A stretch of 63,099 bases of DNA, filler included, from Folioceros fuciformis (taxonomy: Eukaryota): NCBI GenBank assembly GCA_049999805.1. It is 6 parts of 6 records of this genome, joined end to end, with 100 filler letters (N's around TTAATTAATTAA, not from the genome) between each part and the next. Parts side by side here need not be neighbours in the genome. Positions count along the whole stretch, not along the records: positions 41,708 to 47,760 come from JBNGIO010006485.1; positions 47,861 to 61,554 come from JBNGIO010006486.1; 4 more parts are not named here. One strand, given 5' to 3'. A program made the translations under genes and the position numbers. The notes below the pieces were generated by a model. It did no database searches, had not been told where the DNA came from, and was given only the letters and a program-made list of their open reading frames with translations. The stretch's first letter is position 1, and each line of letters starts with the position of its first letter. Below are positions 1-63,099 of this stretch, in pieces.

Positions 1-2437
1 GTAGAATACGTCCAACCAAGGGGGCCAGCCTGCACTTAGAATGTGTGGGAACCCATACACTACGTAACTTCCGGTTATGCTTGATGATTGATCGAACGGT
101 AACGGACAGCTCAACTGCCAAAAACGGGTCTTCTGCGACGAACGCACAACCAGAAAGGCTATCAGGTGTACAATTGGGTACATGGAGGGGTGAGAGAAAG
201 ACACCAATCCAATCTAACACATTTCATCTGCTTCTGTCTTTCTACTTCCGGTGTTTTCAGGAAGAAAAGATTGTTTTTCAAGAACCAGCACTGTTCATGA
301 CTCCCAAATTCGAGCCAGCTTGTAGACCTGCCACACACCCACCATTATGCGCACCATCACCATCCCGCCCACTTGCTGCCAACCACCACAAAACATCAAG
401 ACAGTACCTGGGCGCTCCTAGCAGGGAGGAAGAGTCCGAGGGAGGCACCACCGTCCGCCACCTGCGTTCACACACCCGCGGTTGTCCACATCACTCTAGT
501 AGTACTATGGGACAAGGAAAGTCGTGACAAAGGAGGAAAAAAACAAAAAAAAGATTCTGCTCACCTGTTTGAAGTGCTTCTCAGGCTCTCTCCTTTCAGA
601 CGTCCCCGACCCCCGAACTCCAGGATATCGGTGTCCAGCACCCTCTGCACCACCCACTCTTTAGACAGCGAGGTTCATGTGCTTGCGAGTACTTTGTGAC
701 AGCAGCCGCCGATTTCCACCTACCTCGTACTCGCCGGTTTCTTGCACCCCAATCGCGAGCTTGTTGTAGGAAGCGCTTGGATGGAAGTTGAAGACAAAGA
801 GCAATGGCCCTCGTGAAAATATGATCACCTACAGTCATCCCTTCATTTTTTGTTTGTGACATACTAGGTGTGACTTCGTTTTAACGGAGAAAGCAAAAAA
901 CACAGACATCACCTGCGTGGGATCATCCAGGACGTGAAAACTAGGTGGTTTGTTAACGAGTATGCTCTCCTTTTCATCTGCTCCCATGAGGGCCTGCTCA
1001 CGTTGGGGTCACAGTTCAAACAAATCCGGTTATTCATGTACACACAACATGAAGCACTCCTCTCTTTGTAAAACTTTTCCAAGCCTTGACTGGTTCGACA
1101 AGGCCTACCTGGTCAAATTTCGCAAGCTGGGCATGAAAGGAACCGCCATCCAGTAAGAGATCCCACCGTCTTCGGGCGTGCTGATATGAAAACTCAGTCT
1201 TTAACCTTGGAAAGTGGACCAACTGAAACAAAAGTCAGCACATCTGTCAAGGGATAGAAATACTGCAGCCTTTTGGCTGTGGCATTGAGCTTTGAAGAGA
1301 TCGTACCTCGGGATGTCCAAATTCATTCCCGATGAAGTTCAAGTATGCAGGTCCACCAAGGCTAAACGTTATCAACTTGATCATCTGCAAACGGAATTTC
1401 AGATTATACCATTGCTCAGCTCATTGGCCAATCCAGGAGATAAATCGCGGCAGCTAATGATAGAATCAGTGACGTCAGCTGACAGACTCGCAACCTTATG
1501 CAGCGCCACGCCTCTCTCTTCCGATAGAGACCTATCGAAGGTTGTTGTTACCGGATTGAGAAGCGCTTCAGCTATGGGTCTCTTCTCAGATATTGACTTC
1601 AAACCGGGGCCAGCAACGCCAAGAATGAGTTCCAAAGCCAGAAACAAATCAGTTGCGATCTGATCTTCCGGTGTTAAGTCGGCAAAATTACCTAGGCATG
1701 ATTTTCTGCATACACAAGAGCTCTGCCTCCGGACTGGGAATCGATTAAAGTCTCTACAATCTGAAATCGCCGTACCACATGCCGTTCGTTAGTTCACAAA
1801 ACGCGAACCACACTCACGAAGAATTCCAGTACAGGACTCTCACGTCTCACCTGACTCATACTCCATTCACTGTCTGGAACATTTTCAATGAGATACGACC
1901 ACATCTTAGAGGGTGAGACGCTGACAAAGTAGTCAAAGCCCAACCCGCCTTTACTGATGGGTTCAGTCAATCCTGGATACTGTGAGGCCTGTGGGAAGTA
2001 GCAATCGACTCAGTCAAGAGTGCTGGTGCTGTGCACACAAGCAATCCAGAATTTGTGAATTAACAGAAGAGAGGCAGGATTGTGCATACATCCCCTGCAA
2101 TTGTGACAATGTTCGAGTTGAGCTTGTGCAGCATCTCATTAGCCAGAATCACATACAGCAATGCATCTCTGTCCACGTATTGATTGCAGTAGCTGCACAA
2201 CCAGAGAAATGTGAGAAAGAGCGAGGAAGCAGTCTATGTAATTCGACCAAAATGGAGCTCCTGCGAGCAATTTCCTGAATGACAGCAGCCTTACTCATTC
2301 AAGCCATTTGTGAACTCTGCAAATCCATTGTGGGTGTAAAACATGGACTGCAGCGAATGGAAGTGGAAACCATCTATTTGATACTCTTCCACCCACCTGC
2401 CATGAGAAAGAAAAGTGTGACTTCCAAGCTACCTTGC

Positions 2438-3181
2438 TCTAGATGCGAACTGCCTGAGAGAGCAAATTCAAACACAGCATTCAGAAAGATCAGTCACACT
2501 AGAGATCATCGAGGCGGACTAAATCCACTAACCACTTCAACTTTGATAAGAGGTAGCGAAGCACTTCGTATTCATATTCAACTGCCTGAGAGAGCAAATT
2601 CAAACACAGCAATCAGAAAGATCAGTCACACTAGAGATCATCGAGGCGGACTAAATCCACTCACCACTTCAACTTTGATAAGAGGTAGCGAAGCACTTCG
2701 TATTCACCATAGTTGAATATGCGGTTGCCTGTATGTTTGGGACGCCCTCGCCGTCCTGCAATGCAAGGGTAAACTCAGCTGCTACAGTGAACGGGATGGT
2801 GAACGGACGAAAAAACAATCTCAGCATTCTGCACCAATCCTTGCAAGGCAGTGCACACTAACCATCATGGAAGTAACAATCATTAGCACAATCGAATGAA
2901 GGAAGGCCAACCATCTCGTCTGCAGCCGTCGCATGTGAGTGGACTATGTCCATGATGACGAACAGGCCCATTCCTGTTTCATCATGAACTCAAAACATGA
3001 GAAATGAAACGCTGAATTGATGTAAACTGGGCTTCAGTAGCAGGCTTGCAAGGAATGCCTAACGAACCATAGGCACTGTCAACCAGATGTTTGAAATCTT
3101 CTAGGGTTCCAAAGCGACTACTTACAGCGAACATATTCGTAACCTGCTCAGTTGGCAAAATTCTGGACATCAAATGGGTGC
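2438..3181. repeat. Direct repeat copy A (~600 bp core, three SBE3 exons); partner at 4887-5490
   Basis: Near-identical from ctagatgcga..ctgcctgagagagcaaattc to aaaattctggacat..aaatggg in both places. This copy keeps FGTLEDFKHLVD in frame. Confidence 0.9.
2448..2706. repeat. Tandem duplication, 132-bp period
   Basis: aactgcctgagagagcaaattc...gcacttcgtattca occurs at 2448 and again at 2580. Confidence 0.9.
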
Positions 3182-3246
3182 GGGGTGAGAGGTAGTGGGA
3201 GAATCGGAAAGCCTTTGCCGGTTGAGGTATACGGGCGTCTCTATCT

Positions 3247-4085
3247 ATGGCGGCTTTGCTGGTGCCGATTAGCGGCTCTGCTTCTGGATCACTCATGCGC
3301 TTGAGTATGCCAAGAAGAGATTATGCTCGGGATAGGCATGTCAAGGCTTTCAGTGTTAGAGCTTCCTATATGGACCCTTTGTTGACCCAGTTGAGAAGAG
3401 AGAAGGACCCCGAGAGGCAACAGATGCTCATTGATTCAATCAAGATGCTGCATGAAGAAACCATCCAGGTCTCGAGGGCTAGGGAGCAAGCCGTGCAGCA
3501 GGCCATAGAAGCTTCGAGGGCTAGGGAGCAAGCCGTGCAGCAGGCCATAGAAGCTTCGAGGGCTAGGGGGCAAGCCGTGCAGCAGGCCATAGAAGCTTCG
3601 AGGGCTAAGGAGCTGGCTGTTTCTTTCTGTGAACGAAGAATTCGGGATCTCGAATTCGATCTCTTAACGGCAAAAGGCACCAACAACTGGAAAGGCATTT
3701 TCGAGCTCTTTGAAGAACGCTTGAAGGAGAAGTATGGAGACCACGAATCTCTACAGGAACCAGAACTGGAGACACCAAGGATAGAAGAACCAGAGCTGAT
3801 TGGTGGCGATATGTTCTATCCTCAGATGTGAAGTTGTTTCAGTGTATCAAGATCTCTGGAGGTTGGCAATCCATTGATGATCAAGTTAGAGCCATGGTGG
3901 ATATGCACAAAATTCTTTCTGCCCATGGTCACGACGATAAATTTCGTGCCCTTTCGCAACTTGAAAGGCAGAATGGAGCATGGAAGATATCCAGGTTTCC
4001 ACTAACATTTGCTCAAGCTTCGCGAATAGTTTGCATAGCTGACTCTCTAGGCTATCACTTAGTGATAGATTCGGATGACTCATAA
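3247..4085 (+). pseudogene. Intronless unknown coiled-coil protein gene nested antisense in SBE3, one probable frameshift (~3750-3765)
   Basis: ORF 3247-3831 has a transit-peptide-like start (..KAFSVRAS), a coiled-coil repeat, then LLTAKGTNNWKGIFELFEE. An alternative frame reads RTRADWWRYVLSSDVKLFQCIK..MHKILSAHGH..ADSLGY to the stop at 4085. Confidence 0.5.
3472..3608 (+). repeat. 42-bp coding tandem repeat (SRAREQAVQQAIEA x ~3.2)
   Basis: tcgagggctagggagcaagccgtgcagcaggccatagaagct repeated three times plus a partial copy. Confidence 0.95.
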
Positions 4086-4286
4086 ATTTCAATGCAACCT
4101 TTTTTACTATTAGGATGTGAACTGTGAACTATGGACAAAGAATGTTCACAACTCGTGAACTATGGACAAAGAGAATGTATGCTGTATTTGTTCTGCTTTA
4201 TTTGTTTCCAAGTTCGGCAAGCGGTGCATACGCGTTTTGGCCATGGTAGCCTTCTCATCAACGTTGAGCGAATGCGCTGCAACCAC

Positions 4287-4611
4287 GTGAGCATATCAAC
4301 CACACCCTGTACTGTGTGACTGATGGTTTCTTCTAATGTTGATGGCATTGGTGTGTGAGACTGATGGTTTCTTCTAATGTTGATGGCATTGGTGTGTGAC
4401 TGATGGTTTCTTCTAATGTTGATGGCATTGGTGTGTGCTGGAAGGAAAATGCTTTTGATGCCTGTAGCAGCAGATGTAATGACCTGTATATCCGGCAGGT
4501 TGAACCTGCTGAGACAAAGGATGTGAATGTGTTCTGCAGGATGGACGATGATGCTAAGTTGATCTTAACCAATCTATTCAGATGTTGGGAGTAATACATT
4601 TAGTGCCTGTA
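4287..4611 (+). repeat. Inverted copy of an SBE3 intron plus start of next exon (original 5894-6138), with internal ~40-bp triplication
   Basis: gtgagcatatcaaccacaccctgtac...aatctattcagatgttgggagtaatacatttag matches the reverse complement of 6138-5894. ctgatggtttcttctaatgttgatggcattggtgtgtg occurs three times at 4320-4438. Confidence 0.9.
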
Positions 4612-4642
4612 ATACATTTGTACACATCAAGCCGATAGATCT

Positions 4643-4883
4643 CCTTGTAGCGAATCCGTGGCTCTACTTCTTGGAACTTAGTTTTAAGAACCCATTTGCA
4701 CTTGACAGTGGTCCTACCTTAGGCAGACTAACCAAAGTCCAAGTGTTGTTTTTAAGTAATGAGTTGTACTCATCGTCAATAGCTAGCTTCCATTTGGCTC
4801 CCTCGGGTATCGAGTATGGGTTAAAGGATCCCCCTATGCAGCAAAAGCACTTAAGGCATAGAGAGCATCCAAAGAATTAACAT
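4643..4883 (-). mobile_element. Copia RT fragment, near-identical to 36273-36523
   Basis: cttgtagcgaat.cgtggctctacttc...cacttaaggcatagagagcatccaaagaattaacat is shared with the Copia element at 35481-40257. Confidence 0.85.
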
Positions 4884-4886
4884 TAA

Positions 4887-5490
4887 CTAGATGCGACCTG
4901 CCTGAGAGAGCAAATTCAAACACAGCATTCAGAAAGATCTGTCACACTAGCGATCATCGAGGCGGACTAAATCCACTAACCACTTCAAGTTTGATAAGAG
5001 GTAGCGAAGCACTTCGTATTCACCATAGTTAAATATGCGGGTGCCTGTATGTTTGTGACGCCCTCGCCGTCCTGCAATGCAAGGGTGAACTCAGCTGCTA
5101 CAGTGAACGGGATGGTGAACGGACGAAAAAACAATCTCAGCATTCTGCACCAATCCTTGCAAGACAGTGCACACTAACCATCATGGAAGTAACAATCATT
5201 AGCACCATCGAATGAAGAAAGGCCAACCATCTCGTCTGCAGCCGCATATGAGTGGCCTATGTCCATGATGACAAACAGGCCCATTCCTGTTTCATCATGA
5301 ACTCAAAACATGAGAAACGAAACGCTGACTTGATGTAAATTGGGCTTCAGTAGCAGGGTTGCAAGGAATGCCTAACGAACCATGGGCACAGTCAACCAGA
5401 TGTTTGAAATCTTCTGGGTTCCAAAGCGACTACTTACAGCGAACATATTCGTAACCTGCCCAGTTGGCAAAATTCTGGACATTAAATGGG
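4887..5490. repeat. Direct repeat copy B (SBE3 exons, carries a 1-nt frameshift)
   Basis: Matches 2438-3181 but reads FGTQKISNIW (frameshift near 5415) instead of FGTxEDFKHL. Confidence 0.9.
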
Positions 5491-8400
5491 CGCAGAATAA
5501 TCTCAACGAAGCTTCAAACATGAGGCACATGAAGAGCACAACAGGGTTGTACCTTATAGCCAGCACTTGCATAGTCTACATGCTCCTGAATACCCATTAG
5601 ATGGACAGCGTTGTACCTAGACTTCTTGACATGAGGAAGAACCTATTTGTCATAAAACATGGTTTCTCAGACTGCAAGCTACATACTACAGATATTCTGA
5701 GCAGGGCGCAAAACAAAGGCAACGAACCACCAGACTCAATCCATACTTGCCTTCGCAGTAAACTGTTGGAACGTTGTTACACCAAGTTCTTCTCCACTTA
5801 TTCCGACATGACATTCATAAATCCGTAATGGCTGTGGTCTCTTGGGACTCTTGTGCTGCCATTGGTGCCGCTCTTGTTGAGGTGGATCCCACATACAGGC
5901 GCTAAATGTATTACTCCCAACATCTGAATAGATTGGTTAAGATCAACTTAGCGTCATCGTCCATCCTGCAGAAGACATTCACATCCTTTGTCTCAGCAGG
6001 TTCAACCTGCCGGATACACAGGTCATTACATCTGCTGCTACAGGCATTAGAAGAATTTTCCTTACAGCACACACCAATGCCATCAACATTAGAAGAAACC
6101 ATCAGTCACAGAGTACAGGGTGTGGTTGATATGCTCACCTTGTAAGACATAAGTGGCCCAAGCAGGGATTCGCTCCAGAGGCCCTTCAGGCGTTTGAAGA
6201 AACAGCCGTAGTTTACTCTTATGAGCGACAGTAGGTATATACTTCTTCTCCCATGCTTTACGGCCACTTCGTAGGTATTTCCAATAATTTGGAGGAGGAG
6301 TTTTTCGCTCCGCTCGGGCCCGGTAAACAGGGTCATCTACACAGGTCGGTTCAACATTTCTTCCATCATCTACTACATCAATCGGAGGCAACTGTCCCTC
6401 AATGACAGGCTGGCTTGCTCTCCATGCTTCATATCTTGCTCGAGCACTGGGGATGTAGTCAGGAAAGTCGTCAGAACCATCCTCCTCCTCTGTGTCTGTG
6501 GACTCTTCCCGATATATGGGATTGGGATTGTCTCCAAAAATCTTCCTATGTAGTTCCAGCCACTTAACCATGGGATCACCCATATACTCATCTTCACCAG
6601 GCTCCCAATATTGCTTGTCAGCCTCATCAAAAATTGCATCCCAGTCAGGGTTCTCATCACCTAAGTCATAATCCTTATCGTAACTGTACTCGTTTACTGT
6701 AAGATCTGGCTTTTCTCCTTCACGATGCTTGTCTTCAATTACAAGTCTCCAACAGCCATTATCATCATGTCCAAGATATCCCTCCCCTGAATACTCTTTA
6801 CTGGGTTCCCAGTTGTAGAAATCCCCAACAACAGAACAATAACGAGAAGCTGCAACCATGATGGCTGAGTCAGGCAGGGTACTGACAAAGCATGCGTCAG
6901 AAGCACAAGACATGGAATGGTTTGAATAGCCACTGTTTGGCAATGGAGACTTCAAGGCACCTGCAGGACTGACTCTACACCAAGATACAGGATGCAGCTC
7001 CTACAAAATGCATGCATGCACTTGTTCACCAGAAAGTGAAAACGAAGAGGACAAATTTTACCTGGAGCCCATTCAATAAGCTCAACAGCATGAAAGGGAG
7101 TTCGATGGAGACCCATATCCTCATATCTGCGATGCATACTAGCGGGTCAATCCCCCCTTCCCAACCCTCACCACTGTGGACCATCAAAGGAGGTACACAA
7201 AGCGTCACGTACGCTGATGCGAAGATAAGAAGATTGTCATCCTGCTCAGCTATCAGCATTCTCAAGTCCTTCAAAGCTTTGTACCTGAACAACAATTGCA
7301 GCAGCTCAGGAGAAAATTTTCCCCTTTTCCTGTGCTATGTCTGCTTCAAATTCCAAGTCCTCAACCAACCACAGTTTTCACCTCCAGCTACTTTCATTTC
7401 ATGTTTACTAAAACAATACGCCATACAGAGCTTGAGAGAGTAGTACCTTTCACGCAAATACTGCGGGAAGGCTCTCGAGGTGAGATTCTTCTCCTTAAAA
7501 AACCCAGCTGGATCCGGGCCCAAGTCACTGGGAGCCGGGTCTCTTTGCTCAGATGCAATCCCTGTCTTCTTCCCCACTGCAAAGCCTTGACACTGTGACG
7601 TCCCTTGGTGGGGAAGCAGTGAGCTTCAACATGGTGTCTCGGGGAGACCGCATGTCCAGCAGTTGGCCTGGCTGGAGGCATCCCGTCCATTTTTCCATGT
7701 GACCAGAAACTTCCACAGTCAGAAGACTGCCTGGGAAACCACTCGAGCCGAGCGATGGGAAGAGCCCAAGGAGCAGCCATCGGAAAACTACACTACACAA
7801 CTCCGTCTATTTTACACGAGAACCAAATTTCTGGCTGTAACAATTGACGCGCTGGAGGGAGTGGAAAGAGAGAATGTTACATCCACCAGGTTGGCGGGAG
7901 TGACATATGTGGCGGGACCGAACGGAGTTGAAAGGAATGGGATAGAAAGAAAGGATCTCGTCCCTGACGAGAGTTGAACGTGATCCTGTAATTTAAAAAG
8001 GTCGCACGCAGATTCCTGTTCACACTGTATACTACAGGCCGGATGAAGGACGGCATATTCAACCTGTACTCGCCAGGTGCAATCTGGGTCGGCACGGGGC
8101 ACTCTGGCCACCAAGAATGTTTGCCTTGCGCGATCTAAGCCATTCTTGAACCCTTACTGCTCGCTCTGCTTGGTTGGGTGGCGGGTTTCTGCCACTGTTC
8201 TCATCGTCTCTGACAGGGGGTGGGAAAGTTCGATCGCTGAGCCGCATCTAGCGCCTCCTCCCATTCTCTCGCTCTGAGGCACCGTCTAGGGCTTTCAAAC
8301 CCTGGACCCAAAGAACCATATTCTGAAACGTAGCTCCACATGGACCACATCAAGCCAGCTTGCTGGCAGGTGCCGTCGCTGCTTCTTGGATAATTTCACG

Positions 8401-9046
8401 CTCGGGTGAAATTATGCTGTGAATTGCACGCTGTGCGCATTTGTATGTGGAAATTCAGCAGACGTTCGTTTCGTTGTAAGGTGCTGGCGAGTTCTTTCTA
8501 CAGTGTCTCAGGATCACCTAAATTTTGCACCTTCAGTGTTGGTAGCAGCTGGGAATCAAGCAAGCGGGCCAGGACGTCAAAAGGTTGATGGTTCTGATTC
8601 AGAAGCGCAGGTGTGAGGAGTCTGATGGGGTGTTTACAATGGAGTTCCGATTGCTCGAGCTATCACATTTTGTCAGAGAAATCTGGCAGTGTCACGTCCG
8701 AAGTGGACAGACCTAGTGGGGCAGATCATTGTCTGTCTTTCTAAAGAGAAGACGAGCAAAGCGAAGAATCCTCACTTTTGGAATGGAAGGTGTACTGCCC
8801 TTGCTCTCGCTCTCTGGCTCTAAATGGCTACGGTACACGGGTTACTTGTGAGTTCGTTCATGGTAGCCTCAGTTTGCTCCCTAGACATCAGCTTTTTGTT
8901 TGGCCCGTCCTTGTCGATCGTCATCTCGATTGTCCCTGTGGTTCACAGCATTCATCACTGAATGATGGGTTTTTTGCGGTCATGGTCGTATTATCTATGT
9001 TTTTGGCAGCTACAGTGAATCGTCGTTCTGTTTCCTTTACTTGCAG

Positions 9047-9584
9047 GGCAGCTCGAGGCGCAGAAGGAAACCAAGGCATTGCCCTCGGTGGCATTATGTT
9101 CAGAAACAGAGGTATGCAGGTTGTTTCTTAGGTGTTGCGTCATTGCAGCTGCAGCAGTGTGCTTATTTCTCACAGGTGGTAGTTCTTTTAGGGTAACGTG
9201 CATGCAATGCTGGCAGCACGAGCTACGTCTGCCCGAAGGACGGAGGAGATGGAGCTCGGGTGTTTGTTTGGGAATATTCCCGGCTGCTATTTTGGTTGAG
9301 TGCAGGAACGAAAGGATCAATCTAATTGGTTGAAACTCGTAAAGGAGGACGATGCCCTTTCAGACTTCTTCTCCATCTTATTTAAGGGAAAGTCGAAAAC
9401 AATAGAGTACGAATATGACCAGCCTACAGGGAAGGCGCCCAACACGCTGTTCAGCAAAGCGGAGTTGACTGTGGAAGAAGGAGCGGAGGATTGCAAGTGG
9501 ATCCACACGGGCGAAAGTAGAGCATGTCTCTGGTGTGTTTCCCTTTCAAGGAGGAAGATGTGTCTGTGGTCGTGCGGAACATAG
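9047..9584 (+). CDS. Putative spliced upstream ORF overlapping the MGS start out of frame (5' end undefined)
   Basis: Exon 9047-9111 (cttgcag|...GAG|gtatgc) and an exon from 9306 (gtgcag|GAA) join in frame: QLEAQKETKALPSVALCSETE|ERKDQSNWLKLVKEDDALSDFFSILFKGK...; stop at 9584. A possible further exon lies at ~8459-8610. Confidence 0.35.
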
Positions 9585-10813
9585 AAATTGCCGCATCTCA
9601 CTCAAGCGTTGCTGGAGTGTTGTGCGTGGGGTTCGGACTAGGAGAGACATGGAACGCCGTTGCCTCCAACAAGCCAGCAATTGAGAGCTCCTCCGGCAAG
9701 CGGATCCGCCTCATCCAGCAGAAGCGCCTGGGCAGTTCCCTCAGGGGAGGTAAAGGGGATGGCATGAACACGGCCCTTGCTTTTTTCTTGGAGCATGCTG
9801 AATATTCTCGCCTCCACTTCTACGATGCCGACATTGTTTCCTTCTCTGCGGACTGGATCACTAAGGCTGAGAAGCAGGCAGACATTGGTTACGACGTGGT
9901 ACGCCACTATTTCCCTAGGTCCAGCACGGATGCCATGATAACATGGTTTGTCACAAAAGTTGGTTTTGCTCTTCTGTGGCCGAATTCTGTTCTTCCCAGC
10001 CTGGAGCAGCCCCTTGGAGGTGAGTTGCTGCTGTCGAGGAAAGCTGCCGAAGTCCTGTATAACGACTTACGGGTGCGCTCCCAGAGTGACTGGGGAATCG
10101 ACACACTCTACACTTTTGCTATTGCGCAGGCGGGGTTAAGCATGTTTGAGGTCTACATACCTGAAGGGAAGGTGCACTCCCTTTACGGTGACCTTACAGA
10201 TTTAAGGACTATGCTTGCCGAATGCTTTTCGGCCATACAGTCCCTCAGCGGAGAGACCCTGGAGGGTAGTGCGGGTGTACACCGCATGGAGTATCCTAAG
10301 CCTGTTCCGGAGCTGGTGAAGCAGAAGATTGGGTATGACGTTGAAAAGACTCTTCAACTCCTCAAGAGCAACTGGACTACCCGTCAGGCTGAATTGCTGG
10401 AGCAGCATTTTGATTTAGCGTTGGTTAAGGGTTTGTTGCACGCTAGGGAGTGGCCCTCCTGGACTTTCGCTGATGAGGACGCCTGGGTCGCCGCCTACTC
10501 TGTCTTCCTGGACAATTTTGAGAAGGGCGATTATGACTGGGAGGAGTTGCTCTTCAAGGTGTGGGTGGCCCGTGTTCTCAATCACACTCTGCGCCATGTG
10601 CTGCGAGGATATGACACTGCCCTTGGAACTTTGAGGGAGTTTGTGGCTGATGTTCAGCACCAGGCAGCTTTGCGAACACGGGCTGCCAGTGTAGCTACTA
10701 GTCATCCTATCATGTCTGGTCACACGGCTGCTGAAGGGCTTGCTAATGGGAGGCTGCCCAGAAGGAAGCAACCATGGAATAATCCAGAATCCTTGTGTTC
10801 AGTGCCGGTTTAG
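9524..10813 (+). CDS. mgs: Mannosylglycerate synthase (GT78), 429 aa, intronless CDS
   Basis: Motifs match Rhodothermus marinus-type MGS: MSLVxFPFK, GKGDGMNTAL, HFYDADI (DxD), VRHYFPR.STDAMITW, EQPLGGELL, SDWGIDTLYTF, IPEGK.H.LYG, GYDVE, WEELLFK.W. In-frame TAG at 9518-9520 fixes the start codon. Confidence 0.95.
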   Translation: MSLVCFPFKEEDVSVVVRNIEIAASHSSVAGVLCVGFGLGETWNAVASNKPAIESSSGKRIRLIQQKRLGSSLRGGKGDGMNTALAFFLEHAEYSRLHFYDADIVSFSADWITKAEKQADIGYDVVRHYFPRSSTDAMITWFVTKVGFALLWPNSVLPSLEQPLGGELLLSRKAAEVLYNDLRVRSQSDWGIDTLYTFAIAQAGLSMFEVYIPEGKVHSLYGDLTDLRTMLAECFSAIQSLSGETLEGSAGVHRMEYPKPVPELVKQKIGYDVEKTLQLLKSNWTTRQAELLEQHFDLALVKGLLHAREWPSWTFADEDAWVAAYSVFLDNFEKGDYDWEELLFKVWVARVLNHTLRHVLRGYDTALGTLREFVADVQHQAALRTRAASVATSHPIMSGHTAAEGLANGRLPRRKQPWNNPESLCSVPV

Positions 10814-11382
10814 TCGGTTATGCGGCGAGGTTGTTATTTGATGTCAGAGCCGATTCGTAGCTGATTTGATTTATGGTGCCGCACCGACCCAGCTGCTTAA
10901 GTTTTAGCTCCACATGTTTTTGCAGAGGTCAGAGAGCTTCAATGAAAGGGAGACTTCATCCGTCATCGATCACACCGAACATTTTGGTACTGGTGGAACT
11001 CCCAGACATAGGATGCCCCGTGCAGGACACAGTATTTTCAAAATTTGTACCCCATTCGATTGGGAAGTTCAGTGATTTAAGCGAGAGCATGATTTCTATC
11101 AGTCTTTTTATCATCTGCAGCTTCATTCCATTCCAACTTCCTTAAGCGCATTGCGGTAGGAAACAGCGGTTGGTTAGACCCGACAAGTTTTCCAGGGAGC
11201 TGACCTCCCATTTAAACTTAAACCAGCGTCTTTATTCTTCTCCAAGTTCTATATTCTCCATTCAGAGGCTTCTCCAGTTGACAAGGCGCATACTCGTACA
11301 CCGGGAGTGTCCCTACGTATGGCCATCGACTACCGGGCCCCCTCGGCAGGTTAGGCCCCGGGTTCCTCGTTCCGGGTTCTAA

Positions 11383-12290
11383 GGGCCGGTTTCCACGTGG
11401 CCAGGGCCGGTTACGAAAAGCCCGGGCATTGCCACAGGACCGGTGTTTCCATATCACTTGTGACCATGCGCGGTTTGAGATTTGACCACCCACATATTTA
11501 GGTTATAGAATGCGTATTACCTGGTTTGAGACTTGACCACGGTATCTTTAGGTTATAGAATACGCATGACCTGCAATATCCGGGAAGGGCAATAACAATG
11601 TTTGTACCCAATATCGTAGACTATTTCGAAGTTAGCCAATCGCGTGGGAAGTGTCAAAGGCGCACACTAAGTGTCAAAGGTGGGTGGCAAGTGCAGATGG
11701 CCCAAGAGAATTGATTCACTTTTCAGTGCGTGAGAAGGCGTTTCTTGCAGGAAGTGCTAAAGGTACGAGAGAAGTGCTTGGATAGAGGCATCAAATCATG
11801 TTGAACGCAAATTCTGGGATGAGTCCACCCCGAGTTCAGTTCTCTAGGTCTTTGGAGTTTCTCTCAGACTTCCATGCTCAAGATGTGGAGGAGGTGCCGT
11901 GCAGTATTGCATCCCAACCTCCCCAAGTTTCATTCCAATTGGAGGAGCCCACCAAAAAAAAAGAGTGCATTGGACAAAAGCCAAGATCTTGGTTTTGCAA
12001 GCTGAACGTAGAGACGACGTGCAAAGGTTGTTGGTTGGTGGAAACAAAGAAAAGCATAGACCCAGCACAAAGAGGTGGGCCAAGATTGCCTCAACCATGC
12101 AAAAACGGAATATCATGCGCACAGCAAAGTAGTTTCAAGACAAGTGGGAGGTCATACACAGTGATTGGAAAAAGATCTTTGATCACTGAACCCCACCTAG
12201 GCTCTGGCAAGAGCTCGTACTAGGATTTGACTATCCATGAAAAAAAATTGAAGAAATAAGACATTACCATGAGCGAGGATCTCCCCTGGA
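11383..12290 (+). mobile_element. PIF/Harbinger-like remnant: TIR-like end plus degenerate Myb/SANT (trihelix) ORF
   Basis: TAA|GGGCCGGTTTCC at 11380-11394. HWTKAKILVL..KRWAKIASTMQKRNIMRTAK*FQDKWEVIHSDWKKIFD at ~11968-12183. No transposase or second TIR found. Confidence 0.55.
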
Positions 12291-12559
12291 ATCGGACAAC
12301 GCAGATACTTTGCAGCATATTTTGCATACTTTGCAACTAGATGCACTTACAGACAAAATTGATCGTTTTCACAACCTGGACGGTGCATCAATTGATCGAG
12401 GATGTCGCTGCAAGGCTTTGTGATGCGTGCTCAGCCCGGGGCTAGACCTTCGTAGCCTGCACAGGAGATCAGGTGTGAGAGATCTCAAGAGTCACCTCTC
12501 CTCAAGAAGCAAGGGCGCTTCGGCGTAAAGGAAGACACCTGGAGTTGCTCGCGCCTCTC

Positions 12560-15500
12560 TGACTGGCGCGACTCTAGGCAGTGGCATCTTTCGCGCCCCT
12601 CCATCTCCTCTCACCAACCGGTGCACCTATTCCGATTGAAATTGCCCCGGATGCTGGCGGACTCAAATCTCTAGGAGGGTCTTCCAAGCTTGTTGACCTC
12701 TTCGCAGACAGAATTGCTGCTAGCGCCTCTTCATGGAGGAGAACACGGATCCTCTTCCAGACTCTGTCACCAATCATGGTGTTGCTGGGGTCCTCTTTGG
12801 TGGACTAGCGGCATCAGAGGCTTCCTCTTCCCCCGCTTTCTCCCTGTTTGATGAGCTTGCAAGCTTTGCAGGCTCTACAGGGACACAGCCTCCCACGCGA
12901 CCACCTTCAATCGAAGCCGCTGCATCCATCTCACGAGGGATTGGAGCCGCTGCTTCCACTTCCACCTCTGCGCCAGGCGCAGGGCCTTCCAATCCTCTGC
13001 CAACTCAAGGAGTTGGGCTTGGGAATCCTCTGCCTGGACAAGGAGTAGGATTCGCCAACCCTCTGCCTTCTTTTAGAGCCAGATTAGGGAACCCCTATGC
13101 TGGATATGGAGGCAGACTTGGAGCGGTCACTTGGTTCCCCCATGACCGAAGTTGATGCAGTCGCACAGCTGTTGACCAGCCTGCCCAATAGTTACCAGCC
13201 TTTTGTCTCGAGTTATGGAGCATCATTAAGACATGCTGCCAAGGCTATGGCTACTGGACAACCCGTACTGATCAGTTTCACAGACGTTATTGGGGCTTTG
13301 TTTCAGGAAGAGCAGACACGTATAGGCTCTCATTCCAACTCTGGCCGAACTAAAATGGACAAGGTGCTTTACAACTCTAAGTCACGGCCTCCCCACACAA
13401 ACAATAAACACAAGACTAGAAACTCATATGCAGCTGGCCCTTCGAAAGACTCGAAACCAGGTCAAATCAAACGCACTGGCTCCTGCAACTGGTGTAGATC
13501 TGCTGGTCATTGGGAGAAAGAATGCTGTAAAAAGAAATTTGGAGACCCTAAACGAGCTGATCAATCCCAAAAGGGGGCTGCAGCTCATGCCGTTTCCAAG
13601 GCCAGGCCATCTTCAGGCCAAACTTCCGGTAAGCAGCCGGTGGTAATGACAACTTGCTTGTCTACTTCCTCCAAGGTAGATAACTCCTAGTACTTGGACT
13701 CCGGAGCAACGACGCATATTTGCCACAATCGAAGCTTGATGAGCAACTTTGTTCCTCTTCATACCTCTGAGAGGGTGCTGCTAGGTGATGAGCTCATCCG
13801 TTCAGGTCTGAAGATTTTGGGCAACGGTTCCTGTTACTTTCAAAACTCCAATGGCCGGTGTTTCCAACTTGACGAGGTCCTTTATGTCCCTGACATGGCT
13901 AAGCTTTTGCTATCTGTTAGTCAGCTTTTACGGTTAAGTGCCTACACACTCACCTTTACCCCCACTGGCTGTAGCATTTTTCAGACAGGTTCTGTTAAGT
14001 CGCTAGTTGCCAAAGGCCTCTTAGAGAATGACCTTTATCATCTTGGCATGCAATGCGTCCCTACCCGCAGCATTCACCTGGTTGCTAAGTCCCAGCGAGT
14101 TTTAGCACAGCTTTGGCATGCCAGATTAGGTCATGCCAACCAGGACAAGCTGATCCGTATGTCTATCCTCGATTGCTATAGGAAGCCCTTAGCTAAGTGT
14201 TTCAAAGAGCTACCTACCTACACTTCCTGTATTGTCGCTAAGCAAAAAGAACTTCCTTTTCCCTCTACCCCTGCATATCGAACTTCCACGCTTTTAGAAC
14301 TTGTCCACTCTAACATTTCTGGGAAGATCCATGTGGCATCACTCGGAAGTTCTCTTTATTATCTGACCATCACCGACGATTACAGCTGGTACTCTTGGAC
14401 ATTCCCCATGAAACGGAAATCGGATACCTTTCAATATTTCCAAGAATGGCTGGTCATGATTCAGCGCCAAACAGGTTGCCTTCTTCGCTGCCTCCAGTCT
14501 AACAATGGGACTGAATTTGTGAATTCACCTTTCAATGAATATCTGGTAGCACAGGGTATTACTCGTCAGCTCAGCATTCCATACACTTAGGAACAGAACG
14601 GCATCGCTGAGCGTAGGAATCAGGCCTTACTTAATATGACGAGGAGCATGCTTGCCTGGTCTAGATTGAGCAAGGCATAGTGGGCAAAAGCGATTGTCAC
14701 CGCTACTTATATTTTAAACAGACTCCTTACCTCTACTATGCCTGATCGTACGCCCTTTGAAGTCATGTGGAAACGCAAACCTAGCCTTCTTCACCTTTGG
14801 GTTTTCGGGTCCCCGGCTTATGCTCTCATTCATGCTGCCCAACGCAGGAAACTAGATGATAGGACCCGTCCCCTTATTTTTGTCGAGTATGGCAAAGAAT
14901 CTAAGGCCTATAAACTCTATGACCCGCTTACTCGCAATCTGGTTTTTGCCCGCAGCGTTAGCTGTCGGGAGCTCGTTAACTCTGCCCCTTCCTCTGACGG
15001 GCTTGCTCCTGAGTCCTCTTTCGACCAGCCTGAGTTTGATTCTTATCCCTCTGAGTATCCCCAGGACGCTTCCTATGAACTATCCCCTGCCCTTTTTCCT
15101 GTGGCAGTTGGCAGTTCAGGGGGTGGAATTACTCAGCAGCCTGGAATTGCAATACAGTCTGGACAACCATCTGGATTTCAAGCTCCATCACCTGCCCATA
15201 CTATTGACTCACAGTCACAGCCAACCTCAGCTCGACATCAGTTAGTTGTTCAGCCAGTTGCACACTTACCTGTAGAACAGATTAGTGATGCTACACCTGG
15301 TGTAGATGAGACAGATGATGCAACTTCTCAAGCTGATATACCAACAGCTGATCCTGCAGTGGATGATTTTGAGCACGTTCAGCATTTAGATTTCAGAGAT
15401 CAATCCCTCTCACCTATTTATGAACATGAGCAGGCTGCTGAATAGGTTCTCACTTATCTGGAGCCTGAACCAGCTGTGACTGCATCTCCTGTTCTCGAAC

Positions 15501-17855
15501 CTGTTGTGGAAGCACGAAGATACCCCATCAGGTTGCGTCCTCCACTAGATCAATGGAGTGAACGACCTTATCAACCTGAAGATTTTTGGTAGCCTCGTTC
15601 AGCTCGACTCTGTGAGGCCTTCTCCACCAGCACTGTTCACCCTGCTGAACCACGCTCATATAAGGAGGCTATAAACGGCAAGGACAAGCATCACTGGATC
15701 CCTTCCATTCAAGATGAATACTATTCCCTCATGAAGAATGAAACATGGGAACTGTGTCCTTTACCTGCTAGACGCAAAGCTGTGAGCTGTAAATGGATCT
15801 TCAAACATAAGCTGAATGCACAAGGAGAGATTGCTAGGTACAAGAGTCGTCTTGTAGCCCGAGGTTTTTCTCAAGTGGTTGGAGTGGACTTCCATGAAAC
15901 TTTCAGCCCTGTTGTGAAAACGCAATCGATCCGCATGATGCTGGCCCTGGCTGCAGCAAGGGACTGGGACTTGGAACAAATGAATGTTTCAACGGCTTTC
16001 CTCTACGGGGATCTCGAGGAAGACATGTACATGGAACAGCCTAAAAGCTTTGTGGACCCTGAGCATCCTACTTGGGTCTGCAAGCTTAAGAAGACGTTGT
16101 ACGGCCTCAAATAGAGTGCATGAGAATGGTACAAGTGAATTGACAAATACTTGAAATCTATTGGGTTCATCCAAAACCCTGCAGATGCAAACGTCTACGT
16201 CTACAACAAAGGAGGATACATGGTTATCTTGGCTCTTTATGTCGATGACGCGATCTTTGCATCAAACAATTAGGAGTTGTTAGACTGGGTAAAAGGGATG
16301 CTCCACAAGCGCTATGACATGAAGGATATCGGTTCTCTTACCTTTGTTTTAGGTGTGCAGCTCATCCGTGACATGACTAATCATACTCTCATCCTGCACC
16401 AGACCAAGTACATTGGTGAGACTCTCCAAAGACTTAATCTGCAGGATGCAAAGTCAGTAAGCACTCTCGGCAGCGTTGGTTTGAAACTTACCTCTATGCA
16501 GAGCCCTCAAGATGAGGTTGATCGTGAGCTTATGAGCATGGTGCCCTATAGGCACGCTGTTGGGTGCCTCAACTACATTAGTTGTTGGACACGGTCAGAC
16601 ATTCAGCACTCGATCAGTGCTGTTTCACAATTCCTTGAAGATCCAGGCCATACTCACTGGGTTGCAGTCAAAAGAATTGTGCGTTACCTTAAGAGTACTT
16701 CCACACTTGGACTCTGCTTCCGAGGCACAAATGAGACTGTTAGCTTGCAGGGTTATTGTGATGCGGACTGGGCGACAGATTCAGATCAAAGATGCAGCAT
16801 CTCTGCTTATTGCTTCCTCCTGTCTGGAGCAGCTATCAACTGGAGCTCAAAGAAACAGGTCTTAGTAGCACTCTCCTCAATGGAAGCGGAATATAAAGCA
16901 CTAACAGATTTAGCAAAAGAGGCCGAGTGGGAACGCACTTTCCTTGCTGGCTTAAACTTTCCATAGAAGATCCCTACCACCATCTATTGTGACAACATGT
17001 CCACTATTGCCCTGGTTGGGAATCCCCGCTTCCATGCATGCACGAAGCACATAGAAATCCACCATCACTTTGTGAGGCACTCAGTGCAGTGGAAGGTGGT
17101 TAGCATTGAGCATATCCCTACAGAGCTAAATATGGCAGACGTCCTCACAAAAAGTCTACCTACGCTCAAGCACGATTTTCATACAGAAGCCTTGGGCTTG
17201 GTAGCCTACAACTCCTACCTGCCCAGCTCTTCTCTACAGTGTTAGCGTGGAGTGATATTTGGACTGTCTGGCCGGATGAAGCTCGACTGCTCTATCTAAT
17301 CAGCCGGAATTACTTGTCCTCTAGCAAGGGCAGCTTTGCAGCTGCAACCAAGTGTGCCAGCCATTTTCGCACCTTCGTGTCCTTGTCTTTAGTTGCGTTT
17401 AACGCCTATCTCCTAACCAATGTCGTGGTTAAGGGGGTGTGTTAAGATAGTCCCCGTAGGATTATGTTTATATAACGAGCGATCATGGTTAGTGTGGAGT
17501 GATTTCTTGCACCCAAGAACCACCAAACGGCCACACATCCCCTTATTATCGTTGCAGTACTATGATTCGCTCCCAAGGGAGTGAACTAGTGTCAAGGTTT
17601 TCTACAACCTTCCCACACTGCCCTAATCTAACCCTATTTATCAGCCGGCTCCTAGCCCTAGCCTCACTACAGCAAAAAAGATCAGAATCCTTAGCCCTGT
17701 CTTCAACGCCAACCACAACTCCAGCTGAATGAGAACTCCAGCATCATCTTTAGCTCCCACTTACAGCTCCAAGTATCAGCCACCTCAGCAATTGAGAGGA
17801 GGTCCCAGCCCTAGCCTTGGCCTCCACTCTCAGCCCTAAATGCTAGCCACCTCAG
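12560..17855 (+). mobile_element. Ty1/Copia LTR retrotransposon (Copia-1), degenerate, 5' truncated
   Basis: Gag knuckle CNWCRSAGHWEKEC, protease LDSGAT, LWHARLGH, integrase QNGIAERRNQ, RT LYVDD, RNase H CDADWA..EAEY..ADVLTK. Many stops. PPT aagggggtg then LTR start TGTTAAG at 17439. No PBS seen; both boundaries are approximate. Confidence 0.9.
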
Positions 17856-18106
17856 TATCGCATTATGGCAACATAGGAGATAGGCAAAAAACTAGAGATC
17901 ATACGCATGCTAGCAGAAAGACAAGATTAAATTAGCTCACACGAGCAGCGCGATACATAAGGGTCAGCGGACACATCCAGGTCTAGGGACGTGTCCCTTG
18001 ACTCAACCGTCATTACCCGGCAGCGGTTGGTCCTGGTGGCGGTTAGGTTTAGGTTATGATATGCGGCTACTTAATGCCTAAGGCCCAAACACTTAGGCCC
18101 TCGACA
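17856..18106 (-). repeat. 3' LTR of Copia-2 (251 bp; 5'-TGTCG...CGATA-3')
   Basis: Abuts the PPT (ctccctctt at 18107-18115 on +). Its other end is defined by identity with the PBS-adjacent sequence at 24380. Confidence 0.85.
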
Positions 18107-21100
18107 CTCCCTCTTAGACGCATGTTTTCTAACCTAATTTCGCACCGACTTTGATTACTACCTACGACGGCTTGCACGCGATGTTGCTCTCGTTCTGTGG
18201 TGGCTGGAAGCCGACTGCCGTTGGCCCTCCAGACTAGTATCGAGACCAGGACACGTCTGAGCTGATGCTGAAGGTGAGCTCGTTCACATTACTGTGAGTG
18301 GTTCTCCTTTCTCCATTGTCTGGAATGTTAGCAAGATCCGCTTCTGTGGCTTGATACAAAGTGCCTGTAATTTGCAGTTACGGAATTGCAGGTCTTCCAG
18401 ATGGCAGGGTACTTGCGGGAATGCACCTACATGACTTTTGACAGCGACTTTGGGTGTGAATGCTCTCTGTGGAAACCCGACTCTAGACCTATCACCTTAA
18501 TGAATTGGTCAGAATCAGACTATGACACGGACTGACCTAACTTGGCTTTAGAGCATGTGCCAGGAGCGGTGTGGTGTCTATCATCCCTAGGCTCTGGACA
18601 TGAGACTCATGCCGTTCTCAGCTTAATGGTTTTGTAAGCAGGTTTGGATAATTTGCATCTGTGGGCACGTAGATAAGTGCAACCTCTCTACGTGTAACAG
18701 ACTGTCTAACATAATGAAGATGCAGATCTATGTGCTTTGTACGTGCGTGGTAAACAGGATTACTGGCCAGAAGTAGTGCCGACTGGTTGTCGCAGTACAC
18801 TGGCATTGGTTCAGTCTGATCTTGAGAAATATCAGCCAGGAGCCTGCGATTGGCGACAACCTCCTTGCAGCTCTCTGCAGCTGCTCCGTACTCAGCTTCT
18901 GTTGTGGAGGTGCTGACGAAGGTCTGCTTCTTCGACTGCCAGGAAACTGCCACTCCAGCAAGAGTGAAACAGTAAGCAGACACTGACCTTCGTGTGTTTG
19001 GATCACCTCCCCAGTCAGCATCTGTGTAGCCTTGCAGAAACAGAGTCTTGACTATTGGATCTTTGCGATATCAAAGTCCATAGTTTCTGGTACCCTTAAG
19101 ATACCTCATGACTCGTTTTCCTGCTGTCCAGTGAGTGCTGCTAGGGTCTTCAACAAACTGAGCAAGGATGCCGCAGGGTTGGCTCAGGTCGAACCTCGTT
19201 TTGGTTGACATGTACACGGCAAACCCCACAAATTTTCTGTAGGGAACTGCCAGCATGGTGGCTCTCTCTTCCTCAGTTTTGGGATAGTCCAGGTTGGACA
19301 GTCGAGTCCCAGTGGCCATTGGTGTATTGACTGGCTTTGCATCTTCCATGTTGAATGTTCTGAGCATCAAGTCTACATAGTGTGCTTGATGCAGTAGCAC
19401 ACATTGTTCCTCTAGAACTAACAGCACTTGCACTCCCAAGAAGAATCGGATGACTCCAAGATCTGTCATTTCAAAGTGTTTGCGCAGCAGACTTTTGACC
19501 TTTGGCAGCAGAGTTCCAGGGCTATTGCTTATCAGCAGAGCATCATCAACATAGAGTGCTATGATGACGAACATCTCCCCATCAGTGCAAAGGTAAACGT
19601 TTGAGTCTGCATCACTTTCTTTGAATCCTAACGACTTGAGGAATGTGCTAAACTTCTGGAACCATGCCCTTGGGGCCTGCTTAAGGCCGTATATCGTCTT
19701 TATGAGCTTGCAGACATAGCTAGGGTGTTTCTTATCTACATGACCCTCAGGTTGCTGCATATACACGTCCTCCTCTAATTCCCCGTGCAGGAAGGCTGTC
19801 TTTACGTCCATATGATGGACTGTGAGATCATTTTGAGCTACGAATGCTGGGAGGACACGGACTGAGGTAAACCTAACAACTGGCGAGAATGTATCATGGT
19901 AATCTAGGCCTGGTCTTTGTGTAAAACCACGAGCCACTAACTTGGCCTTGTACCTTGCAGTTGAGCCATCAGGGTTGAGCTTGGTCTTAAAGACCCATTT
20001 GCAGGTAACCGCCTTTCTCCCTGGTGGCAGTGGTTCAAGCTTCCAGGTGCCATTTTGGATCAGGCTATCATATTCGGATTTAATGGCGGCCTTCTAGTCA
20101 GCTCCATGTGGGCCAGTCAAGGCTTCGATCATGGTAAGTGGATCCCCAGCCTGTTCAACAGCAGATAATGCCTCAGCAAGCAGAGCTTGGGCTCCCTCTC
20201 CAATAGTCGGACCCTCATTCTCACCAGCTCCCTCTGCAGGTTCATTATCTCCAGCACCAGCACCAGCTCCCTCTGCCTCCCCCTCAACATGAACAGTGCC
20301 GAACTGAAAGGTTGGATCAGGGACCTGTGCTCCACGACGTGCTCCACGACGAGAAGGCCGCAAAGTGTTGCTGGGAGGACTGTACGGAGGTACAGACCAG
20401 TTGGCCCCAGATTGGTGAGCTCGTGTAGAGCGGCGAGAGGTAGTTGGAGGCTGCTGCACTAGTACAGGCGGTTCATCATCATCACTAGAAAGTGTCACGA
20501 CGTCGGGGCCATCCACAGTGTCATCATGGTCAGGTTCCGATGAAGGGTTGGACTAAAAATGGCTGACATCGCCAGCTGGGGGCTCTTGTTCACCCGGATC
20601 TGAGGACTCGGAATCAGACTGACTTGCACTAACGGGCACAAAAGCTTCACCATCAGGCTGACCACGAGGGCTGTGAAGAGGTGAGGCACCAGGTGTGCTG
20701 CCACTATCCTCCTCACTGCCTTCTTCAGAAATTGCAGTGTCTGACCCAGTACTCACAGATTCAACTTCTGAAACATGGTGTGTAGGGATGGAGGTCCTGT
20801 TGTGACATCTTCATCGAAGACCACACTTCGAACATAGATTAACTGGTGAGTCTCAGGATTAAAAAGTTTGTAGCCTTTGATGCCCTCCGTGTACCCCACA
20901 AAGATGCACTTAGTGGCATTTGGCTGCATCTTTCTCCTTTTCTTTTTCGGGATGAAGGCATAAGCAGGGCTGCCAAAAACTCTCAAATGTGAAATCCTTG
21001 GCTTATGCCCTGTCCATCGCTCAAATGGCGTACTGCCTGGTACTGCCGTTGTTGGTGTTTGATTTTTGATGTAGACTGCAGCTGTGACTGCCTCAGCCCA

Positions 21101-21482
21101 ATACCCCAAGGAGAGGCCAGCCTGAGCAAGTGAGGCCTTGGCCTGCTCTTGGATGACGCCATTGTTGCGTTCAGCTACAGGGTTTTGCTGGGAGGTGTAG
21201 GAGACAGTCAACTGTCGAAGTATCCCAAGCTCCTTGTAGAGCTGTTTGAAGGCATTGGACCCGTACTCACCCCCACCATCTGTGCGAAGTGTTTTGAGTA
21301 GGTGTGAAGTCTGATGCTGTGTAGTTGCAAGGTAATCCTTGAAGGACTCTAATGTCTGAGACTTCTTAGCCAAACAGTAGACAACTGTAAACCTGCTCCA
21401 GTCGTCTATAAAAGAAAGGAAATATTTTGCTCTTCCAAAAGACAACTTGGACATGGGTCCACACAAGTCAGAATGTACTAAC

Positions 21483-21894
21483 TGTTAAGCATGATTAATG
21501 TTGATATTAATTAGTGCTAATCCAGCTTATTGAGTTTGTACTAATTAGTGGTAAGAGTGATTAAGGTTATGATTAATATATATATATATATATATAGCTT
21601 ATTAGACTTTGCTATGTTAGGCAAAAGAAGTATTGTAGGGTTTGGTTGGGGTCATTTATCCCATATTGGGCACAAAATGAGAGTGCCACCCATAGGTCCA
21701 TAAAAGAAGGGATGAACCCACTTAGTATATGCAGTCTAACTCCCTCTTCACTTGTATTGTGTTGTTTTTGTAATTCTCCTTTTTATTTGAGTTTAAGAGC
21801 CTTGTTATAGTGCTCTTAGTTTTGGGATTCTGCATCTTGCTTCAACTAACTTGTTTTAACCTCCTTTGAGCATGGCGGGGGTGACATCTCAACA
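21483..21894. mobile_element. Solo LTR (412 bp, TGTT...AACA) with 5-bp TSD, inserted in Copia-2 integrase
   Basis: CTAAC at 21478-21482 and 21895-21899. Splits the LELV|HSDLCGP motif. AT-rich, with a (TA)n tract. Confidence 0.92.
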
Positions 21895-23646
21895 CTAACT
21901 CCAGCAAAACCTTAGCTCTTGTATGGTTTTTGTCTAAGTGAGGTGACTTGTGATGCTTGCCATAAATGTAGGGCTCACAAAACAACTTGGGTTGAGGCTG
22001 AAGCTTGAGGGGTTCTCTGTACAGGTTTCCCTCAACAGCCTCCTTCATCCTACGCACATTGATATGGCCAAGTCTGTGATGCCATAGCCTGAATTGAGCA
22101 GAGTGATCAGCTTGTGTAAGGTGAGCAGCTCGATAGATCCTGGACGGTGTGCATTCCAACTTGTACAAATCATTGGAGGGATATGCTCTAGCCAGGATTG
22201 TTCCATCTTGTTCAATATGGCATTCATCAGGCTCCGACTCAAACAGCACCCGAACCCTTGGTAAGGTCACCTTCAATTTTGTGACAGATACTAGGTTCTT
22301 TACCATGCTAGGAACATGTAGAACATCAGCCAATGTGATTTCATGTCTAGATGGCAGACTTAGTGGGACTGAACTTGTCCCTAATATGGGTAGTTCACGG
22401 TTATCTCCCACCCGGATTGTCTGATCATTCAAAACAGGTTTGTACTCTGTAAATGCCTCATGTTGATTGCAGACGTGATGGGATGCCCCCGAGTCCATGA
22501 ACCAACATTTACGATCCTCGTTTGAAGATACTAGGCAGGTAGCAAGAATGGTGCCTGTTTTCTTAATGGCAGCTGTATGAGTCTCAGCACTGGAGGATCC
22601 GTCCCGTTTGGGCTCCCCTGTAGCCTTTTTCCGACATTCTTTCTCGAAGTGCCCCGGAATCTTGCACCAGTTGCAAGCTCCCTTCTTCTTGGAGCTGTAG
22701 GGTTTTGACTCTGAGGTACGTCTTCCCCCTTGCGTGCTATTTGACGAGCAGGGTCCTTTTCCTTTAGATGAATACAGCACCTTGCTTGAGTTGCCTGCAC
22801 CATCATGCCTACCATGTCTAGTTGCTTCTTCTTCTAGCAGTGCACCGATGACCTTTGTCAGGTTACCTCCACCAGCAGCCCGCATATTGTTATTCAGTGA
22901 GGAGACAAATGTACGGTAGCTGGAAGGTAGTGACATAAGAAGAGTTGTTGCAGCCTAGGTTTCGTCCAGCTTAGTGCCACATGCAGCAAGATGAGCTCGA
23001 AGTGCTCGGAACTTATTGAGGTGAGCCTCAATTGGCTCACTTTCCTTCATTTTGAGGTGCCAAAAGGCTCGTGTAGAGTTAACCATGGATGCAGAGTTCT
23101 TTGTCTGGAACGTCTGATCAAAGGTGGACCACATCTCAGCAGCTGTGTCCAGTCCTTGCACATGGTGCAACATATTTTTGTCAAGTCCTGCTACAAGGAT
23201 GCTCCGTGCTCGGCAGTCACCCTTGACCCAGGCCTCAATGTCCGCTGGTGGGGAACCTACTGGTGGCTTCACGTTCGTTCCCAAGACTATGTCCAGAAGA
23301 TCCTACTCCTCTAAGATGGTACGTAGACAGATTGTCCAGATCTCATACTCGCTCCCATTGAAGCGATCTCTATCCTTGAAGTCTACTTTGAAGTGTGTGA
23401 CACTTGTGTGTACAGGTGCTTGTGGTTGCGGACCACCACCACCGCCACCACTCCCTCCTCCCCCTCCTCCCCCCCCCCCGCCACCAGCTCCAGACATGCT
23501 TGGTCTTGCCTGAATCTTGGGTGTTGTCGGCAAGGGAATTCTGAGAAGCCTTGGTCTTTGTGGAGGTGTTTGGGGTCTGGATGAGGATGTTGACCCTCCT
23601 TCAGACGAGGATGGACTGGTGACCATAACCCATATGCATCTACTGG

Positions 23647-24225
23647 TCAAAATGTGACCCCATTCTCAGATGCAGGGGGTTCTGTTCTTCGTGGGCATAG
23701 GTTGAGAGAAGTGAGTGCAACAGCAAGGTCACGTACTTCTCTATCCAGCAAATCTAACTTGCAAGAGATTCGAACAAGAAGGTTGGTCGTATCTCTACCT
23801 CTATCTGTAGATATGCTTTCAGACCTATGCTGCAGTCTTGTATGAATTCTAGCCTGCCAATTTAGTGATTGCAGTTCTGCCAGCAATCGTGAATGAACGT
23901 GCCTAGTGTAATTCCGTGATCTGTGTGTATGTCTAGGACGACCTGCAGTGGGCAGGTTTGGGAAATGCGAGCTAATGTGATAGGAACCAGGCCCTTGATG
24001 GCTGTGATTGAGCGCACGATACAGATGGCTGCAGGCAACACCCGTATCCACTGCACACCGCCTGGGCTTGGCGCACCAATTAGGAAGTTTTCCACAAATT
24101 TTCCTCCAGCAAGAATTCCAGTTCGCAGCTGCCGATTGTAGTGCCCGGGATTGGACTGACTGGAACTCTGATTGCTTCCAGGCACGCTGATTCTGGCGTT
24201 GGGATCTTCGATCGCGTCGAGGCAT
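23647..24225 (-). CDS. Copia-2 accessory ORF-B (192 aa, MPR start, C-terminal heptad-like helix)
   Basis: Open frame between PBS and gag; its stop lies ~20 nt before the first in-frame gag ATG (~23626). Positionally equivalent to the ORFs at 46804-47502 and 52749-53390. Confidence 0.6.
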   Translation of the reverse strand: MPRRDRRSQRQNQRAWKQSEFQSVQSRALQSAAANWNSCWRKICGKLPNWCAKPRRCAVDTGVACSHLYRALNHSHQGPGSYHISSHFPNLPTAGRPRHTHRSRNYTRHVHSRLLAELQSLNWQARIHTRLQHRSESISTDRGRDTTNLLVRISCKLDLLDREVRDLAVALTSLNLCPRRTEPPASENGVTF

Positions 24226-24450
24226 GATGCAGGCCTCGAGAGGCGCTGCGATCTCTCCTAGATGCTAATGTCTTGACCTGCTCTTCTAAGATGAATGCTC
24301 ACGAGATTGTGCATTCTCCAAGAATCCATTCTCAAGCAAGATGCAGGCCAAGAAAAAGCGATTAATGGCTCTGATACCATATCGCATTATGGCAACATAG
24401 GAGTGTGAACCTCCAAAGTTTGGGGTAGTAGTTTGTTTTGGTTGAAAAAG

Positions 24451-24550
24451 NNNNNNNNNNNNNNNNNNNNNNNNNNNNNNNNNNNNNNNNNNNNTTAATT
24501 AATTAANNNNNNNNNNNNNNNNNNNNNNNNNNNNNNNNNNNNNNNNNNNN
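24451..24550. other. Artificial scaffold spacer (also 35381-35480, 41608-41707, 47761-47860, 61555-61654; plain N gap 62747-62846)
   Basis: 100-nt blocks of N with a central TTAATTAATTAA six-frame stop linker. Confidence 0.98.
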
Positions 24551-24684
24551 GAAGCTCGTAGCCACACTACTCAACCGCATCGCATTGCATAGCTCACTCC
24601 TTGCTGCGCATTGCACTCCGAGTCTCTCGTCTCTCCCGCATCGTTGAGGGACGTGCTTTGAGGAATCACCCAGCAGCTGCCAGA

Positions 24685-25098
24685 ATGGCCAAGGCTTTTG
24701 CTTCCTCTAACGCATCGGCCAGCGCCGTGATCGTGGGCGCGTTCATCGTGTTGGCGCTGTGCGTGGCAGCGACAGCACCTGTGGCAATGGCGCAGTCGTG
24801 CACCACCAACGGCAACTCACCCACGCAGGGCGACGCCAACGCCTGCGTCCAGTACGTGCGCAACCTGGGGTCGTCTCAGTGCTGCCAGCTCAACTCGTCC
24901 GGGTGCACCAGCATGGCCGTGGCAGGCAGTGCGTCCGTCGACATCTGTGGCTCGCAGGGCACCTGCACCACGTGTGGCAACGCCGGAGACAGCCTCAACA
25001 TCATCCTCGCCAACTGTGTTGCAAATGTGGGTGGCACCGCCCGCGTTTCTGGATCCATCGGCTCTGGATCCCTCACCTTCCAGATCCGCCACTCCTAG
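24685..25098 (+). CDS. Small secreted Cys-rich protein (137 aa), KP4/Ecp2(Hce2)-like candidate, copy 1 (intact)
   Basis: Hydrophobic signal peptide ending ..APVAMA|Q. Mature part ~101 aa with 9 Cys: CTTNGNSP..DANAC..CCQLNSSGCT..GSASVDICG..CTTC..C..RVSG. Intronless, high GC3. Family assignment is by pattern recognition only. Confidence 0.85.
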   Translation: MAKAFASSNASASAVIVGAFIVLALCVAATAPVAMAQSCTTNGNSPTQGDANACVQYVRNLGSSQCCQLNSSGCTSMAVAGSASVDICGSQGTCTTCGNAGDSLNIILANCVANVGGTARVSGSIGSGSLTFQIRHS

Positions 25099-26610
25099 GT
25101 GTCATGGCAAGCGCTGCTCGCCAGTGGCATTCCCAACGGGCTCTGAACCGGGTGGTCTTGCACATACCTCATGTTCCGGCCACCGTGAGCGCTCTACAGT
25201 TCCAAAGGCGTGAATTGAGCCATGCGCATGTCACTTGTGTTTGTGTGTAGTACGCACTGAGGGATGTTGGGGGAAGTATGCATCCGTTCTATAGAGTTCG
25301 TTGTGTATGGAACAACGTCACCACTGCTCGCTGGGTATGACTTGTCATGGGATCTGGACGCAGTGCTTCACGTGAAGTAAATTGCCTCAATGCCTATGTA
25401 AGCATCGTGTGTTTGCTTGAAATAAATATGCTCTTCTGTGCTTGCGACTTTGGAAACGTTCCTCGGAAGCTCAAAATTTCCTATGGACCACGATTGAACA
25501 GTCAACAGGCAGATATCTTTGTTGAGCCTGGCACATACGTATCGTGAAACGCATTGTCGAAACAACGAGGAATGCCAGGATACCAGGATCGTACTTTCCA
25601 TGGATTTTGCGCTCTCCATCATCTGAGCCCAGTCTAAGACCATTAGTGCGATCTGACTTGGGGTTTGCAGCGGATTTCGTGTCCCTGGCACGTGGTCATG
25701 CATTCGAGCGCTAGCCGTGCCTTCGAATTGCCACCAAATCCTAAATGAACGCCGCGTGGAGAAGTAGCCTTGTCCCAATGAAAACCTGCCGTGTGCTGGG
25801 ATGCGGCTCCAGGTTGAGAACGTTCTCCCTGATAAGGGCAAGTCTTTTGCGAGGTTATTTGACGAATTGGCAAGAATCTACTGTGAAGAATGGAGGCACG
25901 GAATGAAACCTAAGTTCCTCGTTAGCGACGTATCGGCACTTGCCAGTGCAGCGTTAAATGTACTGGACATTACACCACACTCTGCACTGGGTCATCACGC
26001 AGAACTTTGTCTTGTTCTTGATCTCGTGGATTCTGGGCATCGGCCCAAGTTCAGTTTCCTTGCTTGGGTGAGGGTGTTGAGGTACTCTTGCATCCTCGGG
26101 ATGTTGGGAGCGTTCGGTCAAATTTGCAATGTCACAGGTACGAGTGCACCGATCAAGCCTGAAGTGAAGAGGACGTACAAGAACGTTTTCAATCAGTGGA
26201 GGACAATTGAGGTTCAGTGCCTCAGTGGCCTGATCCCATCGATATCCCTGCATCCAGGCTGGAACTTTATGCTAAGGACCCAACCAGCCTCGAAGTCACA
26301 CCGAATCAAATATAATCTGATGGTACTGCAATGCTACAAATCTTCAAGCTTCACCGGTGGGCCAACAGCAGCGCCCGAAGGGTCGAACATGGTTTCTTTA
26401 ACACAATAGCAGGCTGCAACTGCAACTTTCCAAAATTCAGGGGTTCTGGCAGGACGTGTCACTCCTGTTTGGTTCTGCGTAGGAGACTGTCTCTCAGCTC
26501 CAAAACCGAAGCTTAGACCGGCTCAACAAATTGTTGAAATCGAACATTGTGCTGAAGTTTCTAAGAAATGTGTCTGAATTGAAGCAATTGGGAGAACTTT
26601 GCGCAGTCCA
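25099..26610. repeat. Downstream flank duplicated (diverged) at ~30251-32040
   Basis: Shared blocks include ctgctcgcca.tggcatt.ccaacgggctct, gcctgaagtgaaga, atatccctgcatccaggc and gctccaaaaccgaagctt..caacaaattgttgaaa. Confidence 0.8.
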
Positions 26611-29600
26611 AGGCCCTATAAATAAACTCGCCTAAATTAGACTCATACAGCTTAGGCCCTATAAGCTCGCCAGAATTATTGTCATACAGGTCACAAGGTA
26701 TGCATTGCAAGTGGCATGCAGCCCCCTACCTCGATTTTCTCATGAGTTAATTATTGCCACAAACATTTGAAGGGAACACACTTTGGCAATCATCTGGCCA
26801 TACTGCTTGCTCAAATGGAAGGCACTCCATTGACTGCACAAGACAATAATTCAAATGAGCAGAAGTTGCCACCATCTGGCCATGCAGACATACGGTTAGT
26901 CGCTCAGTTGGTGGAGGGGGAACTCCAACGTTGGACTGCAGCTAGCATACAAATTGAAGCTTGTGACAACACGCACAAATTGGCAATACGTAACATGTGG
27001 TATATTCTTGGTCTGGATGATGGAAGGAACACCAGTCGGTGTACTCACTTGCAGATGCCTGCAAATGGCACGCGGAGAGGCTAGAGATTTAGGCACAGTT
27101 GACCCTCCCTGAACAGCTGTAGGCAAACATGGGTGTGTTAGTATTAGGGCTTGCCATCACAGCCAGGGTTCATTTCCACAATATTATGGTTGAGGCTCGG
27201 TCCAGCTCCACCCGGCAGAAAACGGCATGCTGGAAACCTTGCAAAGCAGAAGCACTCCTAGCTACTGCAAGTCGACGTATGGACTGGCTAGCATTCTAGA
27301 CCGTTCCTGCAAGCTTAAGGCACGGCCATAAGCCAACAGCACAAGCACTACCTGTCGATTCAAACCTTGTAAATACGCATGCCTACACAGGCCTCCCGGG
27401 CCTCACCATCCCAACATGTTTGCCGATTGGAGGAAGACACCAGCCGGGGGAAGACAAGCTCTGCTAGCAGCGCTGCTTGCGCTGCGAACTCCAAAATAGT
27501 CGAAGGCATCAGAGGAACATCTCCTCTTCCCCTAGAGGTCCAGTGCTCAACGGATGCGAAATCCGCCATGTGTCCCTCTCGCAGCCCCAGAGGTAAACAT
27601 GGTTATCTTAAGGCAGACTGCTCCCGGGCCATCCTCTTGGGCGGAGTTGTTCTGGAGGTCATCGAGGTTTGTGAAGGTCATAGACAGATCTGGGCATGAG
27701 TACGGATGACCGTCACTCCAAGATGACCATGTCCTCTCTCTTAAAATTGTGAATGAATACACATCTGCTCTGTACAATCCGGTACGTATGTACCCCCTGA
27801 AGATTATTCGATATGGTGCTTATGTACGACAATAGATATGTTCTACCTGTGTTCATATACCTCTTAAGTAATTTTTGGGTACGTCAACGAAAATATCACT
27901 TACCGTCAGCCGAAACTCGTGGTTGTCTCTGCCAATCAAATGAAGCCAGGTGAGAGGCGGTATGAACATTGGAAGCTTGTTGACATCAACCTGCTGATTA
28001 AGCTCTGTGCCAACGACCTTAAGCTTGGACCCGGGTTGACAGAGCAGAATATGCTTGAAAGATGACGGTGGAAGAAGCTCAGAGAGTAGTGGTGACGTTC
28101 ATTTGACTTGATACTGAGCAGAGGATTCTTTGCTCTGCCAGCATGACTTAAACCCCTTACCACAATCCGGATTGGGCCATGCTCTATATTCCTTCGAATT
28201 TGGACTTGAACTCCAGAGCCTTGTGTGGGCTTTGTAGTTCTCGTTTGGCAGATTCTCTCTCATCTGAACATTTCCTCGTCCCTGCCAAGCGCTACCTCGT
28301 ATGAGCGAAAGGAAGAACCTCATAGAGCTGCCTCCTGCCGTCGAGCTCCAGACCTGGATGTGTGATACGACACTCGTGGTTACGGCTGGTCCAAGCAGTG
28401 GGCCCCACCCCACCACAGCGAGGCAATGAGGGATCCGTCGAGTCGTTAATAGTCGTCAATAAATCCGCATGTGAGGAGTTAGCGCACAGTTGCCTGATTT
28501 GAGATCCTGAAATTAGCACTCCTATGACATGAAGGCCGGTTCAAGGACAGTAGTCAGTCCCTGCAGTTTTTGGATTAGGTACGTGTAGATGTCACAGAAT
28601 TCTTTTTGAAGTATACGCGAGTCTACAGGATTTGGAATGGACTGGTGTCGTCAATAATCTACTAGCATAATGTGAGCACGTTGTGTGACTGTTATTGCGA
28701 CATGCAGCAAAAATAATCAAGCACGAACTTGATGAACTCCTCCTTGAAGGTCGAGCTTTAACCACTCCGCATTCGTAAGATTTCCGCTGGTGAATCAAAT
28801 TGACCGACTAATTGAAAACCTAGTCGTTTCAGAACTGAACAGAACGCTGGACCGTGGCAGAGTCTAATCTGACTATCACCAAATCGCAAGGGCTACCCAG
28901 TGAGAATCCTTAGTCTTATGGACGTTACCAACCTTGGAGATCAACCGCGGACAACAATTCAAGACATCAAGTGTCCCGCGTGAATATTCCCCGCCCTTTA
29001 CAAAAGGGATATCGTGCTAATCGCGCTCACCATCAACACCGGTGGGCACAAACAAACACAGCACGTGCCAAGAAAGAGAAGATTTCCTTGTGAGACCGGA
29101 CTCTACAAAACGTCAAAACAAACCATCGAAGTCAGCATAGGTACATAAGCAACTACTTTCACTGATAGAAAACAACTTTAGTGGGTGACGTAGGAGCATT
29201 CGTGCAGATAACTGTACTGTTCTGAATGCCGCTGGGACTACTACCTTATCACCACGACCAAGACCACTATATTGTCCATTCTGGCATGGTGGTGGAACAT
29301 GAATTGAAAGACGAAGATTGTGTCATTTCTAAGAAGGACTTGCCATATTGAAAGCAACAATGCCTTTACCTATGACCAAATCCTCTCAATTGCAACCATC
29401 TGCCACGGGCCGGGCCCCCTTACTAGTAGGGACAAGGAAAAGTGCCCTACTGCCACCTACCCATCTCTGGCAGTCGGTTCGGAGCCACTGTGGGCATATC
29501 TTAATCTGTGTAGGCCTGCATGGGCCTGGCCCGAAGCAGCGATTGCACCGGGGCACACGATTTCTCGAATTTAAACCACTGGTACGGCGCCGGCCAGTAT

Positions 29601-29819
29601 TGGTGTGTTGCAATTGCGCAGCCTCCCCTGGCTTAGGCGTGCCTATCCTTGTCACTTGTCCGGATATCCTTACGAGATACAGACATGTTAAGTCGGCTGG
29701 CCATGGGCAGCTATAAGGGGGATACTCGGCATCACATCGCTGCCTGCCTGAGTCTGCGGCTTATCACACTCCGAGCCTCTCGCTCGTAGAATCGGTATGG
29801 GCCACCAGTAGTTGCGAGA

Positions 29820-30250
29820 ATGGTGAAGACGGTTGCTTCTCCTCCCGCATTCCGGTTGGTAGGGGCCAGAGCCGTGGGCATCTTCTTCATTTTGGCGCTG
29901 TGGGCTGCGTTGACAGCGCGTTGACAGCGCCTGTGGCCTTGGCGCAGTTTTGCACCACCAACGGCAAGTCGCCCACACAAGGGGACGCCAACAGCTGCAT
30001 CCAGTATTTGCGCAACCTGGGGTCGTCTCAGTGCTGTCAGTTGAGCTCATCCGGGTGCACCAGTATGGCCGTGGCAGGCACTGCGGCCGTCGACATCTGT
30101 GGCTCTCCGGGCATCTGCACAACCTGCATCAACGCCGGAGACAGCCTCAACATTGTCCTCGCCAGCTGCGTTGCCAATGTGGGAGGCACCGCCCGCGCTT
30201 CTGGACTCATCGGCTCTGGATCCGTGGCCTTCCTGCTCCGCCATTCCTAG
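29820..30250 (+). pseudogene. Small secreted Cys-rich protein copy 2, frameshifted by an 11-bp duplication in the signal peptide
   Basis: ATG at 29820 gives MVKTVAS..FFILALWAALTA. gcgttgacagc is duplicated at 29907-29928, producing an early TGA. The mature region is intact with all 9 Cys conserved. Confidence 0.8.
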
Positions 30251-31441
30251 CTGCCATAAAAAGCCCTGCTCGCCATTGGCATTTCCAACGGGCTCTTGAC
30301 AGCGTGGTCTTGCACATATGTTCCGGCCACCACGAGCGCTGTACATGTACCATTCCATGAATTGATCCATGTTCGTGTTCCGTCTATGTTTGGTACGTAG
30401 TGAGGGAGGCTGAGGGAAGTATGTAACCCTTCTACAGAGTCCCGGAAAGTATGTGACAAGGTCAGGACTGCTTGCCGGACATGACTTGTCATACGATGTT
30501 GATGTAGTTCTTGACGCGAACTAGATTGTTTCAATACCTATGCAAACACCCTGCGTTTGCTTAAATTAAATATACTATTTTGTGCTTGCTACTTTCCCTG
30601 CAATGTCCTCGTCGGCTGAATTCTCGAAACAACGCGATCGAGGTGTGAGCAAGAAGCTTTGCTGAGGGCTCGAGAAACAACCAGGAGTGCCAGCCAGGGT
30701 ATAAGTTCCAACTCCATTTGTTTGACAAGTGCTTTCCATGGATTTCGCGTACTCCACCCAGTTGTTAATACAGTAGCGTGGAGACCAAGAGTGCAATATC
30801 CAATTTGGGTTTGATTGGGCAGATGTCCTGTGCCTGTCACGGGGTCGCCCAAAGTCAGTCTTACCTTCGGGCTGCCGTTACACCTTGGAGACAAGCTGCG
30901 TGGTGAAGTGGCCTTAAGCTTGTCCTGTGCTGGGATCCCGTTCCAGCGTTGGAACCTAGACCGATGACGAGACTGATACCGGTTGGTTTGAAACATTTTG
31001 GAAGCCCATTCTAAGAATACGTGCCTAATAGAGAAGAGTAATCGAATCCGCGTCCATGGCATTGAGATGTAAATTTCCACGCTACCATCGTATCGCCAGA
31101 CTGCTAGTGCGAATTGAAATGTGCTTGTTATAACAGCAGTCTTGACTGAGTCATCACCCAAGACTTTATCGCGTAATGTCTTCTTTCGAGGCTTTAGACC
31201 GACTTGAGCAGCCTCCTTGCTTCTGCAAGAGACTGGCCTTCAGGAACTCTTGCATCCTGAGGTATTTCGGACCGTGGGGTCAAATCAATATCACTAAATA
31301 CCAGTGGAGGGCTCACGCCTGAAGTGAAGAAGGCATAAACAAGTTCAACTCAGTAGAAGACAGGGTTCAGAGTCCTAGTGCCATTCATATCCCTGCATCC
31401 AGGCCGGACCTTCCTGCTAAGAAGCCGACTAGCTTCCCAGT

Positions 31442-31752
31442 TGATAGGATTATTATAGAATCACGGTTTGCAGTTGATAGGATTATACTAGGATCACAGA
31501 AACATAAGACGCGCTTTATAGCAGGAGTGCAAGAGCACAGAAGCAATAACAACAGGGACACACAAGAGGCACTGTAACCACAATGATACATACAGCATAG
31601 TTCAACACAAGCCTTCACACACCCGAGGGCCACGAAGAGTACACGAATATATAGTAGAATGTAGATCTCATACCTCTCGATAGCTATAGGTGTTACCATA
31701 AAAGGCGGAAAAAAAAACCTGCTAGGCTGACTGCCCTCGGCTAGCTTTATCA
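31442..31752. mobile_element. ~310-bp insertion with TGATA...TATCA ends (solo-LTR-like), absent from the paralogous flank
   Basis: The paralogous flank near 26350 runs agcttcaccggtgggcc without interruption. No clear 4-6 bp TSD. Confidence 0.4.
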
Positions 31753-32257
31753 GTGGGGAACACCAGCCTCCGAAGACCGAACATGGGTTTGTTCGACAAA
31801 ATCGCTGCACACGCACACTGCGAAGACGTTTCCTCAAAGTAGATATACACTTATCTAGTTTTGGGAAGGATGTGTCCCAAAACTCAGAACTTCCAACAGG
31901 AAATGTCAATGCCAGCCGTTCTACATGGGAAGCTGTCTCAGCTCGATGATGCTGCTCCAAAACCGAAGCTTGCCGAGGTTCAACAAATTGTTGAAACCGA
32001 ACATTGAAGCAGCCGGCGGAATTTCGCACAGTCCCAAGGCCCGACGAAGTCACCAGCAACACTTTCGCGTAAGGAATGGCAAAGCCCACGTCAAATCAAC
32101 CGTTGCAAATGCGCATGCGCACCTAGCGTGCGTAGTTAACAAGGCAATTTTATCGTGATAATATGGTTTAATTTATTGCTGGACCCAATGTGACAAACTA
32201 TGGTAAAGGTGGTGAGTCGTGACGTTCATGCTGTTCCATGAGATCCGGCACCCAAAT

Positions 32258-32340
32258 GCCAATCCCAGGCACCGCGGCCGTCCATATCTGTGGGCCACAA
32301 TGAGCTGCACCTCCTGCTCCAACGCCGGAAACACTGTTCT
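32258..32340 (+). pseudogene. Remnant of another Cys-rich protein copy
   Basis: ggcaccgcggccgtccatatctgtgggccacaa..agctgcacctcctgctccaacgccggaaac reads GTAAVHICGPQ/SCTSCSNAGN, matching GTAAVDICGSPGICTTCINAGD, with a stop/frameshift. Confidence 0.65.
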
Positions 32341-32584
32341 AGGCGCTCCAGTGTGTTCAACAACACAGCTGTTCAATGGTGGTGTCTCAAAATGCCGCGC
32401 TTATCACTAAACTCGCATTTACCCTGTGCTTAGTTTAAATTACGATATCGCACACAACGAAGATAATGCGCATACGAGGTACACCCAGCCCTAAAGCAGT
32501 AAGGTTCCTGGAATATGTGCTCCCAACTCCGTCACACGTCTGTCCATATCACATACAGAGGAGTAGGCAACACGTCGTAGGCGT

Positions 32585-33186
32585 TCAGTTGGTGACACAG
32601 GAACGAGATGGAGCACCACTCTAGCCGTCCCTATCTCACCACTATAGCCGTCCTCGTGATGGAATAAAGGAAGCTTATGACAATCAGCTCGCCATCGGCA
32701 TGATCTTTCTTTTCCTGCTTAGAACCGTGAGTGACTCACAATGTTCAAGCCCTCTCAACGTTATCCACTTCGGGTTGTTCTGGGATCGAGGTGTACCCGC
32801 CACCCACCTATCGTCAATGACTCCGAGTGTGCGGGTACGTATCAAGTGGAGAGGCGGAACAGGTGCAGCGTCCCTCCGCGTGGGAGCGCACACACTTTGA
32901 TCAGCAGACGAAGCCGTCATCGGCACGGCGTCTCCGTCTCCTGCCAAGCCTGTCTGTGCTCGACACCGAATCAGGATCGTATGCACGTTCGGATATTTTT
33001 CCCGAGGTAGGACTAGCCTGGCTGGCCATGACACGCATAAGCAGTGGACCAGCGAGGTCGTAGCCGCACTAGCTGCACTTTGGGTCTCTCGTCTCTCCCG
33101 AAGAGTTCAGTCCTTTGTGGAATCGCCCACCAGCTTCGTACCACATTCTGCACTCTTCTCATGGCGAGTCCTCATGCTCAGCAAAG
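32585..33186 (+). repeat. Diverged duplicate of the Cys-rich gene upstream region (cf. 34697-35300), coding part lost
   Basis: Shared blocks: gttggtgacacaggaa, ggaataaaggaagctt, gactcacaatgtt, cccgccacccacctatcg, tgctcgacaccga, gtctctcgtctctcccg. Confidence 0.75.
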
Positions 33187-34236
33187 TGTAGGAATCTTGT
33201 TACCATCTGTGTACCATCATAGTGCTTGGTTGTGAGTAGAGTTGCAGTAGTCGAAGTACTTGGCGGAGGGCTCATATTCTTCCATGGGCACCCCTGCAAG
33301 TTGCTTCCCCTGTGAATGGTTGTTGTGTTGCTTTGGATGTGTGGTGATACCTATGTGATTGTTGGCTCGAAGGTAAGCTCTAGGGAAAGACTCCTTGGAA
33401 GTTCTCGTTAAGAGGTGCAAGCACACAACAACTAGCCCAAGGAAAAACTTGTTGGTTGTTGGACATAGGGAGACAAGTAGCTAGATTGTTAGGTTGAGGA
33501 AGGTGTTGTAGGGAGCCTTGTGAGGAAAGGATATTGAGTGTGAGGTAGAAATCGGTAGGGGGGAGTACTAGGGTCCTTCTAAATGAGGGAATGATGCCCT
33601 CCCATTGTCTAGATGTGTTGCAGGATTGGTAGATATGTGATTGGGAGTGTAGACTGTTGTGGGGGAACGATAAACGTAGCTGACCAAGCTTGGAGGGGAG
33701 CAATTCCAAGCAAGGCTACAACGATAGTGGGATTGATGTGGCCACGATGCATGTGAGCAGGTATCTGGTAGGGGTACCATACCTGCTTGCCCACAGTGGA
33801 CAATACTTATAGGGTTGGGACCAGTGGACAGCAGGTGTTGGGACCAGCGGACAGTATGGTTAATTCATTGATGTTGAAGGCAGGATAGTTACTAGGAAAG
33901 TCTAAATTAGTTATCGGTGACAGTACACTAATTTAGTTGACTTAATAATATAGTAATTATCCTACAAGAGAGAGGTGAGGTAGGAGAGAGGGGGGCTCTT
34001 ATAAGGTGGAGTGATCTTGTAGGATTTAGGTTGTCACACTTTGCTCTTCTATTCTGCCCTACTTGCTCTTGCATAAGTGGTGGTGTCGGCTATGTGTGTG
34101 CACAATGCTTGGTGGAATTTGAAGTGTGATGGCTAGGGTTGAGGGGCTTACCCTTGGCTCTTGATTGTAAAGGGTGCATCTTTCTCTTGACCTGTCTACT
34201 CTTGTTTCTTGGTTGAACACAAGGGTTCAATTTACA
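33187..34236. mobile_element. LTR-like insertion (~1 kb)
   Basis: TGTA...TACA ends, TATA-like ttataag and a T-rich U5-like tail. Interrupts the duplicated upstream unit. No TSD confirmed. Confidence 0.35.
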
Positions 34237-35301
34237 AGTTAGATTTCGTTGTCAAGTCTAACGGCTGGATAGGACAATACTCAACCTGGAGCCATAAGGA
34301 AAGAAAGAAAAAAAAAAAGTATTTTGGAACTAGCCAATAGGTTCCTATCTCCAATATCCTTCCCAATGGAATAAACCACGGGTGCAATTTGATACACCTT
34401 GGTATGTTCCTATCATAATTGTACTACTGGTGAATGACCTTGTACGTACCTGTGGGTTCAAAACGATACGCTTACAGTGAACCATTCTCAACCGGGCGTA
34501 CCTTACAACTTAACTAGGCCTGAGCGCAGTTTAAATTCCGAGCGCAAAAACAAAGACGAAAATGCGAAGGTGCGGTACAACCCGACACTAAAGCAGTAAA
34601 CCTCCTCGAAGATGTGTTGCAGCCACGCACCGCCGCGACCACATAGACGTGTCCATACGGCCTACAGAATGTACTAGGGAAAGCACCATGGGCGCTCCGT
34701 TGGTGACACAGGAATGGAGACAAGAACCACTTCAGCCGTCCTCGTTCTGGAATAAAGGAAGCTTGTAACTGCCAGCTCGCCTGGCCCCTCGCCTTGACCT
34801 TCGCTTTCCTTTCCTCCCTGGAAACGTGAAGACTCACAATGTTGAAAAACCACTCACTTAGTGACCTTGGGTTGCACCGGGATTGAGGTACACCCGCCAC
34901 CCACCTATCGAATGCACTCTCGTCAATGAGTCCAAGCGTTGTGGGTACGTATTAGGTAGCGAGGTGAGATAAGTCCAACATGCCGCCGCGAGCGTGGGAA
35001 TAATCACAATTTGATCAGTAGACGCAGCCGGCTTGGGCGCGGCGTCTCTGTGCCCAGTCAGGCCAGTCAATGCTCGACACCGACTCAGGGTCGTACGTCG
35101 ATTCGGATATCGCTACCGGGGTAGGCCTAGGCTGGCTGGCCTTGGACAGGGATAAGAAGGGGACCACGAAGCTCGTAGCCACACTACTCAACCGCATCGC
35201 ATTGCATAGCTCACTCCTTGCTGCGCATTGCACTCCGAGTCTCTCGTCTCTCCCGCATCGTTGAGGGACGTGCTTTGAGGAATCACCCAGCAGCTGCCAG
35301 A

Positions 35302-35380
35302 ATGGCCAAGGCTTTTGCTTCCTCTAACGCATCGGCCAGCGCCGTGATCGTGGGCGCGTTCATCGTGTTGGCGCTGTGCG
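35302..35380 (+). CDS. 5' end of Cys-rich protein gene identical to copy 1, truncated by gap
   Basis: 35168-35380 is identical to 24551-24763. Confidence 0.6.
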
Positions 35381-35480
35381 NNNNNNNNNNNNNNNNNNNN
35401 NNNNNNNNNNNNNNNNNNNNNNNNTTAATTAATTAANNNNNNNNNNNNNNNNNNNNNNNNNNNNNNNNNNNNNNNNNNNN

Positions 35481-38400
35481 CATCCCTAATATAATGATGT
35501 TGAATTTCTATATGCTTGGTGCGTGCATGGAAGACGGGGTTAGCAACCAAAACAATTGCTAACATGTTGTCACAATGCAAGATTGTTGGCCCTTCTTGCT
35601 TCATACCCAAGTCTTCACAAAGCTTCCTTTCCCACTTAGCCTCCTTAGTGGCTTCGGTGAGTGCCTTGTACTCAGACTCTGTGGAAGACAGGGAGATGGC
35701 TGCTTGTTTTCTACATGACCAATTAATTACAGAGGAGTTGGCCAGAAAACAATAAGCTGATATACTTTTTTCGGGTGTCTGCATCGGAAGCCCAATCTGC
35801 ATCTACGTAACAAGTTAGTTGTAGATGCTTCTTCCCGCTTGGCATATAGCAAAGGCCATAATTAGGTGTACCCTTAAGGTACCTCATAATTCGCTTGATA
35901 GCAACCTAATGACCCTTTCCTGGGTTTCCAGTGAATTGGGCAACAGCATTGACTGTGTTGGATGTATCGAGTCTTGTCCGATTACTCAGGCGTGGGCTTG
36001 CTTAAGGCCATAAATTGAGTGATTAAGTTTACACACCTTTTGTGGACAAACCTTATCTTCGTAATCCTCGGGTTGATCCATGTAGATCTCTTCCTTGAGA
36101 TGACCATAGAGAAAGGTTGTACACACATCAAGCTAATAGATCTCCAAGTTTAGTTCAACACATAAAGCAAGGAGCATTCTAACTGATGCAGCCTTGACGA
36201 CGGGTGAGTAGACCTTATCGCCTTGATAATCCACTCCCTCTTTTTGACTATATCCCTTAGATACTAATCTCGACTTGTAGCGAATTCGTGGCTCTACTTC
36301 CTGGAACTTAGTGTTAAGAACCCATTTGCACTTGACAGTGGTCCTACCCTTAGGCAGACTAACCAAAGTCTAAGTGTTGTTTTTAAGTAATGAGTTGTAC
36401 TCATCATCAATAGCTAGCTTCCATTTGGCTCCCTCGGGTCTCGAGTATGCATCTTGTAAGGTTAAAGGATCTCCCTCTGCAGCAGAAACACTTAAGGCAT
36501 AGAGAGCATCCAAAGAATTAACATAGGTTAAACTAGCTTGATTAAACTCAATATCAAATGGTTGTTCCTTCTAGAGATGCCTAGGCTGGCGCACACGAGT
36601 AGGATATCCATGCTCAAGAGCAGCCGGGGGCCTAGGTGGGGATGGAGGAGTGACAGGTGCTTGAGGAATATCATGGGGCACCACGTGTTCAAAATCAACA
36701 TGTTCAACATCACCTTGTTCCATACGGGGGTCCTCATATACTACCTCGTGGTCTATTTCCATGTCCCCCTCTCGAGCAGGAACAGAGGACTTAGGAGCGG
36801 GCTGCACTTGGGGAGCAGAACTAGCAATTGGCGGCACCAAAACTGCTTGAGGGATAGGAGCCATAGGAGGAGGAGGAACACCACCAGTCAGAAAAGTAAA
36901 GGTCTGAACAAAGGGATCAATAGAAGTATCACCAGAAGAGCGAGGAGTGCTCGAGCCAAAGGAAGCACCATCTTGCACGTCAAGAGCAGGCTCAAATGGC
37001 GTCGCAAGAGCAGGCACTATCTTAGCTTCATCAAAGGTGACAGTGCGGGCGTAGATAGGAATCCGGGAGTCCAAGTCCACGAGCTTGTAGGCTTTGCGGT
37101 CATCGCCATAACCGACAAACACCAACTTGCGAGCACGAGCATCAAGCTTGTCGCGAAGCTATGATGGGACAAGAGCATAAGTAGGGCAACCAAAAACACG
37201 AAGATGTGAAATTAAAGGCTTGCTCCCATGCCAACACTCATATGGAGTACGGCCAGAAACCGACTTGGTGAGGACTCTGTTCTTAATGTACACTGCAGTA
37301 GACATAGCCTCAGCCCAAAAGGACTTGGGTAGCTGGGACTGTGCTAGTATGGCACGAGCCATGGACATCAAATCGCCATAGGCCTTCTCAGCAACGCCGT
37401 TCTGCTCAGAAGTCTAGGGCACTGTAAACTGACGCAAGACACCACGCTGCTCGCAGAACTCGCAAAACTGATGGTTGTTGAGTTCTCCCGCATTGTCGGA
37501 GCGAATACACCGAAGTGTATGGCCAGTTTGTAACTCAGCCATAGTAACAAAGGGTGAGAACACATTAAACGAGTCACTCTTAAGACGGATAGGAAACACA
37601 AACGTATATCGGCTGAAGTCATCCACAACAGTCATAAAGTGATCCGCCTAAAGACGAGACAGGGAGAGGACCACATAAATCTACATGGACCAAATCAAGA
37701 GGTGCCAAAGACCGATGAGCAGGAAGAGTAGGATAAGAGGAACTTCGCTGTTTAGCAAGGACACAAGCTTCGCAAAGAGGCTTTGTTGACGGAAGCTTAG
37801 GAAGTTTGTCCTGGTACAAGTCTTGTTGGGAGTTGGCAAGCAATCGAGCAGGGTTGAGGTGTGCGAGCCGGCAATGCCACAAGAGAGCTGCACCTAGATG
37901 CGAGCTCCTATGCGAGCTGGTCTCCGTGAGAGGAAACCACCGTAGAGGCAGCCGCTAAAAGCACGGGCTTGCTTGAAAAGACATATAAATCATGACAAGG
38001 ACGACCTTTAGCAACAATAACCCGTGGGTTAGAAGTCCGAGATAACAGACAGCCTCCATGGCCACAGTTGAGGCGAAAGGATCCGTCCCGCACAGATGTC
38101 TAACAGAGATAAGATTCTTGGCCATGTGGGGAACATGTAGCACATTAGTAAGAAATAGCAAGGAACCATCATCCAAAGTGAAGGTGATGGAACCATGTCC
38201 CGCAATAGAAAGACCAGAGTCATCCCCAAGTAATACGAAACGCCGAGTATTAGCAGACGCTGCATACGTAGGGAACATCGACTTGTGGCTATAGATATGC
38301 GCTGTCGCGGCAGAATCTATCAGCCAAGAACTCTTGTACTCAAAGGTCACAAGACAAACAGTGAGAGCAACGCCAGGGTTAGAATGGTTCTTGGCCTTAG

Positions 38401-40257
38401 TCGAAACCACCACGGTATTTGCCGTGCGAGGTTCGCGCTTGGCCTCACCAACTTGCTTCTTCCTGCAATCCCTTTCCCAATGACCCGGGGACTGGCACTA
38501 GTTGCACGTACCTTGCCACCTTGGTGTCTTCGACAAAGAGGGTGCTGAGGAAGCAGGCTTAGAAGTACCTGTGGAGTTATTCCTTCAATTGTTATTATTA
38601 TAAGAATTCTTACGCTGCGATTGCCGTCCTTTGGAGACGAACATGACCCTCTCTCCTCCATGTTTGGAAGTCCCGATATTGAACCTGGCAGACTCCTCTT
38701 GAAGGAGTGCTCCAGCGATCTCGGACACGGTGATGTTGGGAACCATACCCAACTGCACAACATGATGTGCATTTCTCACCGTTTGGTTTTGAGAGGAGAC
38801 AAATGTCTAGTACCTAGCCAGGAGGCTAGCCAATAACTGAACAGCAGCTTCAAATTTGGTGATGGTTGTCCCAAGAGCAGCAAGCTGGGCTCGCAAATAT
38901 CGAAACTTGCTAACGTGCTGAGCAACCTTGTCATTGGGGCCCATGCGCAAAGAATAGAATTCCAGGCGTACCGTGACTAGCGTCATCACGTTCGTGGACT
39001 GATAGATGTCAGTGATTTGCTTCCAAGCTTCAACAGATGTGGACGCACCATCAGTGTGATGTAAGGTAACCTTGTCGAGGCCAGAGATCAACATCTGCAT
39101 AGCCTATCAATCTTGACGAACCCAAGCATCAATGACAGCCGGATTAGCGGAGGGCTTGGGAATGGTTCCCTCCACAATGGGGAGAAGATCTCGAGTGTTG
39201 AGCATAGTCTTCATGCGCTTTGACCACACCTCAAACTTTGTACCGTTAAATCTATCCTTTTCCTTGAAGACATGTCTGTATTGATATTAACGATTTTGAA
39301 GTAAGGTTGAAGTGGGGGGATACCAACTGGGGGTGGAGGCGGTGGGTTGCCTGCTGGGCCACCAAAAGGTGGTGGGTTGATGGTTTGCCGACCTAGAGGT
39401 GGTGTGGGTGGTGATGGGGGTCTTGATCCTAGCCTTGGAGACCCAAGAAGCCCCGACCCAGAGGTAGAAGCGCTTGACATCTATTGTGGATTTGAAACCA
39501 AAGCGTAAGCCGATGATACGTTATGACACAACGCCGAGAGTACGAGTGAAAGAAGAATCACAAGAGATTATGTAATAAAAGTACTACTCTTCGTCTTTTA
39601 GAATCCACCCACCACAATCATTTCCTCCCTGTGGTGAGGAATGTGCAGCTTACTCTTCATTAAGCAAAAACTGCCTTTGCTCAAGCTTTCAAAAATAAAA
39701 TAAAAAATCAGAACACTGTTTGCCAAGTTCAGGCCTTCCTCCTCGCAAATCCTGGGCCTGCTGTGGCTTCCACGGCCTGGTTGCCTTCAGTAGTTACTGC
39801 TCCTCCTGAGTCACTCTCCCTCTCGCGCCTCTCACGCGCTCTTGTGCCTGTGGCGCCTGTTGTGGCTTCCTATGCCACCTACGCTGCTGCACCTCCTGCG
39901 CCTCTCAATGGCTTGCATTGCCAGCCACCTTCACGCTCACGGCCATAGCCTCAAACCCCCGCCATAGCCACCATGGCCGCCAACGCTCTCTCTGGCTCTG
40001 ATACCATGTTGAAAAAGCACCACAAGCTAAGATGGACTCCACAGTACATTCCTTATGGTGCACAGGATGCTACATATATAGCCTTTAGGCGGGGCTACCG
40101 TCGATAAGGTAAGCCTTAGTCTCGAGGGTGCAATATCCTGGTATAACCTGGTATCACTTAGGTGGTAGATAACTACGAGTTCAATATGGGATAATCTACA
40201 CTATCCTAAGTGTTGTATGCTCTTAATAACAATTCAGCTAGAGCTTGATTTCTAACA
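35481..40257 (-). mobile_element. Ty1/Copia element (Copia-3), degenerate, canonical 5' LTR 40007-40257
   Basis: LTR tgtt..aaca, PBS at 40006-39994, gag, protease WLIDSAAT, LWHCRLAH, integrase QNGVAEK, RT with an internal deletion near 35990, RNase H ESEY. The 3' end falls in a gap. Confidence 0.9.
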
Positions 40258-41607
40258 AAATGCTGTCTTGATGTCAAGTTGCATTAATTCATAGTCATGA
40301 TGAGATGCTAAAGCTACAAGAATCCTAATTGAGGTTATCTTAAGTATATGACTAAAAGTTTCATCATAATCAAATCCGTACTTTTGAGAATATCCCTTTT
40401 GCCACTAGTCTAGCTTTATATCTTTCTATGCTACCATCACCATTTAACTTAATTTTAAAAGTCCACTTAGAGCCTACTAATTTTCTATCCTTAGGTAGAC
40501 TAGTTAGGGTCCAAGTCTTATTAGCTTGTAGGGATTCTAATTCTGATTTAATGGCCTTTTTCTAGTGTTCCTTTTATGTGCATGTCATGTCTTCGTGATA
40601 ATTGGCTGGAACAAATTGATCTATGGCTGCATGGAGGCAATAGGCTAAAGTGTTTTTAGGGTTCCGCCAATTAGTGGGGGAATATCTATTAATTTTACCT
40701 GCATTATGTCTTTGAGGACGCCTGCCTCTTGTGTCAATGGGGTTGTCTTGTTGTGGAGTGTCCTCAATGTCCTCGTGAAGAGGATCTTCAACAGCTTGAG
40801 TATATGTAGGTTGAATGATGGAGTTATGATCATTATTTAAATTCAAATACAATTTCCCATTTGCTTTTGGGGTCCTCGGTCGAGGGTGAGAGCCGGGCAT
40901 CAAGTTGTGTGGCCGAGAGTCGCCCCGCGTGTCTATCTCAAATGCTTGGTCAAAAATACTCGTATCTGCCGGTTCATGATGGCTGTGAGGGCACGCTTCC
41001 GAGGATGTGCCGCCGTTGTGCGGATCTGGATGGCTAATTGGTTGCTGGCTATGTGCTCCTTGCCGTGTGTAGACGCGTGGCCCTGCTGCTGATGGATGCG
41101 TGCCTGCTGAGTGCCCTCCGTGCTGGAAATGTCATTGGCTATCCTCATCCTGGAGTGCTTCGGGCCTGCTATTCCCCCTGTCGATCTGAGAGCTGAAGAT
41201 GCTGGAGGCCGAGGACGCTTCTGCAAGTAAGGAGGAGTCGAGCTCGTTGTCCATAAAATCGCCAAAGAAGATTGATGGAGTTGCTGCTGCAGGCTGAGGC
41301 AGAGGGCCGGGCTTTGGTGCAGGTGTGGCTGGTGGCACGGGCTGGGCGGGTGGCTGTGGTTGAGCCTGTTGGTGAGGAGCTAGGAGATTGGGTGGTTTGG
41401 ACTCATCTTTGTCACTATCCTCAGGCTGTGCAGTGGTGTGGCTGGAGGATTCTCCCACTACAGGGTTGTCTGGCATGTCCTCAAGGAATGTTACATCTCG
41501 GGAATAGGTCAGTTTGTGTGTCTATGGATGGATGAGTTTATAGCCTTTAATGGCGTCAGTGAATCCCACAAATAGGTATTTTCTGGCCCTATCATCCAGC
41601 TTTGTTC
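40258..41607 (-). mobile_element. Older Copia pol fragment (integrase C-term to RT) interrupted by Copia-3
   Basis: KLDDRARKYLFVGF..GYKL near 41600-41540, KWTFKIK..KARLVAKG near 40465-40395, MQLDIKTAF ending at 40258. Confidence 0.75.
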
Positions 41608-44600
41608 NNNNNNNNNNNNNNNNNNNNNNNNNNNNNNNNNNNNNNNNNNNNTTAATTAATTAANNNNNNNNNNNNNNNNNNNNNNNNNNNNNNNNNNNNN
41701 NNNNNNNCTGAGCTCCCACTGCCGGCGATGGCCCTGACCTGTGACTTCGATGCCGCTGTGTTGCTGGCGCTGGTTCTTGTGCTACAAGCATGTGCTGTTC
41801 GTTGACGCCGACCTTGCGGTGTGTGCGCGGAGTTGCTAAGTTGCATTCCCCGAAGGAGGAGCTTGAAATTGCTCACTCCCACTGACGGACTGATTGAGGG
41901 ATGCCACAGCTTGCGCCCGACGCGCCTTTTCTGGTTCCTTCCCAAGTGCCTGGACAAGTTTATCAGATATGGCGAGTCCTCCCACTGCCTGCTTGCCTTG
42001 GTGTTCTCCGGCCAATCCTGCATACTGACTTGTGTTCTGGCGTGTGTTGGTGCAGAACCGTGATGGCGCTGTACATCTAGGATGCCCTATAGACAGTTCA
42101 AGAAAGCTTGAAGATTCCTGTATGCATTTGCAGCTGTCTTTCTAGCTAGGTGAAGTAGGTAGGCTTAGGTATTCGTACACTCCACTAACCCCATGGCTCT
42201 TGAGAACTTTTCGTGCTTGTCCCGGGGCAGAGGCTTGGTTAGCAGGTCAGATGTATTCTCGTGTGTGGACACATATTGCAGACTAACATGCCCCTCTGAT
42301 ATGACCTGCCTGATGAAGTGGTGTTTAATATCGATATGTTTAGTGCGTGCGTGCATTACCGGATTTTGAGAGAGAGCGATTGCTGATTGGTTATCGCTAA
42401 GGAGTGGTGTCGGGGCAGCTTGTGTCTCCCCCAGTGATGCTAACAACTCCCGGCAATGGAGAATATCCTGGGCAGCTGTCGTAGTGGCTATATACTCAGC
42501 CTCAGTAGAGGAGAGAGCCACCACTTGCTGTTTCTTCAAGTGCCAGGCTATGACTGTTGACTGATGTTCGTCTTGGCCTAGCATAAGGCAATGTGCTGAG
42601 ATGGATCTTCTACTGTCAGTGTCCGCTGCCCAGTCAGCGTCACATTAGCAGGTGAGAAGCAGTTTTTCAAGTCTCTTGGAGTATAGCAGTTCTAACCTTG
42701 GTTTGGTACCAAGATACCTTAGTATCCGCTGTACAGCATGCCAATGGGCAGAACCATAGTTTGACAGGAATTGGGATGCAACCCCAACAGCATGTGACAG
42801 CTCTGGACGTGTCCAGTTCCTGAAATATATGCATACTCCCACTGCCTGCCTGTACGGTATGGATTCCATTTCCTGCCTTTCCTTTTTAGTCTTTGGACAT
42901 TGTGCAAGGGTTAGTTTATCTCCGACAGCCATAGGTGTGGCCACTGGCTTTGCATGCTGCATCCTGAATCTAACCAGCGTTTGCTGAACAAACGTTGACT
43001 GATGTATGAATATTGTGTGTGCAGCAAGATTCTGTTGAATCTGTATGCCAAGGAAGAACGTTAGCTGGCCCAAGTCCGACATAGAGAATTCTGAGGTCAG
43101 AAAACCTTTTACTGTTGCCATGTGCTTTGGGCCACTGGCCATGATGACCGCATCATCAACATACAGGGCCAGGTACACTACTCCATCCTTGTCATGCAGT
43201 TTATACACATTAGAATCTGCTTCACTTTGTACGAAGCCACATTGCTTGAGATAGGCGTCAATACGCTTATACCATTCTCTAGGGGACTATTTCAGTCCAT
43301 AGATGGTTTTGATAAGTCGGCAGACTTTCTGTGGATGCTTAGGATCCACATAACCCTCTGGTTGCTTCATATAAATAGTTTCTTCTAGTTTTCCGTTTAG
43401 GAATGCGGTTTTAACATCCATGTGCTGTAACACGAAATCATACTGAGCAGCCAAGGCCAGTAATGCTCGAACAGATGTAGCCCTCACGACTGGAGAGAAC
43501 GTCTCCGTATAATCTAACCCTTCTACCTGACTGTAGCCACATGCTACAAGTCTTGCTTTGTATCGGGCTATGGACCCATCTGCTGCCAGCTTGCTCTTAA
43601 AGACCCATTTGCATGTGACAGCCTTCCTACCTGCAGGGAGATCCTCAAGAACCCACGTTTTATTATCCATAATGGATTTATACTGAGACTCTATGGCCTC
43701 CTTCCATTTTACTTTGTCTAGTGAATTTATGGCCTCTTGATAAGACTGAGGGTCTCCTGCATCCATGGGATCAGCATCCTCTTGGACTAGAAAGGTTTTG
43801 TATGTAAGACGCGGCTCCTTCCACTCATCTAGAGACAAGGTATGCACACGGCTGCTCCTTCTGAGTTCAGATTCCTCAGCTGGCGCACTTTCTGCTACAG
43901 CTTCTGTATGTGGCTGATCTTCCTCACCATCGCTTGCATTGTGCACAGAATCGAAGGAGACAGGCTCATCTTCATCACTCTCATTGTCAGGGAACACGCT
44001 TGGTTCCTCATCATCATCCGACAGGTCTGTGTATGTAGATGGGTGTGGAGCCTGACTGGATGATGGAGTGGAGGACTGAGGTACACTAGTCTGCTGCTGT
44101 GCACTAGCCTGAGACGTAGATGTAGACCCAATTTCTAAGGTGATGTCATGAGGCTCGTCAGTTTGTTCTAAGGTAGAATTCTGGTGAGGTTCATTGGCTG
44201 GTGGTGGATGTAACGGCAGCTGCTCATTAAAGATTACGCTTCTAGCATGTGTGATGGTTCTAGACACAGGATCATACAGCTTATAGCCTTTAACTCCTTT
44301 TGTATAACCAATAAAAACATACTTTCGTGATTTGTAATCTAACTTTCTGCGCTGTTTCTCTGCAAGGTGTGCATACGCAGGGGACCCAAAGATCCTCAAA
44401 TGATTGATCCTTGGTTTATGATTAGTCCACCTTTGAAATGGAGTGGCACCCTCAAAGGCTTTTGTGGGTAGCCTATTTCTGATGTATGCAGCTGTTGCAA
44501 CTGCCTCACCCCGTAACCGCGTGATAAACCAGAAATTTGAAGCATAGACTTGGCGGCTTCTTGAAGGTGTCTATTGTTTAACTTGGCAAGAGGGTTTTGA

Positions 44601-46803
44601 GAAGATGTGTAAGGTACAGTGTACTATTTGCTTATCCCCAGCTCCTTACAATATTCCTCAAAAGCATTTGAACAGAATTCTCCTCCTCCATCACTGCGAA
44701 GGCACTTAACCAGTTCGCCTGTTTGTCTTTGTGCATAGGGAACGTACTCCTGGAAGCAGCTCAAGGCTTGGCTTTTGTGTTTGAGCAAATATACCACCAC
44801 ATAGCGGCTCCAATCATCTAGAAAAGACAAATATAGAGCGCACCTCCAAAGGTGGCTGTGGACATGGGGCCACATAGGTCGATATGTACAAGTTCCAGCA
44901 ACTTTGTTGCTCTTGTGGGATTCTTATTAGCATAAGGTAGCCGCTTGTGTTTGCCGAAGACACATGATTTGCAGAACTGCTTGTCTTCAAACTTGAGCAT
45001 AAATTTTTCTCTATACAGATTATTTCTGGCCACCATAGATTTCAGTTTATCGAAATTGACATGTGCCAGGCGGCAATGCCATAGCATGGCCTGCTGCTGT
45101 TGTTTTTCCTCTTGACTTACATGCACATGTGCTCTTGCAGGATGTGTGCCAAACTTAGAGGTAAAGTTGACCTTGTACAGGTCATGCAGCGGGGTACCAA
45201 CTGCAACTACTTTGTCTCCCAACCGTGGATCAGTAATGTGACATTCATCTCCACTAAACGAAATGTCAAGGGGATGTTGAGCTGTGAACCTACGTATAGA
45301 CACTAGGTTCTTTGCCATGTCAGGCACATGTAATACATCACATAGGTGGATGGTAGTCTTATCTGCAAGGACAACTGGAATAGTACCGACTCCCTCTATG
45401 GTGAGACCTCTATCATCCCCTAGCTTGACTGATTGTCCAGGTTGAACAGGTCTATAATTGTCAAAAGAATCTCGTGTATGACAAATATGTGCAGAGGCAC
45501 CGAAGTCTAAGAACCAGATGTGTTTTTCTGATGCAGATGACACAAGGCAGACTGCAAGTATGGTGTTGGTTTTTCGAAGTACCACATTGGTTTCAGGAGG
45601 TGCAGTCTTTTTAGGCTCACCAGCCTTTTTCTTTCTACACTCAGCCTCCTAGTGGCCAGGGATCAAACACCAATTGCAGGTGCCCTTTTTCTTATTGGTG
45701 GCAGCAGCTGCTCTCTTCTTAGAATTTGTGTTACCACTGCTGCTACTAGCAGGCCAAGCTTGACGTGGAGGATGCCTCAGAGGGCCTTTAGTGTAAAGCA
45801 CCTGTTAATGGGGTCTCCTTTGTGAGAGGAACCACCCTTGCTTGTATGCCTAGTAGACTCTTCTTCAAGAAGAGCACCAATGAGGTCAGACAGTGTGACA
45901 GGAGGAGTCTGGCCTGCTAGTGTGGCCAGTCCTATTTGACGAATAGATGCACTATAGTTGCTGACAAAAGTTCGGTAGCTCTCATGAAGTGACAGCAGCA
46001 GAGCCACGGCATCTTGCATCTCGGTCGTGGTGGTGCCACTTGAGGTAAGCTTAGATCTCAGTTGCCTGAATCTAATCACGTGCTGCTCGACTGATTCACC
46101 TTCCCGCATTTTGCAGTTATATAAGTCCCGGGTTGCATAGACCAAGGATGTTCCATTTACAACTTGGTATACTTGAGAGAGAGAATCCCAGACAGCCTTT
46201 GTCGATGCCACATCTCTCGTGTGATGCATCATTGTCCCATCAAGCGCTGACTGGATAATCCTAATCCACGTAAGTCCTTCTTAACCTACGCTGCAATGTC
46301 AGCAGGTGGTGAACCTTGTGCAGGTTTTACGGAGGTTCCATCAACAACCTCCCATAGGTCATGTTCCTTTAGAATGGTCTGAACCCGTAACGACCATATG
46401 TCAAACTGTGAACCAGTAAATCTATCTTTTTCTTTAAAGTCTATTTTAATGTTATTCACAGTTGTGTAGTTGGTGACATTTTGTGGATTAGCCATTGTGC
46501 TAAATGTTGTGATTAATTGTGCTGCACTGGCAGCTTGAGTCACCTGTTCTACTTGTGTTTGCTGAGGTACAAAAGCAGCCTATGCTACATGAGCTAATTG
46601 TGCTGCGTGTAAATTTGCAGGTACGACATTGGTACTTCCCTGCGATGATGATGACTGAGCAGGTTGCTGTGACTGTGGTGCAAGTCCTAATGGATCTACT
46701 GCTAATGGAGGCAAAGAAGGATCCTGATTAGGCCTCTTGGGTGTCTTGCGCAATGGGATTCTGTTGCGCCAATTTCTGTATGACATGGACAGGTGTCATA
46801 ACT

Positions 46804-47502
46804 TCAGATATCCAGAGGTGCTTCGACACCAGTACTGCTTGGTTCCATACTGGTCACAGCATCCTTCAGCGCAGCTACCATTTTTAGGAAGTCCGGTGTT
46901 AGATAATCTTGTTTGGGTTGCTCATCCGGCTTGATAAGTTTGAATGACAGGCTAGCAAGGTGTTGAGACACATGAAGGATAGACCTACTGAGGTCTACTA
47001 TGTCATTTGTAATGACCTCTAAGGCTGACTGATTTTTATCGGCCTGTGCAATGGGAAGATCATGTGTTCCTGCTAGCAATTGTTCACTAGATGTAGGAAA
47101 GTGGCATGTATTAGAACATTGACTGCATACAGGCTTCTTTCCGTGACTAGCTACAGTTTGTGCATAGGGAATTTCTCTACTAACACAAGTTCTAAAGTTT
47201 GCTAGTGCAGGAATCTCAGCAGGTTTTGGGTGCTGTGGTTTTGATGGTGCAGAAATGTAGCGGTACTCCCAGTGCTCGTCTCTGACTCCAAAGATGCACT
47301 CTTCGCACTGTGGGAAACGATCAAACACCACACCTACGTCTTTTACTTGTGTGCTCCTTGCTTTGTGATCACAGGCAGGCAAGAATGTGTCATCCAAGTA
47401 TTGATCCAAGTGTGTCTACGGTCTTCCCACAGATTTCTTGGAGGATTGCAGTCCAGGCCAGCCAGAATGCACCTTATTTCTGCTACCACGGCACCTCGGC
47501 AT
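46804..47502 (-). CDS. Copia-4 accessory ORF-B (232 codons, MPRCRG..., one internal TAG at codon 29)
   Basis: ATG at 47502 is in frame with ORF 46804-47409. The stop lies 17 nt before the next ATG (46786, start of the gag region). Confidence 0.6.
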
Positions 47503-47507
47503 CGCAA

Positions 47508-47690
47508 TTAATAGTTGTAGTAATGGTACACAGCATCTGCCAAGAAGGTACTCGCCATGTCGCCAAATCTGCTCAAGGCAATTTTTAATGCTGCAATCAG
47601 GGATCGGAAATCGTCATGCTTGAGATTTCTGATGTAGGAATTGCTTTTGCAGATGTCGCATCTGTCAGCGGGCGGCACGGCACAGTCCAT
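47508..47690 (-). CDS. Copia-4 accessory ORF-A (60 aa, CxxC)
   Basis: MDCAVPPADRCDICKSNSYIRNLKHDDFRSLIAALKIALSRFGDMASTFLADAVYHYYNY; starts 6 nt after the PBS; clearly homologous to 53400-53594. Confidence 0.75.
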   Translation of the reverse strand: MDCAVPPADRCDICKSNSYIRNLKHDDFRSLIAALKIALSRFGDMASTFLADAVYHYYNY

Positions 47691-48192
47691 CCCTGTGCTC
47701 TGATACCATCTAGAACTAGGATCGATGGCAGATAGATTGCATAAAGGATTCATAGATTGGNNNNNNNNNNNNNNNNNNNNNNNNNNNNNNNNNNNNNNNN
47801 NNNNTTAATTAATTAANNNNNNNNNNNNNNNNNNNNNNNNNNNNNNNNNNNNNNNNNNNNATGTTTATTATTAATGCTGGATATATAAAAGCCTATTTAC
47901 ACCTTTACTCCCACTTAGCCAGCATTGCCTTGAGTTGAGTTCACCAAAAAAGGTTTCGCAGTCGGCTTACTTCTGAACTAGGCAGCTGAGCATAGACATG
48001 GCAAAGTCCCTGTTTACTTGGATTCCTCCCACTGCAGCTTAAGTCATTGATAGCTTCTGAATGCATGCCTTTGTTGACGCAGAACCATGGTGGCGCTGCA
48101 CAACAAAGATGTCTTCCAGGAGATACTATCCTTCATGAAGAACCGCTGCAGGATTAGAGTTTAAGTGCTAGCTAGGTGAGTAGCAAATGTGC

Positions 48193-51100
48193 TTAGGACT
48201 CTGGGTCCTGTACTAACCCCATTGCAGATGCAAACTTCTCATGCTTGTCTCTGGGAAGTGCCTTTGTGAGCAGGTCTGCAATGTTGTTGTGAGTTGAGAC
48301 AAACTGCAGATTAGCATGCCCATCATAAATTACTTGTCGGATAAAATGATGCTTGATTTCGATGTGTTTTGTCCGGGCATGCATAACCGGGTTCTGGGCA
48401 AGAGCTATGGCAGATTGGTTGTCACTCAGAAGAAGTGTTGGAGCCTGCTGAGCTTCGCCAAGTGAGGCTAATAATTCTCTGCCATGTATAATATCTTGGG
48501 ATGCCGTTGTTGCAGAGATGTACTCTGCCTCCGTTGAGGACAGAGCCACTACTGGCTGCTTTTTACTATGCCATGAAATAATTGTAGCTTCATGCTCATC
48601 CTGTCCGAGCATTAAGCAGTGTGCAGAAATAGAACGGCGACTGTCAGAGTCGGCTGCCCAATCCGCATCACAATAGCAGATCAGTAGCAAATTACTTGGT
48701 CGCTGCTTGTACAAAAGACCAAGTCTGGGTGTGCCACCAAGGTAGCGCATGCATCTCTGAACAGCATGCCAGTGTGCCGAGCCGTAGTTGGAGAGGAACT
48801 GGGAGGTTACTCCTACAGCATGTGATAACTCGGGCCGAGTCCAGTTCCTGAAATAAATAAGCACTCCCACTGCCGGCCTATAGGGGACTTTTGCCATTTC
48901 CAGCCGCTCTTGCTCAGTTTTTGGACACTGTTCTAATGTAAGTTTCTCTCCTGTTGCCATGGGTGTTGTAGCAGGTGTTGCATTCTGTAATCTAAAACGT
49001 GCAAGGACCTGAACAACAAATTGTGCCTGGTGGATAAAGATGGTGTGATTACCCAGATTCTGCTTGATCTGGATTCCTAAGAACCAGGTTAGTTGACCTA
49101 AGTCAGTCATGGAGAACTCAGATGAAAGGATTCCTTTCACCTTGTTCATTTGTGCCGGGTTGCTAGCAATTATGACTGCATCGTCTACATACAAGGCTAG
49201 ATAGGCAACACCATTTTTATCATGAAGTTTGTAAACATTTGAATCAGCACTACTTTGGACAAAACCACACTTTTTCAGATATGTGTCAATTCTCTTATAC
49301 CACTCACGTGGTGATTGCTTTAACCCATACAGAGCTTTGATTAATCTGCATACCTTGTTTGGATGCTTGGGATCGACATACCCTTCTGGTTGGCGCATGT
49401 ATATAGTCTCCTCCAAGTCGCCATTTAAGAAGGCTGTTTTAACATCCATGTGTTGCAATAGGTAATCATGCTGGGCAGCTATTGCTAACAAGGTGCGAAT
49501 GGAGGTAGCTCGGACTACTGGAGAAAACGTCTCCTGGTAGTCAAGTCCCTCAACCTGGCTGTAGCCTCGGGCAACCAGCCTAGCTTTGTATCTCGCAATT
49601 GTTCCATCAGCAGCACGCTTCAATTTGAATACCCACTTACAAGTCACCGCCTTCCTGCCAGGTGGTAAGTCTTCAAGCACCCATGTCTTATTATCCATAA
49701 TGGACTGATATTCAGATTCGATAGCAGCATGCCATTTGTCCTTCTCTGGAGAATTAATAGCCTCCTGGTATGACTGGGGCTCGCCCATGTCAAATGGAGT
49801 ACCCTCTTGGACCAGGAAGCTTTGATATGTCAGTGGTGGAGTATGCCACTCGGCTGGTGATGTAGTATGATGCCTGGAGCTTCTTCTAAGTACCTGCTCT
49901 GAGTCAGGTTCAGGTATGACCTGTGACACATGCAATGGCTGTTCAGGTTCGGGGGTCTCAGCTTGCTCTTCACTAACTGCTTCGACTTCATCGCCAGGGA
50001 AGTCAGTGGGTTCTTCTTCACTATCACTATCTAAGGATGAAGATGGGTGTGAAGAGCTAGAAGGTTGAGAATCATTAGCAGGCTGAGAGGTAGAGACAGC
50101 TGTTAGGTCATCATGATCATCACTCATGACGTTATCAAGGACAGGAGGTGCATCTAATTGGTGCTGACTCAATGCAGAGGTAAGTAGCATCTTTTCATTG
50201 AAAACTACACTACGTGCATGAATGGTAGTTCTAGACACTGGATCTAGAAGCTTATAGCCTTTAATACCTTCGGTGTACCCCACAAACACATATTTCTTTG
50301 CCTTATAGTCCAACTTCACTCGTTGTTTCTCTGCAAGGTGTGCATATGCGGGTGATCCGAAGATTCGTAAATGGTTAATCCGAGGCTTGTGACTAGTCCA
50401 TCTCTCAAATGGCGTAGAGCCAGTGTAAGCTTTGGTAGGCAGCCGATTTCGGATATAAGCAACTGTGGCTACTGCCTCACCCCAGTAGCTTCGAGTAAGG
50501 CCAGATACCTTTAGCATTGCCTTGGCTGCAGACTGGAGATGTTTATTATTCAGTTCAGCCAAGGGATTTTGTGAGGAAGTATAAGGAACGGTCAGTTGAC
50601 GCTGTATCCCCAGCTCCTTGCAATAATCCCGAAATGCTTCTGAGATATATTCCCCGCCATTGTCACTGCGCAGGGTCTTGAGTTGCTCACCAGTTTGCCG
50701 TTGAGCAAAGGAGACATACTCCTTGAAGCAGCCTAGAGTTTGGCTCTTGTGCTTAATAAGATAGACCACAACATACCGGCTCCAGTCGTCAACAAAGGAG
50801 AGTATGTAAAGAGCTCCACCAAAAGTAGCTGTAGACATGGGGCCGCACAGGTCAGTATGAACAACTTCAAGCAGCTTGGTGGCCCGTGTTGGATTTTCAT
50901 CAGTATAGGGAAGGCGCTGGTGTTTCCCAAATACACATGCTTCACAGAACGGCTTGTCAGTAAACTGAAGCATGAACTTCTCTCGATAAAGGGAGTTGCT
51001 GGCCACCATTGCTTTTATCTTGTCGAAGTTGGCATGACCAAGTCGGCAATGCCACAACATAGCTGCATTGTACTGTGGGGCCTCTTGACCGACGTAAACA

Positions 51101-52737
51101 TGTACTCGGGTAAGAGGAAGACCTAGCTTGGATGTGATATTTAGTTGGTACAAGTCATGCAAAGGAGTACCAGTAGCTAACAACTTATTCTTATGTTGTG
51201 GATCTGTGACTGTGCATTGCAGACCAGTGAAAGACACATTCAGTGTGTGTTGAGTGGTCAGCTTGCGAACAGACACCAGATTTTTAACCATAGAAGGTAC
51301 GTGAAGGACTTCTTCAAGAACTAGTGTGGTTCTATCACTTAGAACAACGGGAACTGACCCCACGCCTTCTATCATGAGGCCACTATCATCTCCAAGCAAG
51401 ACGAACTGACCTGGTGGGACTGCCTTGTACTCACAGAAGGATTTCTTGCAGTGACAGATGTGGGAAGACGCACCTGAATCTATGAACCAGACATGTTTGT
51501 TGGAAGCAGTAGAAACCATGCATACAGCAAGCAATGTATTCGTCTTGCGCTGTACCACATGAGATTCTGGTGGCACTGTCCTTCTAGGTTCATTGTTCTT
51601 CTTCTTGCGGCATTCAGCTTCCCAGTGGCCAGGTATGAGACACCAGTTGCAGGGTCCCTTCTTTTTGGCTGGAGTTGGCTGCGTATGTTTCTTGGATGTA
51701 CTGTTGGCGGTGTATGATGTCCAGTGCTGCCTTGGCGGTTGTCTCCTGGGCCCCTTGTTTGCGTAGAGTGCCCGTGTGGAAGACTCTCCTCGGGAGGAGT
51801 TGCCGCCTTGATTTACAGTCCTAGTGGACTCTTCCTCGAGAAGAGCTCCAATTACATCCGCCAAAGTAACGTCAGGTTGTTGTCCAGCAGGTGCATTCTG
51901 TGCTGCAAGTCTTAAAGCTGAACTCTGGTTGCTGACGAAGGTACGATAGCTAGGAGGAAGAGAGAGAATAAGGGCCACGGCCGCCTGCATCTCTGTGGTC
52001 TTCGTTCCGCTAGAGATAAGCTTCGATCGTAGCTGCCGAAACTTCACAACATGCTGCTCTATTGGTTCATTCTCACGCATTTTGCAGGTGTAGAAAGCTC
52101 TTGTAGCTCCAACCAAAGAAGAACCATTACTGACTTGGTATGTATGTGTGAGAGAATCCCATGCTTCCTTTGTATTCTCCACATCTTGTGTATGTGACAT
52201 CATTGATCCATCCAAGGCAGATTGAATCACTCCAAGTGCTCGCAAATCGAGTTTTTCCCAAGCTTCGATTGCAGCAGCAGTGGCAGTAGCAGGAGGTTTT
52301 GGTACTGTCCCGGTGACGACTCCCCACAGGCCATTTTCCTTAAGGATCGTCGAGACTCTAAGTGACCATATATCAAACTGTGTGCCTGAGAAACGATCCT
52401 TCTCCTTGAAATCTATCTTCAGGTGTGTGACAGCCATGTTGAGATGCACCTGGGTTTGAAGCACCTGATTTGCAAGTGTGCGTGCTACTAACGCAACTAA
52501 CTGTGCTTGCTGTCGTCGTGCGTTTGCAAGGGCTTTTGCTAAACGTGCTCTCTGAATGCGGTCAAGTGTGGGATCTACTGTGTGAGAACTACCTTGTGAA
52601 GAGGACGGTGATAAGAGACCAAGTGGATCAGCAGGGATTGGTGGAGGTGAAGTGCTCCGACCAGTGCCTTGATCCGTAGGTTTTGGTATACCTGTGCCCT
52701 TGCCTCTGTCAGCCCAACTTCCACGTCCTTGTGACAT
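48193..52737 (-). CDS. Uninterrupted Gag-Pol polyprotein (1514 aa from ATG 52737)
   Basis: CNWCLIPGHWEAEC knuckle, WFIDSGAS protease, LWHCRLGH..CEAC, integrase HTDLCGP/RSDNGGEY/QNPLAE, RT LYVDD, RNase H DADWA/EAEY/SDN/ADLLTK. Copia domain order. Confidence 0.97.
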   Translation of the reverse strand: MSQGRGSWADRGKGTGIPKPTDQGTGRSTSPPPIPADPLGLLSPSSSQGSSHTVDPTLDRIQRARLAKALANARRQQAQLVALVARTLANQVLQTQVHLNMAVTHLKIDFKEKDRFSGTQFDIWSLRVSTILKENGLWGVVTGTVPKPPATATAAAIEAWEKLDLRALGVIQSALDGSMMSHTQDVENTKEAWDSLTHTYQVSNGSSLVGATRAFYTCKMRENEPIEQHVVKFRQLRSKLISSGTKTTEMQAAVALILSLPPSYRTFVSNQSSALRLAAQNAPAGQQPDVTLADVIGALLEEESTRTVNQGGNSSRGESSTRALYANKGPRRQPPRQHWTSYTANSTSKKHTQPTPAKKKGPCNWCLIPGHWEAECRKKKNNEPRRTVPPESHVVQRKTNTLLAVCMVSTASNKHVWFIDSGASSHICHCKKSFCEYKAVPPGQFVLLGDDSGLMIEGVGSVPVVLSDRTTLVLEEVLHVPSMVKNLVSVRKLTTQHTLNVSFTGLQCTVTDPQHKNKLLATGTPLHDLYQLNITSKLGLPLTRVHVYVGQEAPQYNAAMLWHCRLGHANFDKIKAMVASNSLYREKFMLQFTDKPFCEACVFGKHQRLPYTDENPTRATKLLEVVHTDLCGPMSTATFGGALYILSFVDDWSRYVVVYLIKHKSQTLGCFKEYVSFAQRQTGEQLKTLRSDNGGEYISEAFRDYCKELGIQRQLTVPYTSSQNPLAELNNKHLQSAAKAMLKVSGLTRSYWGEAVATVAYIRNRLPTKAYTGSTPFERWTSHKPRINHLRIFGSPAYAHLAEKQRVKLDYKAKKYVFVGYTEGIKGYKLLDPVSRTTIHARSVVFNEKMLLTSALSQHQLDAPPVLDNVMSDDHDDLTAVSTSQPANDSQPSSSSHPSSSLDSDSEEEPTDFPGDEVEAVSEEQAETPEPEQPLHVSQVIPEPDSEQVLRRSSRHHTTSPAEWHTPPLTYQSFLVQEGTPFDMGEPQSYQEAINSPEKDKWHAAIESEYQSIMDNKTWVLEDLPPGRKAVTCKWVFKLKRAADGTIARYKARLVARGYSQVEGLDYQETFSPVVRATSIRTLLAIAAQHDYLLQHMDVKTAFLNGDLEETIYMRQPEGYVDPKHPNKVCRLIKALYGLKQSPREWYKRIDTYLKKCGFVQSSADSNVYKLHDKNGVAYLALYVDDAVIIASNPAQMNKVKGILSSEFSMTDLGQLTWFLGIQIKQNLGNHTIFIHQAQFVVQVLARFRLQNATPATTPMATGEKLTLEQCPKTEQERLEMAKVPYRPAVGVLIYFRNWTRPELSHAVGVTSQFLSNYGSAHWHAVQRCMRYLGGTPRLGLLYKQRPSNLLLICYCDADWAADSDSRRSISAHCLMLGQDEHEATIISWHSKKQPVVALSSTEAEYISATTASQDIIHGRELLASLGEAQQAPTLLLSDNQSAIALAQNPVMHARTKHIEIKHHFIRQVIYDGHANLQFVSTHNNIADLLTKALPRDKHEKFASAMGLVQDPES

Positions 52738-52748
52738 ATACAAGGTCC

Positions 52749-53390
52749 TTACAGTAGTATGCCTTCACCATCACCAGATTCAATGAGAGCTGTTTGATCA
52801 CAGAAGCCGTGGAGAGTTACTTGAATAGCCCTGATCATTTTCATCATGTCGGACTCTGGTTCTTCCTGTGAGGTTTGAAGAGGTGCATCCGAGTTCTGAA
52901 CCGATGCGGTCTGGATTGGGACCGACGTGTTGGACAAAGTGTACTTAGATATGGAATTCTTCAAGAAAGTGCCCAAAAGATTCTTAATGTGACCAGCGAG
53001 AGACTGAATGTGAATATTAAGACCTGAAATTTCTCTAGACAGGTGCACAGATCGTTGACGGGCATGATCTGCGTGTGATTGCAACAGAGCACAAATTTGT
53101 GAAGTCTGTGAGTGCACTAGGTTATAAATTTCTACAAACAATTTGTCTGGAGTCGTTGTGAAGGCAAATGGGGCAGATTTCTTGACGCGCTGACAACGCT
53201 GGACTGTAGGACGTCTAAATTGCTGCTGATTATGACGCCTATGACCAGGATGTGTGTGAGAAGGATTGAAATTGCAGTGTGATTCAAGGAAACTACACAA
53301 ATTGTGCAAGTGCTTGTTCTCCGAAGTGCTGCAACTTCCAAAAAACAAATCTCTTGGCGCCTGCTGCCCACGACCTCGCGCTCTCGGCAT
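52749..53390 (-). CDS. Copia-5 accessory ORF-B (213 aa, MPRARG..., His/Cys-rich N-half, heptad-like helix)
   Basis: Fully open; begins 9 nt after the ORF-A stop and ends 11 nt before the gag ATG. Confidence 0.7.
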   Translation of the reverse strand: MPRARGRGQQAPRDLFFGSCSTSENKHLHNLCSFLESHCNFNPSHTHPGHRRHNQQQFRRPTVQRCQRVKKSAPFAFTTTPDKLFVEIYNLVHSQTSQICALLQSHADHARQRSVHLSREISGLNIHIQSLAGHIKNLLGTFLKNSISKYTLSNTSVPIQTASVQNSDAPLQTSQEEPESDMMKMIRAIQVTLHGFCDQTALIESGDGEGILL

Positions 53391-53399
53391 AGCGATCAG

Positions 53400-53594
53400 T
53401 CAGTCATAACAATGGCTGACAACGCCTGCTAGGAACGCACCAGCCAGTGCGCCAAACCTGGTCAAAGAAACTCGCAAGGCTTCGATGGCAGCACTAAAAA
53501 CATTATGGCTAAAATTTCTGATGCAATTGCTGTTTTTGCAGATTTGGCAGGCGCGCAGCGGCGATGCGTTGGCGCGCGGCGGCGCGCTCTCCAT
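53400..53594 (-). CDS. Copia-5 accessory ORF-A (64 aa, CxxC)
   Basis: MESAPPRANASPLRACQICKNSNCIRNFSHNVFSAAIEALRVSLTRFGALAGAFLAGVVSHCYD; ATG 4 nt after the PBS. Confidence 0.75.
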   Translation of the reverse strand: MESAPPRANASPLRACQICKNSNCIRNFSHNVFSAAIEALRVSLTRFGALAGAFLAGVVSHCYD

Positions 53595-53885
53595 CTATGG
53601 CTCTGATACCATAGAGACGTGCTAGGATCGTGAGAGCGTGAGTGGATTAGCAGGCAAGCTTGTCGAGAGAAGAGAATGAATTAAATTATTCGTGGCCGTG
53701 TGGTCACTTTTAAGGAACTGCTGTGAAACGTCGTGTGTCCCGTGGCGTGAGTGACCGATAGTTGTTTGGGGTCAAAATACCCCTTAATTACGTCACTTAG
53801 AATCTACCCGATTACTATCTCGGCTACTTACTTATTTAATGTTTATTATTAATGCTGGATATATAAAAGCCTATTTACACCTTTA

Positions 53886-56800
53886 CGCCACTCTACTCAT
53901 CTGCAGGGTAGAAGAAGCGCTGAAGAGCAAAATGGTGCAGAGGAGGAAACGTGCTCTATCCAGCTAGAAGCGCCCTGTTGAGCATCACCCTGAGGCAGGG
54001 CATCCAGACTCAAGCGCTGCAGAGGCAGAGAGCTCCGGAGATCCCTTGCAACCAAATGCACACCAGCGACCAACTCAAGCTGACAGAAATATGTTTTGTC
54101 ACATGCACGATGTCCTGAAGAAAAGCGACAAACTGGTGAAAGCCTTAAAGGCAGCAAGTTGCAAGACATATGAGCTACAAGACCTGCTGTCTCAAAGACC
54201 TGACCCTAAGAACCCAGACCACCCTTTGACAGAGGAGTGTCAACACATGGTGAAGAAGCTGATTTTGCTAGGCTACGTCTCAGAGGTGGACATAGAAAGA
54301 CCATACAGTCTTGCACATGTATACTAGTAAGTGACAATGACTATCTTACCTAACCTGTGATGCAGCAAGTCCACGATTTGACAAGCTAGTTGTAGATTCA
54401 TCCACTGGACTGCCGCTTACAAACCTTGCTTGTGGCAGGAAAGATGAGAACAGCAAGGTGACAAGGATAACAGGACAGGCACCTGGACCCTCACAACCTA
54501 TTGACGATAGACCTATTGCACCGTAATAGCAAAAGGGCTGCATCCTTCCAGTTCCAGGCAAGTTCCTCTAGTCAGGTTATATCAAAGGAAGTAGGCATAG
54601 CAAACTCCTTGAGCCCAAGGGCTTCAACATGCTTGTAATGCTTTATCTTGGGTAACCCCTTGGTTAATATATCAGCCGTGTTGCTATCAGTGTGCACATA
54701 CTCGACCTTGACAACTCCTCTTTCTGCCACATCAGGGATATAGTGATGGTAAAGCTCAATGTGTTTTGTTCGCACATGAAACCTTGGATTGGAGACCAGG
54801 GCAATTGCACTCATGTTATCACAAAGCAGCTGAGTCGGTGTGGTCTGAGATAAGTGGATGCCTTCCAGAAATTGCCTTTCCCACTCCGCTTCTTTACAAG
54901 CGTCCGTTAAAGCCTTGTACTTCACTTCTGTGCTTGAAAGAGCTAATGAAGTTTGTTTCTTACAGGACCAATTAATGGATCCTGAGGAAAGCTGGAACAC
55001 ATATGCCAAAAGGCTACGTCTTGTATCTGCATCAGACGCCCAATCTGCGTCCGCCCATGAGTTAAGTGTCATCTCCTTACGCCCACTTGTTGTGAAGTGA
55101 AGACCAAGGTGTACTGTGCCTTTCAAATAACAATATATTCTCTTGACAGCAGCCCAATGGGCTTTGCCAGGATTCTTCAGAAACTGACTTACAATGCTCA
55201 CAGAGTATGACACATCAGGCCTAGTACAGTTGGCAATAAATATGAGACACCCCACTGCCTCGGCATAAGGAACAGTCTGCATGTCCAGAATTGTTGATGC
55301 TTCAGTAGGGCACATAGCTGCTGTGAGTTTCTCTCCCACTGCCGAGGGAGTGGATACTGGACGGGCAACATCAAGACTAAAGCACTTCAAAATCTCCTTA
55401 AGGTACTTTGTTTGATGTAGAATTATGGTGCCTTAAGCTCTGTCCCTCAGAATCTGAATCCCTAGACAAAACTGTAGCTCACCTTGATCCATCATTTCAA
55501 ACTCCGCACGGAGCATGTCCTTAGCCTTATTTAACATTGTGACACTATTGCTGAGCAGGATGGCATCATCGACGTATAACGCAAGAATAACAAAGAGTCC
55601 GCCTTGAGCAAAATAGAAGACGTTGGAGTCAGCAGTAGACTACACGAAACCCATGTTTTGAAGATATTTCATTATCCTTTTATACCATGCCCTGGGACTT
55701 TGCTTCAGACCATACAGTGTTTTCAGCAGTTTGCATACACGCTGTGGCCATTTCTTACTAACAAACCCCTCATGCTGCATCACGTAGAGTACCTCCTCAA
55801 GTTCACCATGAAGAAACGCAGTACATACGTCCATCTGATGGACTTCTAGATCAAACTCTGTAGCCATTGCGAGTAGGATACAAATAGAGGGAGGCTTGAC
55901 TACAGGGGAGAAATTTTCCCCATAGTCCACACCAGGTATTTGACTAAACCCACGTGCAACCAGCCTAGACTTGTACCTAGCTATAGTGCCATCTGACTTC
56001 AACTTAGTTTTGAATACCCATTTGCAGGTAATGGGCTTTTGTCCTGGCGGTAGATCAACTAGCTCCCATGTATTGTTCTTGATTAGGGTGTTATACTCAT
56101 CGTCAATACTAACCCTCCAGTGGGCTCCATTGGGGCCATTGAGAGCTTCAGCATAAGACTGAGGATCAGGCCTAATGTTTGGGACAGTTAAGTCCGCAAG
56201 ATGAGCTAATTTCCGAAAGTCAATAGGAGCATAAGGTGTTTCTATCCATCTTGACCTTGGCCTTCTGTCTCTTGTAGGATAACGAAGAGAGGGAGGGTCC
56301 ATAGGGAGAACTGCTCCCACTGCTTCTGTTGGACCTAACCCATCACTATCAGAATGATGGGAAGTATCATTGTCTTGAGAGATTGACTCACCATCAGAGC
56401 TGTCAGAATGTGTAAAGTCAGCATCAGCCAACAATTCTGGTTGAGGATCAGCTTGAAGGATAGACTAAGCTTTAGACCCAATATCTCCATTTGCCAAGTC
56501 GATAGCAGCACCGACTGTTTCACCATCAAAATTTGGATATACTACTGGAGGAGGTGGTGGTACTTTAGGCAAACCGGGTCCTAGATTGACAGGGACTAAA
56601 GGGTTGACTGTATCACCAAACACAACCTCTGAGTCAGCGTAACCATGGTCACCAGGAGGGTTAGCACCCTCTAGAAGCTCTTGCATGGGTTCAAACCTTG
56701 GTGAGATGAGTTCACTAAATATGACACTTCTAGCCAACACTACCTTGTGAGTTCGAGGACTGATCAATTTATATGCCTTGCTTTCTTCACCCAGAAAGAT

Positions 56801-59100
56801 ATAAGGGACTGCCCTATCATCTAACTTCTTTCTCTTTTCTGCAGGGACATAGACAAAAGCTAGAGACCCAAAAACTCTCAAGTGAGATAAGTTGGGCTTA
56901 CGCCCCATAACATCTCATAGGAAGTCTTCACACGAATAGCAACTGTAAGCAGCCTATTCAGTATATATGTAGCTGTATTAATTGCATCTGCCCAGTACCT
57001 TTTTGGAAGAGATGCATAAGATAGCATACTCCAAGTCATTCCCATGAGTGTCTGATTTTTACGTTCTGCCACCCCATTTTGTTGTTGTGTGTAGGGGACA
57101 GATAGCTAGTGAATAATACCACATTTGTCAAAAAGTGCATCATACTTGTGGCCGACAAATTCACCTTCGTTGTCTGTCCTTAAACACTTAATTAGATAGC
57201 CAGTTTGACCTTGAACCATAGGTATCCAGGATACTATCTGTTCAAAGGCATCACTCTTGTATTTCAAAGGGTAAGTCCATGTATATCAAGAGTAATCATC
57301 TGCCAGTGTTAGATAATACTCTGCTCCTCCTAGAGATGTAGTCTGCAATTTTCGTGCGATGTCTGCATGAACTAGGGCGAGTAGAGATGTTGCTCTTGTG
57401 GTGCTTTTATTCCTAAAGGGAAGTTCTTTTTGTTTGGTTAGGGCACAGGCACTGCAAACTGGAAGAGACTTAAAGCACGAGGGCAACTTTTCTCTATAAC
57501 AATCAGACATTGTCATAAGGTCAAGTTTGGTTTTATTAACATGCCCAAGTCTAGCATGCCACAACTTTGCCTGATTTTGTGAAGTAATTGCATAGGCCCG
57601 GTCTAACCTCTTGGATGTAGTGATAAGTTGATACAGATCACCCACAACTGCAGTTTTTGCTAAATGATGTTCATAATCATCTAAGTTGTAAATGTAGCAA
57701 TGGTCAGCTTCAAATCGGAAACCATACAATTGGCTACATGTGACTGCCCGAATAGAGATCAAGTTCTTTGACAAGGAGGGGACGTAAAGAACATCTTCCA
57801 ACTGTAGTGACTCTCCATTCATTAGAGGTATGATAACACGACCAGTACCTTCGACTGCTACTCCTCTGAGCATCTCCCACATACACTGATTGTGGGTTTT
57901 TGGATGTCCAGAATGTCATGAAAAGTTGACAGTTATTGCAAACATGTGTTGTGGCACCTGAGTCAATGAACCATAAAGAAGAGAGCTCACGTGTGGCAGT
58001 AAAGCAGACAGTTAGAGCTATTGTAGCACTCTTGTGTGTTGACTGCTTAGGTTCTTTAGCAGCAACATAAGCTTCTGGTTTAACATCCTTCTTGAGATCA
58101 CCAGCCTTTTTCTTACGACACTCTCGTTCCCAATGACCGGGAATGCCACACCAATTGCAAGCTCGTGTTCTTTTGGCAGTCGAGGGTGAAGGTGAGTTTG
58201 TTTTCTTTCCTCCTTTGTCCTTTCCCCTCACAAACGCCTTGCCCTTTGTTGCAAACTGCACTTTTTTGCCTCGATTCCTAGAACCTGATACAAATTTGTG
58301 ATGACTTTGTTCCTCTTGTAGGAGAGCGCCACTCACATTGTTGAAGCTTACAGTCGCTGGATTGCCAGTAGCAACGGCAACATACGAAGATTGTAGTGCA
58401 GCATTCTGTCCAAAGATGAACGTTTGAAAGGAAGGTGGCAAGCTTGATAGCAACTGGGCAACAACATCAGTTTCAGACATTGTGCTACCAAGTGAGACTA
58501 ACTGTGCCCTCAGGTACCTAAACTTGGTAATGTGGGTACCCAAGTTATCCCCTTCCTTCAATCGCAACCCATAGAACTGATTGCGTACAGAGACTAGTGT
58601 CAAAATGTTTTGAACTTGGTATGTGTTTTTGAGCTGATCCCATACTGCAGCAGCTGTAGGGAGGCTTTCAACTTCTGTGACTGTGGTTTCTCCAAGGCCA
58701 GAGAGCAAGATGGCAAAGGCCACCTTGTTTCCCTTTTTGAATCTGTCTTTGACATCTTGTGCATCATTTGGTATGAGAACAGGGATCGTGCCATCGACAT
58801 ACTCCCACACATCACGAGCATCCAGAAATGCTTTCATACGAGCTCTCCAGCTCTCATACTTGGTATGTGTCCCGTCAAAGCGATCTTTTTCCTTGAAGTC
58901 TCCTCCATAGGAAGTGTTCTGAACTGCCATGTTAGTGATGACAGGAATGATCGGTGGAGCCAATGGTGGAGGTGTAAACTTAGGGAACTGAGCAGTGAGA
59001 GACCGAAAGAACTGAGACTTGGTGTTTGAATCAATTTCTGGATCACTATCTATATCCTCAAACAGCTAGGCTAGACCTGACATATAAGACAGAAACTAGA
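53886..59100 (-). mobile_element. Ty1/Copia element (Copia-6), degenerate; Copia-5 abuts its 3' region
   Basis: Gag FKEKDRF..CNWCGIPGHWEREC, WFIDSGAT, LWHARLGH, QNGVAERKNQ, RT YVDD, RNase H DADWA..ADILTK ending at 54572. LTRs and PBS not identified. Confidence 0.88.
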
Positions 59101-59541
59101 TAGACGTGTTGATCATACTAGAGCTAAATTAAGACGGGAGCTTGAGAAGACAAGGATGAGTAAATGTCCTGGCCTGTCGTGCTTCCTCTTGGTTTAGCTC
59201 TGCTGTATTCATCAACAAGTTAGTTAGCAACTCATACGTACACACAGCATGCCTGCAGGGGTCATAAGGTCATCAAAAGTGAAACGACAAATTAACATGA
59301 CGAAACGGTATGTTTGTGACCTAAAATGATGCATGCTGCAAAAACTGAAATGACAAAGATATGACGAGTTGTGAATACAGGCTAAGTGCCCCAAAGTCAA
59401 GCGGCAATGCTGACACATGGCCTTCACCACCAACCGTCAACTCTACAAGACACTCCTATTGGAAGCTGGCAAGAGACAGCGCCGTGTGTGGCGCAATCTG
59501 CCAAGCTCTAGCAGTGCTGAGTCTCGCGCAAGGCTGATTGA

Positions 59542-63099: not shown

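Follow-up and report, generated by a model that had tools for sequence, protein, structure and literature searches.

Ty1/copia elements of Folioceros fuciformis were found to carry ORFs of their own in the leader between PBS and gag, which is ~0.85 kb long and filled by sense-strand ORFs: a small one close behind the PBS (ORF-A) and a longer one (ORF-B) that ends shortly before the gag AUG. ORF-A is a genuine small ORF whose peptide is conserved under purifying selection, and the frame of ORF-B has been kept open though its sequence has diverged past recognition in three elements. The explanation that we favour, with a probability of roughly 0.5, is that these are lineage-specific sense 5' extra ORFs of Ty1/copia elements and that the full-length RNA would be read as a polycistronic message, ORF-A first, ORF-B second and gag-pol third.

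Two leader ORFs precede an intact gag-pol

The window, i.e. the whole stretch of 63,099 nucleotides analysed here, holds Copia-5 and Copia-4 on different contigs that are split by a linker and are not genomic neighbours (Table 1). Copia-5 is a Ty1/copia LTR retrotransposon with the domain order gag, protease region, integrase and RT; its Pfam rows are Retrotran_gag_2 (130-307), Pol_BBD (417-496), gag_pre-integrs (556-606), rve (624-720), SH3_retrovirus (782-849) and RVT_2 (1016-1261), and RNase H has no Pfam row of its own in the 1514-aa ORF. Because this gag-pol is intact, the layout with two leader ORFs belongs to a potentially competent element. The outer 51 nt of the 5' LTR (53839-53889) recur at 47861-47911 with 98% identity (repeat family D7), and the comparison of the two LTRs is confined to these 51 nt, the 3' LTR surviving no further before the end of the contig. 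Copia-4 is decayed, its gag-pol being 65-74% identical to that of Copia-5 past the N-terminus by tblastn; between the two elements INT-RT is 71% identical and the gag N-terminus 46%.

The PBS 12-mer TGGTATCAGAGC, which we take to match the 3' end of initiator tRNA-Met (tRNA-iMet type), has four exact matches in the whole window compared with a mean of 0.36 in shuffles, and its variants with up to three mismatches are at chance level (58 versus 59.6 expected in the window). A third Copia, more distant from Copia-4 and Copia-5 and absent from the preliminary description of this DNA, also has a PBS and an ORF-B-like ORF. A fourth, decayed Copia with a PBS has stops in every leader frame, and a relic of ORF-A sought in the leaders of the third and fourth elements was not found (best z=1.55). 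The element at 54611-58933 yielded no LTR pair.

Table 1. Positions in the window of the Copia features described in the text
Feature	Coordinates	Strand	Remarks
Copia-4 gag-pol, decayed	42180..46786	-	five tblastn pieces, frames shifting
Copia-4 ORF-B frame, 232 codons, start MPRCRGSR	46804..47502	-	one in-frame TAG (47418..47416); ends 17 nt before gag ATG 46786
Copia-4 ORF-A, 60 aa, stop TAA	47508..47690	-	ATG 6 nt past PBS
Copia-4 PBS TGGTATCAGAGC	47697..47708	-	exact 12-mer
Assembly linker N44-TTAATTAATTAA-N44	47761..47860	.	between Copia-4 and Copia-5 contigs
Copia-5 3' LTR start	47861..47915	-	truncated at contig end; repeat of outer part of 5' LTR
Copia-5 gag-pol, intact, 1514 aa	48193..52737	-	single ORF
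Copia-5 ORF-B, 213 aa, start MPRARGRG, pI 9.2	52749..53390	-	9 nt past ORF-A stop, 11 nt before gag ATG 52737
Copia-5 ORF-A, 64 aa, stop TGA	53400..53594	-	ATG 5 nt past PBS
Copia-5 PBS TGGTATCAGAGC	53600..53611	-	exact 12-mer
Copia-5 5' LTR, ~279 nt	53612..53890	-	outer boundary approximate; abuts PBS
Third Copia ORF-B-like ORF, 192 aa, start MPRRDRRSQRQNQR, pI 11.2	23647..24225	-	ends 20 nt before gag ATG 23626
Third Copia PBS	24368..24379	-	element has no ORF-A

ORF-A is conserved as a peptide

The preliminary description had placed an ORF of ~60 aa 4-6 nt after the PBS in both elements, in agreement with the 5 nt (Copia-5) and 6 nt (Copia-4) measured here. Since the Copia-5 LTR contains no ATG between 53886 and 53613, the Copia-5 RNA has ORF-A as its first real ORF; an ATG at 53612 starts a mini-ORF of five codons, the TAG of which adjoins the ORF-A ATG. 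Alignment of the two ORF-A peptides revealed 53 residues without internal gaps at 45-46% identity (tblastn E 1e-13), with a Smith-Waterman z of 26 and none of 500 shuffles scoring as high, and the sole indel, of 15 nt, keeps the frame. The C-x2-C...H...H pattern described previously is present among the 27 invariant columns: C16, C19, H30 and H61 (Copia-5 numbering) are invariant in both sequences and C24 and C62 are not conserved. The conserved span runs from residue 16 to 63 and is not limited to the last residues; the variable N-terminus of Copia-5 ORF-A holds a 38-nt GC-rich array.

Analysis of substitutions in frame gave pN 0.31 and pS 0.72 (pN/pS 0.43, two sequences only), compared with pS/pN values of 0.39/0.41 and 0.51/0.34 in the off-frames (pN/pS ~1.0 and 0.68). 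Random re-placement of the 63 nucleotide differences yielded a BLOSUM sum of 64 +/- 17 versus 129 observed, a value reached in 0 of 5000 permutations, and 18 identical residues versus 24 observed (p=0.014). The constraint on ORF-A is about as strong as that on the N-terminal third of gag. The conservation statistics of ORF-A are drawn from two sequences and the comparisons of ORF-B, below, from three.

The leader beside the PBS commonly carries priming, dimerisation and packaging signals, as in Ty1 and retroviruses, and the conservation could then reflect such cis-acting RNA or DNA signals, with the ORFs incidental. RNAalifold does predict pairing between the PBS and the ORF-A 3' end, with four compensatory pairs of 46; this pairing was rejected, its duplex energy being at chance with 24-33% of shuffles as good. 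Against an explanation by signals, Rfam gave no match, the peptide is preserved far beyond random placement with no such effect in the off-frames, and open frames of ~200 codons in three unalignable leaders would be unexpected. We regard it as very unlikely.

The element would thereby encode a small protein, ORF-A, that may fold as a helical hairpin held together by Cys2His2. It possibly binds metal, as judged from the four Cys/His residues conserved in both sequences. For self-association of ORF-A, a complex prediction with two copies and Zn, run without controls, scored 0.02. The AlphaFold model has a helical hairpin at 30-47 and 49-63 at low confidence (pLDDT 55). The preliminary description had looked to fold comparisons for both proteins, and Foldseek with the ORF-A model returned no matches.

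ORF-B stays open while its sequence diverges

An ORF of ~210-230 codons starting with MPR had been described within 10 nt of ORF-A. In Copia-5 this was borne out (9 nt, 213 aa), and ORF-A and ORF-B lie there in a common frame with TGA and three codons between them. In Copia-4 the spacing stood (ATG at 47502, 5 nt past the ORF-A stop, in a frame different from that of ORF-A) and the single ORF did not: a TAG at codon 29 interrupts ORF-B, whose length is 232 codons if this stop is included and 203 if measured between stops. The distance from the end of ORF-B to the gag ATG, previously given as 11-17 nt, was 11 nt in Copia-5 and 17 nt in Copia-4. Over all three elements ORF-B has 192-232 codons, begins with MPR followed by Arg-rich residues and stops 11-20 nt short of the gag ATG. 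The ORF-B frames of the three elements contain 0, 1 (Copia-4) and 0 stops, whereas any one of the five remaining frames has 2-19. The chance of such a frame having no stop is 1.8e-5 (Copia-5), 1.3e-5 (Copia-4) and 1.1e-4 (third Copia).

The ORF-B proteins themselves could not be aligned. tblastn detected no match between the Copia-5 and Copia-4 copies, and pairwise Smith-Waterman comparisons gave z=1.6, -0.2 and 0.0, the first (Copia-5/Copia-4) equalled by 36 of 500 shuffles. No tandem repeats were found in ORF-B, and codon usage exceeded the no-stop null in one case out of three (z=1.0, 2.8, 0.2). Contigs of two other species span 52531-53159 (52 differences) and 52661-53078 (39 differences) with zero gaps. 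The 28 listed cross-species differences that fall in ORF-B create no stop and are distributed 8/9/11 over codon positions 1/2/3; among these listed differences 10 of the 24 changed codons are synonymous versus 6.0 expected, a weak excess (P=0.054). Since the ORF-B proteins are not conserved between elements and the differences are spread 8/9/11, the purifying selection proposed in the preliminary description holds for ORF-A only. Contigs are denser over 53328-53475, to which we give no weight, as the depth of contigs is no measure for ranking regions within a gene. The AlphaFold model of ORF-B has a helical middle and is otherwise of low confidence (pLDDT 41). We propose that ORF-B may encode a basic accessory protein that evolves fast, of the 5' extra ORF kind, and that it may double as a translated bridge that delivers ribosomes to the gag AUG.

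These properties would also suit a purely cis-regulatory arrangement, in which ORF-A is a conserved-peptide uORF that stalls or gates ribosomes and ORF-B a translated spacer, neither acting as a free protein. The constraint on the ORF-A peptide fits an effect of the nascent peptide as well as it fits a folded protein, both structure predictions are of low confidence, and ORF-B is spacer-like in that frame and end are kept in all three elements with unalignable sequence and differences even over the codon positions. Moreover, 5-6 nt separate the ORF-A AUG from the PBS, and initiation there and tRNA annealing should be mutually exclusive. However, the conservation of ORF-A extends from residue 16 to 63 and includes the paired Cys/His, the MPR/Arg-rich start is retained in all three ORF-Bs, ORF-B has a weak synonymous excess, and the third Copia does without ORF-A. 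We consider a cis-regulatory role without any protein function unlikely.

How ribosomes may reach gag

The stop-to-start gaps measure 5-20 nt at all five junctions, namely 9 and 11 nt in Copia-5, 5 and 17 nt in Copia-4 and 20 nt in the third Copia. In the polycistronic reading that we favour, coupled termination-reinitiation would carry ribosomes from one ORF to the next. Reinitiation in eukaryotes after ORFs of ~200 codons is normally inefficient. From the ORF-A start to the gag AUG, Copia-5 has nine more ATGs versus 12.8 expected (p=0.16); leaky scanning to gag was rejected because the ATGs of this leader are not depleted.

The same count bears on the possibility that the ORFs are real and gag-pol is translated from a separate leaderless RNA (spliced, internally initiated or processed), with the full-length RNA expressing ORF-A and ORF-B and being packaged. 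Two upstream ORFs and nine further ATGs should stop scanning ribosomes, the undepleted ATGs of the intact element count against leaky scanning, and spliced RNAs are in use in Drosophila copia and in retroviruses. On the other hand, inspection by eye revealed no conserved canonical donor/acceptor pair near the PBS and the gag AUG, and a separate RNA does not require the tight 5-20 nt spacing seen at every junction. This route seems to us rather unlikely. In a sequencing run guessed to be RNA, one contig matched over 32 nt, in gag only.

Fusion of the reading frames would offer another way into gag, either with ORF-B as an N-terminal extension of Gag made by programmed frameshifting or with ORF-A and ORF-B as one readthrough protein. 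In all three elements gag is at -1 relative to ORF-B, the ORF-B and gag frames overlap by 13 nt in Copia-5 and 16 nt in the third Copia, and the two leader ORFs of Copia-5 share one frame; but every ORF-B has its own ATG, and in Copia-4 a TGA that follows the ORF-B stop closes the gag frame (overlap -11 nt). A -1 frameshift was rejected, as the two short overlaps show no X XXY YYZ heptamer and Copia-4 has no overlap, and so was readthrough from ORF-A into ORF-B, the frame being shared in one of the two elements only. Fusion is thus extremely improbable.

The most far-reaching version of the polycistronic reading is a truly tricistronic Copia with virus-like termination-reinitiation, in which a conserved Cys2His2 helical-hairpin micro-protein comes first, with its AUG abutting the PBS. 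Ribosomes loading on ORF-A would then preclude priming by tRNA-iMet and vice versa, so that the RNA would be switched between being translated and being reverse transcribed. Taken with all these parts, it appears to us decidedly unlikely.

Homologue searches

Pfam assigned no family to ORF-A or ORF-B at E<=0.1 (best E=0.15), and word-indexed protein searches gave no match for ORF-A, ORF-B or gag residues 1-420. Exhaustive HMMER with the ORF-A alignment found no homologue among 1.84 billion representatives; three matches (E 1.9e-5 to 3.1e-4) were judged spurious, being to internally repetitive proteins matched in multiple stretches. The ESM Atlas held no usable match for ORF-A, and its best match for ORF-B, a bornavirus P24 cluster with a score of 0.79, was under the threshold for a lead and was discarded. 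Sequence searches of the PDB with both ORFs reached E=0.3 at best. Scanning metagenomes by ORF-A patterns yielded 135 matching stretches with no relative among them, and scanning by the INT-RT alignment yielded 80 Copia loci at 32-54% identity; when those 80 loci were searched by tblastn with the two leader ORFs and the N-terminus of gag, the best E was 0.44.

Relation to known extra ORFs

The preliminary description had taken Copia leaders to be normally non-coding, a premise that has to be narrowed, as 5' forward extra ORFs are already a recognised class in LTR retrotransposons according to the plant survey of Neumann et al. 2019 (PMC6317226). ORF-A and ORF-B have the properties by which this class is defined: they are sense ORFs located between LTR and gag, are distinct from the polyprotein and do not consist of tandem repeats. 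Among 5410 plant Ty1/copia elements the survey counts 582 with extra ORFs no shorter than 250 codons; its scope is green plants only, and the cut-off of 250 codons, a matter of convention and not of biology, lies above both ORF-A (60-64 codons) and ORF-B (192-232 codons) (PMC6317226). Like the extra ORFs surveyed there, those described here are additional, fast-evolving and devoid of shared domains, and the question raised by its authors, very fast evolution or independent acquisition, applies to them equally (PMC6317226). They differ in position from the lineage-defining env-like eORF-3'F of SIRE, which is located 3' of pol and which the survey gives for 74% of elements (PMC6317226), ORF-A and ORF-B being 5' of gag.

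Two leader ORFs in a Copia are an unusual layout, not an unprecedented one, with precedent among other LTR retrotransposons. Ogre is described with a 1527-bp ORF upstream of GAG (PMC2533021), and the Ogre ORF and the Tekay group-2 5'aORF resemble the present ones in being sense ORFs between PBS and gag that are lineage-specific, divergent and domainless; the Arg-rich start and helical middle of ORF-B likewise recall the eORF-5'F/5'aORF class. In contrast, Ogre and Tekay are Ty3/gypsy elements with single ORFs of 400-500 codons, whereas here Ty1/copia elements carry ORFs in tandem (64 + 213 codons) 5-20 nt apart. No sequence similarity was detected between the two sets, and the families of Ogre ORF1, Athila ORF-1 and Tekay 5'aORF (plant mobile domain, Athila ORF-1, Transposase_28) showed no homology in ORF-A or ORF-B.

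In having consecutive ORFs a few nucleotides apart on a reverse-transcribed RNA, the Copia leaders are similar to systems with CaMV reinitiation, RTBV leaky scanning and SART1-type stop-start (PMC5902531). The portion of that article on termination-reinitiation gives cases from RNA viruses and from non-LTR retrotransposons and none from LTR elements (PMC5902531). Unlike the SART1 type, the Copia leaders have no overlapping stop-start (AUGA/UAAUG), and unlike RTBV, the Copia-5 ATGs are not depleted as leaky scanning would need. We know of no transactivator for the leader ORFs of Copia. ORF-A further resembles the CPuORFs, short upstream ORFs with conservation of amino acids and not of nucleotides (pN/pS 0.43 for ORF-A, from two sequences). 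CPuORFs are regulators of host genes; unlike them, ORF-A belongs to a retrotransposon, sits directly beside the PBS and has another long ORF between itself and the main coding region.

It is well supported that the leader-ORF layout of these Copia elements is an anatomical variant and not a new element class. As far as the sequences indicate, ORF-A and ORF-B are lineage-specific 5' extra ORFs, of a class known elsewhere, that are possibly translated in succession from the genomic RNA. If they are expressed, they would define a Copia lineage with accessory genes of its own in the leader, a region normally kept for priming and packaging signals, and surveys restricted to green plants and to ORFs of 250 codons would be shown to overlook small conserved peptides such as ORF-A. 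If expressed, the leader would also provide a compact natural system for studying how eukaryotic ribosomes gain access to a third cistron.

Leader ORFs in the Copia elements of the window

The PBS TGGTATCAGAGC has four exact copies in the window (shuffle mean 0.36), each of them on the minus strand with Copia gag sequence downstream. In Copia-5, an intact Ty1/copia element, it is followed by a small ORF (ORF-A), a longer one (ORF-B) and gag-pol, a layout that the preliminary description had claimed for both Copia-5 and its relative Copia-4 and that we found in both, except that the 232-codon ORF-B frame of Copia-4 is broken by one in-frame TAG at codon 29. Copia-4 is decayed, its gag-pol being recovered as five tblastn pieces with shifting frames. 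The start of the Copia-5 3' LTR (47861-47911) is 98% identical to the outer 51 nt of the 5' LTR. No ATG was found in the 5' LTR (53886..53613 examined); the first ATG of the element (53612) straddles the junction of LTR and PBS and starts a mini-ORF of 5 codons (53595-53612, minus) whose TAG immediately adjoins the ORF-A ATG.

A third, more distant Copia element (PBS 24379..24368), with RT-RNase H ~49% identical to that of Copia-5 and a decayed gag-pol, carries an ORF-B-like ORF that the preliminary description had missed. ORF-A was not found there: 142 nt separate the PBS from the ORF, and a 23-codon ORF is not significantly ORF-A-like (best z=1.55). The leader of a fourth, decayed element (PBS 39995-40006) holds 6-10 stops per sense frame. 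Among PBS-bearing elements, an ORF-B-type frame is thus present in three of four and ORF-A in two of four. The leader ORF anatomy is real and non-random.

Coordinates of leader features, matching contigs and window joints
Feature	Position	Strand	Details
Copia-5 5' LTR	~53890 to 53612	minus	outer 51 nt repeated at 47861-47911
Copia-5 PBS	53611..53600	minus	exact
Copia-5 ORF-A	53594..53400	minus	64 aa, stop TGA
Copia-5 ORF-B	53390..52749	minus	213 aa, 9 nt after ORF-A, same frame as ORF-A
Copia-5 gag-pol	52737..48193	minus	uninterrupted 1514 aa, 11 nt after ORF-B, Copia domain order
Copia-4 PBS	47708..47697	minus	
Copia-4 ORF-A	47690..47508	minus	60 aa
Copia-4 ORF-B frame	MPR ATG 47502		5 nt past ORF-A stop; ends 17 nt before gag ATG 46786
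Third-element ORF-B-like ORF	24225..23647	minus	192 aa, MPR then Arg-rich; ends 20 nt before gag ATG 23626
Other-species contig	52531-53159		52 differences, 0 gaps
Other-species contig	52661-53078		39 differences, 0 gaps
Other-species contig	53223-53566		40 differences, 2 gaps
Linkers	24451-24550, 35381-35480, 41608-41707, 47761-47860, 61555-61654		N44-TTAATTAATTAA-N44, stops in all six frames
N100	62747-62846		further N stretch

Separate contigs are connected by the five 100-nt linkers, and feature neighbourhood across these or the N100 is an assembly artefact. Since a linker separates the contigs of Copia-4 (41708-47760) and Copia-5 (47861-61554), the two are independent loci; a contig end truncates each of them inside an LTR. 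Copia remnants are dense: the Copia-5 polyprotein, used as a tblastn query, picks up seven or more further fragments with 31-74% identity. Another Copia gag (ATG 58930), for which neither a PBS nor an LTR pair was found, is preceded by a 153-codon stop-to-stop frame (60003..59542, minus) and by a Cys/His-rich 64-aa ORF (59418..59224, minus), both of which may be leader ORFs. The sole host-type gene among 10 other long frames scanned is an uninterrupted 430-aa frame (9521-10813, plus), in which Pfam recognises the two domains of mannosylglycerate synthase (E 2e-133 and 3e-52). Since red algae use mannosylglycerate as an osmolyte, a red alga is a possible host.

Selection on the ORF-A peptide

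The proposal that ORF-A encodes a conserved peptide under purifying selection was borne out. The Copia-5 and Copia-4 sequences share 27 invariant columns (46% identity; tblastn E=1e-13; Smith-Waterman z=26, reached by none of 500 shuffles), and their single indel, of 15 nt, is in frame. Synonymous sites are saturated between the two elements (pS 0.70-0.83), and pN is 0.216 in INT-RT (71% identity), 0.305 in ORF-A and 0.387 in the gag N-terminus (46%). In the ORF-A frame pS was 0.72 vs a pN of 0.31, and the two shifted frames gave pS/pN of 0.39/0.41 and 0.51/0.34. When the 63 nucleotide differences were retained and their positions randomised (5000 trials), 18.0 +/- 2.4 identical residues were expected vs 24 observed (p=0.014), and the observed BLOSUM62 sum of 129 was never attained (64 +/- 17). 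Leader nucleotide identity is 0.46-0.66 across ORF-A and 0.22-0.48 thereafter; a cis-acting RNA signal as the cause of this conservation was unsupported by RNA analyses. From these comparisons, which cover two sequences only, we take the amino-acid sequence encoded by ORF-A to be under selection.

Judged by sequence, the predicted products of ORF-A and ORF-B appear to resemble nothing known: Pfam, two word-indexed searches, PDB sequences, the ESM Atlas and 80 distant metagenome Copia loci gave blank or sub-threshold results, and an exhaustive profile search gave three weak matches only, all repeat proteins. The fold search to which the preliminary description had looked (AlphaFold/Foldseek) brought no match for the ORF-A model either, Foldseek results being blank or below threshold. 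In that model (pLDDT 55) the N-terminus is disordered and is followed by a C-x2-C turn and a helical hairpin (30-47/49-63); the ORF-B model has helices at 81-150 (mean pLDDT 41). C16, C19, H30 and H61 of ORF-A are invariant in the two sequences and C24 and C62 variable; a Cys2His2 clamp sitting where the hairpin opens would, we infer, be geometrically plausible. Metal binding, silencing suppression and tricistronic translation, as proposed earlier, are putative.

ORF-B is a maintained frame with drifting sequence

The stop depletion that the preliminary description proposed to look for was seen in the ORF-B frames, which contain 0, 1 and 0 stops in Copia-5, Copia-4 and the third element, where each of the five remaining frames holds 2-19, the one exception being the Copia-4 stop; the chance of a stop-free frame is 1.8e-5, 1.3e-5 and 1.1e-4, respectively. 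All three ORF-Bs share an MPR/Arg-rich start and terminate 11-20 nt upstream of gag. Pairwise comparison of the three proteins revealed no significant likeness (z=1.6, -0.2, 0.0), tandem repeats were sought in ORF-B and not found, pI values are 9.2, 6.8 and 11.2, and codon usage exceeded a 'no-stop, same composition' null in one of three only (z=1.0, 2.8, 0.2).

Sequencing runs of two further species gave contigs that match the Copia-5 leader at >=80% likeness. Among the 40 differences listed of 459, 28 lie in ORF-B (codon positions 1/2/3: 8/9/11) and alter 24 codons, 10 synonymously and 14 non-synonymously, with no stops; local re-placement gave 6.0 synonymous codons expected vs 10 (P=0.054) and was stop-free in 47% of trials. 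ORF-B looks like a frame in which openness is maintained and the sequence is otherwise almost free to drift. Such a pattern is compatible with a largely disordered accessory protein that evolves fast or with a frame needing translation only. Contigs of these runs (X4 and X5) over 52531-53614, ~90% identical to the leader, had a k-mer depth of 468-1027, and the lowest-depth matched contigs 41-108; such depth, which is not copy number, would be consistent with a multi-copy family that bears this leader and has amplified recently.

Possible routes to gag translation

Frameshift fusion of ORF-B to gag was excluded in Copia-4, and the other two elements carry no visible slippery site; readthrough from ORF-A to ORF-B is feasible in Copia-5 only. 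Leaky scanning is unlikely in intact Copia-5, because the stretch from the ORF-A start to the gag AUG holds 9 ATGs vs 12.8 expected (p=0.16). The third-element frame (23650-24222, minus) holds 2 ATGs vs 8.3 expected (p=0.008), both near its 3' end, a scarcity absent in Copia-5 that may point to leaky scanning in the lineage of the third element. At all five junctions the stop and the next start lie close together (5, 9, 11, 17 and 20 nt), a spacing that coupled termination-reinitiation would exploit; PMC5902531 (Pooggin & Ryabova 2018) links LTR elements with frameshifting, whereas termination-reinitiation is assigned there to caliciviruses and non-LTR elements. Gag-pol could equally well be translated from a processed mRNA.

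Copia-5 Gag has an N-terminal extension of ~110 residues (52408-52737, minus), Pro/Ser/Gly-rich and then helical-looking, after which DUF4219/gag domains begin at residue 116. The extension is common to Copia-4, for which tblastn gives 38% identity across gag residues 1-177 and the aligned codons give 46%.

Relation to published extra ORFs

PMC6317226 (Neumann et al. 2019) defines eORF-5'F, -5'R, -3'F and -3'R and reports eORFs of >=250 codons in 582/5410 Ty1/copia and 3372/8453 Ty3/gypsy elements from 80 green-plant species; their proteins are highly heterogeneous. Copia elements otherwise vary little in structure, and the SIRE 3' eORF serves as the lineage marker. PMC7264820 (Vicient & Casacuberta 2020) describes aORFs up- or downstream, sense or antisense, mostly 3' of pol. 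Upstream cases include the conserved 400-aa 5'aORF of sunflower Tekay (gypsy), with NLS, alpha-coils and disorder (PMC11728184), and the Ogre ORF upstream of GAG (Medicago survey, PMC2533021). Searches of article full text yielded no Copia in which two 5' ORFs stand in tandem, and no conserved micro-ORF at the PBS; such a layout may already be catalogued in supplementary files or Repbase-type libraries. The leader ORFs belong to a known class, the 5' extra ORFs of LTR retrotransposons; within it, ORF-A is, as far as two sequences indicate, a constrained small coding ORF, and ORF-B a frame that is maintained but drifts fast.
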